Below are positions 1 to 64,000 of a stretch of DNA of 64,000 nt, one piece after another. The notes below the pieces were generated by a model. That model saw nothing but the letters and a program-made list of their open reading frames with translations. It did no database searches and was not told where the DNA came from. The translations under genes and the position numbers were made by a program. How positions within the stretch are numbered: position 1 is the stretch's first letter; the number at the start of each line of letters is the position of its first letter. The stretch comes from Macrostomum lignano (Eukaryota), in assembly GCA_002269645.1 (NCBI GenBank), contig NIVC01003277.1, forward strand, positions 43,718 to 107,717, written 5' to 3'.

Positions 1-1700
1 CATAAACTGCAGTTGTGTTTCATAAACTGTAGTTGTGTTTCATAAACTGGAGTTGTGTTTCATAAACTGGAGTGTGTTTCATAAACTGTAGTTGTGTTTC
101 ATAAACTGGAGTGTGTTTCATAAACTGGAGTGTGTTTCATAAACTGTAGTTGTGTTTCATAAACTGGAGTGTGTTTCATAAGCTGGAGTTGTGTTTCATA
201 AACTGGAGTTGTGTTTCATAAACTGGAGTTGTGTTTCATAAACTGGAGTTGTGTTTCATAAGCTGGAGTTGTGTTTCATAAACTGGAGTTGTGTTTCATA
301 AACTGGAGTTGTGTTTCATAAACTGGAGTTGTGTTTCATAAACTGGAGTGTGTTTCATAAACTGGAGTGTGTTTCATAAACTGGAGTTGTGTTTCACAAA
401 CTGGAGTGTGTTTCATAAACTGGAGTTGTGTTTCATAAACTGGAGTTGTGTTTCATAAACTGGAGTTGTGTTTCACAAACTGGAGTGTGTTTCATAAACT
501 GGAGTTGTGTTTCATAAACTGGAGTTGTGTTTCATAAACTGGAGTTGTGTTTCATAAACTGGAGTTGTGTTTCATAAGCTGGAGTTGTGTTTCATAAACT
601 GGAGTTGTGTTTCATAAACTGGAGTTGTGTTTCATAAACTGGAGTTGTGTTTCATAAGCTGGAGTTGTGTTTCATAAACTGGAGTTGTGTTTCATAAACT
701 GGAGTTGTGTTTCACAAACTGGAGTGTGTTTCATAAACTGGAGTTGTGTTTCATAAACTGGAGTGTGTTTCATAAGCTGGAGTTGTGTTTCATAAACTGG
801 AGTTGTGTTTCATAAGCTGGAGTTGTGTTTCATAAACTGGAGTTGTGTTTCATAAACTGGAGTTGTGTTTCATAAACTGGAGTTGTGTTTCATAAACTGG
901 AGTGTGTTTCATAAACTGGAGTGTGTTTCATAAACTGGAGTGTGTTTCATAAACTGGAGTGTGTTTCATAAACTGTAGTTGTGTTTCATAAACTGGAGTG
1001 TGTTTCATAAACTGGAGTGTGTTTCATAAACTGGAGTGTGTTTCATAAACTGGAGTTGTGTTTCATAAACTGGAGTGTGTTTCATAAACTGGAGTTGTGT
1101 TTCATAAGCTGGAGTTGTGTTTCATAAACTGGAGTTGTGTTTCATAAACTGGAGTTGTGTTTCATAAACTGGAGTTGTGTTTCATAAACTGTAGTTGTGT
1201 TTCATAAACTGGAGTTGTGTTTCATAAACTGGAGTTGTGTTTAATAAACTGGAGTGTGTTTCATTAACTGGAGTGTGTTTCATAAACTGGAGTTGTGTTT
1301 CATAAACTGGAGTGTGTTTCATAAACTGGCGTTGTGTTTCATAAGCTGGAGTTGTGTTTCATAAACTGGAGTTGTGTTTCATAAACTGGAGTTGTGTTTC
1401 ATAAATTGGAGTTGTGTTTCATAAACTGGAGTTGTGTTTCATAAATTGGAGTTGTGTTTCATAAACTGGAGTTGTGTTTCTTAAACTGGAGTTGTGTTTC
1501 ATAAACTGGAGTTGTGTTTCATAAGCTGGAGTTGTGTTTCATAAATTGGAGTTGTGTTTCATAAACTGCAGTTGTGTTTCATAAACTGCAGTTGTGTTTC
1601 ATAAACTGGAGTTGTGTTTCATAAACTGGAGTTGTGTTTCATAAACTGTAGTTGTGTTTCATAAACTGGAGTGTGTTTCATAAACTGGATTGTGTTTCAG
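1..1700. repeat. Tandem minisatellite, 19-20-bp unit CATAAACTGGAGTTGTGTTT, about 85 copies, running off the window start; probably intronic in the protocadherin
   Basis: Head-to-tail near-identical units with no unique spacers. Confidence 0.97.
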
Positions 1701-2189
1701 AAAATATCGGAGGTGTTCAAAAATAAGATATTTTGTGCACCGTGAAACCTTTCAGAGCTGTCAGAGCACATACCCAGGTAATTATTGACAGAGAAACTTG
1801 AAAATGAAGAAGAGACGGGTTGAGTTTTTTCAAATTTGCTTTTAACTGTAAAGGAATATTTTTCTCTTTATAGGTAATTTTGTTTTTTAGAACCCACCGG
1901 GTGCGCCGATGAAACATCTGCAAGCAAATCACCTGGGCAATCAATTTTTGTCGAGGTTGCCGCGATGAGCAGGCGGGGACTGGGGCGGGGGGAGGGGCAG
2001 CAGAATCGATGAGCACACAGGCAGCAATTTTCGCCTCAACGAAGCGGGATAAATGGAGAAAAAAAGCAAAATCACCATCATCTTTATGCACCTTTGAAAA
2101 GCGGAGCAGCTGATGATTCTTAGCAGCCTGTAAGAGCGAATTTTCGTTGCATTTCTTGGAAAGCTAGCGTGTTACAGATCACACAAAAC

Positions 2190-2330
2190 CGAAGCTAAAA
2201 TGACCAAAATTAAAATACCCGAAACCGAATTCAAACCCGAAACCGAACTCAAACCCGAAACTGAATTCCAACCCGAAACTGAATTCCAACCCGAAACTGA
2301 ATTAAAACCTGAAAACGCACCCGAAAATGC
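2190..2330. repeat. Short 18-bp tandem repeat (AAACCCGAAACTGAATTC-like) abutting the protocadherin splice acceptor
   Basis: About 6 degenerate copies seen directly. Confidence 0.8.
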
Positions 2331-2334
2331 GTAG

Positions 2335-4333
2335 GTCACCGACGTGAATGACAACGCGCCGCAGATTGTGGTGAATCGCGACTCTCTCACCGTCCGCGAG
2401 AACAGCCAGCCGATTTCCACCGTCGACTACATCAGCGTCAAGGACCGCGACGTCGGCAACAGGTTCATCCACTGCGATCTTGACGGCTTCAACAGACAGA
2501 CGGACGCGTTCAGCCTGACCCGGATGTCTGGCTCTGACGCGGTGTCGGGGTCCGGCAGCCAGGTGCTGCTGCTGCTGCAGGCTATCCGCAGTCTGGACCG
2601 CGAGCAGCAGGCGGCGCACGCCCTGTCGCTCACCTGCTCTGACTCTGACGGCGTCGCCAGCACCGAGAATTTCACCGTCAGCGTTGGCGACGTCAACGAC
2701 TCGCCGCCGGTGTTCCCCAGACCGGAGCTGGTGGCCCGGCTGCTGCCGCCGCTGCGGGAGAACTCGCCACCCGGCACCGTGATCGGCAGGCTGGCAGCCA
2801 CCGACGCTGACGAGCCGCAGAACGCCAGGACGGTGTACAGCGTGGCCGGGAACTGCCAGCACGACATCGGCATCGGAGAGCTCAATGCTACGGTCTATGC
2901 AAAGGTTCGTGGGAGACTAAGAAGAGCCTCCTTAGTCTCTTCGGGATTTTGTCCCTGATCTGCCTGTACCTTGTGTCCTTGAGCTGCCTGTAGCTTGTCT
3001 CCTTGAGCTGCCTGTAGCTTGTCTCCTTGAGCTGCCTGTAGCTTGTGTCCTTGAGGTGCCTGTAGCTTTTGTCCTTGAGCTGCCTGTAGCTTGTGTCCTT
3101 GAGCTGCCTGTAGCTTGTGTCCTTGAGCTGTCTGTAGCTTGTGTCCCTGATCTGCCTCTAGCTTGTGTCCCTGAGCTGCCTGTTGTTGTCTGCAGCTTGT
3201 GTCTACTGTCTGTCCCCACTGCATCTCCTTGAGCTGCCTCTAGTTTTGGATCTCTAACTGTTAGGCAGCTCCCGAATTTCCTTAGGTTACGTTCGACCGC
3301 GAGACCAATGCCTCCATCCGCTGCGAGCTCCGGGCCACGGACGCCGAAAATCCAGCCCTGAAGTCCCACGTGGAGGTGGTGATTGTCATTGCCGACGAGA
3401 ATGACAATGCGCCTACGTTTCCTGGAAACTACACATTCCGGGTGAACGAAAGTCGAACGAAAGGGCACTTGATCGGCCGTGTCGAGGCCAAGGACCTTGA
3501 TGAAGGCGACAACGGCCGGCTGGTGTACACCCTGCGCTCCGGACACCCTGTGGGCGGCCGGCCGCACCATCGCGTCGGTTTTAGCGTCTCGCCCGACGGT
3601 CGCATCTTCTTAGCCGAAAGCATCCTGGACAGGGAGCGACAGGCGGCGCACATCCTGCAGGTGGAGGCGCAGGACTTCGGGCGGCCGCGCCAGACCAGCG
3701 TAGTCTGGGTTCGAATCGTTGTGCTCGACGAGAACGACAACGCGCCGCGGTTCGTGTTCCCCGGCGCCGGTAGCGACGGCGACACCTCTTTAAATGTCAG
3801 CATCAGCGACCGGCCGGGTGACACCGTCGCCAAGCTGACCGCGGTGGACGACGACGAGGGCGCCAACGGAGTGGTGACATTCTTTGTTGACGCTAGCTCC
3901 GATGCCATGCCGCAGTGCGAGGCAGGCCTGTTCCGATTGGATCCCGAGCAGGGTCACGTGACTCTGAGTGGGCCAATCAAGCGGGCCTGGCTGGGCACGG
4001 AGTGTCTGCTGGCGCTGGAGGCCAGGGATGGCGGCGGTAAAGCTTCCAAGCAGCGGCTGCGCATTCGGTTCGTCAGCGACCTGCGCCACAGACTGGACGG
4101 CGGCAACGGAGGCTCCGGCGATGCCAACAACTGGAGAGGCAAGGACGGCCCTCCAGAGATGATCATCGTCACGGTGTGCGTCCTGCTGGCCTTCCTGGTG
4201 CTGCTGTGCCTGGTGCTGCTGGCAGCCTACTTTTGCTACTACATGCAGCCGGCCCGCGCCGCCAGGAGCGCTTCGGCGCGGGTCCCAAATGGCGCCAATG
4301 GGCAAAGAAAAGCAGCTCACACTACGGACAATG
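2335..4333 (+). CDS. Protocadherin, 5'-partial: exons 2335-2904 and 3286-4333 encode the last cadherin repeats, the TM helix and the start of the cytoplasmic tail
   Basis: Cadherin Ca-binding motifs DVNDNAP, LDREQQ, DVNDSPP, ATDADE, FDRE, DENDNAP (x2), AKDLDEGDNG, LDRERQ and AVDDDEGANG; TM IIVTVCVLLAFLVLLCLVLLAAYFCYY; phase-0 intron GT2905..AG3285 joins K|VTFDRE in frame. Confidence 0.93.
2955..3245. repeat. 21-bp tandem repeat (TCCTTGAGCTGCCTGTAGCTTG-like) filling most of a protocadherin intron
   Basis: About 13 copies between donor 2905 and acceptor 3285. Confidence 0.9.
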
Positions 4334-4721
4334 GTTCGATTCCTCATTGATTTGATGTTCCTTCTTGCTGTGGCACTTGTACATGTATTAACGCTCACGA
4401 GGGCCCCAGGGCACAGAGAGTGTACATGCCAGAAGATTAGACCACCAAATCTTTGACAGCACTGAAAGCACCACTAGATGGCTCTCTGTACCTCCGGTCC
4501 ACCTCCCAGCTTCTCAATCATTGGACATGCGGATGAATGACGCAGTTGCTTGCGCAGCATCAGAGCCACGGTTAGAAAGTCATTTATCCCAGTTGTCTTT
4601 AACTCCAGCACAAATATTTCTCCTATCGGCGATGCGAAACCTTCCTGTGTCCTTATTGCTGTTTATGGACCAAAGGATGCATCATCAATGGCAGGGGTTG
4701 GTTTTTAGAAACAGAAATTAG

Positions 4722-6440
<1,719 letters not shown>

Positions 6441-9400
6441 GCTCCGAGTTTTCAGTAACCGAGGCAGTGTACATGTATTCAGTTTAAACATTGTCACTAA
6501 ATGACGACTTGTATTGGATTCTGACTAAAAGACTTAAAAGCATTTCTTCGGCACTAATTCGGGTTACCGATCCACAGACGCAGTAGAAAGCACAGATGCA
6601 CCATGGCACCGATACAGTAGGCTTAGCGATATACCAATAGAGAAGAAGGGCAGGTCATACGAATATACAGCCAACGTAAGGTCATTGGGGTAGAAAATAA
6701 TAGTCTGACTTCTGGTTCTACTAAAATGCAAATGACATTCGCCAACCTCGAGCACTGTTAGCCTGCAGCAGTAAATGAGGGTTTGCTGGGTAGAGAACTT
6801 GGGGTTAGGACCGGAGAGACAGACCAGAAAATCGATAACTTTCATTCAACCCCACGCACGGCTAGCCTGCAGCAATTAAATGGGATAGCGCGCGGGGGTA
6901 GAAAACAAGAGGTGGGGAAGGCAGTGGGACAGACCAGAAAATCGATAACGTTCACCAAACCACACGCAAGGCTGTCCTGCGGCTAGAAGAGTTAGAAAGT
7001 TACGAAACAAACCAGTTTACTGATAAGGGGTTTACTTCTACTTTAAAAAGCATTATAGATTTAGTTGGCTGGTTAGTAGTAAGTATTGAATTGCTTCTCA
7101 CTCGGATGTTTTAGCGTAGTGCGCTTTGGCATAACTTTTTCGTGCACATGGAAATTGTTTTTCTTTTCTGTTGAAATTGTTCGCAATGCACCATTGCTTT
7201 TTGCTGTATCAATACGTTTGTATCCAACCTTATCTAAAATATGGTAGATTTTAATAAAGATAAAGTGATGACTGCCAAGTGCAATTTTCGAGTTGAACAG
7301 TCTTCGATATTTCTTCAGCTTTTACTGAGGAACTTTCATTTTTTGAAAAATGCATCTTTCATAGGCCGCTTTTTGTCCTAGAATCAGACCATTACGGATC
7401 TGGATAAATAGGAATTCCAGATGTATCAGACGACAATTTCCTGCCTTAACTAAACCGTTTGCTCCTATTTCATGCATCAGACTAAAATTTTATAATTTCA
7501 AGAAAACGATATTTGATGTCAGAAAAGTCAAAGCACGACGCATTATAGTCAGAAACTCGTATAGTCAGAAATGCTGCGAACGGTGATGTTCGGACGAAAA
7601 CAAAACGAAAACGACTTCGTTGGAGTCTGTCTTCTACAGATTTAGTCGAGAATTAATTTCCGATCAATAGAATTCACACATTAGTTTTTTTACTCATCTG
7701 CAACTCCAAAGCTGAGACGAGAGATCATTGCTAATTGATGTGTTGTTTCATTTTGCAGCGATAATGATCGAGTCACCAATAAAGTTTGCACGGGTCTAGG
7801 AGTGCAGAGTCCTTCAGATTGAGCACAGTGAGAGGACTGGAACACGATTATGGCAGACCCTGGTCTCCAATCTGAGCTCTGAGCCGCAGCTGCAGAGCTG
7901 AGCTACTCAAAAAACAGCCAACCTTCAAGTCGCCCTTGTGTATATATTGATTGGATAGTGTGCGCCAGTGTGTGTTTTTTCGGCAATGACTTGCACAGGC
8001 TGCAGCGTGTGGGAGGGGCAATTCCCCAGCGATGGGGACGCAAAATAGTTGAGTAGCTTCTCCTCCTTGGGGCAGAGCTTTCCGCCAGCAGGCGGCCTCT
8101 CATTCCTGTCGAAGCAGCTTCCCGCTGTCAGTGTGGAAACTGCCGGACTGGCTGCTGTCGAGTGGAACTCATTAGAATGAGCTGGTCGGGTGCGAGACTG
8201 TTGAGTCTGTTTGGCGTGAGGGACTAGCTAGGAGGGGGATAATTTTCCCAGTAAGAAGGCGCAGCTGCTTCTTTCCCAACAGCTGGGTAGTGGAGTGGGG
8301 TGGAGGTATCGATGCAGCGGGTCAGTGTACTTGCCTTGGCTAGCTGGATACAGACACTGCCTAGGCTTCACATTGTGGGAAGAAAAACGGGGACTCGCTG
8401 AGTAATTGCGGGGCTGACCTGTGCATCACGCACTAAACAGTGGGAAATAGCGATTCAATAATCTGTAAGGAAAAGCGAAAGACAAAGTGCCGGTCAAAGT
8501 GCGTCTGTGGCTCAAATTTCGACGTTGCTTTAGTCGGGGCTAAGTGGAACAGGGGAAGTTAAAAAATTCAGAAGTCAATCCGATTCGATAAATGCCAATG
8601 GAGTGAGGGTTTTCAACACAGGCAGCAGGCATCGAGATTAATCACAGCTATTTCATCGAATTTCCATTTTTAAGACGACTGACTCCATGGAAATAGAATT
8701 TGAGGAAGCGTCTTTCTTGCCACCTTTTTAAAGAAATTTCAGCTTGCAGGGTCAGCCTTCGCACAGCCTTGGTTCTCCCAAGCATGTGATGCTGCTGTAC
8801 TTCTGTCCTGAAAAATTCAACCGAAGAACAACAATTAGAAAGCGGAGATGCCTGGGAGACAAGCCGATTCCGTCGTTACTTTGCAGTATCTACGAAGTCA
8901 AATCCCGTGTTTTTTCGAAAAATCCAGTTTAACAAATATATTGGTCCGAATAAACGAGGCTGTGTATTTTTAAAACATTTACTCGTATAGGTTCCAGGGA
9001 TATACATTGCAGGCTATGCAGCACAACGTCAATGGCATGGGTAGCGTAGCCGTACTGCTAACAGACCGAACACAATATTAGCACAACATCGCGGTAACCA
9101 GATCGCAGAGTGGCATTCATCATAAGCGGGTTTAAAAGCTAGGAAAATCCGAACAAGCTCACAATGCAGGGGGAATGAGTCTCAATGCGGCAGCTCTTAT
9201 TTGTTTACCCTATGTCTGAAAAGCCAGTGCAGACAAACAGTGACTGGTTTTGTTATAACTGCAACAGAAACCTGTGAAAAAGCACAGGTGAAATCGCTAT
9301 TGTTTTCTATTCATTTGCGACTTCGCGATCAATTCATATGAGTGCTCTGTTTTTTTTCACGACAGTCAGCACTCAATGAAGTCACTGGAATTTTGTATTT

Positions 9401-9652
9401 AAAAATGAATATTAAAATCACTGCGACTCGCACGGTCATACAGGTGACATCTTCTTTGGGTAATTAATTTTGGAAATCATTTGCTTTTCTATCAGTTTTC
9501 CAATTTCCTTTATTGAATTCGCAATTCCCAAACGCCTGCGCTTCCAAAAATAAAGCATGCACAGTATCTCAAAGCGAAGCCAGACGGATGTGATGCAGAG
9601 CTGGGCTCAAAGCGCAGTTGCAGCTCAGCCAGACTCCGCAGCGACTCCCCGC

Positions 9653-12600
9653 TCACTTCCTGGCGCCGGACGCGGCCGGAGCCGTCAGACGGTGCCACCT
9701 TGCCGGGGCGCTCTTGGACTTGAGCATGTTCCACCAGTGCTGGTACTCCTGGCCGCTGGTGTCGGGGCCCAGGTACACCCGGCCGACCTCCGTGCTGCTT
9801 AGTACGCCTTCGTGGCACACGGAGATCTCCAGGCAGCCGGTGCGCAGGTCCTCCTCGGCCACCCCGTTGAACACGAGCGCCTCTTCCCACACAGGGTTGC
9901 CTGGCGTCTTGCAGCTGCTGGTCTTCTTCTTCTTTTGCTTCCGGCCTCCCTGTGTGCTCAGGGTGACGCGTACGGAGGCGTCTGAGCGGCGACGGGGGTG
10001 GGGATTGACAGGACGAGTTCAGTGCTGCTACGCAGTTTTTGAGCTAGAAGATCACTAATAAACCTAGTCGTGTTTGTCCCAGAATCGAATTTCAGCTCCC
10101 ACACATCCTGACTGAAGTCTTTGGTTGCTCATATTTGCTCTGTTCATCAAAAACGAACTCAGGTTCAGATCAGCTCATCCTTCCTGTCTTGCCACCCACT
10201 TGCCGCTTGCTATCAGGCTCTGCCTAATTCTGCCTCAAACTGGTGCATCAAATTCTATAATGTCCTTTTCTGCTGCGTCGTGTTTCATCCCTATCCGATT
10301 TCATCTAATAGATTGCCTTCTATTATTGGCGTACTTTGCCTCAGCACAGGTTTTGTGCAGCAAGACGAAGCTGTAGAGTTTTACCGATGCAAAATAGAGG
10401 ATTCCTATAATCAAAGGCATATTCAACTGTCGAGCTAAAAGGGTCAAATTAGGACTATTGCTAGTCAGATTCAGCTATATTAGTTCTTTTGCCTTCTTCC
10501 TACGAGTTTTATGGAATCATAATTTAGGCTTTAATGGCCCAGCCTTTTATTCGGATTGCAGAAGCCACTGTGGGAGCTGCTCAAAATTAAGCCAAGAGCT
10601 CACCACTAATTGGCTTGTCTTTGTTGATGTCGCGCAGGTTGCGTGCCTTTATGATTGACACGCCAAGGCGCTTCGCAGCGGACAAGAAGGACAGCGAAAA
10701 CATCAGGTCACCGATTTTATGCTCCTGAAATAGTGGGCGATTGCAAGATGGAAATGATTTTGTGACGGGACGGAACGCCTGAACAGGTATCCTCACCGGG
10801 TCTGGATCTTTCTCAAGCGAAGTCAGTCCCTTCCACAGGGTGGTCTGAACCTCAGCGCCGGCAGCGGCCGAGTCCGCATCCAGCACATCAGTTAGCGGTA
10901 GACGGACCTGACCCAGACAGTCGTCAAGAGAACACGGGTCATAGTCAAACACGGTAATCTCCAAAACGCTCCAGTGAATGTCCTGCTGAGCGAGTTCGAA
11001 TATGAAAGCCTCCTCAAACTCGGGGCGCAGCGTCTTCTTGTGAACCTGGAGACGAGTGAATGGCGCGATGCGATAGCAGGCTTTAAAGGAGCATCGATCT
11101 AGTAATTTAGTTTGCTTTCCTTGTTCAGAAACTGGGACAGTAATTATCAAACGCGAGCTGCTGCCATCTGAGAGCCTGGCTTCTTGAGCAGGCGATCTAG
11201 CCTCATTGCTTTGCATCTCTGAAGCACGATAATTTAATAAACGGGCCGACAGATGTTTGCGCTTCTCGTCTCCCCCATTGCCCTTCAAATTAGCGGGGCA
11301 GAGAGGGGGCCTGTGGATCTTCACCCTCCGTCTTTGCAATAATCCATGCCCTTGAAATTGCAGGCCCTTTTGCTGCCTTGCTCGATTCTTTGGCTTCTGT
11401 CCCGCTGTCGCTTTTCTGTTAGATCTCAAGCCGGTTCGGAGAGGAAAATTATTTTGGCATTGCTTTCTGCGACGCCTCTTTCCTTAGCTACCAGCACTTC
11501 ATCGACAAATTCCAGCTTTTCGGCTCACATCTCTCTGGCAGTTTTTTATTCCGAAAAAATAGTCTGCCTTGTTGCCTTTGACCAACAGCCCATTAGGCCA
11601 GGCAAGCTGATTGAGCGCATTGGGTGCTGGCGTCTTGCCAGCTTCAAAGAGGTTGCCTTGGGGAGGAGAAAAGAAAATTCCTGAAGAAAAATTAATCCTC
11701 TTGGTCGCACTGGTGGAGAATTCTATACGAGCTACAAAGGGAAAACGTCGACGCTAAATTCTATTGAAATAACTCACTAAGCTCCTTCCATAGAAATGGG
11801 TGGATTTCCGAGCTCTCCGAGCAGCCAAAGGCAATTTCTGCCATAGACAGCAACCATAGACAGCAGCCATAGACAGCAGTCATAGACAGCAGCCCAGGGA
11901 CTACTCAATTCTCGGGACGGGAAACGGCCAAATCATGCAGAAAAAAGATGGAGGCCGATTTTCTCTGTTCTCTGCTGGTCTTATGTTTTATCGCAAGAGC
12001 TTCAGCTTTTCACTATGTACACAAAATTTATCCCTCTTCAACTTCCTGTAGCCTGTTTCTACTCAAATAATTTCGGATAAATGCTAGGAGACATTTTATA
12101 CAGTACCCCTTTAATACACAAACTCGATGCTTGATAAGCCAAGTGCATCTGTTGTAGAAGTCTATGGGAAACACTGAAGCAAGAAGTGAAAGCTTGTATT
12201 ATACGAGAAGTTATTCAACATAAGATATAAGATTAACAAAACTGTTGTATATAGTCAGTACATGTATACCAAGATTTGGAGAACGATCGCGCTAGAATAC
12301 ACACTATTGTGCACTAGAATTATTCAACAACACCAAATGCATAAATACAAGAAACACAACATTCACAACAAGCATATAAAGAACAATAAACACGATAAGA
12401 GCAAAAGGCAAGAGAACCACAAGCAAGTGCAAAACGCACATGAACCAGAACAAACAAAGTAAGCATAACAAAGTATCCCAATAGTAGTAAGCAAATATAA
12501 GCAATGCGACAAATCGAATTCGTAATCCAGTAGTCTCAGTCGGTATCTATCGCGCTTATAAACGAGATGAACTGCGTAGCTTTGTGATTTTACGATCACT

Positions 12601-15600
12601 TGCGTCTGGTGTTTGTTCTGCAGTTTTGCAGTTTCGCACAAGTCCTTTGAAAAAGCAGTTTGATAGGCGACGAGTCACCGAAGTGGTATGAATGTCCTTG
12701 TCTGGAAAGAAATATTCGGCGATAGCATTGAATATCTGTTGCACACGGGTTGCACAGCTTGGTGAATATGATGTGAAGCTAGCATAACAAAGGCGCGAGA
12801 ATTGGAAAAGCCATTCTGGTGGATGCGCTAGCTTTCCACGGGAAACAAGCTCCGTAAATTCGCATGGTTCATTTCGTGCTGCTTCTGCGTCAGCGGGAAT
12901 TCCTTCCTTTGCTGCAACGTAGCCTAGGTAGTTAAAAGCAAAAAGATAAATGAAAGTAGATATATATACGAACATTATTATACTCGTGCAAGAATACAAA
13001 ATTGCTTGAAGAAGCAATTTGAAACTTACCTGAAATGTAATATAGGGCAGCATTCTCATGCGATGTCAAATTCTCCGCAGAAATGCAGCAACTGTCGACT
13101 GTCCCCAATTCCTCATCTGATAGTTGACTGTCGCAGCAGTGGCTCTGTTGGTGACTGAAGTCGGACAATTCAAGCGATGTAAAGAGCTTCATTCGTCTCA
13201 GTCGGGCGCTAAGAAAAACTTGTTCGACTGAAATAAAATAGTTGCCTCCACTCATTTGGCGATAGACTCCGAATTCACCTTCTAAAGGATCAGTGTTGAA
13301 TTCTGATAGCAGAACATACTGCATAGCACCGGTTTCCAGCAGTTGGTGACACTTTTCTACCACACCGAACAGACTGTTACATAATGCGTTTTTGGTCTCG
13401 GTCGTAAGGCATTGATGTCGACTTCGTCCTCTACCACCGCCACGTTCAGACACAGCCTGTGCCAAGGCACTTAAGAATACTAAACGTTCGTCCGAAATCG
13501 AGGAAATTGGCTTTCGATCAGGATCGTTCAGTCGTATGTGCAAATAAGGGTTGCGGCAATTAACTGTTTTCCAAAACTTAACAATAGATTCTACAAACTT
13601 TGCAGTATCGTGGAATCCATCGCACGCAAGAGCAGCTACTACCTTGTCATCGAATACCTGCAGAGCAAGAGAAACACAGGTTTTCTGAATTCCATTTGGG
13701 TAGCATGCCCGTGAGTGAGATTTGTTCGTCTGACAACGTGGTTTTGTTCAGCCTTAAAGACATGAATGATGTGACTCCATTTCGCCGAAATGACTCTGTC
13801 GCATCCCGGAATTCGAAGTGCTATAGTCCCCTTCTGTTCAGTCTGCCAGTTGTTTCTTATCGATTTCAACAAGTGGACCATGTCATTGATCATAAAAAAT
13901 TGACTAGTCTGATTGACGTCTCGTCCAATCCAATCCTTGTTTTGCTGCTGATCTCTGAACAAATTAAAACATTTTCTGTTAGTAGGATGATTGTCGCAAA
14001 CCAAAGCGAAAACAGTACCACCATGCTTGTTGACCAACTCAATGCTTTGACTTAGTTGCTGTTTGAGAAATTCGGCTGTGAGTAGAAAAATTGGTATAAG
14101 GCGCAATATGAATGGTTTTCCACCCATTAGCGGCTTCAACATTATCGCCAGAATTGTCCGAGCAATTTTCGCCGAGTCGTCCTCCGCTTGTCCAAACAGA
14201 TGTTTACATCTAAATCTGACAGATGGCTGCACGTACATCTCGTCAAATAGTAAAACGCAGTTCAGCTGGGTGCCGCGAAGTGCAGAAAAAACTGTTCGAA
14301 TAGTTTCATCAGAATCGGCTGCAGTTCCAATCTCTCCAAGACCGGCCAAATTTGTACGGAGAGTTCTTTGATGTGGCAGTGGCAACAGAGTGCGAAGTTG
14401 AGAGTAAGCCGAACTGCTGATTAAATAGATAAGAGCTGACTGCCTTAGTGTGGCAATGTCGTACCGACGACTCACTGGACTTGTAGAAATTAGCTGTAGT
14501 TGTGAAATTAAAAACTGTATCGATGGATTCGTGATGACAGTATTTTCTAATTCCAACACTTGAAGAAATGACGACGACATCGCTTTCAACTCATGCTGAA
14601 CAGACAGTTGAAAATTCATGCATCGAACGATAATGGCATCGAGTTGTGAAAAATACTTCAATGTAGGCTGGAATCCTAGCAGATCTCTCAGCGGAACCGG
14701 CGAATGATAGTGAAAAGCACGAGTTGCAAAGTTGGACGAAATAAAAATCTTGATCTTTAGTTCTCCGCTCGAATCCAAACCAAACAAATAAACTTCTTCA
14801 TTGCATAACGATACAAACAGCGAATGTTGAGCAACGATGTCTGATGATTTGAGTGCAGAAACGAGCTCGCTCCAGCCTGGCAAACTGTCGATTTTACGAA
14901 ATTCTTCCAACTCGTCCGGTTTAAAATTTCTTTCGGCAGACAAAACGCGACGGACTTTTGGTTTTCTCGCTAATGCTAAAATTATGGACGTAAGCAATGC
15001 GATGGAGAATCGTTTGTATGTTGGTAGCACAATACGTGTACAGTTTATGTATTGACAAATTCTCACATTTCGATTGAACAAAACATGATAGGGGAATTGC
15101 AACGTCAAAGACGGACGGCGGGTCGACAGGTCGCTCATATCTGCTGCGTTTTATCATTGGCACTGATATTGGCCAGTGCTTCTCGCATACTGCCATATGC
15201 GGTGTTGGATCCTGTAGAATTATGAGCGGTGTGCTACAGAAACAAAACCTCGCAAAACTTGTCCTTCCGAACAAGAGAGACAATGCACTGTCTCTCCAAC
15301 TTGCCCAGCAGAGAGTAAAATCACGAATTTCATTATTACCAGTTTACTGCTCGACTCACCTTGATGAAATTTGGTAGAGCCAGTCGCCATTTTTCCTTCT
15401 CTATAGGATCGTTTGGGAAAGTAAAGACTTTAACAGAAGTTTTTTCGTTCAAATAGTTCGACTTGCATGATTGCACACAGCATTTCCTTGGCATGAATGC
15501 GAAAAAACGCAAAGCAAAATTAGGAAGAGCAAATGAAAATTTCTGTCGTGTCGTGGCTACCCAGCCAAGTTAACTCACAGAGGAGTCCAAAGTTGACTAT

Positions 15601-18600
15601 TTATTTGCATTCTATGGTATCAGTCCTTACCTTTTAGGCCATCACATAATACAAGCTTTCACTTCTTGCTTCAGTGTTTCCCATAGACTTCTACAACAGA
15701 TGCACTTGGCTTATCAAGCATCGAGTTTGTGTATTAAAGGGGTACTGTATAAAATGTCTCCTAGCATTTATCCGAAATTATTTGAGTAGAAACAGGCTAC
15801 AGGAAGTTGAAGAGGGATAAATTTTGTGTACATAGTGAAAAGCTGAAGCTCTTGCGATAAAACATAAGACCAGCAGAGAACAGAGAAAATCGGCCTCCAT
15901 CTTTTTTCTGCATGATTTGGCCGTTTCCCGTCCCGAGAATTGAGTAGTCCCTGCAGCAGCCATATACAGCAGTCATAGACAACAGCCATATACAGCAACC
16001 ATAGACAGCAGCCATAGACAGCAGCCATAGACAGCAGCCATAGACAGCAGCCATAGACAGCAGCCATAGACAATCTCTGCCATAGACAGCAGCCATAGAT
16101 AATCTCTGCCATAGACAGCAGCCATAGACAGCAGCCATAGACAACAGTCATAGACAACAGCCATATACAGCAACCATAGACAGCAGCCATAGACAGCAGC
16201 CATAGACAGCAGCCATAGACAGCAGCCATAGACAATCTCTGCCATAGACAGCAGCCATAGATAATCTCTGCCATAGACAACAGCCATAGATAATCTCTGC
16301 CATAGACAGCAGCCATATACAGCAACCATAGACAGCAGCCATAGACAGCAGCCATAGACAGTAGCCATAGACAGCAGCCATAGACAATCTCTGCCATAGA
16401 CAGCAGCCATATACAGCAGCCATAGACAACAGTCATAGACAACAGCCATATACAGCAACCATAGACAGCAGCCATAGACAGCAGTCATAGACAGCAGCCA
16501 TAGACAATCTCTGCCATAGACAGCAGCCATAGATAATCTCTGCCATAGACAGCAGCCATAGACAGCAGCCATAGACAACAGTCATAGACAACAGCCATAT
16601 ACAGCAACCATAGACAGCAGCCATAGACAGCAGCCATAGACAGCAGCCATAGACAGCAGCCATAGACAATCTCTGCCATAGATAGCAGCCATAGATAATC
16701 TCTGCCATAGACAACAGCCATAGATAATCTCTGCCATAGACAGCAGCCATAGACAACAGCCATAGACAATCTCTGCCATAGACAGCAGCCATAGATAATC
16801 TCTGCCATAGACAGCAGCCATAGACAATCTCTGCCATAGACAACAGCCATAGATAATCTCTGCCATAGACAGCAGCCATAGACAATCTCTGCCATAGGCC
16901 GCAGCCATAGACAATCTCTGCCATAGACAGCAGCCATAGACAATCTCTGCCATAGACAGCAGCCATAGACAACAGCCATAGACAATCTCTGCCATAGACA
17001 GCAGCCATAGACAACAGCCATAGACAATCTCTGCCATAGACAGCAGCCATAGACAATCTCTGCCATAGACAGCAGCCATAGACAATCTCTGCCATAGACA
17101 GCAGCCATAGAAATCTCTGCCATAGACAGCAGCCATAGACAATCTCTGCCATAGACAGCAGCCATAGACAATCTCTGCCATAGGCCGCAGCCGTTGGAAC
17201 TCTGCTGTAGAAAAATGCTTGATCCTACACTCTAAGCCTGAATCTGGGGTCAAAATCCTCCTGCTCTTTGAAAAAAAGCAAGATAGAATATTTTCAAGTC
17301 TAATAGCCTGCCTCCCGAACTTTAATTTCTTGACCGAACTTTAGGAGAAAAAAGTTGCATATACTGTACGAGCTATTTATTGTAAAACTGTTAAATTACA
17401 GGGTTTATAGGCAAAGTTGATCACTCATGCCTAGCGCACAAGTAATAGAGTTAAGTCTGCATGCATCATCCCAATTTTGATTAGTACCTTGTGCAGGATA
17501 CACGTGAGCTATTTGCTTCAATATCGCTAAACTCGTTAACGCAGTCGTATATTAGATAAAAATATCCATAGCCACTTCGTCTGCAGAGCTCTTTCATTCA
17601 TCCCACCGCTGCCCACCAGATACATCCCGTTAGCCAAATGAATTATCCCCCCCTTACCTTTGTAGTGCTCTGAGTCTTGCGGTTGGGCAGAAGGGCCACG
17701 CGGCAGTAGGGGTTGACCGATCCGGTGGAGCTGTCCTTTGGCTGCAGGTCGATGGTCTGAATGATGCGCACAGTCAGGATGCCGGTGTCCTCCCGGTAGC
17801 TGAGAGAGAAATTCAGCTGGCCGAGGTTCTCCTCCTGGATGCTCTGGATGGCGCTGGTCTGATTGTACTGCAATTTGGAGGGCGATTCTCCGGAAATGGC
17901 TGATGACTGAAAGGTACTTCTGCTCAACATCCGGGTGCCGATTTGTCTCCCTCAGTTTTATTGTGTGCGCCACCATGCCCTGGCTCTACTGCAGCCATTC
18001 AACATTGAACTGTGTTTGATTCTTTCTGAAGTCAATGCAACCTTTGTTCTTCCTGAATGGCATGCGGTTTAGATATTCTGTTTACGGATTTTCCCTGTGA
18101 ATACGAGGGTTGTGTCAAAGGTTTCTGGCAAGGGAATGCAGCCCCATGGCGCAAGACTAAAATGAAGCCCATGATTTTCAGCCCTCGCAAACAACTCTTC
18201 CGGAACTTCTGACACAATCATTCTTTTCCCAGCAGCTTTTAATGCACCACACGGTACTTCATCTCATGACTTTTCAGGTAAATCGTGCTTCGAAATAATT
18301 ATGATATAATTCCCGAACAAATTCTAAGCTGGTACTGCTCACTCAGGCTCACTTTAAGGCTAAAGGGCGCAAAAAGTCTTCCAAAAAGGGTGCTTTTTCC
18401 AGCCTCCCCCACCTGAGCCGTGCGCCTCCTTTTTCTCTTCTTAGCTTCTCCTGTGCTCGAGACCTGCAGCTCAGTGTGGCGCACCGGCCCACCTTTTCTC
18501 CCTTTCGTTTCCTCCCGGCTCATGTTTGCTTTTGCTGCAAAGAAAACTTTCTTTCGAGGATCATGCAGTTGAAAGCAAAGGCGCTCTCTGAAATTCTATC

Positions 18601-20765
18601 TCCAGCTCTGACGGACTCTTTGCTTCAATCTGATAAGGGGCAGCCGTTAACGAATGAGGGATGAAAAACTGCAATGCTGTCTTCGCTAAGACAGATGCTT
18701 TGGAGATGCTCAAAGTAAATGAATGCCGCTTTGAGCAATTTTATGAGCAGTGTTCTGAGTATTGATTGCGGACTGGATTGTGAGCACTGATATCTGTTCA
18801 TCCTATGCATTGCTATGAGAACTGCCGGTGAGCACTATGAGCACAGTCTGTGAGTACAATGAGCACTGCCGGTGAGCACTATGAGCACAGTCTGTGAGTA
18901 CAATGAGCACTGCCCCGTGATCACTATGAGCACTGCCCTGTGAGCATCATCATGAGCCCGGCATCAAAGCCAAACTCACCACCTTGCTGTACAGATCCGC
19001 ATTGATCTTCGAAGCGTCGATGGCGTCCTGCATGCTGGCTCTGCGTCGCTCCCTCCGATAGTCGCAACTGCCGCTCACCGCAATGCAGCCTCCTCCGGCG
19101 CATCCTCCGATCGCCAGTTTTGATGCCGAAGAGGAGGCCGCTTCCTCGTTGGTTGCCATGGAAACGGGAGCAATCGCCTCGCCCCGCGACCAACCAGAGA
19201 GGACAGTGAGCGGTGGCCTGGCGGGTCGGGGAGGGACAGGCATGTCAGATCAGAGCACAGCTGTCCTTGCAAACAGCCAATGGGACCGCACCGCCTGCTT
19301 GTGTGAGTCCGAAGGCCGGCAAAGGAAACGGAGATTTGCTGCTCAAAAAGCATCTGTGCTATGCGGGACAGGCAGTGCAGAGGGAAAATGCAACAGACTA
19401 AAGCTGTTTTGGAATTTATGACTCCCTTCTCGTTGTGAATTCGGGTCTTCTGCTCTTGCTTAATTTAATTCCTTTTTTCTATCATTTCCTGGCCGAAATC
19501 CCGGCGTTCTCTACGCTCGTACGAGGCGATTTCTCCCCCAGCTGCTGCTTTTATTTCTCAGAGCGAACGCAGAGGGATTGCCAGAATTTTTAGCTGAGCG
19601 TTATTTTCCTTGGATGATGTTGGAAAATGTCGAAGAATTTGCAAACGTCGATAAAAGACACTCTCCCTCGCCAACCCGAGTAACACTTCGGGTCTCTTAT
19701 CTCCTAACTGCGATTTGATGTTTGTCAGAGTTTGTCTACTAATTAGTAGAAAGTATAGAGTGTAGCGCTAAAAGCTTGCACGACGGGCAAAGAAATATCG
19801 CCGTGTTTGTGAGCAGGGAGTTGTAGCCCAATGGAGGGGGTTGTAGCCCAATGGAGGGGGTTGTAGCCCAATGGAGGGGGTTGTAGCCCAATGGAGGGGG
19901 TTGTAGCCCAGTGGAGGGGGGTTGTAGCCCAGTGGAGGGGGTTGTAGCCCAGTGGAGGGGGGTTGTAGCCCAGTGGAGGGGGTTGTACCTCAGTGGAGGG
20001 TTGTAGCCCAGTGGAGGGGGTTGTAGCCCAGTGGAGGGGGTTGTACCTCAGTGGAGGGTTGTAGCCCAGTGGAGGGGGTTGTAGCCAGTGGAGGGGGGTT
20101 GTAGCCCAGTGGAGGGGGTTGTACCTCAGTGGAGGGTTGTAGCCCAGTGGAGGGGGTTGTAGCTCAGTGGAGGGGGGTTGTAGCCCAGTGGAGGGGGTTG
20201 TAGCCCAGTGGAGGGGGTTGTAGCTCAGTGGAGGGGGTTGTAGCCAGTGGAAGGGGATTGTAGACCAGTGGTTAAAGCATCGGACTTACGACTTGAAAAT
20301 CGGGGGTTCGATTCCCGATCCCACTCGGAACAATTTGTGTCCTTGACCGAGACGCTTAACTCTGCATTGCTTCAGTTCTCCCAGCTGTAAAATGGATGCC
20401 AGAATTAGCTGGAGTAATTGAGGGTGTGTGTGGGCGACCCGGTTGCACATCTGGCCCAAACGGGGCAGGATTAATCAATCAAGAAACCGCTCCTGGCCGT
20501 AGCAGCTGGGTTTGACTTCACTTTCGTTAGCCAAGAGCTGACGATGCTGTGACATTTCGCAGTGCATTCAATTCCACCTCTTTGCCGGACAATGACACCG
20601 TGGGAAGTCAAACTCACCTGTGAGCTCCATACCGGACAAGGCGGACGCTGCCAGGCTCATGGCTCTTTGCCTGGCAACTGGCGGCCCGATCGGACTGTCT
20701 CCGTCCCTGTCTGTTTGAGGGGTCTGCGGCGACAGCGGTAGCGGGTTGGCTGCGGCAGCCGGATG
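9653..20765 (-). CDS. Synaptotagmin-like tandem C2 protein; exons (minus) ~20765-20618, 19217-18980, 17906-17658, 11045-10797, 10724-10604, 9981-9653
   Basis: C2A: LGQLNFSLSY..LTVRII..DLQPKD..VNPYCRVALLP..TK|VHKKTLRPEFEEAFIF..LEITVFDYD..DDCLGQVRLPL. C2B: IGDLMFSLSFL..RLGVSIIKARNL..KKKKTS..NPVWEEALVF..LEISV..VGRVYLG..ARWHRL. GT/AG junctions give consistent phases (2,0,0,0,1); the 5' edge of the 20765 exon is uncertain. Confidence 0.88.
11895..15953 (-). mobile_element. Complete P-superfamily (THAP transposase) DNA transposon, 4,059 bp, with 308-bp TIRs and an 8-bp TSD CAGCAGCC
   Basis: 11895-12202 is the reverse complement of 15646-15953 (ends CAGGGACTACTCAATTCTCGGG...); CAGCAGCC at 11887-11894 and 15954-15961; internal spliced transposase. 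Confidence 0.96.
12556..15494 (-). CDS. THAP-domain P-type transposase; exons 15494-15360, 15211-15067, 14975-13030, 12923-12556; about 864 aa if a single 1-nt deletion near 13710 is corrected
   Basis: THAP: MPRKCCVQSC..FTFP..KW..|..VCEKHW..PSVF. Catalytic core: LLFDEMYV, VCDNHPTN, DMVHLLKSIRNN, NTDPLEGEFGVYRQMSGG. C-terminal LYYIS|GYVA. Three GT-AG introns; frame switch at THG/ACYPN. Confidence 0.92.
15954..17190. repeat. Minisatellite of mixed 13-bp (CAGCAGCCATAGA) and 16-bp (CAATCTCTGCCATAGA) units; a few units remain left of the transposon (about 11840-11894)
   Basis: Seen directly; the array is split by the P element. Confidence 0.95.
18810..18945. repeat. Short tandem duplication (about 44 bp, GAGCACTGCCGGTGAGCACTATGAGCACAGTCTGTGAGTACAAT) beside the 18979 donor
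   Basis: Two full copies plus partial copies. Confidence 0.8.
19816..20270 (+). repeat. About 20-bp minisatellite GGAGGGGGTTGTAGCCCAGT derived from the 5' head of the adjacent SINE
   Basis: About 22 units; the last unit runs directly into the SINE tRNA-like region. Confidence 0.9.
20254..20480 (+). mobile_element. tRNA-derived (Val-like) SINE with a CORE-like central domain
   Basis: A-box-like TAGACCAGTGGT; CTTACGA loop; B-box GGTTCGATTCC (20305-20315); CCTTGACCGAGACGCTTAACTCTGCATTGCTTCAGTTCTCCCAGCTGTAAAATGG resembles the MIR/CORE consensus; related copy at 41597. Confidence 0.8.
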
Positions 20766-20834
20766 CTGGGAGCTCTGGCCTGCCGCTGCTGCAGTGTGGT
20801 TGAGGTTGGGTCATGGGTTATGCTTGGAGTAGCA

Positions 20835-22212
20835 AATTAGCTAAGAGTAGCAACGGGGAGCCATCGATTAGCAATGGGGAGCCATAGATTAGCAACAGGG
20901 AGCCAAAGATTAGCAACAGGGAGCCATAGATTAGCAATGAGGAGAGCCATAGATTAGCAACGGGGAGCCATAGATTAGCAACGGGGAGCCATAGATTAGC
21001 AATGAGGAGAGCCATAGATTAGCAACGGGGGTAGCCATAGATTAGCAACGGGGAGCCATAGATTAGCAACGGGGTAGCCATAGATTAGCAACGGGGAGCC
21101 ATAGATTAGCAACGGGGAGCCATAGATTAGCAACGGGGAGCCATAGATTAGCAACGGGGAGCCATAGATTAGCAACGGGGAGCCATAGATTAGCAACGGG
21201 GGAGCCATAGATTAGCAACGGGGAGCCATAGATTAGCAATGGGGAGCCATAGATTAGCAACAGGGAGCCATAGATTAGCAATGAGGAGAGCCATAGATTA
21301 GCATGGATGTAGAGCCATAGATTAGCAATGAGGAGAGCCATAGATTAGCATGGCTGTAGAGCCATAGATTAGCAATGAGGAGAGCCATAGATTAGCAACA
21401 GGAGCCATAGATTAGCAACAGGAGCCATAGATTAGTAACGGGGGAGCCATAGATTAGCAACAGGAGCCATAGATTAGCAATGGGGAGCCATAGATTAGCA
21501 ACAGGGAGCCATAGATTAGCAACAGGGAGCCATAGATTAGCAACAGGGAGCCATAGATTAGCAACAGGGAGCCATAGATTAGCAATGAGGAGAGCCATAG
21601 ATTAGCATGGCTGTAGAGCCATAGATTAGCAATGAGGAGAGCCATAGATTAGCATGGCTGTAGAGCCATAGATTAGCAATGAGGAGAGCCATAGATTAGC
21701 AACAGGAGCCATAGATTAGCAACGGGGTAGCCATAGATTAGCAACAGGAGCCATAGATTAGCAACGGGGGAGCCATAGATTAGTAACGGGAGCCATAGAT
21801 TAGCAACGGGAGCCATAGATTATCAATGAGGAGAGCCATAGATTAGCAACAGGAGCCATAGATTAGCAACGGGGAAGCCATAGATTAGCAACCGGGGAGC
21901 CATAGATTAGCAACCGGGGAGCCATAGATTAGTAACAGGAGCCATAGATTAGCAATGAGGAGAGCCATAGATTAGCAACAGGAGCCATAGATTAGCAACA
22001 GGAGCCATAGATTAGCAACGGGGAAGCCATAGATTAGCAACCGGGGAGCCATAGATTAGCAACCGGGGAGCCATAGATTAGTAACAGGAGCCATAGATTA
22101 GCAATGAGGAGAGCCATAGATTAGCAACAGGAGCCATAGATTAGCAACAGGAGCCATAGATTAGCAACGGGGAGCCATAGATTAGCAACGGGGGTAGCCA
22201 TAGATTAGCAAG
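20835..22212. repeat. About 21-bp minisatellite GAGCCATAGATTAGCAACGGG in a C2-gene intron
   Basis: About 60 variant units. Confidence 0.95.
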
Positions 22213-23080
22213 CCACCTCAGATTTAGAACGCAATGAACGCAGCAAAGCAGCCAATTCAAACTGGCATGATTAGGAAAAAATACTGTGGAAGCAAAGTTA
22301 ATTACTTCTAATTATTGAAGTTTCGGTCTATGGCATGGTTTGTCTACTTATAATAGCAGAAGAAGAATATTTTATTCCTTTTCTTATCCAGCATGCTCAA
22401 ATTTAACTTCGAAATCTGATGGAACTCATTCCAATCTCATTTTCTGTATTAGAAAAACATCTGCAGGATAATTCTCAATAGAAAAGGCAGGAAAGCTGCT
22501 GAATTCATAAAAACTGCTAGCGCATCCATTATCATTGACAATTTTTGAATAAGCCACTCCAGATTACCCCCCCCCCCTACTCAGAGAGCCGAAACAATGG
22601 CAGGCACACGAGGCACGCGGTAGTCTGTTTACGGAATCCAGCAGGGCATTGAATTCTGGGAATCTACATCGGCGGCCTTGCCGCTTCAGCGGTCCCGGGA
22701 GGAAAAACATTTAAAACAAAAAGCAGAGCAGCTTAACGAAATTTCCCTCCCCCCTTTTCAATAGAGATAATAAGAATCCTCTTCCTCACGGAGCAGAGTC
22801 GGGATTTTTTTTGGGGGGGGGGGAATTGGCGACAGGCTGAGGGCGGAGCCGAGCTGGCAGATTCCTGCTAGAGGATCTGCATCCTTCTCATGCGGGCTGC
22901 CGGAGGCGAGCCGTGGAGCTCTGGAACCATGCTGTCTGGATTGGAAACAGCAGACTGGGCTAAGCACAAGCCGAAGCTGAAATTTCTACTCCTTGATTAA
23001 ACTGCACTGAGTAGACTTACAAAATTTGTTATAAATTTAATGGCTTATTCAGAGGACACCTTCACAAATCGGCAACTTCA

Positions 23081-23176
23081 CTAGGGCTAGGGCTAGGGCT
23101 AGGATTAGGGTTAGGATTAGGGTTAGGATTAGGGTTAGGATTAGGATTAGGGTTAGGGTTAGGGTTAGGGTTAGGG
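23081..23176 (+). repeat. Interstitial telomere-like (TTAGGG/TTAGGA/CTAGGG)n block
   Basis: Seen directly; similar blocks at about 23812-23879, 42768-42826 (as CCCTAA), 45116-45145 and 48795-48828. Confidence 0.85.
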
Positions 23177-23179
23177 CTA

Positions 23180-23700
23180 CAGAAAGAGGTGCACCAACGC
23201 CCCTGGACTGCCGGCAATGCCGCGAGGCTGTCCCTGTCCTTTACCCGCCCTGCGCAGGGCCCTGCTTGGACTCAACCGCAAGGACATCAGGGCGTCGACC
23301 ATGGCCTTCTCGGGTCATGACTGCTTTGCCAGGTATCGTCAGCTCCAGGGAAAATCCGCAGTGAGGAATGCCCCTTCTGCCTCTCCGGTGTCGAGAATGC
23401 GGAGCACCTCATCTGTGAACTCCCCGCCTTTACTCAGGACCGGCTCAGGACAGAACCCGGACCTCTCCGACGTTTTTAGGCCCGAGAATCTCTGCCAGCT
23501 CGTCCGCTACCTAAGGGCTACCGGCGAGCGACAATCCACCTCCTGGACTCTCGGACACCGGCACCACCGGATCTCCCTGCGCGACACCGCAGCACCAGCT
23601 GCGCGTGGTCGCCAGGGGTTAGCGAAATGGGCGGAAACGCCTCCTCGCTGCATCCGGATGCACGGAGCCCCCTGCAGCTCTTACCCAACAATAGTCAAAA
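23180..23700 (+). mobile_element. 5'-truncated, frameshifted non-LTR retrotransposon 3' fragment (R1/LOA/I-group-like C-terminus)
   Basis: Across frames: [31 protein letters not shown], and the CCHC knuckle [17 protein letters not shown]. Confidence 0.75.
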
Positions 23701-24854
23701 GCTCCACCCACCAATCAAAGATATTTCTTCACTTCTTACTGTGAATTTCAAATAAGAAGTTTTGATTTATACAGGTGGAACTTTTGGCTGTTGCTGAGGA
23801 TAAGTCAAGTAGGGTTAAGACTAGTGCTAGGGCTAGCTAGGGTTAGGGTTAGGGATAGGACTGGCTAGGGCTAGGGTTGAAGTCTAATTGGCTATTTTCG
23901 AGCTGTACAGTTCAGGAACTACAAATCTGCAATGCTATCTTAGTAGGGTGTCTTCACCATGAGGGAAAGACAATGTGTGCTGCATTAAAACTGTCTCTTT
24001 TTTTGACAACAATATTACTTCAGTAGGAAAGAGCCCATTGAGATAGCTTGCGTGATTAATGAAACCTGCCACAAGGGCCGCGGTCAGGTCCGCCTTCCAG
24101 ACGCTGCGTCCAGAACTCCTTGTCCGAGCCTGTCTACTTGGTCGGGGACTCGGCCAGCAGGGGGGGGGGTAGAAAGGGGGGCAAATATTGGCTCCATCTG
24201 GGACCTGGAGTCTTCAGCAGGGGTGTCTTATCGCTGTGTGGCGAGCAGAAACTCGCAGAATCGAGCTGCGGCCTCCTCAACCCCCCTGCCGCCCCCAACA
24301 CCCGAGATGCCGGAAGACGCCAGGGCAGGAGATGAATGACTAAAAGTTAGCCCGAGGTAAAGAGGATGAGATGAATAATGGCGCTCGCACTGACTGACTG
24401 ACTGACCGAGCAGTTTAAGAATTGAGTAGCATGAAGGCTGCGGTTGACCTCAGGAACTGACAGGTCAAGCCCGCTGCTGCTGCCACCTGGCGGCCAGAAA
24501 TTGAAGCAATACCGATGCACTGTTCGAGCATTTTCTCACCTAAGCGACTTACTAGTGATTTCTTATTAGAGGCAGGGAGCTGTGTGCACCTGGTGCACTT
24601 TAAGCGACAAATTGTCACCCAACCGGCGAGAGGCATTACTGCCCATTCTGCCAACATACCCTGAGCAGACATACAGCGGCCCTAACTCGTACACACCACT
24701 GTGCTTTGGGGATTGGCCCTCAATGGCGTTTATTACACGAGCAGCGCCAAAGTCGATATTCCAAGAGCCTCAAATTATTATCTACAGTTTGGTTCTTACT
24801 CATGATAAACATAAAAAGGTAATGCCTAAGGGATAATTAATTACTTTAGAGATC

Positions 24855-25100
24855 CAATAAATCATCACTGAATCTCACCCTGGAGAATCTCTCATGACTG
24901 AATCTCACCCTAGAGAACCTCTCATCAATGAATCTCACCCTAGAGAATCTCTCATCAACCAATCTCACCCTGGAGAATCTTTCATCACTGAATCTCACCC
25001 TGGAGAATATTTCATCAATGAATCTCACCCTACAGAATATATTATCACTGAATCTCACCCTAGAGAATATTTTATCACTGAATCTCACCCTGGTAAATCT
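24855..25100. repeat. 30-bp tandem repeat AATCTCACCCTGGAGAATCTCTCATCACTG
   Basis: About 8 copies. Confidence 0.9.
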
Positions 25101-25469
25101 CGCGCCAGAGATTATGATTTATTAGAAAAAATCACGGTTAGAACGGAATGAAAACCGCTTTAATCTCTCATAAAATTGGTAAAAGGGCACCCTACCTCAG
25201 CCGGGCGGGATGAGGCAGAAAGGCTGGGCGTGACTGCTCTGCAAATTAATTTGACTAAGAGCAGCGTGGGCCCCCACCCCAGGTTGAATTCCCGAGCAGA
25301 GCGAACGCAAGTGAATCGAGTGAGTATGGCTTCTCAGAGTTCAGGGCTGCGTGAATTGAGTAGGGCTGGGTTCACATACGAGGGCTTGCTCGTAAGAATG
25401 CTGTAAATTCACTTAAGTTAATGGCGCCAACTTTTATGTCACAGGCACCACCATTTAGATGTCAAGTGG

Positions 25470-26520
25470 ACACATTTTGTGTTATGGGTGCCATTTTGTG
25501 TGTCATGGGTGCCATTTTGTGTGTCATGGGTGCCATTTTGTGTGATTGGTTGCCATTTTGTGTCATGGGTGCCATTTTGGGTGTCATGGCAGCCATTTTG
25601 TGTGATTGGTTGCCATTTTGTGTCATGGTTGCTATTTTGTGTGTCACGGGTGCCATTTTGTGTGTCATGGCTGCCATTTTGGCTGTCATGGCTGCTATTT
25701 TTTGGGTGTGCTGGGTGCCATTTTGTGTGTCATGGGTGCCATTTTGTGTGTCATGGGTGCCATTTTGTGTCATGGGTGCCATTTTGTGTGTCATGGGTGC
25801 CATTTTGGGTGTCATGGGTGCTATTTTCTGTTATTGGTTGCCATTTTGTGTCATGGGTGCCATTTTGTGTGTCATGGGTGCCATTTTGTGTGTCACGGGT
25901 GCCATTTTGAGTGCCATGGGTGCCATTTTGTGTGATTGGTTGCCATTTTGTGTGTCGTGGGTGCCATTTTGTGTGTCATGGGTGCCATTTTGGGTGTCAT
26001 GGGTGCCATTTTGTGTGATTGGTTGCCATTTTGTGTCATGGGTGCCATTTTGGGTGTCATGGGTGCCATTTTGTGTGATTGGTTGCCATTTTGTGTCATG
26101 GGTGCCATTTTGGGTGTCATGGTTGCTATTTTTTGAGTGTGATGGGTGCCATTTTGTGTGTCATGGCTGCCATTTTTTGGGTGTCATGGGTGCCATTTTG
26201 TGTGCCATTGGTGCCATTTTGTGTGTCATGGGTGCAATTTGGGTGTCATGGGTGCCATTTTGTGTGTCATGGGTGCCATTTTGTGTGTCATGGCTGCCAT
26301 TTTGTGTCACGGGTGCCATTTTGTGTGTCACGGGTGCCATTTTGTGTGTCATGGGTGCCATTTTGGGTGTCATGGCTGCCATTTTTTGGGTGTGCTGGGT
26401 GCCATTTTGTGTGCCATTGGTGCCATTTTGGGTGTCATGGCTGCCATTTTTTGGGTGTGCTGGGTGCCATTTTGTGTGCCATTGGTGCCATTTTGGGTGT
26501 CATGAGTGCCATTTTTGGAG
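25470..26520. repeat. 19-21-bp minisatellite GGGTGCCATTTTGTGTGTCAT
   Basis: About 50 variant units. Confidence 0.95.
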
Positions 26521-26959
26521 TAGTAGGCGTCATTTTTTAGCTTTAGTGCCGCGAAAATTGGGGAGCCGAAAATGCGCCTGCGGTGCTCTAACCCAGACCG
26601 GGTACGCTTCTGGCTTATCAAAGGAAAAATGAACTCAACACTCAGCTTGCCCCGAGAGGGGAAGAGAAATAGCCAGGTCGGTCGCCGAGGGGGCGGCCGC
26701 CCAACTGTGAAAAGCAGCTGCCGCCATTTTTCCCTTGAAGTTTTCTTTCGCTGCTTCCGCTGCCGACGGCTCATTAATTAAATTGGGGGGGGCTTGGCAA
26801 GGTAAGGCGAGGGCTCCGCATTGAGGCGAAGCCCGAAGTGAGCGGCGCAAGCTTCCAACGAAGCGCCAGGAGAAAATAAAATTTCTCCGAAAATGAGCGG
26901 CTTTGTTAGTAGAGAAATTAAAAAGGAGTAGGATACAAAAAAAATAGGAACAAAAATGT

Positions 26960-27510
26960 GAGAGAGGGAGGACAGAGAGTAACAAAAAAGGGAGATGAAG
27001 GGAGGGAGAGGAAAGGAGGGAGAGGAAGGGAGAGAGAGGAAGAGAGGGAGAGGAAGGGAAGGAGAGGAAGGGAGAGAGAGGGAGAGGAAGGGAGGGAGAG
27101 AGGAAGGGGGAGAGGAAGGGGGAGAGGAAGGGGGGAGAGGAAGGGGGGAGAGGAAGGGGGGAGAGGAAGGGGGGAGAGGAAGGGAGAGAAAGGTTGAGCA
27201 AGGAGGGAGAGGTAGGAAGGGAGAGGAAGGGAGGGAGAGGAAGGGAGGGAGAGGAAGGGAGAGGGTGGAAGGGAGGGAGAGGAAGGGAAGGAGAGGAAGG
27301 GAGAGAGAGAGGGAGAGGTAGGGAGAGAGGAAGGGGGGAGAGGAAGGGAGAGAAAGGTTGAGCAAGGAGGGGAGAGGAAGGGAGTGAGAGGAAGGGAGGG
27401 AGAGGAAGGGAGAGAGAGGAAGGGAGAGAGAGGAAGGGAGAGAGAGGAAGGGAGAGAGAGAGGGAGAGGTAGGAAGAAAGGAAGGGGGAGAGGAAGGGAG
27501 AGGAAGGGAG
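26960..27510. repeat. GA-rich low-complexity purine tract (GGAGAGGAAGG-like)
   Basis: Seen directly. Confidence 0.9.
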
Positions 27511-27696
27511 GGACTTAACTGCAAGGCAGTCCGAAGACGCAGCGGGGAGGCAAGCGCCGCCCATTCCACTAGAGGAAGGGAGGGAGAAGAAGGGAGGGAA
27601 TTGAGGGAGGAAGGGGGGAGAGGAAAATGGAGCTGATGAGAAGTGACAATATGGGCTCTGCTTCCCAGATGGTAGGTACTACTTGCAAATTCTTAC

Positions 27697-28624
27697 GAGG
27701 CCGACTGCCTCCGCCGCCGCTGCTGCCGCCGCTGCCGCCGCTGCCGCCGCCGCTGCAGGTGCCGCAGGAGCCAGCGGCAGTCGCGGCGGAGTTGCGATTC
27801 ATACGGGCCTGCATGATGCGCAGATCGCGCAGCGACTCCTCCAGGCGTTTCTCGAACACCTGCGCCGACGACTCGCCCGTCGAAGCTGCCGAAGTTCGTC
27901 GCTTTTGTCGACTGGTCGGAGAGAGCGGCGGCTGCGTCGGCTGCGACTTCGTCAGCGCGTCGGTCAGGCTGAACCGCTTGGCCGTCGAGACGGGCGCATC
28001 AGCAGCCGCAGCCGATGGTGCAGCTGGAGGCGGACCGCCGGGCGAGCGGAAGCTCGAGCTGCGCTTGTGCCGGTCGGGCGATGACGGAGTCTGGAAGGAC
28101 ATGGCCTGGAATTCGAGGGCTTCGGGCGATGAGCTGGCGGGATCTGCGATTGCCTGGGCTTCGCTCTGCTCGCATTTTTGTACCTCTGGGGATCCCCAGC
28201 TTTCATTGGCTCTGGCCAAGGCTGGGAGGTGGGCGGACAGGCGGATCAAGGAGTAAAATAATCTGCCTACTATAAGGAATGGGATTTAGTTTGTTGAAAT
28301 CCCCTATTCCGGCCCTTTTACTGTCTCAGTGCTTGCCTGCGGGTCTCTGATATCCTACGGGCGGCACGGCACCCCCCGCCCTATCGTCCCCGCTCTCTCC
28401 TCTGTCCCGGACTCGAGCACTTCAATCTCGGAGCACTCTGGGGGCCTGCAGAGTCAAAGAGAATGCAGCAGAGTGGCTGTATCTCGCTTCTCCTTACCCT
28501 GGGGCTTCTCTTCTCCACGCATTATCTGGGACACGCGGGCGGAAGGTTCCCCCCGAGCCCTTAGCCAGATGAAAACGAATTTTTTGCCTTGCTAACCAAA
28601 AAATTGCAATCCCGCAGCCGGCAT
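27697..28624 (-). CDS. Candidate N-terminal exons of the C2 gene (28624-28597 MPAAGLQFF, and a 525-nt exon 28221-27697); whole model about 628 aa with no TM segment
   Basis: Polypyrimidine acceptor ...CCACCTCCCAG at 28222, donor GTAAGA at 27696, donor GTTAGC at 28596; all phase 1 and frame-compatible with the downstream exons; Ser/Pro/Ala-rich open frame. Confidence 0.5.
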
Positions 28625-29005
28625 GCTGGCCACAGTTCATTAGCGACTAGGCCGGGAGCATTGTGGGCGGCAACTGCACGCCTTCGCTCCTTATCTTTTT
28701 CCGCTCACTTCCCCCTGGCCTGCCAAAATGCAATCAAAATTATCAGCTCTCATAAATTCACTATTACATCTTTTTTGATGGACAGCTACTCCCATCATTT
28801 ATAGTCGTCATGCATTCGTGACGGCTTTCAGGAAGTTCTCGGGCAAACTTTCATGCTTATAATAAACAACGCCCAATGATCCAGTTCAGCATAGTTATTT
28901 TTTATTTAAACTAATTTTAATTAACAAACGTAATTTTGTACATTGAAATTAGCTAACCTAAATAATATGTGAAAAAATACGACGTATTTTACAAACGCTT
29001 AATAC

Positions 29006-29269
29006 GGGTGTTGCTATTTCGCGGCCCGGCCCGGCCCGGCCCGGCGGTCTTGTAACGTTACTTTGGTTTTTAACTTAATTTAAAAAATAGAGCATCAGAA
29101 GTTCATTAAATTAACAATCAATATTTTACAATGTAGTAAACTCACAATTGACTCTAAAAATATGCGGCATTCTCGTCAGTATTTTTTGTTTTACTTATTT
29201 ACTAAAATAGATTTACATTGGCTAAATAGGGGCCGCCCGGCCGGGCCGGGCCGCGAAATAGCAACACCC
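29006..29269. mobile_element. Mutator-like MITE, 264 bp, TIR GGGTGTTGCTATTTCGCGGCCCGGCC, 9-bp TSD GCTTAATAC
   Basis: TIRs at both ends; GCTTAATAC at 28997-29005 and 29270-29278; AT-rich non-coding core. Confidence 0.88.
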
Positions 29270-30434
29270 GCTTAATACAGATGAGATAAAGTATTTCACA
29301 TTTCACATTATAACTGATCGAACATAAAGTACACGTACTCGAAAAAGTAGCTATAAATTTAAGGAGGACAATGAATCGTATTATAGTTAAAATTAAAATA
29401 AACAACAATTATTATTTAGTTATATATTTATGTGCCGCGCTGGTGCATTTTGCTTAATCATTTTTATTTTATTCATAGTTTCGTGAATAATATTTTGTGT
29501 TTTTAGTCAAGACGAAGATGTCGAATGAAATGGTTGAAGGTTAATGTGTTTATTATTATATTGATGCATGCATAAAAAAACTGAAAAAAACAGGAACAGA
29601 ATTTAGGTTTAATAGATTACTTGTTTTTTGTTTTTTAGTCCGCAATCTTGAAAAGTTAATATCCTGTTTCTTAGAAATTAACCAAATTGTTTCATTTTTG
29701 CCGGGAAAAAATAGTAAAACCAAGTAGTGATTCTATATAAAAAATTCAAACAAGATTTGATAAAATTGACCATTCGAGCGTCAGTTTTCCTGTAAAAATT
29801 TGATAAGAAAAACACCGTGAAAGCGAAGCAAAAAAGTACAGAGTGCAATTTTATTCGGAAAATAATGGACGACTCGGAATTTAATAAAAAGCGATACTTA
29901 AGATAGTATTTTTCAATGGTAATTAATTCATCAGCAATGTCTGCATGTCCACTCGGACCGTAGCTAAAAATGGTAATCGCAGGTGCACTCTCAAAAGCTC
30001 TCTTTAGCGTACGCAATTGCTGCAAACACCTGCACACCTATATGTGCCAAATCGTTCAATCTTGCAGAGAGCTAATTAGCAATTTTCAAGCCCCTGCTTC
30101 GTGCGACCCCAGCGCATGTTGCTGATTAGTCTAGAAATTTCTTCGTGCTTTCGAAGGGCAACTCCGCTGTCCATCTTTTTGTTACATCACGGCATTTGAA
30201 CGGATAGTCGCCAAGGTGTTTTTTTAATTTTATGGAATATGCAACTTGAATTTTTGGAGCATTTAACAATTTAAGATACGAGTAATTTAAAATAAAACAT
30301 CCAATTTAACGGTAGTAAAAGCTTGACAAAAGGTATGACAAATATTTCTGTTGGTTTGAAACCTGCTCCTGAAAAGGGTAAAGTTTACCATATGATACTG
30401 GTCCCTGAGCCAACGAAAATATTTGACTTTGTAA

Positions 30435-33323
30435 TTAACGACCCCCGCGGCGCCTGAAGCCCCGACCACCGCGCCTGAAGCCGCGACTCCTTGCACGCCT
30501 GAAGCCCCGACCACGGCGCCTGAAGCCCCGACCACGGCGCCTGAAGCCACGACCACCGCGCCTGAATCTCATTCTATGCCGCCGATAGAAGCGTCTGCGA
30601 TGATGATTCCGTGAATGACCATGGCGGAATATGCGAGAACGGCGTCGGTTCAGGACATAGTAGCGACGGTGGTTGTGTGGCCGTTTAGTCCACGAACTGG
30701 TTGTAGCTGGCTCCTCCGAGAGACTGGGTACTGCTGAGGTAACTGACACTGTGCTGGGAGTTGGAGTGGTGGTTACCTCTGGCTCGTTCGTGTCAGAAGC
30801 TAGAGTAGTCTCAGGCTTGATGGTGTCAGGAGCCGGAGTGGTTACAGGCTCTATAGTGCCACCGGATGAAGTTGACGCAGGCTGGTTGGTGTCAGGAGCT
30901 AGAGTACTCTCCGGCTTGACAGTATCGGGAGCCGGAGTGGTTGCAGTCTCGACGGTCTCAGGAGCAAGAGTGGTTGCAGGCTCAACGGTTTCAGGATCCG
31001 CAGTGGTTGCAGGCTCAACGGTCTCAGGATTCGGAGTGGTTGCAGGCTCAACGGTCTCAGGATCCGCAGTGGTTGCAGGCTCAACGGTTTCAGGATCCGC
31101 AGTGGTTGCAGGCTCAACGGTTTCAGGATCCGGAGAGGTTGCAGTCTCGACGGTCTCAGGAGCAAGAGTGGTTGCAGGCTCAACGGTTTCAGGAGCAAGA
31201 GTGGTTGCAGGCTCAACGGTTTCAGTATCCGCAGTGGTTGCAGGCTCAACGGTCTCAGGATCCGCAGTGGTTGCAGGCTTGACGGTCTCAGGAGCTGGAG
31301 TGGTTGCAGGCTCTATAGTAGCAGGTGCTGGAGTGGTTGCAGGCTCGACCGTGTCAGGTGATGGAGTGGTTGCAGGCTCAAGGGTCTCAGGAGCTGGAGT
31401 GGTAGCAGGCTCTATAGTGTCAGGTGCTGGAGTGGTTGCAGGCTCAACGGTTTCAGGAGCTGGAGTGGTTGCAGGCTCTATAGTAGCAGGTGCTGGAGTG
31501 GTTGCAGGCTCAACGGTCTCAGGAGCTGGAGTGGTTGCAGGCTCAACGGTTTCAGTATCCGCAGTGGTTGCAGGCTCAACGGTCTCAGGATCCGCAGTGG
31601 TTGCAGGCTTGACGGTCTCAGGAGCTGGAGTGGTTGCAGGCTCAAGGGTCTCAGGAGCTGGAGTGGTTGCAGGCTCGACCGTGTCAGGTGATGGAGTGGT
31701 TGCAGGCTCAAGGGTCTCAGGAGCTGGAGTGGTAGCAGGCTCTATAGTAGCAGGTGCTGGAGTGGTTGCAGGCTCAACGGTTTCAGGAGCTGGAGTGGTT
31801 GCAGGCTCTATAGTAGCAGGTGCTGGAGTGGTTGCAGGCTCAACGGTCTCAGGAGCTGGAGTGGTTGCAGGCTCTATAGTAGCAGGTGCTGGAGTGGTTG
31901 CAGGCTCAACGGTCTCAGGAGCTGGAGTGGTTGCAGGCTCTATAGTAGCAGGTGCTGGAGTGGTTGCAGGCTCAACGGTCTCAGGATCCGCAGTGGTTGC
32001 AGGCTTGACGGTCTCAGGAGCTGGAGTGGTTGCAGGCTCAAGGGTCTCAGGAGCTGGAGTGGTTGCAGGCTCGACCGTGTCAGGTGATGGAGTGGTTGCA
32101 GGCTCAAGGGTCTCAGGAGCTGGAGTGGTAGCAGGCTCTATAGTAGCAGGTGCTGGAGTGGTTGCAGGCTCAACGGTTTCAGGAGCTGGAGTGGTTGCAG
32201 GCTCTATAGTAGCAGGTGCTGGAGTGGTTGCAGGCTCAACGGTCTCAGGAGCTGGAGTGGTTGCAGGCTCTATAGTAGCAGGTGCTGGAGTGGTTGCAGG
32301 CTCAACGGTCTCAGGAGCTGGAGTGGTTGCAGGCTCTATAGTGGCAGGAGCTGGAGTTGATGCAGGCTTTATAGTGTCAGGTGCTGGAGTGGTTGCAGTC
32401 TCGATGGTCTCAAGTGCTGGAGTGGTTGCAGGCTTGACGGTATCAGGATCCGAAGTGGTTGCAGGCTCTATAGTAGCAGGTGCTGGAGAGGTTGCAGGCT
32501 CAACGGTCTCAGGAGCTGGAGTGGTTGCAGTCTCGACGGTCTCAGGAGATGCAGTGGTTGCAGGCTTGACGGTATCAGGAGCTGGAGTGGTTGCAGGCTC
32601 GACCGTGTCAGGAGATGGAGTGGTTGCAGGCTGGACGGTATCAGGAGCTGGAGTGGTTGCAGGCTTGACGGTATCAGGAGCTGGAGTGGTTGCAGTCTCG
32701 ACGGTCTCAGGATCCGAAGTGGTTGCAGCCTCTATAGTGGCAGGAGCTGGAGTTGATGCAGGCTTTATAGTGTCAGGTGCTGGAGTGGTTGCAGTCTCGA
32801 CGATCTCAGGTGCTGGAGTTGCTTCAGTCTCTGGCTTGATAGTCCCTGCAGCTGGAGTAGTTTGTACGGTTACAGTTGTTACCTCTGGCTCGACTGTATT
32901 AGGAGCTTCAAAGGTGCTTGATTCCGGCTTGCTTGTAGTAGGAGTAGTGCTCAAGTCGGTAGTAGTCTCAGTTGTCACTGGCTTAGCGGTGCTCAATCCG
33001 GAAGTGGCTTCAGGGGTCGCTGAAGCAGTCACAGTGGCCGGTTGCTCCGTGATGAAGCCGCAGTTGATGATGACCCCGGCCTTCAACCCTTCAACGTAGG
33101 CTATCTTGCCAGCCTCGCTGGCGCAGGTGTTGGAGCTCGGGAACGAGGCGCAGAAGTCAATCAGTCTCTGCTGGCTGTAGACGCCAATGCAGGACTCGCA
33201 CAGTTTGATTCGCGGCTTGTTGAAGCACTCGTCCAGGGTGACGGACTCGGTTGGTGGTAGCAGCCTGCTGTCAGCCATGACGGAGGCCGCCAGCAGCAGC
33301 AGGTTCAGCCAGTTCGGTCGCAT
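30435..33323 (-). CDS. Secreted mucin-like protein, 962 aa, single exon: signal peptide, 6-Cys domain, about 60 x 11-aa Thr/Pro/Glu repeats (ATTPAPETVEP), Arg/His/Gly-rich tail
   Basis: MRPNWLNLLLLAASVMA signal-like N-terminus; uninterrupted ORF across 33-bp repeats with mostly synonymous or conservative variation; non-repetitive coding flanks. Confidence 0.85.
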   Translation of the reverse strand: MRPNWLNLLLLAASVMADSRLLPPTESVTLDECFNKPRIKLCESCIGVYSQQRLIDFCASFPSSNTCASEAGKIAYVEGLKAGVIINCGFITEQPATVTASATPEATSGLSTAKPVTTETTTDLSTTPTTSKPESSTFEAPNTVEPEVTTVTVQTTPAAGTIKPETEATPAPEIVETATTPAPDTIKPASTPAPATIEAATTSDPETVETATTPAPDTVKPATTPAPDTVQPATTPSPDTVEPATTPAPDTVKPATTASPETVETATTPAPETVEPATSPAPATIEPATTSDPDTVKPATTPALETIETATTPAPDTIKPASTPAPATIEPATTPAPETVEPATTPAPATIEPATTPAPETVEPATTPAPATIEPATTPAPETVEPATTPAPATIEPATTPAPETLEPATTPSPDTVEPATTPAPETLEPATTPAPETVKPATTADPETVEPATTPAPATIEPATTPAPETVEPATTPAPATIEPATTPAPETVEPATTPAPATIEPATTPAPETVEPATTPAPATIEPATTPAPETLEPATTPSPDTVEPATTPAPETLEPATTPAPETVKPATTADPETVEPATTADTETVEPATTPAPETVEPATTPAPATIEPATTPAPETVEPATTPAPDTIEPATTPAPETLEPATTPSPDTVEPATTPAPATIEPATTPAPETVKPATTADPETVEPATTADTETVEPATTLAPETVEPATTLAPETVETATSPDPETVEPATTADPETVEPATTADPETVEPATTPNPETVEPATTADPETVEPATTLAPETVETATTPAPDTVKPESTLAPDTNQPASTSSGGTIEPVTTPAPDTIKPETTLASDTNEPEVTTTPTPSTVSVTSAVPSLSEEPATTSSWTKRPHNHRRYYVLNRRRSRIFRHGHSRNHHRRRFYRRHRMRFRRGGRGFRRRGRGFRRRGRGFRRARSRGFRRGGRGFRRRGGR

Positions 33324-33744
33324 CTCTCACCACCGTCACACCTCAATGCAAACCAAATTTGAATTTATTGGACGTCAGAAGCACGTTGATAGAGCTTGAG
33401 AAACTAATTTTCAGCCTGTTTTAATATTTTCCATTGATTGCGTAACTCAAAACTCGGGTGTTGCAAGTAAAAAGTAATTATCTTGAGCTATATAACTATA
33501 AATAGCTTTATGTAACTATATGAAATTCCGTGCCTATTATACAGCTTTAATCACGGTGCAACCTCGTGCGAGAGAAAGAGTTCAAGGACATCTGAAGTTT
33601 GTTGTCATCACTTGTAAGTACTAGAAATACTATTACTATTATTTTTATTTTTAATATTAATAGTATTATTAATATTCAATAACTGCGCAAGCCGAAGAGA
33701 TGATTTCATAATTACTAATTAGTACATCGAGAGAATTACAAAAT

Positions 33745-33995
33745 AGAAAAACAACAACAACAACAGAATACGCAGGTTAGCGTCACAGGGCGCGCTTCAA
33801 GGCCAGGTCGCGAACGAACGCCACGCCGCCGGCCGAATCCGGGGCGCCGGCGTCAGCCAGCAGGCAGTCGACGAAACGCCGAGTGCGCGCCTGTCGCCGC
33901 CGGTAGGGTGCCTGCAGCGTCAGCAGCAGCACCTCCTGCACCGGGTCTGGGCAGTACGACTCGGCGCGGATGATGTGGCCTGCCAGCTGGAGTCG
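33745..33995 (-). mobile_element. 5'-truncated LINE (RTE/CR1-type) 3' end with a (TGT)n tail
   Basis: Minus frame LAGHIIRAESYCPDPVQEVLLLTLQAPYRRRQARTRRFVDCLLADAG...KRAL* resembles the post-RT LAGH..R....LLW..RRG..R..Y.D.L motif; followed by TGTTGTTGT. Confidence 0.65.
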
Positions 33996-34989
33996 AAAAT
34001 AGAAAAAGCTAGTAAATAAAAATATTTAGCTAAAATAGTCTCGCCCGTAAACAGAATGATCGAGAGTCGGCTCGAACTTTTTTCGGCAATCACCAAGATG
34101 AAGCATCAGGGCAGGTGCATTCTGGCTTGTGGCATGTCTTTGATGAATTTTGCTAAGATTTCCATTTTGTCTCGAGCTTCTTGTGCCATTGAATAAAACA
34201 CTTTATCCTCTGCAGTAAGCTTTTTAAAAAATTCGAAACTTTATCAAGGAAAGCTCAGGTAGGAGTATTAGTTTTCATTTTTCAGCACAAAAATGTTATT
34301 GCTTTCGATAGGAGGCAGACCCAATGTTAATTTTTGATATGCTGTGCCTTTCTTATGTAGCTCTATTTATATTCACAAAGCTATTCGTTTAGAAAGGAGG
34401 AATGTGTTAATTTTTTATTCTACGTACAATTACACGTGTCCTGTGCCTAAAAATAGTATGGCTCGGGTCATTGATTTTATAAATATTATAAATATTTTAT
34501 CATTCCTAGCTGACTGTGTAAACAAAATGTGTAACAAATTTATAAAACCAATTTGAGTCTAGCTGTACAATGCATTTTTATGATTTTTAGGCACAGGGAA
34601 TATTGAAATTTATCCTAGATTTCTTGTTCAAAATATATCATGTGAAGCACTATAAAATCTCTAACTACTCTGAATTCAGACACATTGTCAAGGTCTTTTT
34701 GTAGCTCGACAGAGTCAGATATTTTGACTTTAAATTTCACCTCTAAGTGCTCCCTATTAGCTGGGTAATTTCTGGGCTAACATTGAGGTCTTTAAGCCAA
34801 ATAACAAAAATTGTTTACCATTGTCTAATGCAACTTTTTAGGCCAAAGAAGACAAGATGAAAAGGTATCTTGTTGCTCTTTTTTGTCTAGCAAGAGACAA
34901 TGCAGTGGCAATGTAATTCGAAGTGCGGTAGGCCCTTTCTGTTGCCTCTGTGTCTGGCTGGCAGTGATTTCTGGACAGTGAGTCCTTTC

Positions 34990-35280
34990 CAAGCGCGTCG
35001 CCACCGGGGGGGGGGGGCAGGGGGGACATGTCCCCTACACCTTACCTTGTGACCCGTTGTGGCAATCAATAATTTTTCTTCCGGGAGCCAAAATATAGCG
35101 CCTTCGGCGCCAAAACGAGTGCCTGCGGCGCCAAATGAGTGCCTGCGGCGCCAAAATGAAGTGCTGACAACATCGATTCTCAAAAAATGGACATGTACAC
35201 GTAGGAATTTAGTCATGTACATGTACATATTGAATTCTTGGCTTTGTCCCCCCACCATAAAATCCACGGCGACGCCCCTG
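34990..35280. mobile_element. hAT-like MITE, 291 bp, imperfect 13-bp TIR CA(A/G)G(C/G)GCGTCGCC, 8-bp TSD GTCCTTTC
   Basis: GTCCTTTC at 34982-34989 and 35281-35288; subterminal GGGGGGAC/GTCCCCCC motifs. Confidence 0.8.
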
Positions 35281-36164
35281 GTCCTTTCTTGTATTGTAGA
35301 TAGGAACTCACCAATCCGACTGACCACTGTCTGGGTGTGTATCCAAGCCTCAGGATTGCATTGAACAGCTTCAGTAGGACTGATTTTTTGCCGTGAGCAA
35401 TGTGTTCATTGAAGCTATTCCCGCTTGCTCTTTTCTTCTTCTGGCTGGATGGGAGCTGAACACTTGGCGCAGGCAATGCAATTCGAGTCATAGGCACTGA
35501 TGCAATATGGCTGAAATTGAAAAGCAAGCAGGCTCGTCTCCCTGTCTTTTAGCCCAGTTGAACCATGCAGCCTACATCTGCTTTGGTTGCTAGGTCAGCG
35601 AAGCAGCTTTGAAGAGCTTCTGCATAGCTCGAGTAAGCTACGACTTGTCTAATTTAAACTAGCTATAGGAAGTTTACATGCAAGCAGTGCTAGTTTTTTT
35701 CACAAAATATACTAATCACTAAACTTAAACTATCTAATTAAGTGATTTATGGAATTGTCTATGGCCGAAACGGGCGCTCATTGCTCAAAATGTCTATGGT
35801 AATTTACTTAAGGCAATGAAATTCAAGCAATGACCCGTCATTGTTTGAAATTGACAATGAAGCAATTTACCGGGAATATCATTTTAGAAAACGAACGAGT
35901 CTATGAGCGTTAAATAAAATAGTCTAAGGTTGTAAGTAGGGGCTTTGCCCCCACACCCCTTTCCCTTTCTCACTCAGGCCCTGATGGACAAATTTACCAA
36001 TGAAGTTAGCTGGAATTGAGAAAACATGGTAATAGTACATTATGTACTTTATAGTACACTATGGTAATAGTACCTAACGGCGCCCTCTGATTTTCCCATT
36101 AACGCCCTTAAAGCATGGGTATTTCTATTATTGTGCCATAGACATTTGTGTCCTTGACAAAGTG

Positions 36165-36680
36165 GGACAGAATAATCGGGCGTTAAATGTCATTAACTGC
36201 CCGCTAATTTGCATGAAAGTAAGTTTGACATACGCTCGTAGACAATCAGGCGTTAAATGTCATTAACTGCCCGCTAATTTGCATGAAAGTAAGTTTGACA
36301 TACGCTCGTAGACAATCAGGCGTTAAATGTCATTAACTGCCCGCTAATTTGCATGAAAGTAAGTTTGACATAGACAATCGGGCGTTAAATGTCATTAACT
36401 GCCCACTAATTTGCATGAAAGTAAGTTTGACATAGACAATCGGGCGTTAAATGTCATTTATACCTGCCCGCTAATTTGCATGAAAGTAAGTTTGACATAG
36501 ACAATCGGGCGTTAAATGCCATTATACCTGCCCGCTAATTTGCATGAAAGTAAGTTTGACATAGACAATCAGGCGTTAAATGTCATTACCTGCCCGCTAA
36601 TTTGCATGAAAGTAAGTTTGACATAGACAATCGGGCGTTAAATGTCATTACCTGCCCGCTAATTTGCATGAAAGTAAGTT
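36165..36680. repeat. Tandem repeat with a 60-70-bp unit (CAATCGGGCGTTAAATGTCATTAACTGCCCGCTAATTTGCATGAAAGTAAGTTTGACATAGA)
   Basis: About 8 copies. Confidence 0.92.
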
Positions 36681-37366
36681 TAAAGCATTAAAGTCCTGCA
36701 AGCGGGCTTAAATGTAGTCTGTGGCATTAAAAGGCAAGAATAAGGGCCCAGCGGGCACAAAGGTCATGGTACAATGGCCATAGACACGAGCGGCGATAGC
36801 CAACTCCCTTGAATTCTCACTTCCAGACAACCCCTCATCGCCCTAAGCGATTGAGAAATCTGAAAAAGTCGATATTTAGACAAAGTTAGACAAAGACAAA
36901 GACAAAGTATTTAGGCAGAAAAATATAACGAGCGTGCTAATTGCCTTTGACTGCAAAACAAATTTTGAAATTCAATAGAACGCGTAACATTCAGATGCAC
37001 GCTCCAAAAAATTTAAGCACTTTTCGTTGATAGGACGCTTTTAGAAATGGATGCTTTTCCAAATCTTTTTCGGGGGAAAACACGCACTGTATTTGCCAGC
37101 AGTCTTCCATAATGGCTACTTGAAGTAGTTTCTTCAGAAAATTACGGACAAAGTATTCTAACAAAATAAGCTTCTGCACAAAGGAGTGTTGGTGCTTTGT
37201 TGCCTGGCATCATAGGTTCTGATATTAGTTACTGTACATAGAACTTTGCAGAACTTTCCGAGATTAAGAGGGTCAAAGTATTTTCAAGTGAACAACTTCA
37301 ATAAACGCTCTGGCTATACAAAACTCGATGACAGTAGCAAAAAAATAAGCTCGCTAAGTTGGCTGC

Positions 37367-38580
<1,214 letters not shown>

Positions 38581-39317
38581 GAGCCTCCCAGTCGTCGCTC
38601 CGCCGGGAGGGAACCGAAACCCGGCGGTGACCCGCGGAGGCGACCTGCTGGTTGCCTGGCTGTTCAAACTTGGCAGCCGAACTGCAGAAGCTGCCACTGC
38701 CGACATTTTGTTATGAAGCTGCTCTGCTTGCCAGTGAAAATAGCAATGCGGTGCTCATGAACCGTTCATTCGTTTGAGTTATGTCTTTTTCAAGTCTGCA
38801 GCCTCCTAAACTCTACACCTTTATACTCATTATTGTCCTTCGTTTTCTCCTGGGTTACAATTTCTCTTACCCCAGCTCACTGCTCACTGCTCACACAGAA
38901 CAGACGGGTGCGGCAATACCTGCGCTGCGGAGTTCATATAATTAAGATAATATAACTATAGGAGCAGGTGCTTTGAAGCCTCAAATGTGGTAGAGAATCC
39001 ATTATCCACAAAATAGAGCTTGCCAAGATTTGACAGTGGCAAGTGCAGCCACAGCAAACTCTGCACAGATGCCTCTCTCAGCAGAGTTACCGCTATCGAC
39101 AGGAAAGACCTTCTCAGGTACCTTTACTGCAAGCCAAGTTAGGAAAGCCAATGGTTAAAGACGGAAACCGCAAACAATGTCCACCTGAAAGTTAATCGAT
39201 TTTTATGATACCAGTTGAGTGTAGAACACTGGAGAGAGAATAAGTGTAGATTTTCCTGAGTTTTACAGCTTGCTCATGTTCCTGGACAGAACGCATGCTT
39301 CAGTTAAGCAAGTTTAA

Positions 39318-39605
<288 letters not shown>

Positions 39606-40002
39606 TAAACAAGTTCAGTTGATTTAACCATATTTTCCGCATCGCATAGCTGTAGGTAAATAGTCGCACAACCAAAATAAGCCACTCTGCTAATAATATA
39701 ATTTATAGCTCTGTGCACGGACTTGGCCCTGGACACTCGACAATCAGTTTATAAAAAGTTTATAATCGATACCCTGAGCTGCTAAATAGAGCCCGATTAA
39801 CGCTTTCTTGTCTAAGCTACATCAAAAATTTAACGAGAAGCCACATGGATGCCTGCTGCGTCAATGCGATGGTGACATGGCTGGCACTCTGTGTAAACAT
39901 GGAGTGCCCATCGCCATCCAGTGCCAACGGACCGTATAAAGCTATAACTATAGAAAATTCCGATTACTGGAAACTAAACTTTCAAACCTGGCCCTATTAA
40001 GC

Positions 40003-41487
40003 ATGTCTTCTGAAGCTGCCAGCGAGAGCCAGCCGCTGATCGGAGAGCCGTCCGTGCCAGAAGCAGCAGCCCCAGCTCCCATGAGCTTCCGGTTGAAGCA
40101 GACGGCATTTCTGCTGCTACTAATTAAGCTATGCAGCAACACCTACGAGTACCAGATGATGGCCTACAGCGCTGAGCTGCAGGCGAACTCCAGCGAGACT
40201 GGGAACTGCAGGTACAGCAGGCAGCCGCAGAACTGCTTGTCCAGCCTGGCCTGCAAAGCCTCGGCTGCTGCGGCCTACGCGATGCCAACCCTGGGCGGCG
40301 TTCTGTGCGACGTCCTGCTCGACTGCCTGCCCACTCTCTGGCTGGGCACGGGGGTCCACGCGGCCGGCTCCATCCTGCTTACCGCCATGGACCGTTTGAA
40401 TATCCTCTGCCACCTGCCCATCTACCTGCTTACCTGGTCGGCCGTGCTGCTCCATCTCAGCATCAACGATGCCACGATAATTCACGCTCTGCTGCGGCTG
40501 TCCAACCACAGCAGGAACCGGCAAGTGCTTGTCTGTCTGTACTTTGCTGCGGCAGCCGCTGGGGAGACATTGGGAACCGTGCCCTCACTGCTCCGTCAAG
40601 AGCAGAGTGACAGCTTTGAGATTATTTGCTTGGTCTTCGGGATGGCGCACCTGGTCTGCATGTCGCAGCTGGCCATCTCAGCGCCGCGGACTGCAAGAAT
40701 TCGCTTTGAGATGCCTCGACTAAGACAGCTGCGCAGGTTCTACCTGATCACGGCCGGCACGGTTCTCCCACTGGCCTGCTTGGTGCTGAGCAGGCTGTCG
40801 CTCTACTGGCACCAGATCCAATACTTCACCCGTGCTAGCGGAGACCAGGCGATCCTGGCCTACTACGTGCCCTTCTCCGGGTACCAGACGGCCATGATTT
40901 TGTTCAGCCTGGTTGGCGCAGCCGCTGTGGGGAGGTCCGCCGTCCCCGCCTGGTTCGATCGCATCATTCGCATCCGCGCTGGTCTCGGGCTGGCCGCGGC
41001 CAACGAGCTGCTGCTGATGCTGCTGAGCCTGCTGGACCATCACGGCGTCATCAGCATGGCGAGCTGGACGCCTCTGTCAATCTGGTCCGCCTACTTTGCG
41101 GTGTCATTCCTGGACGGTGCGGCCAACGCGCTCGCCATTCTGACCATCTACGAGGTTGCGTACAGCATCGCCAACAAGAGCGCCAAGGCTACGATGGTGG
41201 GCGTTTTCTACACATTGTGGGGTCTCGCCGTGCTGCTCGGCTCATCCGTGCTCAGCTTTTTACAATCTGTTGGAGCTGTGGTCCTGGACGATGCAGACGG
41301 CAGTCACGGACAGAAGCCGATGGTTCACAATGCCTATGCAGTGATGATAGCTCTGCAGCTGATTGCCATTGTTTACTGGGAGAAAATTTCCTGGCCGCTT
41401 GCTTCGGTAATGCTGCCTTCGGACGCCGAGCTTGACGAGCAGTTCCGCGAGATTCACGAGGAGTCGCTGACCAGTGCCGATGAATGA
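40003..41487 (+). CDS. Intronless 494-aa MFS transporter, divergent SLC15/POT (PHT-like)
   Basis: Many hydrophobic helices; AYAMPTLGGVLCD (helix 2 motif), TLWLGTGVHAAGSILL, and YEVAYSIANKSAKATMVGVFY (SLC15 helix 10-11-like motif); N-terminal ESQPLI dileucine signal. Confidence 0.75.
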   Translation: MSSEAASESQPLIGEPSVPEAAAPAPMSFRLKQTAFLLLLIKLCSNTYEYQMMAYSAELQANSSETGNCRYSRQPQNCLSSLACKASAAAAYAMPTLGGVLCDVLLDCLPTLWLGTGVHAAGSILLTAMDRLNILCHLPIYLLTWSAVLLHLSINDATIIHALLRLSNHSRNRQVLVCLYFAAAAAGETLGTVPSLLRQEQSDSFEIICLVFGMAHLVCMSQLAISAPRTARIRFEMPRLRQLRRFYLITAGTVLPLACLVLSRLSLYWHQIQYFTRASGDQAILAYYVPFSGYQTAMILFSLVGAAAVGRSAVPAWFDRIIRIRAGLGLAAANELLLMLLSLLDHHGVISMASWTPLSIWSAYFAVSFLDGAANALAILTIYEVAYSIANKSAKATMVGVFYTLWGLAVLLGSSVLSFLQSVGAVVLDDADGSHGQKPMVHNAYAVMIALQLIAIVYWEKISWPLASVMLPSDAELDEQFREIHEESLTSADE

Positions 41488-41596
41488 GATCAGAGGCTCT
41501 TCGAGTAATTAGCAGGGGCGAAAGTATGGCATACACAGCCCGTATTTACAATATATATGCAGCGTAAAATGTACTCGTACACGTAATCACGTAGTT

Positions 41597-41860
41597 GGAG
41601 TTGTAGTCTATTTGTTAGAGCGTCAGACTCACGACTTAAAGGTCGGGGGTTCGATTCCCGATCCCACTGGAACAATTTGTTTCCTTGAGGAAGACACTTA
41701 GCTCAGCACTGCTTCAGCTCACCCAGTTTAATTGAGAGCCCCCCCTAGTCCTTGGACTGAACAGCCGTACGCAGCCTTCAGATGCGCCGCGCAATAGCTG
41801 CGGCTGAGCTGTCGGTTGCACATCTGGCCCAATCCGGGCAGGTGTTATCTATTATTATTA
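41597..41860 (+). mobile_element. Second copy of the tRNA-Val-like CORE-type SINE
   Basis: CTCACGA loop; B-box GGTTCGATTCC; shared GATCCCACT..GGAACAATTTGT.TCCTTGA and 3' GGTTGCACATCTGGCCCAA; (ATT)n tail. Confidence 0.8.
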
Positions 41861-42639
41861 TTATTTATGTAAAGATACACACAGGTACTGTGTCACTTCC
41901 ATATTTCCTGAGCTCCTTTGACTCGAGGACACCAGCAAAAAAAGTCTGCTCGAGTGTTAAACAAAGATTTTTATTTTCGCTTTATCGCAATAATTCATAG
42001 ACGCACTGCCAGGCTCTATGTAGCCGGTAGCCAACTGTAGAAATTTTTTCCGAAAAAGTTTACTGCACACAACAGCTAGCTACAGAAAGCAACATGTTAA
42101 TTTCGCACTCAGTTCTGCATCGAGATAGCTCGTATTTAACGATTCCATATATAGCGAAGACAGCTTATGCAACATGTCATGTCCGAATTCAGCTGTGCCC
42201 TGAATTGTCACGCGGTACCTTTCGGTTTTTGCTGTTACTAAAAAAATTACCCATGAAAGAAGCTTTACGTAACTGTAGGTTTGGGTGGACTCACAAAACA
42301 ACAAAACAACAAAACAACAAAACACTGCTCAAAGTACTAAAACTCATGCTCCACTCCTCTGCCAGCTAGTTGCACATTAAACGATGGTTGCGCGTAAGCC
42401 TCAAGAATTTCAAGCTTTTGATCAACCTTGCTTCCATCTACCATCTACCTAAGCATGTGTCTATGTTACCTATACATAACATGTCAACCTATACTACTTC
42501 ATGCAAATAGTAGGAAACGCGTTTATGTTTTAGAGGCAAAACTAGCAATCTACGCCCCCCGTTGGGGAGCCAAAGAAATGCAATACACGTTTTTTTAATA
42601 AACTACATGTATCCTTGAAATCTTAAAAAATCTCCTGTC

Positions 42640-43620
42640 AAACCTTGTAAACCTTGACATGTCAGTAATTCCCCCCCCACAAGCTTTAACATATCAACTT
42701 CCCCCCTTGACATCTCAGCAATGCCCCAAATAAGCCTTGGAAATCTAAAAATATCTGTCAACCTTCTAACCCTAACCCTAGCCTAACCCTAACCCTAACC
42801 CTAACCCTAACCCTAACCTAACCCTAAAGCATTGAAATTTCAGTAATTCTCTCTAAGAGTCATTATAGCACTACTACAGCATTATAGCGATTCCCTGCAA
42901 GCCTCGACATCGTAGAGATTCCCAAATGAATCTCTTAACTTCGACATGAAGCTTATTTTATTTTTTACATTACGCTTTTTTTATCAGCGATCCCTCCCCA
43001 GAGGAGGCATCAAATAATGTAATAAAAAGTTTTCAATAAACTACATGTAGCTTCTGACTTTAGCCTTGAAATCTCATTTATACCCCCGTGAACCTTGACA
43101 TCTCAGATATTCCCCCGTAAGTCTTAACATGTCAGCGATGGCCCCCATAAACCTTGAAATCTAAAAAATCCCCTGTTATTCTGTTAACCTTGAAACCCGA
43201 TAAAATATAACCCTCAACCCACACCTGACCTAAACCTAACTTTAACCCAACCTAAAGCCTTGAAATCTCAGCAATTCTTCTCCCCTAAGCCTTGACATTT
43301 TAGTGATTCCTTCTTTAAGAATCACAGCACTATAACGATTTCCACCAAGCTTTGACATCGTAGCAATTCCCAAATGAATCTTTTAACTTCGACATGACTT
43401 TTCTTTTATGTATACGTAGTGCTACTTTTATTTTTTACATGACTCTTCTTCTATCAGCGCCCCCCCCGTGGCGAGCCAACAAATAATGCAATAAAAAAAT
43501 TGAGTAAAGTACATGAACTTTGAAGTAGCTTCTGACTTTTGCTTTGACATCTCAGAACCCCCCCCGTAATCTCAGTTATTCTCTGAGAGCCTTTACGTCT
43601 CAGTTTTTCTCCCCAGCACA
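42640..43620. repeat. Degenerate array of about 32-bp AGCCTTGACATCTCAGCAATTCCCC-like units with embedded CCCTAA blocks
   Basis: Same unit family as 50200-52260. Confidence 0.65.
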
Positions 43621-43739
43621 GCATTATAGCTGCATTTAATTTTTACATGACACCCTTCATGTCTGACATGACGCTTCTTTTATTCTACCATGATGCTTCT
43701 TAATTTTTTAAATGACACTTTCATTAGTTTTTAAATGAG

Positions 43740-44150
43740 GCTCCTATGATTTTTTCATGACGCTTCTATGATTTTTACATGACGCTTCTATGATTGTTTA
43801 AATGACGCTTCTATGATTGTTTACATGACGCTTCTATGATTTTTTACATGACGCTTCTATGATTGTTTACATGACGCTTCTATGATTGTTTACATGACGC
43901 TTCTATGATTTTTATATGACGCTTCTATGATTGTTTACATGACGCTTCTATGATTGTTTACATGACGCTTCTATGATTGTTTAAATGACGCTTCTATGAT
44001 TGTTTACATGACGCTTCTATGATTTTTTACATGACGCTTCTATGATTGTTTACATGACGCTTCTATGATTTTTTACATGACGCTTCTATGATTGTTTACA
44101 TGACGCTTCTATGATTTTTTACATGACGCTTCTATGATTTTTACATGACG
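43740..44150. repeat. 22-23-bp tandem repeat ACATGACGCTTCTATGATTGTTT
   Basis: About 18 copies. Confidence 0.95.
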
Positions 44151-44379
44151 ATTCTTTTTAAAAAGTCTTTTAGTTTTCCTGACGTTGAAAAGCTTTAATT
44201 AAAAAATTATACTCTATGAAAATTCGAACCATCGTCGCTGCATTTAACAGTTCAGTTTGTTCACCTCTAGGCTAGCTCTCATCGTTTTGATAACATCAAA
44301 TTTTGCACTTATATAATTCAACACTTTAAAATCCAAGCATAGAGTAAATCACACGAAGCAGTTATGACATAATCAGTTT

Positions 44380-47300
44380 CTCAGTCAGTCAGTATCAGTT
44401 AACAATATGGTTACGCAATCTAAATCAAGTCTGGTGCTACGCTTCCACACTGCATTTTCAATTCAAGTCGGAGTTACAATTCAGTTATGATGCAATCTAT
44501 TTCAGAATCAGAATTCAACCAGTCAGTTTTTTCTCTAGCATTCTTACAATGCATTTCAAGTCGAAAAGTTTGCTTGACCTTTGCAAAAAAGCATGTTTTT
44601 CGAATATTTAATGCCTTTAGCATCAAGAAATTTCTTAGCCACGATGCATGTACAGTCACGGGAAAATTTCTGATCGAACAGTGCAAGTTCGAACAAAATC
44701 GGTACAGCCATTTTTTCTCTAATCGATCACATAGACACAGACAGACCATTTTTAGTATATACGAGGCCAACTCCTCCTCTGGAGGAGAAAGGGGAAGAAT
44801 TCCCATCACCGATACTCCATTCCCTGAAATGCCATTCCCTGAATCCCATCATCCAACTCCTCTCCGCGAAACTGAATATCATCGAAATCTTCTCCGTAAA
44901 AGAGAACTCCATCAAACACCTCTCCGTGAAACTGACATTCATAAAAATCCCATCCGAGAAATAGAAATCCTCTCCGTGAAACTGGACTCCATGGAAATCC
45001 TCTCCGTGAAACTGACATCCATCAAAATCGTCTCCGCGAAACAGAAATTCTCTCCATTAAACTGGACTGAATCGAAATTTTCTCCGTAAAAAAGAATCAA
45101 CTCTCAGGATTTAGTGGTTAGGGTTAGGGTTAGGGTTAGGGTTAGAGCTACAACGCAGCAGCGTGTTGAACCAATTGAATTAATTGAATGCGCAACCGAT
45201 TTCACAGTCAGTCAGTATCAGTCTCGGTAAAAGTTAACAAAAAGATTGCGCAAACTAAATCAACCCTCCAATACACAGCGACTGACCCCCTTCCAATACG
45301 CAGTGGCAATTAAAAGTTGAACCCCCCCCTCTCACCAACTGTTGGGGGGTTGGTCGAACCCCCATTGAACTCCAAAATGAGTACACTGCCGAAAGTTAAA
45401 AGTATGGAAATCGTTTTTTAAATGCTGTGCTTTTTGTTTTCACATTTAAAGCAAACAACTTATATCCCCGAACTCAGTATTGCAAGATCTTTCCAGTAAT
45501 ATAAGTCTCTCCTCTGAAAGTTTAAAACTCGAGGAACAGTTAGCGCTTGAAATTTCCTGATTTAAAGCATTAAAGTATCGAGTGTACATTCACAGCCTGC
45601 TAAAGAGGCTCGCAAGTTTATTCATTAAATTTTACTGCCCAGCAAATACACATGGCTGCCTATTGAATACCGCCGATAATAAAACCAATTAAATCTCGAC
45701 ACAGTCCTAGCTATCTCCTTACACTGTACAACTGCTATGTACACTCAGCCCAAGCCCAACCCCCTCCCATTCCGGGGAATCGTTAAATTTAATTGAATCC
45801 CCCAACACGCGGGGGGGGGGGTTATTTGCATTGAACGCGGAACACGCGCACCCACCACCCCTCAATACACAGCGGCCCGCGGGCGGAGGTTGGGGTGGCT
45901 ATTTTTACAAACTGGCTGCAGCCCCAGGCAGAGTGGCCAAAGAAGGTTATTGAGGGTTAAAAAAACAGTTTTCTGCTTTTTTAGGGATCTTAAAATGTAA
46001 AAATGAAAGATTAAAATAGCTATAAACCCAATCCGGAAAATTTGCAGTTTTCCCATATAAGTTTCAACGCTGACTTGCCAGTAGTTTAGGAGAAAAATTG
46101 CAACACACAAACAAACATCGCACCACTTTTAGTATTAAGAGATAAATCAACCCTCCAGTACACAGAGACCGACCCCTTTTCAATACGCAGTGGCAGTTAG
46201 AAATTGAACCCCCAACTGTTGGGGGCATTGAACTAAAAATGAGTACAATCTTTGCAAAAAGCTAAAAGTATGGAAATAGTTTTTTTATGCTGTGCTTTTA
46301 GTCTTTATATTTAAAGCAAACAATTTATATCCTTGAACTCAGCGTTGCAAGATCTTTTCAGCAGTATAAGTCTCTTCTCCTAAAGTTTAGAACTCGAAGA
46401 GCAGTTAGCATTTGAAAGTTCCCGTTTTAAAGCATTGAAATATCGAGTGTACGTTCACTGCCTGCCAAAGAGGCTCGCAAGTTTATTCATTAATTACACC
46501 GGCCGGCTATTACACAGGGCAGCCTATTGAAAGGCACAGATAATAAAACAAATTGATGGCGCAACCGATTTCACAGTCAGTCAGTATCAGTCTCAGTTAA
46601 AGTTAACAAAAACATTGCGCAATCTAAATCAACCCTCCAATACACAGCAGCTGTGAGAAGTTAAACCCTCCCCCAACTTTATCTATTACGTCTCGCAAAA
46701 CTGAGTACAATCTTTGCAGCAAGTTAAAAGTATGGAAATCGTTTTTTAAATTATGTGCTTTTTCTTTTCATATTTAAAGCAAACAACTTATATCCCCGAA
46801 CTCAGCGTTGCAAGATCTTTCCAGCAATATAAGTTTCTCTTTTCAAAGTTTAAAACTCGAGGAACAGTTAGCGCTTGAAATTTACCGACTGCTTGCCTGA
46901 CAGACTCGCAAGTTTGTTCATTGAATTTCACTGCCCAGCTAATACACAGGGCCGATAATAAAACCAATTGAATCTCGGCACAGTTTTATCTGTTCACAAC
47001 AGCTATGTACACTCAGCCCAAGCCCAACCCCCGTTCCGGGGAATCATTAAATTTAACCCAACCCCCCGACACGCGGGGGTTTTATTTGCATTGAACCCAG
47101 AACACGCGCACCCACCACCCCTCAATACACAGCGGCCCGCGGGCGGAGGTTGGGGTGGCTATTTTTACAAACTGGCTGAAGCCCCAGGCAGAGTGGCAAC
47201 AGAAGGTTATTGGGGTCAAAAAGGCAGTTTTCTGCTTTTTTGAGGATCTTAGAAATTAAAATTTCAGAATTAAAATAGCCTATAGCCGACCTCGGATAAT

Positions 47301-49735
47301 TTCCAATCTTCCCATATAAGTTTCAACGCTGAGTTGGCACTATTCAAGGAGGAGTTGTCGAAATGACAGACAGACACACAGACAGACAGACAAACAACGC
47401 GTCAACTTTAGTATATACGAGTGGAACTCCTCCTTCGGAGGAGAAAGGGGAAGAACTCCCATCACCGGAATTCCATTCCCTGAAATATCCATCAACTGAA
47501 ATTCCATGTCTTGAACCCTATCTTCCAAATCGTCTCCAAATTCTTTAGAAAACCTTTCAAAGACCATAGCTCAAAGACTCTCACGTCTCTCATATCTACT
47601 CTCTCCACTCTGTGCTATTATCGTGACTCTCTTCTCTCTCCTCTCTCTCATCTCATCTCTACCCGTACTCCCTTATTTATGTTTTCTCCCTCGTCTTTCG
47701 TCTGTACCCTCTCCTGTCTCTTGTCTCCTCTCTTCTCTCATATCTCTCCTCTTCACTTCTGTCTCCTGTCTTCTCTCTTCTCTCTTATCTCTCCCTCTTC
47801 TCTCCTCTTTTATATGTCATCCCTATTCACTTATCTATCGTCTCTCTTAACCCTCTCTCTCTTCTCTTTTCTTTCCTCTCTGCTCTCATTTCTCATATCT
47901 CATATACGCTCTCACACTCCACTTACTTGTCTCCAATCTTTCTTTCCTCCTTTCCACTTTTCCCTGTCTCTTCTCTTCTCTCTTTTCTATCCTCTCCATT
48001 CTCTCTTTTCTCCTCCCTTGCTCCTTTTATCTTCTCCCCTCTCTTCTCTAATCTCTTCTCTCTTCTCTCTTATGTTCTCACTCATCTCTTATCATCGCAT
48101 CTCTCATCTCTCCTCTCCTCACTACTTTCCTCTCTTAACTCTCTTATCTATTTCATCTCTCTCCTCTCTCCTCTTTCTCTTCTCCTCTCGCTTCTTCTCT
48201 CGCTTCTCTCTCCTATCTCTCCTCTCATCTCTACTACCGTATTTATATCTTCTAACTGGTCCTTCGTCTCTACTCTCTCCTTTCTCCTTTCTCCCCTCTT
48301 TTCTCCTTTCTTGTCTCTCCTGTCTCCCCTCCTCTCTCATCCCTCATCCCCTCATCTCACTCTTTCTTTCTCCTCTACTCTCCCCTCTCTTCTATTTTCT
48401 CTGTACGCTCTTATCCCTAATCTATTTTCTCTCCTCTCTCCTCTTTTCTTCTCTCTCCCTCTTCGTTCCCGCCTAAATCCCCTCTTCTCTCTAATCTGTC
48501 ATGTCTAATATCTCCACTTATTTCTACTCTGTTTTCTATCATCTCATCTCTCTTCTGCTTTCATTCTTCTCTTTACTCTTTTCTCTGACTGATTGAAGAT
48601 GCCAAATCCATCAAGATCCTCTCCGCGAAGCAGAAATCCTGTCCGTGCAACTGAAAACCATCGAAATCCTCTCCGTGAAACTGGACTCCTTCGAAATCCT
48701 TTCCGTGAAACTGAAAACCATCGAAATTCTCTCTTTTAAACTGGACTCAATCGAAATTTTCTCCGTCAAAAAAAATAAATATCAGGATTCATTGGTTAGG
48801 GTCATTGTTAGGGTTAGGGTTAGGGTTAAAGCTACACACAGCTGCGTGTTCAAATAAAAAATTGAACCAATTGAATCAATTGATTGCGCAACCGATTTCT
48901 CAGTCAGTCAGTATCAGTCTCAGTTAAAGTTAAGAAAAACATTGCGCAATCTAAATCAACCCTCCAATACACAGCAGCAGTGAGAAGTTGAACTCTCCCC
49001 CCAACTTTATCTATTACGTCTCGCAAAACTGAGTACAATTTTTGCAGAAAGTTAAAAGTATGGAAATAGTTTTTTCAATGCTGTGCTTTTTCTTTTCATA
49101 TTTAAAGCAAACAATTTATATCCCTGAAATCAGCTTTGCAAGTTCTTTCCAGCAATATTAATTTTTTCTCTCAAAGTTAAAAACTCGAGCAACAGTTTGC
49201 GTTTGAAAGTTTCTGATTTAAAGCATTGAAATATCAATTGTACGTTCACTGCCTGCTAAAGAGGCCCGCAAGTTTATGCATTGAATTTCAAGGTTCAACA
49301 AAACACAGGGCTGCCTATTGAAAATTAGAACACAAATCTTTGCGCAATTGTCTATAAAGTCAGCCGGTGAGCCAGGGTCCGATTGTACACATGCAGCCAT
49401 TTAGAACGCCCCATCCCCCCACTGGAGAGAAAATACACTGCCAAGGTAGCAAAATTTTATGGCGCAATCACTTAAAATTCATGCAAATTTTCAGCTCCGA
49501 GCAGAAAGAGGGGACAAAAAGGATTATCAAAGGTCAAGATTCGAGTTTTCTGCTTTTTTGAGGATCTTAGAAATTAAAATTTTAGAATTAAAATAGCCTA
49601 TAGCCGACCTCGGATAATTTCCAATCTTCCCATATAAGTTTCAACGCTGAGTTGCCACTATTCAAGGAGGAGTTGTCGAAATGACAGACAGACAGACAGA
49701 CAAACAACACGTCAACTTTAGTATATATAGAGAGA
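44380..49735. repeat. Composite locally duplicated repeat region: a 0.8-0.9-kb module (TCAGTCAGTCAGTATCAGTCTC...) at about 45190, 46555 and 48885, a partial copy at 46140, and a 30-bp-subrepeat/TTAGGG module at 44760-45145 and 47420-48830
   Basis: Long near-identical blocks recognisable by eye; related sequence at 55060-55490. Confidence 0.8.
47510..48590. repeat. CT-rich low-complexity tract interrupting one copy of the 44760-type module
   Basis: The module's 5' part ends near 47510 and resumes near 48600. Confidence 0.85.
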
Positions 49736-50199
49736 GAGAGAGATAGATAGAGAGGATTTTATTTTTGCACAAGAGTAACTTTACTATAATCGTCCAAAAT
49801 ATTGATTTCCATTAATCAAAAATTACCTTTTCTCATTTTGGCAAAAATAAATTGCCATGAATCAGAACTTTCATCAGCCAAAAAAGTTTCCTTCATCAGC
49901 CCAAAACCCTTTCTAAATCAGCAAATAGTGCTGATCCTTTCAAGCACAAACTCTTAGTGCATATCGTCGCTGGCCGGGGCATATTCTTATCCGCAGCAAA
50001 TATGCAAATCACTGACGGCCTTAGACCCTCTCTTTTAATTAGCCTAAATCAAAGAATGAAACCTTTAATAAATGCGCTGGTATTTCCTATTAGCAGAAAT
50101 CAGCATTACTTGTGTGTACTATTTCAATATCTGAACTACATGAGCTACTTCAGCCGTACTACCTGACTATCTGACAATCGCCCAACAACCTTACACCCC

Positions 50200-52260
50200 T
50201 AACAATTCAGCCATCGTCCATGAGCCTTGTCATCTTAGCAATTCCCCCCAGTAAGCATTGTCATCTTAGCAATTCCCCCCAGTAAGCCTTGAAATCTCAG
50301 CAATTCCCCAAGTAAGCCTTGACAAGAATTGCTAAGAATTGCTAAGAATACTTAGCTAACAATTGCTAATACTTGCTAAGAATTGCTGAGAAGCCTCGAG
50401 ATCTCAGCAATTCCCCCAGAAAGAATTCACATCTTAGCAATTGCCGCAGTAAGCCTTGAAATCGCTGCAATTCCCCCAGTAAGCCTTAACATCTCAGCAA
50501 TTCCCCCAATAAGCCTTGACAGCTGAGGAATTCCCCCAGTAAGCCTTGAAATCTAAGCATTTCCCCAGTAAGCCTTGAAATCTCAGCATTCCCACAGAAA
50601 GCCTTCACATTTTAGCAATTCCCAGTAAGACTTGACATCTTAGCAATTCCCAGTAAGACTTGACATCTCAGCAGTTCCCCCATTAAGCATCGACATCGCA
50701 GCAATTAAACTCGAGCCTTGACATCTACGCAGTTCTCTCAGCTGAGTAAGCCTTGACATCCCAACAACCCAACTCCCCTCCCCCAAGAATTCAGCAATCC
50801 CCTTATGAGCTTTGATATCTCTGCAATTTCTTCATAAGCCTTGTCAACTCAGTGATTCCATTCATGAGCTTTGATATCTTAGCAACTCCCATCTTAGCAA
50901 GTCTTTAGTTGATGGTTAACAGAGTGGTTATTCTATGATTGAACCAAAACTGACCCTAAGCCCCTAACCCTAACCCATAAGTGAGTCTTGGCATGTTAGC
51001 AATCTCCCCCGTGAGCCTTGAGCTTCCTCATAAGCTTTGAAATCTAAATTTCACCGAAAGCCTTAAACTGTCAGCAATTCCCGAAGAGCCAAGGCATATA
51101 ACTAATTCGACCCTTTAATCTTTGAAATTCCTTGATGAATCATTTATGATTGACACGACGATCGCTCTAGAATTAAACTCAAATCCTAACCCTTAACCTG
51201 CAGCCGAGTCACAGCATTTCAGCAACTCCCCCTCTCAGCCCAAGAATTTCAGCAATTCCCCAATGAGCTTTTGAAATCTTAGCAATTTTCCCATGAGCAT
51301 GAAACTTTAGCGACTAACCTTTTGATATCTTGGCACTTTCACATGAGTCTTATGGTTGAAAACTAACCCTGCCAAGTCACAGCATTTCAGCAATTCTCAC
51401 CGTAAACCACAGCATTTCAACAAATACCCAATGAACCTTGACATTTCGTGAATTTCAGCTATTCGCTTTAGGAGCCTTTGAAATCTCAGTCATTCCCCGT
51501 GAACCTTAGTATCTCAGCAATACCCAAGAGTCACAGCCTACAGCATTACAGGGATCCCCCGTGAGCTTTGAAATCTTAGCTATTCCCCAATGAGCCTTGA
51601 TATCTCAGCAACTCCTATTTGAGCCACAAAATTTCGGCATTATGAGCAGGTACTGCAATCACAACAATCCCCCTGAGCATTGAGCCACATTATAATTCGG
51701 ATATCCCCCACGAGCCTTTAAAACTTAGCAATTCCCCAATGAGTATTTAATGTTAGACAGGCCTATTCATTTATATGGTTTACGTCTTACTCTTACCCTA
51801 ACAATGTCGGCAATTCCCTCAAGAGCCACAGCATTCCAGAAATTATTTCCATGAGCCTTGACAGCAAATAATTTTAATGAGCCTTGATACCTCAGAAATT
51901 TCTCAAATGGAATTTGAAATCAAAGCAATTCTGCCCAGAATCACATCAGTATAGGAATTTCCCTCTGAGACTTGACAAGACATCTCAGAATTTCTCTCAT
52001 GGGCCTTGATCTGGCCCATGGCCCAGTAAGCCTTGAAATCTCAATAATTCCCCAGTAAGCCTTGACATCTCAGAAATTCCCTCATTAAGATCGACATCGC
52101 AGCAATTGAACTTAAGCTTTGAAATCAAAGCAATTCTCCCCAGAATCACACACATCATTATAGCAATTACCATTGAGCCTTGAGATCTTAGAAATTCTCC
52201 CATCAGTCTTGATATCACAGAAATTTTCCATACCAGCCTTGACATCTTAGCAATTCACAT
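50200..52260. repeat. Degenerate tandem array of about 32-bp units (AGTAAGCCTTGACATCTCAGCAATTCCCCC)
   Basis: Recurring GCCTTGA(C/A)ATCT(C/T)AGCAATTCCC core. Confidence 0.8.
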
Positions 52261-52377
52261 TGAGTATTTTATTCTCGACAGACCGCTTCTTTTATGGTTG
52301 ACATAATGATTCTTTTGTCGCTTTTTCTTGTGTTGAGTTTTCTTCTGTTTAAAGTAGCATTTATTAAAAACTTACAG

Positions 52378-52480
52378 TGGTTTACCATCACTTTAGCAAT
52401 GGTTTACCATCACTTTAGCGATGGTTCACCAGCAATTTAGCAATGGTTCACCAGCAGTTTAGCAATGGTTCACCGGCACT
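52378..52480. repeat. 21-bp tandem repeat TGGTTTACCATCACTTTAGCAA
   Basis: About 5 copies. Confidence 0.85.
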
Positions 52481-53267
52481 GTTCCGCAAAATCTGGGAGC
52501 AGATGGCTACTGATCTCCATATGCTTCTCAATAATCGAAGCCATTTGAAATGTTTGCAACTTGCAGTTTAAATTTGATTTGCAATTCTCTTACATATTTA
52601 TTAATTCATTGTACGTCAGATTAGCACTGCTCACCCAGATTAGACCCTTTGCAAATTAGCACTTACAGCAGATTAGCACTGCTCTAGAAGACTAACGCAG
52701 CCCCAGCAAAAGTATCTTTAAATTTAAGTGTTTACCATCTCCATGAATCTGCATAGGATGCAATCATTATTGTCACAGGTCACAAAGATAAATTCGCTGC
52801 TTCAATGCAGGCTCGAACTGCTGACATCAAAGCATTCTGTTTGCTTCTGCTTGATACTGCCTGCCTACTGCGGCTATTGTGCCTATTGACATGTGTTTAG
52901 CAACTTCAGCCGTTTGAAGTTAACCCCCGGAAATCGGCATTTATCCCCACAACAACCTGAAATTATCCCTTCATCTAATCCCGCAAAAAGACTGCAGTTA
53001 TTTCTTAGCAGCCGGCATTTATCATCCACTTTGCATTTTAAAACTTTTATTAAAATTAAGAATGCATACCCTCAGCGGCATAGAATTGTCCCCTTAGCCA
53101 AAAATATTTCACTTAGCAGCCGCAGAAATTCCCTAAACAACTTGTACTTAATCTTCCACAGTAAATATCCACTCAAAACTCAATAGTTAGTTATAAGCCT
53201 CAGAAGTCTGCCATTATCCTCTAATTAGTCCGCAGTTTTCCCTCTCAGCAGTCTGCAGCTATACGCT

Positions 53268-54625
53268 CACACGTCTGGAGGAACTACCTCAGCAGTTTGC
53301 AGTTGTTTCCCCTTTGCAATCTGCAATGATCCCTTCGACAGTCTGCAGTTCCCCTCAGCAGTCTGCAGTCATTTCATTTTCAGTCTACAACTGTACCATT
53401 AACGATTTTCATTCATTCTCTCAGCAGCCTGCAGTTCTCCTCTCGGCCGGCTCCTCAGTCTCCTCTGCAAACTGCAATTTGCTCAGCATTTTACGGCTCA
53501 CTAATCAATTTTCGATACATATCGGCAGTTTTGAAAAGCTCAGCATTTAGCAATACCTTCAGCAGTTTTTTTTCAGAATCGTCTGCAGTTTAGCAATTTC
53601 ATACTTTCATGGAGCTAGGCAATATACCCATTGATGGGATCAGTACGCTCGTAATACATGTACTTGAAGCAGTTTCTACAAATCAAATTTGCTTATCGAC
53701 TTGTGCCAAACAGCAAAAATACATGTAGTTCATTAAGTGTGCCTTGTTAATTAAGCATAAAAGTTTCAATTAGTCGAAGCACAAGCTAAAATAAATAATT
53801 AGTTCAATATTAATTGTCCGCTGCGAGCCAGACTCTAACCTGGGACCTTACGCCTATCCTAAAACTGGTCCTAGTGCCTACAGTGCGGCTACTCCGCCTA
53901 TTGATCGGAGGGCGACAAAATCAGCCATATATGCTTTGGCACTGCAGTCAAATACACAGCAGTGATAGGCTGCTCAGTGCACGGGTTGTATGCAGGCAGA
54001 GCCAATGCGCAGTTAAGTAAAATCTATAAATTAGATTTAAGTCTGGAGGAACTACTTCACAGTCTGCAGTTCTTCTCTGGCCGGCACCTCAGTCCCCTCA
54101 GAAAACTGCAATTTGCTCAGAATTGTACCACTCACTAATCAATTTTCGATACATATCGGCAGTCTTGAAAAGCTCAGCATTTAGCAGCATTGTCTGCAGT
54201 TTAGTAATTTCGTACTTTTATGGAGCTAGACAATACCCATTGATGGGATCAGTTATACTCGAAGCAGTTTTTACAAATCAAATTTGATTAGTGGCTAGTG
54301 CCGAGTAGCAAAAAATGAATTGCTAATTAATAAAAAAATGTTTCAATTGAAATTAAATAAAAAATGTTTCAATTAGTCCAGGCACAAGCTATAAATTATT
54401 GAATTATTTGAATTTTAATTATCCGCCGGGGAGGCAGACTCGAACCTTGGACCTTACGCCTAGCCTAAACCTAGTCCTAAGTGCCTACACTGCGGCTACT
54501 CCGCCTATTGATGGAGGACAACAAAATCAGCGATATATGCTTCAGAACTGCAGTTAAATACATAGCAGTGATAGGCTGCTCAGTGTGTAGGCGTGCAGGC
54601 GGAGCCAATGCACAGTTGATTGAGT
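53268..54625 (-). mobile_element. Two tandem diverged copies (about 0.6-0.75 kb) of an element with a degenerate tRNA-like head on the minus strand (53818-53898, 54423-54505); probably a second SINE family
   Basis: Minus strand GGCGGAGTAGCCGCAGTGTAGGC (D-arm-like) ... GGTTCGAGTCTG (B-box-like); long shared blocks between 53440-54020 and 54070-54620. Confidence 0.5.
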
Positions 54626-55796
54626 GAAATCTATAAATAGCAATTTTCTATGGAGTCCGCCAGTCAGAGCCAGGGTCAGAATGTACGCACGCAGCCACTG
54701 AGCATTTTTTCTCCTTGCACACTGCAACCAGTATTGAAGCTTACACAGTGGAGAGAGAAAAGTTATGGCGCAATCATAATTGGAATTGGAATTCAGCCAG
54801 TCCAGTCAAGAATTCAAGCTAGTTTGCCCTACCATTAAAAGCATTGGGAAAACTCGTTTTTCGAATATTTAATACCTTTAGCATTAAAGCCAATTAAAGA
54901 AATTTTAACTGTCTTCTTTCCAGATAATTACAAATCTTTTCGTAAAAACGCGATTAAAATTGGTCAATTGGTTCTATCTCTAGAACGTTATGCAAATAAT
55001 AACACAAATTCTCTTCGAGTGAAAGTCACACGAAGCAGCTATGACATAATCAAATACTCAGGCAGTCAGCATCAGTCTCAATTAAAGTTAGCAATATGGT
55101 TACGCAATTTCTGTCTTTCAACTTGGCACAGTGTTTTCAACTTGTTGTGATGCAATCTTTATCAAAATCAGAATTCAGTCAGTCGGTTTTTTCTCTAGCA
55201 TTCTTACAGCGCATTTCAAGTCGAAAGAGCTGCTTGACCTTTGCAAAAAAGCATGTTTTTCGAATATTTAATCCCTTTAGCATTGAAGCAGATACAAGAA
55301 ATTTTAACCGTCTTCTTTCCAGACAATTTTGAATCTTTTGGCGAAAACACGATCAAAATCGGTGAAGAATTGCGATCTCTAGAGCGTTATGGACAAGCAT
55401 TCAAACATACAAACCTTAGAGATTTAGTATATTTAGATTATGGACAAACATACAAACAAAGCTTAGAGATTTAGTATATTTAGATATAAGCGAAAGGGAT
55501 GAAAAGTGTCACTTAAAAAGATTCTTGTAAGTTTCATCTCAAGTTTTGCACTCAGTTACCGATAAGATGCGGCTATAGGTTTAACTGTGCAACCTTTTCG
55601 TTAGTTTCGTTCTTGAAACTTTTCGTTAGTTTCAAAATTAGCGCATAATTATTATACAGGTTTAGGTAAATTGATTAGCTTGGCGTACAAGTAAAGTCGT
55701 AATTAAAATTGCGAACTAATTGTATCCTGCTGTTTAGTCAATTGTGCTTGTTGGCTCCAATCAAATTCACTTAATGATGTAACGCCTGCCGCAATG

Positions 55797-56534
55797 TCAG
55801 TCAAAAGGCGACACGCACTCGCACAGAACTCTCGAAACGCCAAGATTTTCTGGAATGTCGCTAAGAGCTGACAGGAGGCTGTATCTTGCGATGGCATTTT
55901 CAGCGCCTCCATGATTGTTCGGCTCCGTGCTGCCAAAGACACTCGGGCTGACGCTGATGTTGCAGCCGACCCAGAAGAATCCGCCAGCTGGCTCAGGACT
56001 GCCGGGCTGCTGGTAGCCTCCGAGCCAGAACGACTTCCTAGAGCTGTGGTGGACAAAGATAGTCTCGACATGGCTCATCTCCTCAGCGCTGGTCACGTCG
56101 GCCATGATGACCAGACCGCTGTCTGACTCGCACTTCTGTCTGCTCGGCCACCAAGCCCCGATGCCAGAGTACAGCCTGTACTTCACTCCGCACAGGTCCA
56201 TGCCGTAGCCAGACGGACACAGCGCGCCCGTCTCAAGTCCCTGTTGGGATTTCATAAACACCCGGCCTCTCCTGGAGCAGCTGCAGTTCTTCACCGACTT
56301 GCTGCACTTGTCAAACACGAACAGCTGGCACGGAACCTCAGTCACGCTGAACGCTTGGCAGCTGGGGTCGCGGCTGCACAGAGCAGCGCAGCCAATCTTG
56401 CTGTCCTCTTTGGAGTACGTCTGGACAAACTCGCTGTTGATGCACAGGCTGACATCGGTGAGGCTGTACAGCAGCAGGCTGGCACTGCTGAAGGCGCAGC
56501 GCAAAGTCAGCATCGCGACTATAAGGAGCTGCAT
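55797..56534 (-). CDS. Secreted PAN/apple + C-type lectin domain protein, about 245 aa, single exon (ATG at 56534)
   Basis: Signal-like MQLLIVAMLTLRCAFSSA; PAN-type CAALCSRDPSCQAF..C; CTLD motifs CPSGY, W..SRQKC, FWLGG, FFW, EPNN and LCE. Confidence 0.82.
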   Translation of the reverse strand: MQLLIVAMLTLRCAFSSASLLLYSLTDVSLCINSEFVQTYSKEDSKIGCAALCSRDPSCQAFSVTEVPCQLFVFDKCSKSVKNCSCSRRGRVFMKSQQGLETGALCPSGYGMDLCGVKYRLYSGIGAWWPSRQKCESDSGLVIMADVTSAEEMSHVETIFVHHSSRKSFWLGGYQQPGSPEPAGGFFWVGCNISVSPSVFGSTEPNNHGGAENAIARYSLLSALSDIPENLGVSRVLCECVSPFD

Positions 56535-59137
56535 CAGGTGGCACGGTGGAACAGTTGATTCCATTCTTTCAGGTTTAAAACTGTCGGTCTGGGTATCTCT
56601 GGATGATTGAGTGTTCACGAAAAAGCAATTTCTAGCTCGTACAGGCACAAGTGCTGCTGTTGATGCAGTTTTCAAGAGCTATGAGATGCAGTTATAAGCT
56701 TACTTTCCTACTCAATGTTGTGAATTGAAGCGCCATGGCAACAAATAGCTCTTGAGTCCACACATTATCACTACAACGTCTGTTTCATATACTTTGCCCT
56801 CCCAGGCCATTGGAGGTTCAGTCGACTTCAGTACGAGCGAACGAACGACGAGCTCATCTCCCTTAAAAGCCCTTCAATGACTTTTTGATGACTGGCTGTG
56901 TTGTCCGGGTAGCTCAGCGCTTGTCCTTGTCCTGTGTTATCCTTGGTTCGATTCTGTAAGCGACTATATTAATTTTTGGGCACGAAAATTGGTCGTGGTT
57001 GCCGTGCGATTTATACCGGCGGCCGTGATGGCCAAACCCCAAGACACAGCTAGAGTGTACATCCCAGCAGATGATTAGAATGTCAGGGTCGCTGTACACC
57101 CAGCTGTGTCAGAGTACGTGTGAGTGCGTGCCTACACTGCAGTGTACATGTATGTGCGCACTACGAGTCAGCGGTTGTGAGACGATGTGGCGCAATGGGG
57201 TGCCTGTGGGGAACAATAATCGATCGATAGCTACTGCGGACCACGCCTGGCAACGGGACGAGAGCGAGCCGGCCGGAAGACAATTGGGACCAAAAAAGTG
57301 TACTAGCTGTGGGGATCGCAGCGGCCTAGGAAAGGAGAGGGCGTCAAATTCAACAAATGCATTAAAATCCCCAATTCTGTGAGGGCAGAGCGGACCCCAA
57401 CCTAGCAACGGGCTATAGTTTAGTGTTTTGGGCTAGACTTCAATTTATCGGATCAGCTGGCCCTGCATGTGTCCCCCCCAAACAGCGCTAATGTGTACTG
57501 TTGTGAAGGCTACCCCCACCTCAAAAGGAACTTGCAAGATTTTGAGAATATTGTAAAAGAAGGAAGAAACGGGAGCGCAGAATCTGCTCTTCTCTGATTT
57601 TGGTTTAGCTATAGCACCGTTTAGTTCCAGTCGTTACTAATATGCTGCCTTGACTTTGCAATCTGCGGGAATCTGCAGCTGTTGATTTGGAAAGAGAGTT
57701 GGTTTTCAGTCTGCATTTATTACGTTATAGCAAACCCATGGGCCTAGGTAATATTTTTTCAGTCGATTTCGCTTCTTAGATGTCGAAAGTACTTGTACTT
57801 GTGTATGTAGGCTCTTTCCAACCCTGTCAAAGAACCAATCTAAGACAAACCCTGCACTGCTCATCTCTCTGGGTCCATACGCTCGTACATATATCCTTCT
57901 TCTACCTAGCCTGTAACGTGTACATCCAATTCGCACTGTTGATTTACCCGTAAATTATGGAGGGCTTCTGCGCATGAAGCAACCCATGAAGTAGTTGTGC
58001 AAAACCTCTGTTTCGGCTTCTTCTAATTCCTGTTTCTTCCTTCCTTGATCTCTCGATCTCTCTTATCCTGTTGATATAATAAAAATAAGTCATTATCTTC
58101 TTTCTTACCGTAAACTATAGTTAGTGTGCATTTTTTTTCAAATTGGTCTCTCATTCTTTTGACTGCCACTCTATCGACGGGACGCGACGATTGAATAATA
58201 CGAAACAATTAATGCAGTATACCAAAGTGCCAGTGATATAATTTACTGAAAATACTCTGTGCGATTTACATTTCAGAAAATATAATATTAAAGAAATATA
58301 AAGTATTTCTTACTAAATATTTAATAGACTTATGTGCCACCGAGCGCGTGCATCGTATTCAATCCAAGATTTTAATGTTGTTTAATTTAAAACTTTTGCG
58401 TGCATGGGCATGGACGTAACGTCCTGGGCAGCAAGGGATCAAGCTCGAAAGCTTCAAGTCAACAAAACTTAATTAGCTAAACGCAAGTCCTAATGTCTTA
58501 TCATGGGAGCTTTTCAGATCATGTAGTAATTTGGGCTAAAGAAAAGAGCGATTTAAAAAATAAAATTTCTCACTTGAAATATATGTGGAATACATTTGAA
58601 ATGATTACATGTGAAATGATTAGAAATTTGAGATTTAGTAAAATAAAAGAAACGCTACAAATCTGCTATTGCAAAGTGCACAATTTCAAAGTTTGTAGGC
58701 CTAGAAATTAGTGAGCTATTATACTAAGCTTATTGACCGATCTTAGAAATGTATATTGAACTTTACCACTTGCGACTTGGTATACTTGGTAGGCCTATAG
58801 TATTTACTTTTAGGTTCCAAATTACAAACTTAATAAAGTAGGTTCACCATTCATGTTTAGCTTCTGTTCTAGATCCAATTATATCTAAGCCTTTTCAATA
58901 AGATTCTAGATCTTTTTTAATAATACATCTAATATAAATAGGCCTAGCAAATATATACATTTTTAAAAACTTATTTTTTTAATTTAAGTTTTTTGTCGCT
59001 TAACAAGCTACACCTTAAAAAATCATGCACAACACAGTCATAAGTATATGGCTATGGACCATAGCCTATCTTTATAATTAAAAATAGTCTGAGCTAGCTA
59101 GAAGGCAAAATTTTTAAGATTTATACTTATGACAAAT

Positions 59138-59730
59138 GGTAACTGGTCATTTTGCCCATAAACCATTTTGGCCATGGACATTTTGCTCCCAGACCATTTT
59201 GCCAACAGACCATTTTGCCCACAGACTGTTTTGTCCACAGACCATTTCACCCATAGACAGTTTCAGCCATGGACCATTTTTAAACTTTATGATTTTAAAC
59301 TTTGTGCTTTAATTCTTAATTTTGGTGACAAATTTTATTCTTTTAGTATTTCTAGCTTTACCTTGCTTGTAAACAAAACCCTTTCTCATCCTCAGATTGT
59401 TAAAATTGGCTTTAGTTATCACACTTTCAAAAGGAATGACTTTTTAAAAATACTTATAATAATTTACAATTTTTTTGTAAATAAAATTTGTAAATAAAAA
59501 ATTACAATAGCACAATTGTTACAGCAACAATTTAGATCATATTTTATTATATATTAAAACTAAAAATTAGTATTGAAAAAAGAAAATAAAGATGTAAAGA
59601 TGGCTATATCTCTAAATTACATAATTACCATTTTGGCCAAAATGCCTATAGCCAAACTGGTTTATGGTCAAAATGGTCTGGGGTGAACTGTCTATGGCCA
59701 AAATAGTTTGGGGCAAAACAACCAGAATTC
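59138..59730. mobile_element. Foldback-like non-autonomous element with imperfect inverted arms built from CCATTTTG(G/C)C subrepeats around an AT-rich core
   Basis: Reverse complement of 59630-59728 resembles 59140-59240; no clear TSD found. Confidence 0.5.
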
Positions 59731-60184
59731 TAGGTTATCAATATATCAAAGAGAGCTATACTAGAGAAAGTAGGCCCTAGTCAAACTCTTTAGAAATTAT
59801 CAAAATCAATATTTGTAAAATATGTTATACTTTATATATATATATATATATATATTATAAATATTAATGTTAAAAACATAATTATATGTGTACTTTTACC
59901 ATAGAACAATGAAATAAATAGACTTTCTAATAAATAACTATTTCCAAGTGTTAGGCCCTAGGTTTTATTTGACAATATTCTTACTTTTAGTTTTAGTTTG
60001 GCCAATATAACTTGTAAGTATATAGTTTAAATATTAGAAAAGTTTAGACTAGAGTAATTAAGCCTAGTTTCTAATAAATAGCTATTTTGTAAATTAAATT
60101 GATAATTTTATAGACCAAAATGCAAGCCAAATATAATAAAATAATTTTTTAAAATTTAAATTGTATAAAAATTTCAGAGGAAAA

Positions 60185-61594
60185 ATGGCCTTCTCATTCA
60201 ACTTCCAAATTGACCCTAAGGATATTGGCAATGATATTGACAGTTTTGGCATTTCAACTAGCTGTGAAAATCAGGCTAACAAAAGCAAATCTATAGGTCT
60301 AATATCAGATAAGTCATCAGGTCAATTGAAGGAGCTCAGCCTAGAGCTAGATGAACTGCCAGTCTGTGAGGATGATGTTGTGACCTCAGTGCAGCTGCTA
60401 AAGGGATCAACTGACCCCAATGCATCTGTCAGCTACTATTGTCCTGAGGAGGTCAGCCTATGGGCCAAGGCGAATGACCTGATGCCTGTAGACTCTGAGC
60501 AAAGCACAGACTTGGTTAGTCTGTATTTTGGTATTGCTTTTTTATTTGCTACTGAGGAAAATGGAAAGAAATTAGGCCACAGTTTACCCCTAAAGTTACA
60601 AGTTTGCAAGCTTTGCAAGTTTTGAAATTATGAATAATTATCTCACTGAGAGTTTTTTAATGTGTGCAATCTCACTGAGAGTTTTTTAATGTGTGCAATC
60701 TCACTGAGAGTTTTTTTAATTTGTGCAATCTCACTGAGAGTCTTTTTGGATGTATGCAATCTCACTGAGAGTCTGTTTAAATGTATGCAATCTCACTGAG
60801 AGTCTGTTTGTGTGCAATCTCACTGAGAGTCTGTTTGTGTGCAACCTCACTGAGTGACACCAATTAAAAGCATCTCCCTAACTGCTAGGTAAGCAACCTC
60901 ACTGAGTGACACCAATTAAAAGCATCTCCCTAACTGCTAGGTAAGCGGCGTGTACGAAGGCGGCTTGCAGCTGTGGGAGTGCTCGGAAGACTTGGCCACA
61001 TGGCTGCTGGACAAGGCGGAGCTGCAGCCGGGTCTCCGAGTGATGGAGCTGGGCTGCGGAGCTGGACTGCCTGGGCTGAGCTGCCTGAGAAGGCACCGGC
61101 CAGTGAAGGTGGCCTTTCAGGTGAGGTGTCCGTGACGTTTCACAGTGGTTCACAAAATTTGCACTTTTATCCCTTGTCACTTCATTCTCTTCTCAGGACT
61201 TCAACCCGGAAGTGCTCCGAGCCTGGACGATGCCGAACTGCGGTTAAACCTCGCCGATCTGGCGCGGCCGCCGCAGCTGGAGTTCCTGGCCGGTAGCTGG
61301 GCCGGCCTGGCGGCTTGGGAGGCGGCGCGCGGCGCCTTCGATCTGGTGCTGACAGCTGAGACTATTTACAATCCCGACTATTACCAGCAGCTCCACGACG
61401 CGCTAAGCCATCTGCTGGCCCCGGACGGTGTCGCTCTGGTTGCCGCCAAGGTCAGCTACTTCGGCGTCGGCGGCTCCGAGTCTTTGTTTTTGCGACTTCC
61501 TCGACCGTCGCGGCCAGTTCAGCACTCGACCGCCATGCGCACGGAGTCGGCGGCTCTGGCCCGAGTGATTCTTGAGCTGCGGCGGCGGCGGTGA
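60185..61594 (+). CDS. METTL18: Histidine protein methyltransferase (METTL18/Hpm1 family); exons 60185-60514, 60941-61120, 61197-61594, with apparent 1-nt indels in the last exon
   Basis: MAFSFNF start; DL|VSGVYEGGLQLWECSEDLA; VMELGCGAGLPG; FQ|DFNPEVL; FDLVLTAETIYNPDYY; LVAAKVSYFGVGGS. Confidence 0.88.
60640..60946. repeat. Intronic repeat of about 29 bp (AATCTCACTGAGAGTTTTTTAATGTGTGC) followed by a 52-bp duplication spanning the METTL18 exon-2 acceptor
   Basis: Seen directly; 60843-60894 is repeated at 60895-60946. Confidence 0.88.
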
Positions 61595-61639
61595 CCGGTT
61601 CTGATTCCATCGCATTCTCATTATCAGTGGAATTCACTT

Positions 61640-62345
61640 CATTATCCATGGAATGTCCCTCATCCACGAAATTCCCTTGAATATCCATGGAATTCTACTC
61701 ATTCATGGAATTCCCCTTGTTATCTATTATCTCATTATCCATGGAATTCCCCTCAATATCCATGGAATTCCCTCAATATCCATGGAATTCCCTCAATATC
61801 CATGGAATTCCCCTCAATATCCATGGAATTCCCTCAATATCCATGGAATTTCTCTCATTATTCATGGAATTCCCCCTCAATATCCATGGAATTCCCCTCA
61901 ATATTCATGGAATTCCCCTCAATATCCATGGAATTCCCCTCAATATCCATGGAATTCCCCTCAATATCCATGGAATTCCCCTCAATATCCATGGAATTCC
62001 CCTCAATATCCAAGGAATTCCCCTCAATATCCATGGAATTCCCCTCAATATCCATGGAATTCCCCTCAATATCCATGGAATTCCCTCAATATCCATGGAT
62101 ATCCATGGAATTCCCCTCAATATCCATGGAATTCCCCTCAATATCCATGGAATTCCCCTCAATATCCATGGAATTCCCCTCAATATCCATGGAATTCACC
62201 TCAATATCCAAGGAATTTCCCTCGTTATCCCTGGAATTCCCCTCATTATCCATGGAATTTCCCTCATTATCCATGGAATTTCCCTCATTATCCATGGAAT
62301 TCCCCTCATTATCCATGGAATTCCCCTCATTATCCATGGAATTCC
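61640..62345. repeat. 20-21-bp minisatellite CCATGGAATTCCCCTCAATAT
   Basis: About 33 copies immediately downstream of METTL18. Confidence 0.96.
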
Positions 62346-62629
62346 TGAATTGTAAAGTCCTCCAACCTAAGCCTAAAATCTCACTTTTCGTAGAGTCCTT
62401 TTCCGGTATGAAAATAAATTGCAATTATGATATTGTTTAAGCCTGTTATGACATTTCTGGCAAAGTTTGCTCTGCTGGTGCAATTTTAGCAAAATTTTAT
62501 TAATAAATAAAAAAGTGCAGCCAAGCCCAGGCTCTGGAAATTATTTGCGAGCCTCTGTGCATTTTTCACCTTGTCTGGCAGCATTTATATTTTATTGAGT
62601 AAAATTGGGCTGAAATATACTTTTCATCC

Positions 62630-63530
62630 TGCACTTCCTCTCCTTATCTTTCCTATCAGACTTTCCCTCTCCCTATGTCCCTCTCCCTTCTCCCTATCTC
62701 CCTGTCCCTCATCTCCCTCTATTATCCCTATCTCCCTAATCGCTCTCCCCATCTCCCTCTCCCCATCTCCCTCTCCCCATCTCCCTCTCCCCATCTCCCT
62801 CTCCCCCTCTCCCTCTCCCCATCTCCCTCTCCCATCTCCCTCTCCCTCATCTCCCTCTATTATCCCTATCTCCCTAATCGCTCTCCCCCATCTCCCTCTC
62901 CCCCTCTCCCTCTCCCCATCTCCCTCTCCCCATCTCCCTCTCCCCCATCTCCCTCTCCCCATCTCCCTCTCCCCCTCTCCCTCTCCCCATCTCCCTCTCC
63001 CTCATCTCCCTCTCCCCATGTCCCTCTGCCTCATCTCTCTCTCCCCATCTCCCTGTCCCTCATCTCCCTCTATTATCCCTATCTCCCTAATCGCTCTCCC
63101 CATCTCCCTCTCCCTCATCTCCCTCTCCCCATGTCCTCTGCCTCATCTCCCTCTCCCCATCTCCCTGTCCCTCATCTCCCTCTATTATCCCTATCTCCCT
63201 AATCGCTCTCCCCATCTCCCTCTCCCCATCTCCCTCTCCCCATCTCCCTCTCCCCCTCTCCCTCTCCCTCATCTCCCTCTCCCTCATCTCCCTCTCCCTC
63301 ATCTCCCTCTCCCCATCTCCCTCTCCCCCTCTCCCTCTCCCAACTCCCTCTCCCCATCTTCCTCTCAGCGTTTGTCCATCTCCTCTCGTTCCCCTCTCTC
63401 TCTCTCCCCTACTCCTCTCTGTCCATCATTCTCTCCCTGGCTCTCCTTTCTCCCTTCGCCCTTTTGCCCAAATCCCCTTCCCCCTCTCCCTCCTCTCAGA
63501 CTCCCTGTCTCCATCTCCCAGCAACCTTTC
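62630..63530. repeat. CT-rich low-complexity/minisatellite tract (CATCTCCCTCTCCC)
   Basis: Seen directly. Confidence 0.93.
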
Positions 63531-64000
63531 CCTGAGATGTGTTAAGTTTATAAATCAGAGAGCGGCTCCATCGCATTGAATTGCAGCCAGCAGGCATGGC
63601 AGAGACGCCACTCAGATACTCTGTCGGCGGCGGGCAGCTCAGCCCATCTGACCGGCTGTTCTACGAAAGAACGGCTTTATTGTGGTGAAAGGCCTGGTGC
63701 CCGAGCACTGCGTGCGAGATTACATGTGCGTGCAACCTGACTTTGCCTTCTTTGCCTTGGCTTCCAAGTCAGCTGATATCCTCCTTATCAATCTGCCCTT
63801 GCTGCAGATCTAACTGCCGATTTTAATAACCCCTGGGTTTTGTCTGCACTTTTAAAAATATGCAAGCTTTTTAAAGGCTCAGACAACCAGCTTGTATTTT
63901 GGCGTCTGCGTTAAATCTTTTCTTTATCTAGCAACTATCTTGGCTACCTTCACTACATGTTTGGTGTCCCTTATGCTCACCTTGGCGCCTCCCCCGATGC

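What the first reader, a model, noticed from the sequence alone, without database searches (positions are those of the whole stretch)
11895..15953. Full-length long-TIR P-superfamily transposon with an intron-containing THAP transposase
Seen: 308-bp TIRs that look identical by eye, an exact 8-bp TSD, and a four-exon transposase with a THAP zinc finger split by an intron plus all catalytic motifs (FDEM, CDN, DxxHLLKxxRNN, DPLE). The ORF track misses it as a unit. Known: the canonical Drosophila P element has 31-bp TIRs, while long TIRs characterise the Galileo branch of the P superfamily. Inference: this is a young, possibly still mobile, Galileo-like or new long-TIR P lineage in a non-insect host, and a candidate transgenesis tool.
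Basis: partly seen in the sequence, partly recalled or inferred. Interest (0 to 1): 0.8.

Follow-up and report, generated by a model that had tools for sequence, protein, structure and literature searches.

The report
Young P-type transposon in a flatworm
This is a real, recently inserted cut-and-paste DNA transposon of the P-element superfamily, sitting in an intron of a Macrostomum lignano (flatworm) gene. As assembled, its transposase gene has a one-base frameshift, so this copy cannot be called active or intact.

Summary
The repeats are real. The 308-nt terminal inverted repeats (11895-12202 and 15646-15953) are 100% complementary and are flanked by CAGCAGCC on both sides. The minus strand carries a transposase gene with a THAP domain, a P-type RNase H domain and a GTP-binding-type insertion domain. 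It has three clean GT-AG introns, and the first one splits the THAP finger.

It needs one extra base at a GGG run (13708-13710). Unrepaired, the spliced mRNA stops after 538 aa, before the catalytic glutamate. All homologues read straight through this site, so it is a frameshift or an assembly error, not an intron.

The host is Macrostomum lignano. The element lies in an intron of a C2-domain gene, and the public model of that gene (A0A1I8FWY0) wrongly absorbed part of the transposase.

The protein belongs to a very large, mostly unnamed clade of P-like transposases. That clade separates from canonical insect P elements (96% bootstrap, about 17-20% identity). Close relatives have TIRs of 73 to about 250 nt, 7-8 bp target duplications and the same CA(C/G)GGACTACT termini.

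"Galileo-like" is unsupported, and mobility is unproven. This is a new member of a known kind, of moderate interest.

The parts
11887..11894 (.). Left copy of the 8-bp target-site duplication, CAGCAGCC
   Evidence: Removing the element plus one copy restores the 13-bp satellite register. Weak on its own.
11895..12202 (+). Terminal inverted repeat at the 3' end of the transposase gene, 308 nt. Terminus is CAGGGACTACTC...
   Evidence: 100% complementary to 15646-15953. No internal repeats of 9 nt or longer. The first ~65 nt align with the termini of related elements L003 and L004.
12203..12555 (-). 3' untranslated region between the stop codon and the TIR. Includes a low-complexity A/C-rich stretch (+ strand, about 12300-12480).
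   Evidence: No AATAAA or ATTAAA signal was found.
12556..12923 (-). Exon 4, the C-terminal domain (GYVAAKEG...SSSRL plus stop)
   Evidence: The YISG|YV junction matches the conserved YIAGYV of relatives.
12924..13029 (-). Intron 3, 106 nt, GTAAGT...CTAG, phase 1
   Evidence: The ORF of relative P0001 ends at exactly this donor.
13030..14975 (-). Exon 3: helix-turn-helix region, the split RNase H domain (D338 at 14244-14242, D421 at 13995-13993, E659 at 13282-13280) and the GTP-binding-type insertion domain
13703..13714 (-). Frameshift site, one nucleotide missing. The best repair is GGG (13710-13708) to GGGG, giving ..NLTHGACYPNG..
   Evidence: Homologue alignments break at 13708-13714. The 18 codons here are conserved in all relatives and in Drosophila P transposase.
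13639..13641 (-). Premature stop (TAG) reached in the shifted frame. The as-assembled product is 538 aa.
14976..15066 (-). Intron 2, 91 nt, GTGAGA...TTTTAG, phase 1
   Evidence: An intron at the same protein position (about aa 94) is present in relatives L001, L003 and L005.
15067..15211 (-). Exon 2, the second half of the THAP domain (C54, H57, PPSVF)
15212..15359 (-). Intron 1, 148 nt, GTGAGT...CTACAG, phase 0. Splits the THAP zinc finger.
   Evidence: The position is shared with L001.
15360..15494 (-). Exon 1 coding part (MPRKCCVQSCKSNY...LPNFIK), the first half of the THAP domain
15495..15645 (-). Presumed 5' UTR and promoter region between the TIR and the ATG
   Evidence: Inferred from position only
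15646..15953 (-). Terminal inverted repeat at the 5' end of the gene, 308 nt
15954..15961 (.). Right copy of the 8-bp target-site duplication, CAGCAGCC
15954..17170 (.). 13-bp minisatellite (CAGCAGCCATAGA) into which the element inserted. 4.2 more units lie at 11840-11894.
9656..19159 (-). Host gene, a C2-domain (synaptotagmin-like) gene of M. lignano. Its exons map at 19159-18980, 17915-17655, 11045-10605 and 9985-9656. The element lies in the intron between 17655 and 11045, in the same orientation as the gene.
   Evidence: tblastn of UniRef A0A1I8FWY0 (P0020) against the window. C2 domain found at 10587-11429.

Best explanation
**What it is**

The 4,059-bp segment 11895-15953 is one copy of a class II (cut-and-paste) DNA transposon of the P-element superfamily in the Macrostomum lignano genome. 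It inserted recently into a 13-bp minisatellite inside an intron of a C2-domain gene, in the same orientation as that gene.

**How it most likely works (inferred by homology)**
1. The transposase is made from a four-exon gene.
2. Its N-terminal THAP zinc finger binds sites in the conserved outer ~65 bp of the TIRs. These carry the boxes CA(C/G)GGACTACT, GGACG and GGAGGCYGA.
3. The two ends are paired.
4. The split RNase H domain (D338, D421, E659) cuts the element out.
5. The 3'-OH ends, which end in G, join to a target cut with an 8-bp stagger. Repair of that stagger gives the CAGCAGCC duplication.

**State of this copy**

As assembled, one base is missing in exon 3. The gene would give only a 538-aa protein: THAP, HTH, the N-terminal half of RNase H and half of the insertion domain, without E659. 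The copy is therefore non-autonomous, but with perfect ends it could still be moved by transposase from another copy. Alternatively, the missing base is an assembly error and the copy is intact.

**Shown versus inferred**
- Shown: the anatomy, the homology, the host, the frameshift, and the conservation of ends and introns in relatives.
- Inferred: the binding sites, the chemistry, GTP use and present-day activity.
For: - **Ends:** the TIRs are 308/308 complementary. The flanking 8-mers are identical and the satellite register is restored on excision.
- **Domains:** THAP, TNP-like_RNaseH_N and TNP-like_GBD all score above Pfam cut-offs.
- **Homology to P:** the single sequence matches Drosophila P transposase 6p5a at E=6e-5, and the family profile at E=3e-30.
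- **Catalytic residues:** the D230/D303/E531 equivalents are invariant. The GTP-contact residues V401, N447 and D528 are conserved.
- **Gene integrity:** three GT-AG introns have matching phases. Introns 1 and 2 are shared with relatives. 40 of the 42 residues invariant in 18 relatives are kept.
- **Host and position:** exons of M. lignano protein A0A1I8FWY0 flank the element at 98-100% identity.
- **Relatives built the same way:**
  - L003 (M. lignano): 5.2 kb, 73-nt TIRs, 8-bp TSD TGAATAGG.
  - L004: 3.8 kb, TIRs of about 250 nt at 98-99% identity, 7-bp TSD.
  - Both share the CACGGACTACT terminus.
- **Frameshift rather than intron:** homologue alignments abut at 13708-13714, and the 18 codons are conserved in every relative.
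Against: - Only one copy is visible, and the window holds no fragments or MITE derivatives. Copy number, insertion polymorphism and transcription are untested.
- No protein more than 53% identical was found in the public protein collections, apart from the chimeric model of this same locus.
- The TSD lies in periodic DNA, so it is not independent proof.
- Two GTP-pocket residues of canonical P (F443-D444) are W-K in this whole clade, and K400 is C in this copy. GTP dependence cannot be assumed.
- Identical TIRs could also be kept identical by gene conversion between the arms rather than by youth.
Confidence: 0.88

Rival explanations
1. The copy is fully intact and autonomous. The missing base at the GGG run (13708-13710) is a consensus error of a long-read assembly, and the true gene encodes the 864-aa transposase.
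For: - The break is at a homopolymer, and adding one G recreates the clade consensus A-C-Y-P.
- The rest of the 2.6-kb coding sequence has no other defect and keeps 40 of 42 invariant residues.
- The TIRs are identical.
- The published M. lignano assembly Mlig_3_7 is PacBio CLR assembled with Canu and polished with Pilon. REAPR rated only about 64% of its bases error-free (PMC5730564).
Against: - A 3-base run is a short homopolymer.
- It is not known which assembly the window comes from.
- Frameshifted, non-autonomous copies are the commonest state of DNA transposons.
- No reads were available.
Confidence: 0.4
2. The frame change is bridged by a fourth, 53-nt intron (13737-13685, GTTGTC...TTCAG). 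This would give a five-exon gene and an 846-aa protein.
For: The length restores the frame, the intron has GT-AG ends, and the product has no stop.
Against: - It would delete 18 codons that are conserved in all relatives and align to Drosophila P transposase residues about 382-397. These include the near-invariant L513 and P520.
- The closest relative, P0001/L001, shares the other intron positions but reads through this stretch as exon.
- The donor GTTGTC is weak compared with GTGAGT, GTGAGA and GTAAGT at the three other introns.
Confidence: 0.05
3. It is a hAT-superfamily element, suggested by the 8-bp TSD and the CAGGG terminus typical of Ac/hobo-like ends.
For: The 8-bp TSD and the CAG... 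terminus are shared with hAT elements (general knowledge of hAT ends).
Against: - The Pfam scan found no hAT dimerisation domain and no BED finger, only THAP and P-type RNase H/GBD.
- The profile match is to P transposase.
Confidence: 0.01
4. It is a domesticated THAP9-like host gene rather than a mobile element, or the inverted repeats are an assembly artefact.
For: THAP9-type domesticated genes exist in many animals (PMC7776569). The genome is repeat-rich and hard to assemble (PMC5730564).
Against: - Perfect 308-nt TIRs sit right at a duplicated target site, inside another gene's intron.
- The same TIR, TSD and terminal-motif architecture occurs in independent relatives from other sources.
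- The reading frame is broken.
Confidence: 0.03

Closest known systems
Canonical P element of Drosophila (P family, P superfamily)
   Same: - Same protein plan: THAP domain, HTH, and an RNase H domain split by a GTP-binding-type insertion domain.
- Catalytic D/D/E and the contact residues V401, N447 and D528 are conserved.
- 8-bp TSD, termini starting CA.. and ending ..G, and a four-exon gene with three introns (PMC3698922, PMC7776569).
   Different: - Only about 17-20% identity. It separates from the arthropod P group with 96% bootstrap.
- TIRs are 308 nt rather than 31 nt, and there are no 11-bp sub-terminal inverted repeats.
- Pfam's RNaseH_C and Tnp_P_element_C models do not hit.
- F443-D444 is replaced by W-K.
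- The first intron lies inside the THAP domain.
Galileo (P superfamily, Drosophilidae)
   Same: A P-superfamily transposase combined with TIRs of hundreds of bp. In Galileo, several THAP-binding sites lie in the long TIRs (PMC3688188), which could also apply here.
   Different: - Galileo makes 7-bp TSDs with a GTANTAC preference. Its TIRs reach about 1.2 kb and are internally repetitive, Foldback-like (PMC4168063, PMC3573991).
- Here the TSD is 8 bp (GC-rich), the TIRs have no internal repeats, the gene has three introns and the host is a flatworm.
- Phylogenetic relatedness was not tested.
Zebrafish Pdre/THAP9 transposons and vertebrate THAP9
   Same: P-type transposase outside insects. The zebrafish elements have TIRs, sub-terminal repeats and 8-bp TSDs, with recently mobile deleted copies (PMC7776569, PMC10983969).
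   Different: Zebrafish TIRs are 13 bp. Human THAP9 has no TIRs at all.
Unnamed P-like elements from M. lignano (NIVC01000293.1, protein BOX15_Mlig018626g1) and from environmental or SRA assemblies (L001, L004, L005-L007)
   Same: - Same clade, at 34-53% identity.
- Same terminal motif CA(C/G)GGACTACT..GGACG..GGAGGCYGA.
- TSDs of 7-8 bp and TIRs of 73 to about 250 nt.
- Shared intron at about aa 94, and with L001 also the THAP intron.
   Different: - A different family at the DNA level.
- The window element has the longest TIRs seen.
- Some relatives (L002, L006/7) are intronless.

Membership tests
P superfamily of DNA transposons | N-terminal THAP (C2CH) DNA-binding domain | tested here: met
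   Pfam THAP E=3.6e-7, above the cut-off. C5, C10, C54, H57, P27, W36, P77 and F80 are invariant in the family alignment. The profile matches solved THAP domains.
P superfamily of DNA transposons | RNase H-like catalytic domain with a D, D, E triad, interrupted by the P-type (GTP-binding) insertion domain | tested here: met
   Pfam TNP-like_RNaseH_N and TNP-like_GBD. The profile matches 6p5a at E=3e-30. D338, D421 and E659 align to D230, D303 and E531. In this copy the frameshift falls inside the insertion domain.
P superfamily of DNA transposons | 7-8 bp target-site duplication | tested here: met
   8 bp CAGCAGCC, ambiguous on its own because the target is periodic. Relatives give 8 bp (L003) and 7 bp (L004, L033).
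P superfamily of DNA transposons | GTP as a required cofactor, and 17-nt staggered donor cleavage | not testable with these tools
   Sequence only: V401, N447 and D528 are kept. F443-D444 is W-K in the clade, K400 is C here, and K385 and S409 vary (residue list from PMC7776569).
Canonical P family (Drosophila-type) | Groups with insect P transposases; 31-bp TIRs with 11-bp sub-terminal inverted repeats | tested here: not met
   Separated from the arthropod P group in 96 of 100 bootstraps, at 17-20% identity. The TIRs are 308 nt.
Galileo family | Transposase groups with Galileo transposases | not tested
Galileo family | 7-bp TSD (GTANTAC), and long, internally repetitive Foldback-like TIRs | tested here: not met
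   The TSD is 8 bp, CAGCAGCC. The TIRs are long (308 nt) but have no internal repeat of 9 nt or longer. Galileo features are taken from PMC4168063 and PMC3698922.
hAT superfamily | hAT C-terminal dimerisation domain and a hAT-type RNase H domain (often with a BED finger) | tested here: not met
   Absent from the Pfam scan at E<=0.01.
Domesticated THAP9-type host gene | Single-copy gene without TIRs or TSD, with an intact ORF | tested here: not met
   Perfect TIRs and a TSD are present. The ORF is interrupted. The element lies in another gene's intron.
Autonomous (active) transposon copy | Uninterrupted transposase ORF, further copies, polymorphic insertions, transcripts | tested here: inconclusive
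   The ORF is broken by one base at a G-run, which may be an assembly error. Copy number, polymorphism and transcripts are not testable with the data on hand.

The most novel reading that the evidence does not exclude
This family is active today in laboratory M. lignano, through this copy if the missing G is an assembly error or through an intact sibling copy otherwise. It would represent a large, uncharacterised animal clade of P-type transposons with conserved CA(C/G)GGACTACT ends and an altered GTP pocket (W-K in place of F443-D444). That pocket might bind its nucleotide cofactor differently from Drosophila P transposase, or not need one.
Probability: 0.2. Interest if true: 0.55.

Novelty: new member of a known kind. 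Interest (0 to 1): 0.33.

Why it matters
**Annotation.** The public protein A0A1I8FWY0 is a chimera of a C2-domain gene and this transposase. Gene models and expression counts for that gene should be corrected.

**M. lignano biology.** M. lignano is a model for regeneration, germline and transgenesis studies. A very young DNA-transposon insertion suggests recent DNA-transposon activity, which matters for line stability and insertional polymorphism in a polyploid, repeat-rich genome.

**Transposon biology.** The element helps define a large, unnamed branch of the P superfamily: 30,295 protein clusters at E<=1e-3 and 2,683 at E<=1e-30. The branch has a shared terminal motif, variable TIR length (25-308 nt) and a variant GTP pocket. 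That makes the question of GTP dependence outside Drosophila testable.

**As a tool.** Its value is limited. It is endogenous to the one flatworm where transgenesis already works with piggyBac (PMC8717057). It could still be tried in other flatworms.

Tried and rejected
- **53-nt intron across the frame break.** Rejected because it removes 18 conserved codons and the closest relative has exon there.
- **Single-base deletions as the repair.** None restores the frame.
- **Exact look-up of the 499-aa exon-3 ORF in public assemblies.** Not on record, so no copy count.
- **Word-indexed homologue search with the family alignment.** It added nothing beyond the first search.
- **Names for the top representative hits.** None carry names.
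- **Other copies, fragments or MITEs of the element in the 64-kb window.** None found.
- **Repeated motifs inside the TIR as candidate multiple THAP sites.** Only three chance-level 8-mers.
- **Literature on P elements in flatworms or a superfamily breakdown of M. lignano DNA transposons.** Nothing specific. DNA transposons make up 3.05% of Mlig_3_7.
- **TSDs in metagenome relatives.** Most flanks show none, probably because contigs of multi-copy elements are chimeric. Only L033 gave a clean 7-bp TSD.
- **hAT, domesticated gene and assembly-artefact readings.** Rejected as described under the rival explanations.

Full report
**1. Observation**

The inverted repeats are exactly as described. 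Arms 11895-12202 and 15646-15953 are 308 nt and 100% complementary. Complementarity stops abruptly at both the outer and inner edges. The 8-mer CAGCAGCC abuts both ends.

The element sits near the left edge of a 13-bp minisatellite, CAGCAGCCATAGA. There are 4.2 units to its left and about 88 units to its right. Removing the element and one 8-mer restores the 13-bp register.

This is weaker evidence than it looks, for two reasons. In a 13-bp array, +8 is the same as -5. And 41 of about 94 units carry the exact 8-mer. The 8-bp duplication is still the best reading, because related elements in unique DNA have clean duplications: 8 bp TGAATAGG in L003, and 7 bp in L004 and L033.

**2. The gene**

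The gene is on the minus strand, and three-frame translation with splice-site phasing gives this model.

| Feature | Coordinates | Notes |
|---|---|---|
| Start codon | 15494 | ATG |
| Exon 1 | 15494-15360 | First half of THAP |
| Intron 1 | 15359-15212 | 148 nt, GTGAGT..CAG, phase 0 |
| Exon 2 | 15211-15067 | Second half of THAP |
| Intron 2 | 15066-14976 | 91 nt, GTGAGA..TAG, phase 1 |
| Exon 3 | 14975-13030 | HTH, RNase H, insertion domain |
| Intron 3 | 13029-12924 | 106 nt, GTAAGT..TAG, phase 1 |
| Exon 4 | 12923-12556 | C-terminal domain and stop |

Intron 1 falls between K45 and D46.

The reading frame of exon 3 changes between 13714 and 13703. No single-base deletion repairs it. As written, the spliced mRNA encodes 538 aa and stops at TAG 13641-13639, upstream of the catalytic glutamate.

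**3. Frameshift or intron?**

A 53-nt GT-AG interval (13737-13685) would also restore the frame and give 846 aa. It would, however, remove 18 codons (VVRRTNLTHG.CYPNGIQ) that are conserved:
- They are conserved in every homologue. P0001, for example, has VVRRTNLSHESVYPTNIQ.
- They align to residues of the Drosophila P transposase insertion domain.

tblastn alignments of three homologues abut at 13708-13714 with no protein gap. The closest relative (P0001 on genomic contig L001) shares our intron 1 and intron 2 positions, and its ORF ends at our intron 3 donor. It still reads straight through this stretch.

The most economical repair is GGG (13710-13708) to GGGG. This yields ..THGACYPNG.., which matches the clade consensus [SA]-C-[YF]-P.

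Because the site is a homopolymer, an assembly error is a live possibility. The published M. lignano assembly was built from PacBio CLR reads with Canu and polished with Pilon, and REAPR rated about 64% of its bases error-free (PMC5730564). I cannot decide between a real mutation and an error without reads.

**4. What the protein is**

- Pfam finds THAP, TNP-like_RNaseH_N and TNP-like_GBD, all above their curated cut-offs.
- Alone, the protein matches the cryo-EM chain of Drosophila P transposase (6p5a) at E=6e-5. A profile of it with 18 relatives matches at E=3e-30.
- In 19 family members, RNaseH_N hits 18, THAP 17, GBD 14 and the P-type HTH 5.
- The catalytic residues D230, D303 and E531 of the fly enzyme correspond to D338 (14244-14242), D421 (13995-13993) and E659 (13282-13280). 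They are invariant.
- Of the published GTP-contact residues (PMC7776569), V401, N447 and D528 are conserved. F443-D444 is W-K throughout this clade, K400 is C in this copy (N in P0001), and K385 and S409 vary. GTP use is therefore plausible but not assured.
- The repaired protein keeps 40 of the 42 residues that are invariant among 18 relatives. Apart from the frameshift, the gene has not decayed.

**5. Host and context**

The UniRef protein A0A1I8FWY0 of Macrostomum lignano, named "C2 domain-containing protein", maps to the minus strand of this window. Its exons lie at 19159-18980 (100% identity), 17915-17655, 11045-10605 and 9985-9656 (98%). In between, it has a block of about 165 residues identical to transposase exon 3.

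Three conclusions follow. The window is M. lignano. The element lies in a 6.6-kb intron of a synaptotagmin-like gene, in the same orientation. And the public gene model is a chimera that swallowed transposon sequence.

The window holds no other copy or fragment of the element.

**6. Relatives and classification**

The best homologues are unnamed proteins from SRA and metagenome assemblies, at 53% identity or lower. A second M. lignano family (BOX15_Mlig018626g1) is 38% identical.

An exhaustive profile search finds 30,295 clusters at E<=1e-3 and 2,683 at E<=1e-30. The protein type is very common in public data, though the sampled clusters carry no names.

I built a neighbour-joining tree with named arthropod P transposases (D. 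willistoni, D. bifasciata, Lucilia and others). The window protein pairs with P0001 in 95 of 100 bootstraps. The whole clade separates from the canonical and arthropod group in 96 of 100. Identity to D. willistoni P is 17%.

Galileo, 1360 and THAP9 sequences were not obtainable, so their relationship to this clade is untested.

**7. Ends in relatives**

| Element | Source | Size | TIR | TSD | Terminus |
|---|---|---|---|---|---|
| Window | M. lignano | 4,059 bp | 308 nt, 100% | 8 bp CAGCAGCC | CAGGGACTACTC.. |
| L003 | M. lignano | 5.2 kb (6688-11931) | imperfect, 73 nt | 8 bp TGAATAGG | CACGGACTACTTAA.. |
| L004 | 252-kb ENA contig | 3.8 kb (5223-9052) | about 250 nt, 98-99% | 7 bp CTATGCG | CACGGACTACTAT.. 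|

The first ~65 nt of all three align. They share the boxes CA(C/G)GGACTACT, GGACG, (G)CAAA and GGAGGCYGA, although the transposases are only 34-38% identical. These boxes are the natural candidates for end recognition and THAP binding, which is an inference.

L005 to L007 have TIRs of at least 79-80 nt. In 80 more distant metagenome loci, detectable TIRs are mostly 25-120 nt, with termini such as CACGGCC.. and CATGGCCTACT... TIR length therefore varies within the clade, and 308 nt is the longest seen.

The TIR here has no internal tandem or repeated motifs, unlike Galileo.

Several relatives are intronless (L002, L006/7). The close ones share intron 2, and L001 also shares the THAP intron.

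**8. Mechanism (inferred by homology with Drosophila P; PMC7776569)**

1. The THAP domain binds near the ends.
2. The two ends are paired.
3. The RNase H domain excises the element.
4. The 3' ends, which terminate in G as in P, integrate into a target cut with an 8-bp stagger.

The as-assembled 538-aa product keeps THAP and HTH but lacks E659. If it is made, it would resemble the truncated P repressor proteins. This is speculation.

**9. Age and activity**

Zero differences in 308 aligned TIR positions puts arm divergence below about 1% (95% bound of roughly 3/308). That is consistent with a recent insertion, unless the arms are homogenised by gene conversion.

Activity today is not shown. Only one copy was seen, there are no transcript or polymorphism data, and the ORF is broken as assembled.

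**10. Verdict**

This is a genuine, well-preserved P-superfamily transposon in a flatworm. It is a new member of a known kind, not demonstrably Galileo-like and not demonstrably intact. The most useful immediate outcomes are a corrected gene model for the host gene and a defined terminal motif for this P-like clade.

Noticed in passing
window 9656-19159 (minus strand): The public M. lignano protein A0A1I8FWY0 ('C2 domain-containing protein') is a chimeric gene model. Its C2-gene exons flank the element, and about 165 residues in the middle are transposase exon 3 (roughly 14470-13980).
   Followed up: partly
L003 6688-11931 (M. lignano NIVC01000293.1): A second M. lignano P-like family, 38% identical in protein. 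It has 73-nt imperfect TIRs, the 8-bp TSD TGAATAGG and the same CACGGACTACT terminus. It lies between a larger pair of 500-700-nt inverted repeats (4210-4701 and 13302-13910, 82-96% identical), so it may be nested in another element.
   Followed up: partly
L004 5770-5801: An internal palindrome, CACGGACTACTAAATGATTTAGTAGTGGCGTG, inside a related element repeats the terminal motif. It may be an internal end-like site.
   Followed up: no
alignment of the clade with Drosophila P transposase (positions F443-D444, K400): The GTP-pocket residues F443-D444 of the fly enzyme are W-K (or W-N, W-S) in the whole flatworm-type clade. K400 is C in the window copy and N in P0001. V401, N447 and D528 are kept.
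   Followed up: partly
window 1-1703, 20844-22211, 25473-26515, 30928-32819, 61617-62345, 62682-63366 and others: The window is packed with minisatellites, with periods of 13-62 bp and arrays up to 1.9 kb. This fits the reported 13% tandem-repeat content of the M. lignano genome. The 33-bp array at 30928-32819 lies inside a 962-aa ORF (30435-33323, minus strand) with no Pfam match.
   Followed up: partly
window 3370-4350 (+): An ORF with two cadherin domains (Pfam E=1e-23). It is probably an exon of a cadherin gene next to a 24-bp repeat at 2950-3183.
   Followed up: no
window 12300-12480: An A/C-rich low-complexity stretch (ACAA/CACAA-like) lies in the presumed 3' UTR of the transposase gene. 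No canonical poly(A) signal was found between the stop codon and the TIR.
   Followed up: no
window 40003-41487 (+): A 494-aa ATG-started ORF with no Pfam match.
   Followed up: no

Follow-up and report, generated by a model that had tools for sequence, protein, structure and literature searches.

A single unbroken ORF of 962 amino acids, closed by a TAA stop, lies on the minus strand of a 64-kb window of the Macrostomum lignano genome, the window being the whole stretch of DNA analyzed here (Table 1). It would encode a polypeptide of about 97 kDa made of a head with six cysteines, an acidic stalk of about 780 residues (net charge -111) and an 85-residue tail of opposite charge (+39). With its signal peptide and long Pro/Thr/Ser repeats, the predicted protein presents two traits of the mucin-like (PTS tandem-repeat) class, of which dense O-glycosylation of the repeats is a third, and is a putative member of it. 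We propose, with a probability of about 0.4, that the ORF is a real, intron-less and lineage-restricted M. lignano gene for a secreted, non-polymerizing mucin-like glycoprotein with a sticker tail. A role in mucus, adhesion or granule condensation is physically plausible for such a molecule.

Table 1. Features of the putative gene and its flanks (positions in the 64-kb window)
Feature	Residues	Position	Strand	Basis or remark
Complete intron-less ORF	1-962	30435..33323	-	962 aa; TAA stop at 30435-30437
Signal peptide MRPNWLNLLLLAASVMA	1-17	33273..33323	-	Sequence rules; predicted cut before DS
Orphan 6-Cys head	18-95	33039..33272	-	Cys positions; GC3; comparison of copies
Irregular Thr/Ser/Pro-rich linker	96-175	32799..33038	-	Translation, register listing
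Acidic PTS stalk, 61 tandem 11-aa (33-bp) repeats	176-846	30786..32798	-	TRF, register listing
Degenerate Thr/Ser/Pro spacer EPEVTTTPTPSTVSVTSAVPSLSEEPATTSS	847-877	30693..30785	-	Kept in 3/3 copies
Tail, non-repetitive Arg/His/Tyr/Phe-rich first half WTKRPHNHRRYYVLNRRRSRIFRHGHSRNHHRRRFYRRHRMRFRR	878-922	30558..30692	-	Translation
Tail, RGF heptad half	923-962	30438..30557	-	GGRGF RRRGRGF RRRGRGF RRARSRGF RRGGRGF RRRGGR
Candidate polyadenylation signal ATTAAA		30223..30228	-	206 nt past stop; putative role
Candidate promoter and 5' UTR, ~440 bp		33324..33764	-	Upstream stretch common to 3/3 copies

The N-terminus follows the rules for a signal peptide: a basic n-region (MRPN) precedes a Leu-rich hydrophobic region (WLNLLLLAASV), and small residues occupy -3/-1 in the V-x-A arrangement (VMA before the predicted cut, DS after it), in agreement with the signal peptide put forward in a preliminary description of this locus. 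Both the signal peptide and O-glycosylation were judged from sequence rules and composition alone. The six-cysteine domain of that description is likewise found, with cysteines at residues 33, 42, 45, 58, 67 and 88 (C-x8-C-x2-C-x12-C-x8-C-x20-C); the 962-aa protein has only these six, all within residues 33-88. An AF2 single-sequence model of the head showed four short helices, with a pLDDT of 52.7 and a pTM of 0.37, and was too poor to be used in a fold search.

The middle block of 782 residues is rich in Thr (27.7%; S+T 31.6%) and Pro (21.6%), with a pI of 4.05. Its core is an array of consensus EPATTPAPETV in which 61 T/P/A/E units can be counted in register, close to the 60 or so Thr/Pro/Glu 11-mers first estimated; TRF reports a period of 33 bp and 57.3 copies with 0% indels (30928-32819). 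The repeat is almost purely acidic (D+E 15.9%, K 1.7%). No N-x-S/T sequon occurs anywhere in the protein.

The tail combines 38 Arg, 8 Phe, 7 His and a single Lys in 85 residues (45% R, 16% G), lacks any acidic residue and has a pI of about 12. As initially delimited (30435-30686), it comprised 83 residues with 38 R, 14 G, 8 F, 7 H, 3 Y and no D/E, and our translation agrees with that account, including its RRRGRGF repeats. Among stop-free 85-aa stretches in the six frames of the window, the tail is the richest in Arg (38 R against at most 26 R elsewhere), and its frame is the only open one linking stalk to tail. The RRRGRGF heptads are encoded by a 21-bp tandem repeat (TRF; 5.4 copies, 30450-30566), which the first half of the tail overlaps by its last 9 nt only. 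Since that half is essentially outside the repeat, the basicity of the tail is not only a microsatellite effect. In addition, no Kyte-Doolittle 19-mer beyond the head reaches 1.6, and the last residues are rich in Arg (RRRGGR); a TM or GPI signal is hence absent, as had been suggested.

The ATG of the ORF is the first after an in-frame stop, a TGA located two codons 5' of it. TATA-like motifs are present in the upstream region (TATAAT, 33536-33541; TATATA, 33489-33494). Immediately upstream lies a sperm-tail PG-rich repeat gene. The 64-kb window gave no match in Rfam and tRNA scans. Four observations argue that the coding gene is real: the GC3 of the head (0.84) is like that of neighboring coding exons (0.68-0.82); the array has 0% indels, against 1-17% in most other long arrays of the window (TRF); the third codon position is the most variable one in the array (entropy 0.46/0.26/0.73); and the ATTAAA motif is kept 200-220 nt 3' of the stop in all three copies of the locus.

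These near-identical copies are paralogous loci of assembly GCA_002269645.1, which we compared as L001, L002 and L003 (NIVC01003277.1). The ORF has 962 aa in L003 (identical), 1098 aa in L002 and 956 aa in L001. The copies show remodelling of the array (61 against 70 units), while the frame stays unbroken over 2.9-3.3 kb. In L002 the array diverges in both length and sequence, and yet the ORF is intact with the tail in frame; this tail lacks one 21-bp unit, in frame, and shows two synonymous changes and one Ile-to-Arg change, and the acidic and basic blocks bear charges of -144 and +36. Two of the three loci keep the Arg tail in frame. In the third, L001, a 1-bp deletion in a GGGG run shifts the frame and removes half of the Arg tail, the C-terminal region being otherwise 100% identical. 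We set this frameshift aside as an argument against the tail: a single G missing from a homopolymer is typical of long-read error, and a real null allele is possible. The heads of the three copies are 98-99% identical, with one non-synonymous and three synonymous changes, the corresponding figures for the tail being one and two, and the non-coding flanks are about 96% identical. Substitutions between these sequences are too few for dN/dS to decide on purifying selection. Beyond the common upstream stretch (5' of 33765), the copies differ by an insertion or deletion of 1.5-1.9 kb; a retrotransposon origin for the 1.5-kb upstream insertion received no support from Pfam.

We may also hypothesize that the ORF is non-functional, a decaying or never-expressed frame that owes its length to two repeats, a 33-bp minisatellite free of stops and a 21-bp microsatellite. 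The window is rich in tandem repeats (82 TRF rows), and several arrays yield long spurious ORFs. Across the 33-bp array two frames are free of stops, that of the ORF, the only one on the sense strand, and one antisense; an antisense ORF of 808 aa spans the array. Furthermore, the array has a GC3 of 0.35, so that its codon usage is atypical for the M. lignano genome, public annotation records no gene at any of the three loci, public collections hold no matching protein, and the L001 frameshift and the indecisive dN/dS can be read in the same sense. However, the ATG leads into a textbook signal peptide and then a 6-Cys domain that is unique, free of repeats and coding-like in GC3, and that runs in frame into the array. 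The array lacks indels, varies mostly at third positions and has been remodelled with no break in frame, and the non-repetitive half of the tail is extremely basic as well. Missing annotation is common for tandem-repeat genes, which are routinely overlooked by annotations built on short-read transcriptomes. We regard a non-functional ORF as improbable.

An exact-sequence look-up found neither the 962-aa protein nor a neighboring 494-aa ORF on record. Searched with the whole protein and with the head and tail separately, Pfam returned no family at E<=0.1. The only NCBIfam matches, of the Pro-rich repeats to pneumococcal PspC (111 bits, the cut-off being 500) and to DivIVA/Wag31, are composition-driven and were rejected as low-complexity artefacts. 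Word searches of 5.8 billion proteins, a set that includes the NCBI M. lignano entries, returned nothing at E<=1 for the head, nor for the tail and junction (3,745 candidates, none at this threshold). The sole HMMER match to the head among 1.84 billion representatives (P0001, E 3e-4) is a bacterial repeat protein devoid of the Cys pattern and is considered spurious. Head and tail had no meaningful match in a PDB sequence search, and of 255 pattern matches to the head in metagenome contigs, none was confirmed. Four signature peptide strings had no match in the full-text literature and were absent from the supplements of an adhesion study (PMC6410801) and from those of a seminal-fluid study (PMC5977470), the latter being small and possibly without sequences. 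The preliminary description could name no known family for the protein, and this stands across the Pfam, NCBIfam, PDB, protein-set and metagenome searches; those run with head and tail disclosed no clear match to a characterized family of other function either. On this sequence evidence, the gene is previously unlisted and specific to the M. lignano lineage.

Known mucins resemble the protein in part. The hallmarks of gel-forming mucins and VWF-like proteins (VWD-C8-TIL, C-terminal cystine knot) are absent, with no Pfam match and six Cys only, as are those of membrane-tethered mucins (SEA domain by Pfam, TM helix, GPI signal). Lubricin (PRG4) is a secreted, non-gel-forming mucin with KEPAPTT-like Pro/Thr/Ala/Glu repeats, whose terminal domains adsorb the brush for boundary lubrication. 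Its ends are somatomedin-B and haemopexin domains, neither of which has a Pfam match here, and its repeats are zwitterionic (Lys and Glu), whereas the M. lignano protein combines an almost purely acidic repeat with an orphan head of six Cys at one end and a disordered poly-Arg tail at the other; the likeness is one of repeat composition and overall layout only, with no homology by Pfam. MUC7, a monomeric mucin without VWD or CK domains, combines a short PTS repeat core with a histatin-like cationic segment that has antimicrobial and binding activity. That segment is N-terminal, short and based on Lys/His, whereas the tail described here is C-terminal, 85 residues long and 45% Arg with RGF heptads, and the two proteins have no detectable sequence relationship. 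In EC-SOD, the long VEGF/PDGF isoforms and class-3 semaphorins, a disordered basic C-terminus tethers the protein to anionic glycans. Such retention tails have 10-30 residues, are borne by folded signalling proteins or enzymes and are often trimmed by furin-type enzymes; here, in contrast, 85 residues with a net charge of +39 are carried by a polyanionic mucin able to be the ligand itself. Likeness to protamines and RGG/GAR boxes is limited to composition, the first half of the tail recalling protamine P2 and the second glycine-arginine-rich boxes. No protamine match was found in PDB or Pfam, and no RRM or KH domain in Pfam, although RGRGF repeats are present; moreover, those proteins are nuclear or cytosolic nucleic-acid binders without a signal peptide, whereas here the Arg-rich tail comes after a PTS stalk in a chain that begins with one.

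Close parallels are found among the adhesion proteins of flatworms. Those termed ap1-3 are secreted, have no homologues beyond flatworms and comprise cationic low-complexity proteins as well as O-glycosylated repeat proteins (ap2) (PMC6410801, PMC9229212). They have strongly cationic low-complexity stretches of G/R/K(/H/S), thought to bind anionic glycans in seawater, and the mucin-like protein has a strongly cationic tail. However, they place the cationic and glycosylated functions on separate proteins rather than on one chain of 962 aa. They are also much larger (3,700-14,800 aa) and contain VWD, C8, TIL, EGF, C-type lectin, TSP1 or LDLa domains (PMC6410801, PMC9229212), for none of which we obtained a Pfam match; no similarity of the head or tail to ap1-3 was seen among the 5.8 billion proteins. 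The cationic part differs as well, being 85 aa long and based on Arg/Phe with one Lys, against more than 3,600 aa for the KR regions of Mlig-ap1. In known coacervates, such as sandcastle-worm cement or hyaluronate with protamine, oppositely charged macromolecules condense in secretory granules, and Arg-rich polycations hold on to anionic polymers at high salt (PMC9705477); polyanion and polycation are separate molecules there, while the mucin-like protein carries both, unbalanced, on the same chain.

The protein could work as follows. The stalk would be densely O-glycosylated and extended, and the tail would act as a salt-tolerant, polyanion-binding sticker through contacts of guanidinium with carboxylate or sulfate and of Arg with aromatic residues. 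Docking of tails onto the acidic, glycosylated stalks of neighboring molecules could compact the protein in the secretory granule and, after secretion, link the molecules reversibly and non-covalently into a mucus or adhesive network. Because the charge blocks are unbalanced, self-neutralization would be partial: one tail could neutralize about a third of a stalk, so each chain would offer one donor and several acceptor sites. The tail might instead, or also, anchor the brush to an anionic glycocalyx or substratum. In either case, electrostatics would substitute for the disulfide polymerization or the TM/GPI anchors of other mucins. This proposal is physically plausible and agrees with the published charge-based adhesion chemistry of M. 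lignano (PMC6410801, PMC9229212). According to a published proposal, the Lys/Arg-rich regions of Mlig-ap1 have anionic glycans as their ligands in seawater; attachment of the animals is blocked by heparin, and their release by free Lys/Arg or by a cationic peptide (PMC6410801). Other flatworms secrete low-complexity proteins made of G/R/K(/H/S), the ap3 proteins, among them the GRK/GRKHS proteins Mile-ap3 and Tmed-ap3 (PMC9229212). Furthermore, coacervates of hyaluronate with the Arg-rich protamine re-form at high salt, unlike those with poly-Lys (PMC9705477).

A point against a stable tail is that its 11 di- or tri-basic runs could be open to convertases of the secretory pathway. The tail may thus be a processed pro-region, cut at these runs by furin/PC-type convertases and carboxypeptidases to leave a tail-less acidic mucin and short cationic His/Arg/Tyr/Phe peptides, histatin- or protamine-like in composition and with a possible antimicrobial or signalling role in mucus; alternatively, the cut might tune surface binding, as it does in some secreted proteins of vertebrates whose C-terminal tails bind heparin. 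The sole R-x-[KR]-R site (residues 919-922) falls exactly at the junction between the His/Tyr-rich and RGF-repeat halves. GRGF/GGRGF units sit between RR/RRR runs, and complete cleavage is predicted to release them repeatedly, together with the fragments PHNH, YYVLN and SRIFRHGHSRNHH. There are familiar precedents in MUC7, a small secreted mucin with a cationic His-rich domain, and in EC-SOD and class-3 semaphorins, whose basic tails are trimmed by furin. On the other hand, we found neither amidation-donor Gly before the basic runs of the tail nor the acidic spacer peptides typical of neuropeptide precursors, and the GRGF fragments are shorter than typical antimicrobial peptides. In addition, Mlig-ap1 passes through the M. 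lignano secretory pathway without losing its Lys/Arg-rich stretches, over 3,600 aa in total, and occurs in footprints (PMC6410801), so polybasic stretches are not automatically destroyed. Overall, processing of the tail seems unlikely.

The acidic, heavily glycosylated stalk lends itself to another interpretation, in which it is the anionic factor behind release (de-adhesion) in the duo-gland system. The stalk would out-compete the glycocalyx of anchor cells for the Lys/Arg regions of Mlig-ap1 and so cause detachment, the Arg tail serving only for condensation in the small releasing-gland vesicles. The release model calls for a secreted, negatively charged molecule whose anti-adhesive effect is mimicked by heparin, and releasing vesicles stain for carbohydrate with PAS and are low in protein density (PMC6410801); a mostly-carbohydrate mucin with a net charge of -111 would match this staining. 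As of 2021-2022 the factor was still unidentified (PMC8621496, PMC9229212). However, the authors of the model proposed a small molecule (PMC6410801), and a cationic tail would of itself tend to hold on to the glycocalyx instead of letting go of it. We consider such a role very improbable.

Finally, the same physics could operate in a reproductive secretion rather than in body mucus or the adhesive organs of the tail. The protein might belong to the prostate or seminal fluid, or come from cement or shell glands and glue eggs; its Arg tail would then bind sperm, antrum or egg surfaces. The seminal-fluid candidates of M. lignano are typically orphan, fast-evolving, repeat-rich secreted proteins (PMC5977470), and the adjoining sperm-tail gene is a weak hint in the same direction. 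Gene neighborhood in animals is no evidence of co-expression, however, and the signature strings are, as noted, missing from the small supplements of that study. We hold this location to be doubtful.

M. lignano is the main model of reversible underwater adhesion, in which the accepted mechanism has polycationic protein regions contesting polyanionic glycans. Routine in situ hybridization and RNAi in this species make the role of the gene cheaply testable; were it unexpressed, the finding would shrink to a curiosity of a minisatellite-rich genome. The locus is also an example of how the public gene set of M. lignano lacks orphan secreted genes rich in repeats. A single chain uniting a polyanionic glyco-stalk with a polyarginine/aromatic block is a natural candidate in adhesion chemistry or gliding mucus, and salt-tolerant block-polyampholyte materials that complex with themselves would have a simple natural template in the mucin-like protein.

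The 962 codons of the mucin gene run unbroken to a TAA stop, and an in-frame TGA two codons 5' of the ATG makes this ATG the first possible start. As read from its sequence, the predicted product opens with a secretory signal and a small head able to form disulfides, followed by a long acidic Pro/Thr-rich stalk, which a 33-bp tandem array encodes, and a disordered polyarginine/aromatic tail. The middle block has a net charge of -111 (pI 4.05) and the tail one of +39 (pI about 12). Within the tail, an Arg/His/Tyr-rich first half without repeats is followed by heptads of the RRRGRGF type, for which a 21-bp repeat codes; across all six frames of the window, every other 85-residue stretch free of stops has at most 26 Arg. 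A hydropathy scan detected no hydrophobic segment after the head, the C-terminus is not of the GPI type, and the 962 residues contain no N-glycosylation sequon. The preliminary description had reported the signal peptide, Cys domain, repeats and Arg-rich tail and the lack of a transmembrane or GPI segment, and we recovered each of these features at the same positions.

Coordinates of the mucin gene, its protein segments and genomic copies, and other features of the window
Feature	Position	Strand	Description
Mucin gene	30435-33323	-	ORF of 962 aa
Signal peptide	residues 1-17		MRPNWLNLLLLAASVMA; cleavable form, predicted from sequence
Head	residues 18-95		all six Cys of the protein: 33, 42, 45, 58, 67, 88
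Linker	residues 96-175		irregular, Thr/Ser/Pro
Stalk	residues 176-846		61 11-residue units in perfect register, consensus EPATTPAPETV
Spacer	residues 847-877		degenerate
Tail	residues 878-962		38 Arg, 14 Gly, 8 Phe, 7 His, 3 Tyr, 1 Lys, 0 Asp/Glu
Locus L003	NIVC01003277.1		962 residues, exact match to window
Locus L002	NIVC01000573.1		1098 residues; array longer, clearly diverged, 70 units; head 99% identical
Locus L001	NIVC01000709.1		one G missing in a GGGG run; C-terminal region otherwise 100% DNA-identical to L003
Antisense ORF	30673-33099	+	808 aa, GAGVVAGSTVS repeats, TTG start
Stretch present in L003 and L001	33765-35246		~1.5 kb, missing from L002
Exon-like ORF in this stretch	33783-33992		GC-rich
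SHIPPO (sperm-tail PG-rich repeat) gene	37367-38112	-	upstream neighbour of mucin gene
C2-domain gene	10587-11429, 27569-28249	-	downstream neighbour of mucin gene
Cadherin-repeat exons, then transmembrane segment	2344-4350	+	
24-bp tandem repeat	2950-3183		9.8 copies, separates two cadherin ORFs
Transposase-like ORF	13639-15138	-	499 aa; TNP-like RNase H domain, weak P-element transposase HTH match
Membrane-type ORF	40003-41487	+	complete, single exon, 494 aa, ~8-9 hydrophobic segments, GC3 0.76 (coding-type)
C-type-lectin-like ORF	55797-56675	-	292 aa; WLGG, FFWVG, EPNN motifs by eye
Telomere-type hexamer arrays	23082-23176, 23810-23878, 42766-42827, 45111-45145		short, interstitial, scattered
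Dense minisatellites	1-1703, 15954-17170, 20844-22211, 25473-26515, 26988-27530, 61617-62345, 62664-63366		

The ORF may be unexpressed. Its surroundings are exceptionally rich in minisatellites (82 tandem-repeat finder rows in 64 kb), the codon usage of its array is atypical (GC content at third positions, GC3, of 0.35), and the public annotation of GCA_002269645.1 has no gene at any of the three loci. Since minisatellites in this region yield long meaningless ORFs, length alone is no proof of a gene; the antisense ORF lying over the 33-bp array is one of these, arising because the repeat unit contains no stop. Several observations favour a real gene. The unique, non-repetitive head has a GC3 of 0.84 in a region of ~45% GC, the same signature as that of the neighbouring cadherin, SHIPPO, C2 and membrane-protein exons (0.68-0.82), and the tail uses Arg codons in a way similar to the neighbouring genes. 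The array has 0% indels according to tandem-repeat finder, versus 1-17% in most other long arrays of the window, and went from 61 to 70 units between copies with its frame never broken. Its sense strand is stop-free only in the ORF frame, and entropy by codon position (0.46, 0.26 and 0.73) is highest at the third. Finally, an ATTAAA lies 200-220 nt 3' of the stop in all three copies. Non-coding divergence among these copies is only about 4%, so that dN/dS rests on 1-3 substitutions per segment. We estimate at roughly 0.85 the probability that the ORF is a functional protein-coding gene.

The three copies share their context. The SHIPPO neighbour, on the same strand, is 98% identical to Macrostomum lignano BOX15_Mlig006970g2. 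Three contigs of GCA_002269645.1 encode the latter protein, and the mucin gene lies ~4 kb downstream of the SHIPPO gene at every locus. The M. lignano karyotype is partly duplicated, and the three copies fit this. Compared with the window, the L002 tail has lost one 21-bp heptad in frame and carries two synonymous changes and one Ile-to-Arg replacement, with no other difference. The missing G of L001 (L001 18400-18756, equivalent to window ~30500) shifts the stop 148 nt downstream and places the last half of the tail in a Gly/Ala/Val frame (GAVVGASG...). The deletion has the look of a homopolymer error of long reads; it could also be a real, recent tail-less allele. Over its initial 285 nt the gene is the same in L001 and L002, and L003 differs from both at four sites; farther along, L001 agrees with L003 instead of L002. 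Such a mosaic of similarities points to gene conversion or recombination between them. The ~1.5 kb stretch missing from L002 stops about 440 bp 5' of the mucin-gene ATG and contains further ORFs besides the exon-like one, none with a Pfam match; it may be what is left of a transposon, or L002 may have lost it by deletion.

Other features of the window are diverse. The first exon of the C2-domain gene seems to lie ~2 kb past the mucin gene, and products of 467-589 aa are called at its start in L001 and L002. Its C2 exon is found ~17 kb beyond this presumed first exon, so that the introns hold several large minisatellite arrays. A 20-bp satellite of 86 copies opens the window, and many of the minisatellites give spurious ORFs of 200-400 aa in several frames. 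The hexamer of the interstitial arrays is TTAGGG, with variants TAGGGT and TAGGGC and complement CTAACC. The cadherin-repeat exons, with the transmembrane segment after them, suggest a protocadherin-like gene. The 499-aa ORF, with a low GC3 (0.43), appears from its domain matches to be a THAP9/P-element-type transposase copy, and the 292-aa ORF looks like a C-type-lectin-like protein, its sole Pfam match being a weak PAN_4 (E 0.033). For the 494-aa ORF, Pfam gives no family at E<=0.1 and the public gene collection no exact entry; like the mucin gene, this ORF may be an unlisted orphan, here a multi-pass membrane protein.

The preliminary description could assign the mucin protein to no known family, and our searches bear this out: Pfam, NCBIfam, PDB, billion-scale protein collections and a metagenome scan returned no true relative, and neither head nor tail, searched separately, has a homologue in Pfam, PDB or the protein collections. 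Pfam has no domain in the whole protein, head or tail. NCBIfam matches to PspC and Wag31 were far under cut-off and due to Pro-rich composition. The head had no match in a word search of 5.8 billion proteins, nor did the tail in a protein search of that collection; no PDB chain matches either segment, and a metagenome scan for the head was negative. An exhaustive HMMER scan of 1.84 billion representatives gave a single match to the head, a spurious one to a bacterial repeat protein. AlphaFold, run on the head in single-sequence mode, gave a low-confidence model (pLDDT 52.7) that points to no more than a few short helices. We take the Cys spacing of the head (8-2-12-8-20), compared by eye, to be unlike that of Kazal, Kunitz, EGF, ShK and peritrophin-A six-Cys modules. 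From this absence of relatives in all searches, the mucin gene is therefore an orphan on present data.

How might such a protein work? The interpretation in the preliminary description is supported in part: its architecture and its lack of a family are borne out, and a mucus, adhesive or granule-condensing role would be plausible. In mucins, stalks of this long, acidic, Pro/Thr-rich kind carry O-glycans and are extended, and hydropathy and Pfam reveal neither a membrane anchor nor VWD/CK polymerisation domains. The tail would act as a polyanion-binding sticker. One tail could neutralise about one third of one stalk, so that each chain would be monovalent as a donor and multivalent as an acceptor. 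Charge-driven granule compaction needs this geometry, and with it the released protein would form a reversible non-covalent network. Alternatively, the tail may tether an anionic brush to glycocalyx or substratum. A rival reading is that convertases cut the tail, in which we count eleven runs of two or three basic residues and, precisely where its two halves meet, a single canonical R-x-R-R site. Such cuts would yield short cationic peptides and a mucin that is purely acidic, or would regulate anchoring.

Published observations make the sticker mechanism plausible for a marine flatworm. Lys/Arg-rich regions of the adhesion protein Mlig-ap1 are proposed to bind anionic glycans in seawater, where attachment is abolished by heparin and release is blocked by a cationic peptide or by free Lys/Arg (PMC6410801); other flatworms have separate secreted G/R/K(/H/S) low-complexity proteins (PMC9229212); and anionic polysaccharide re-associates at high salt with Arg-rich protamine, not with poly-Lys (PMC9705477). 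We would give the mechanism as a whole slightly less than even odds. The protein may also be a reproductive secretion of prostate, cement or shell gland. Among the rival readings, the most interesting is also the least probable: the acidic glyco-stalk would itself serve as the negatively charged releasing factor of the duo-gland adhesive organ. Releasing vesicles are carbohydrate-positive and protein-poor (PMC6410801), and the factor was still unidentified in PMC8621496 and PMC9229212.

We liken the mucin protein to a small mucin that forms no gels and carries a sticky end. Comparable are lubricin, in which KEPAPTT-type repeats are combined with end domains that adsorb, MUC7 with its histatin-like cationic domain, and several vertebrate secreted proteins with C-terminal heparin-binding retention tails, none of which shares sequence with it. 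Chemically closest are the cationic regions of flatworm ap1 and ap3, whose defining domain content and size the mucin protein does not share. The mucin protein does not belong with gel-forming mucins, membrane mucins, protamines or RGG RNA-binding proteins, for each of which defining features were tested for and not found. Because no described protein known to us combines a Pro/Thr/Ser-rich stalk of net charge -111 with a polyarginine block of +39 in one secreted chain, we class the mucin protein within secreted mucin-like proteins and rate the combination as a variation among them, not a new category. Low-complexity secreted orphans without characterisation are common; the block-charge design is striking, and it occurs in an organism where exactly such chemistry is studied and can easily be tested.
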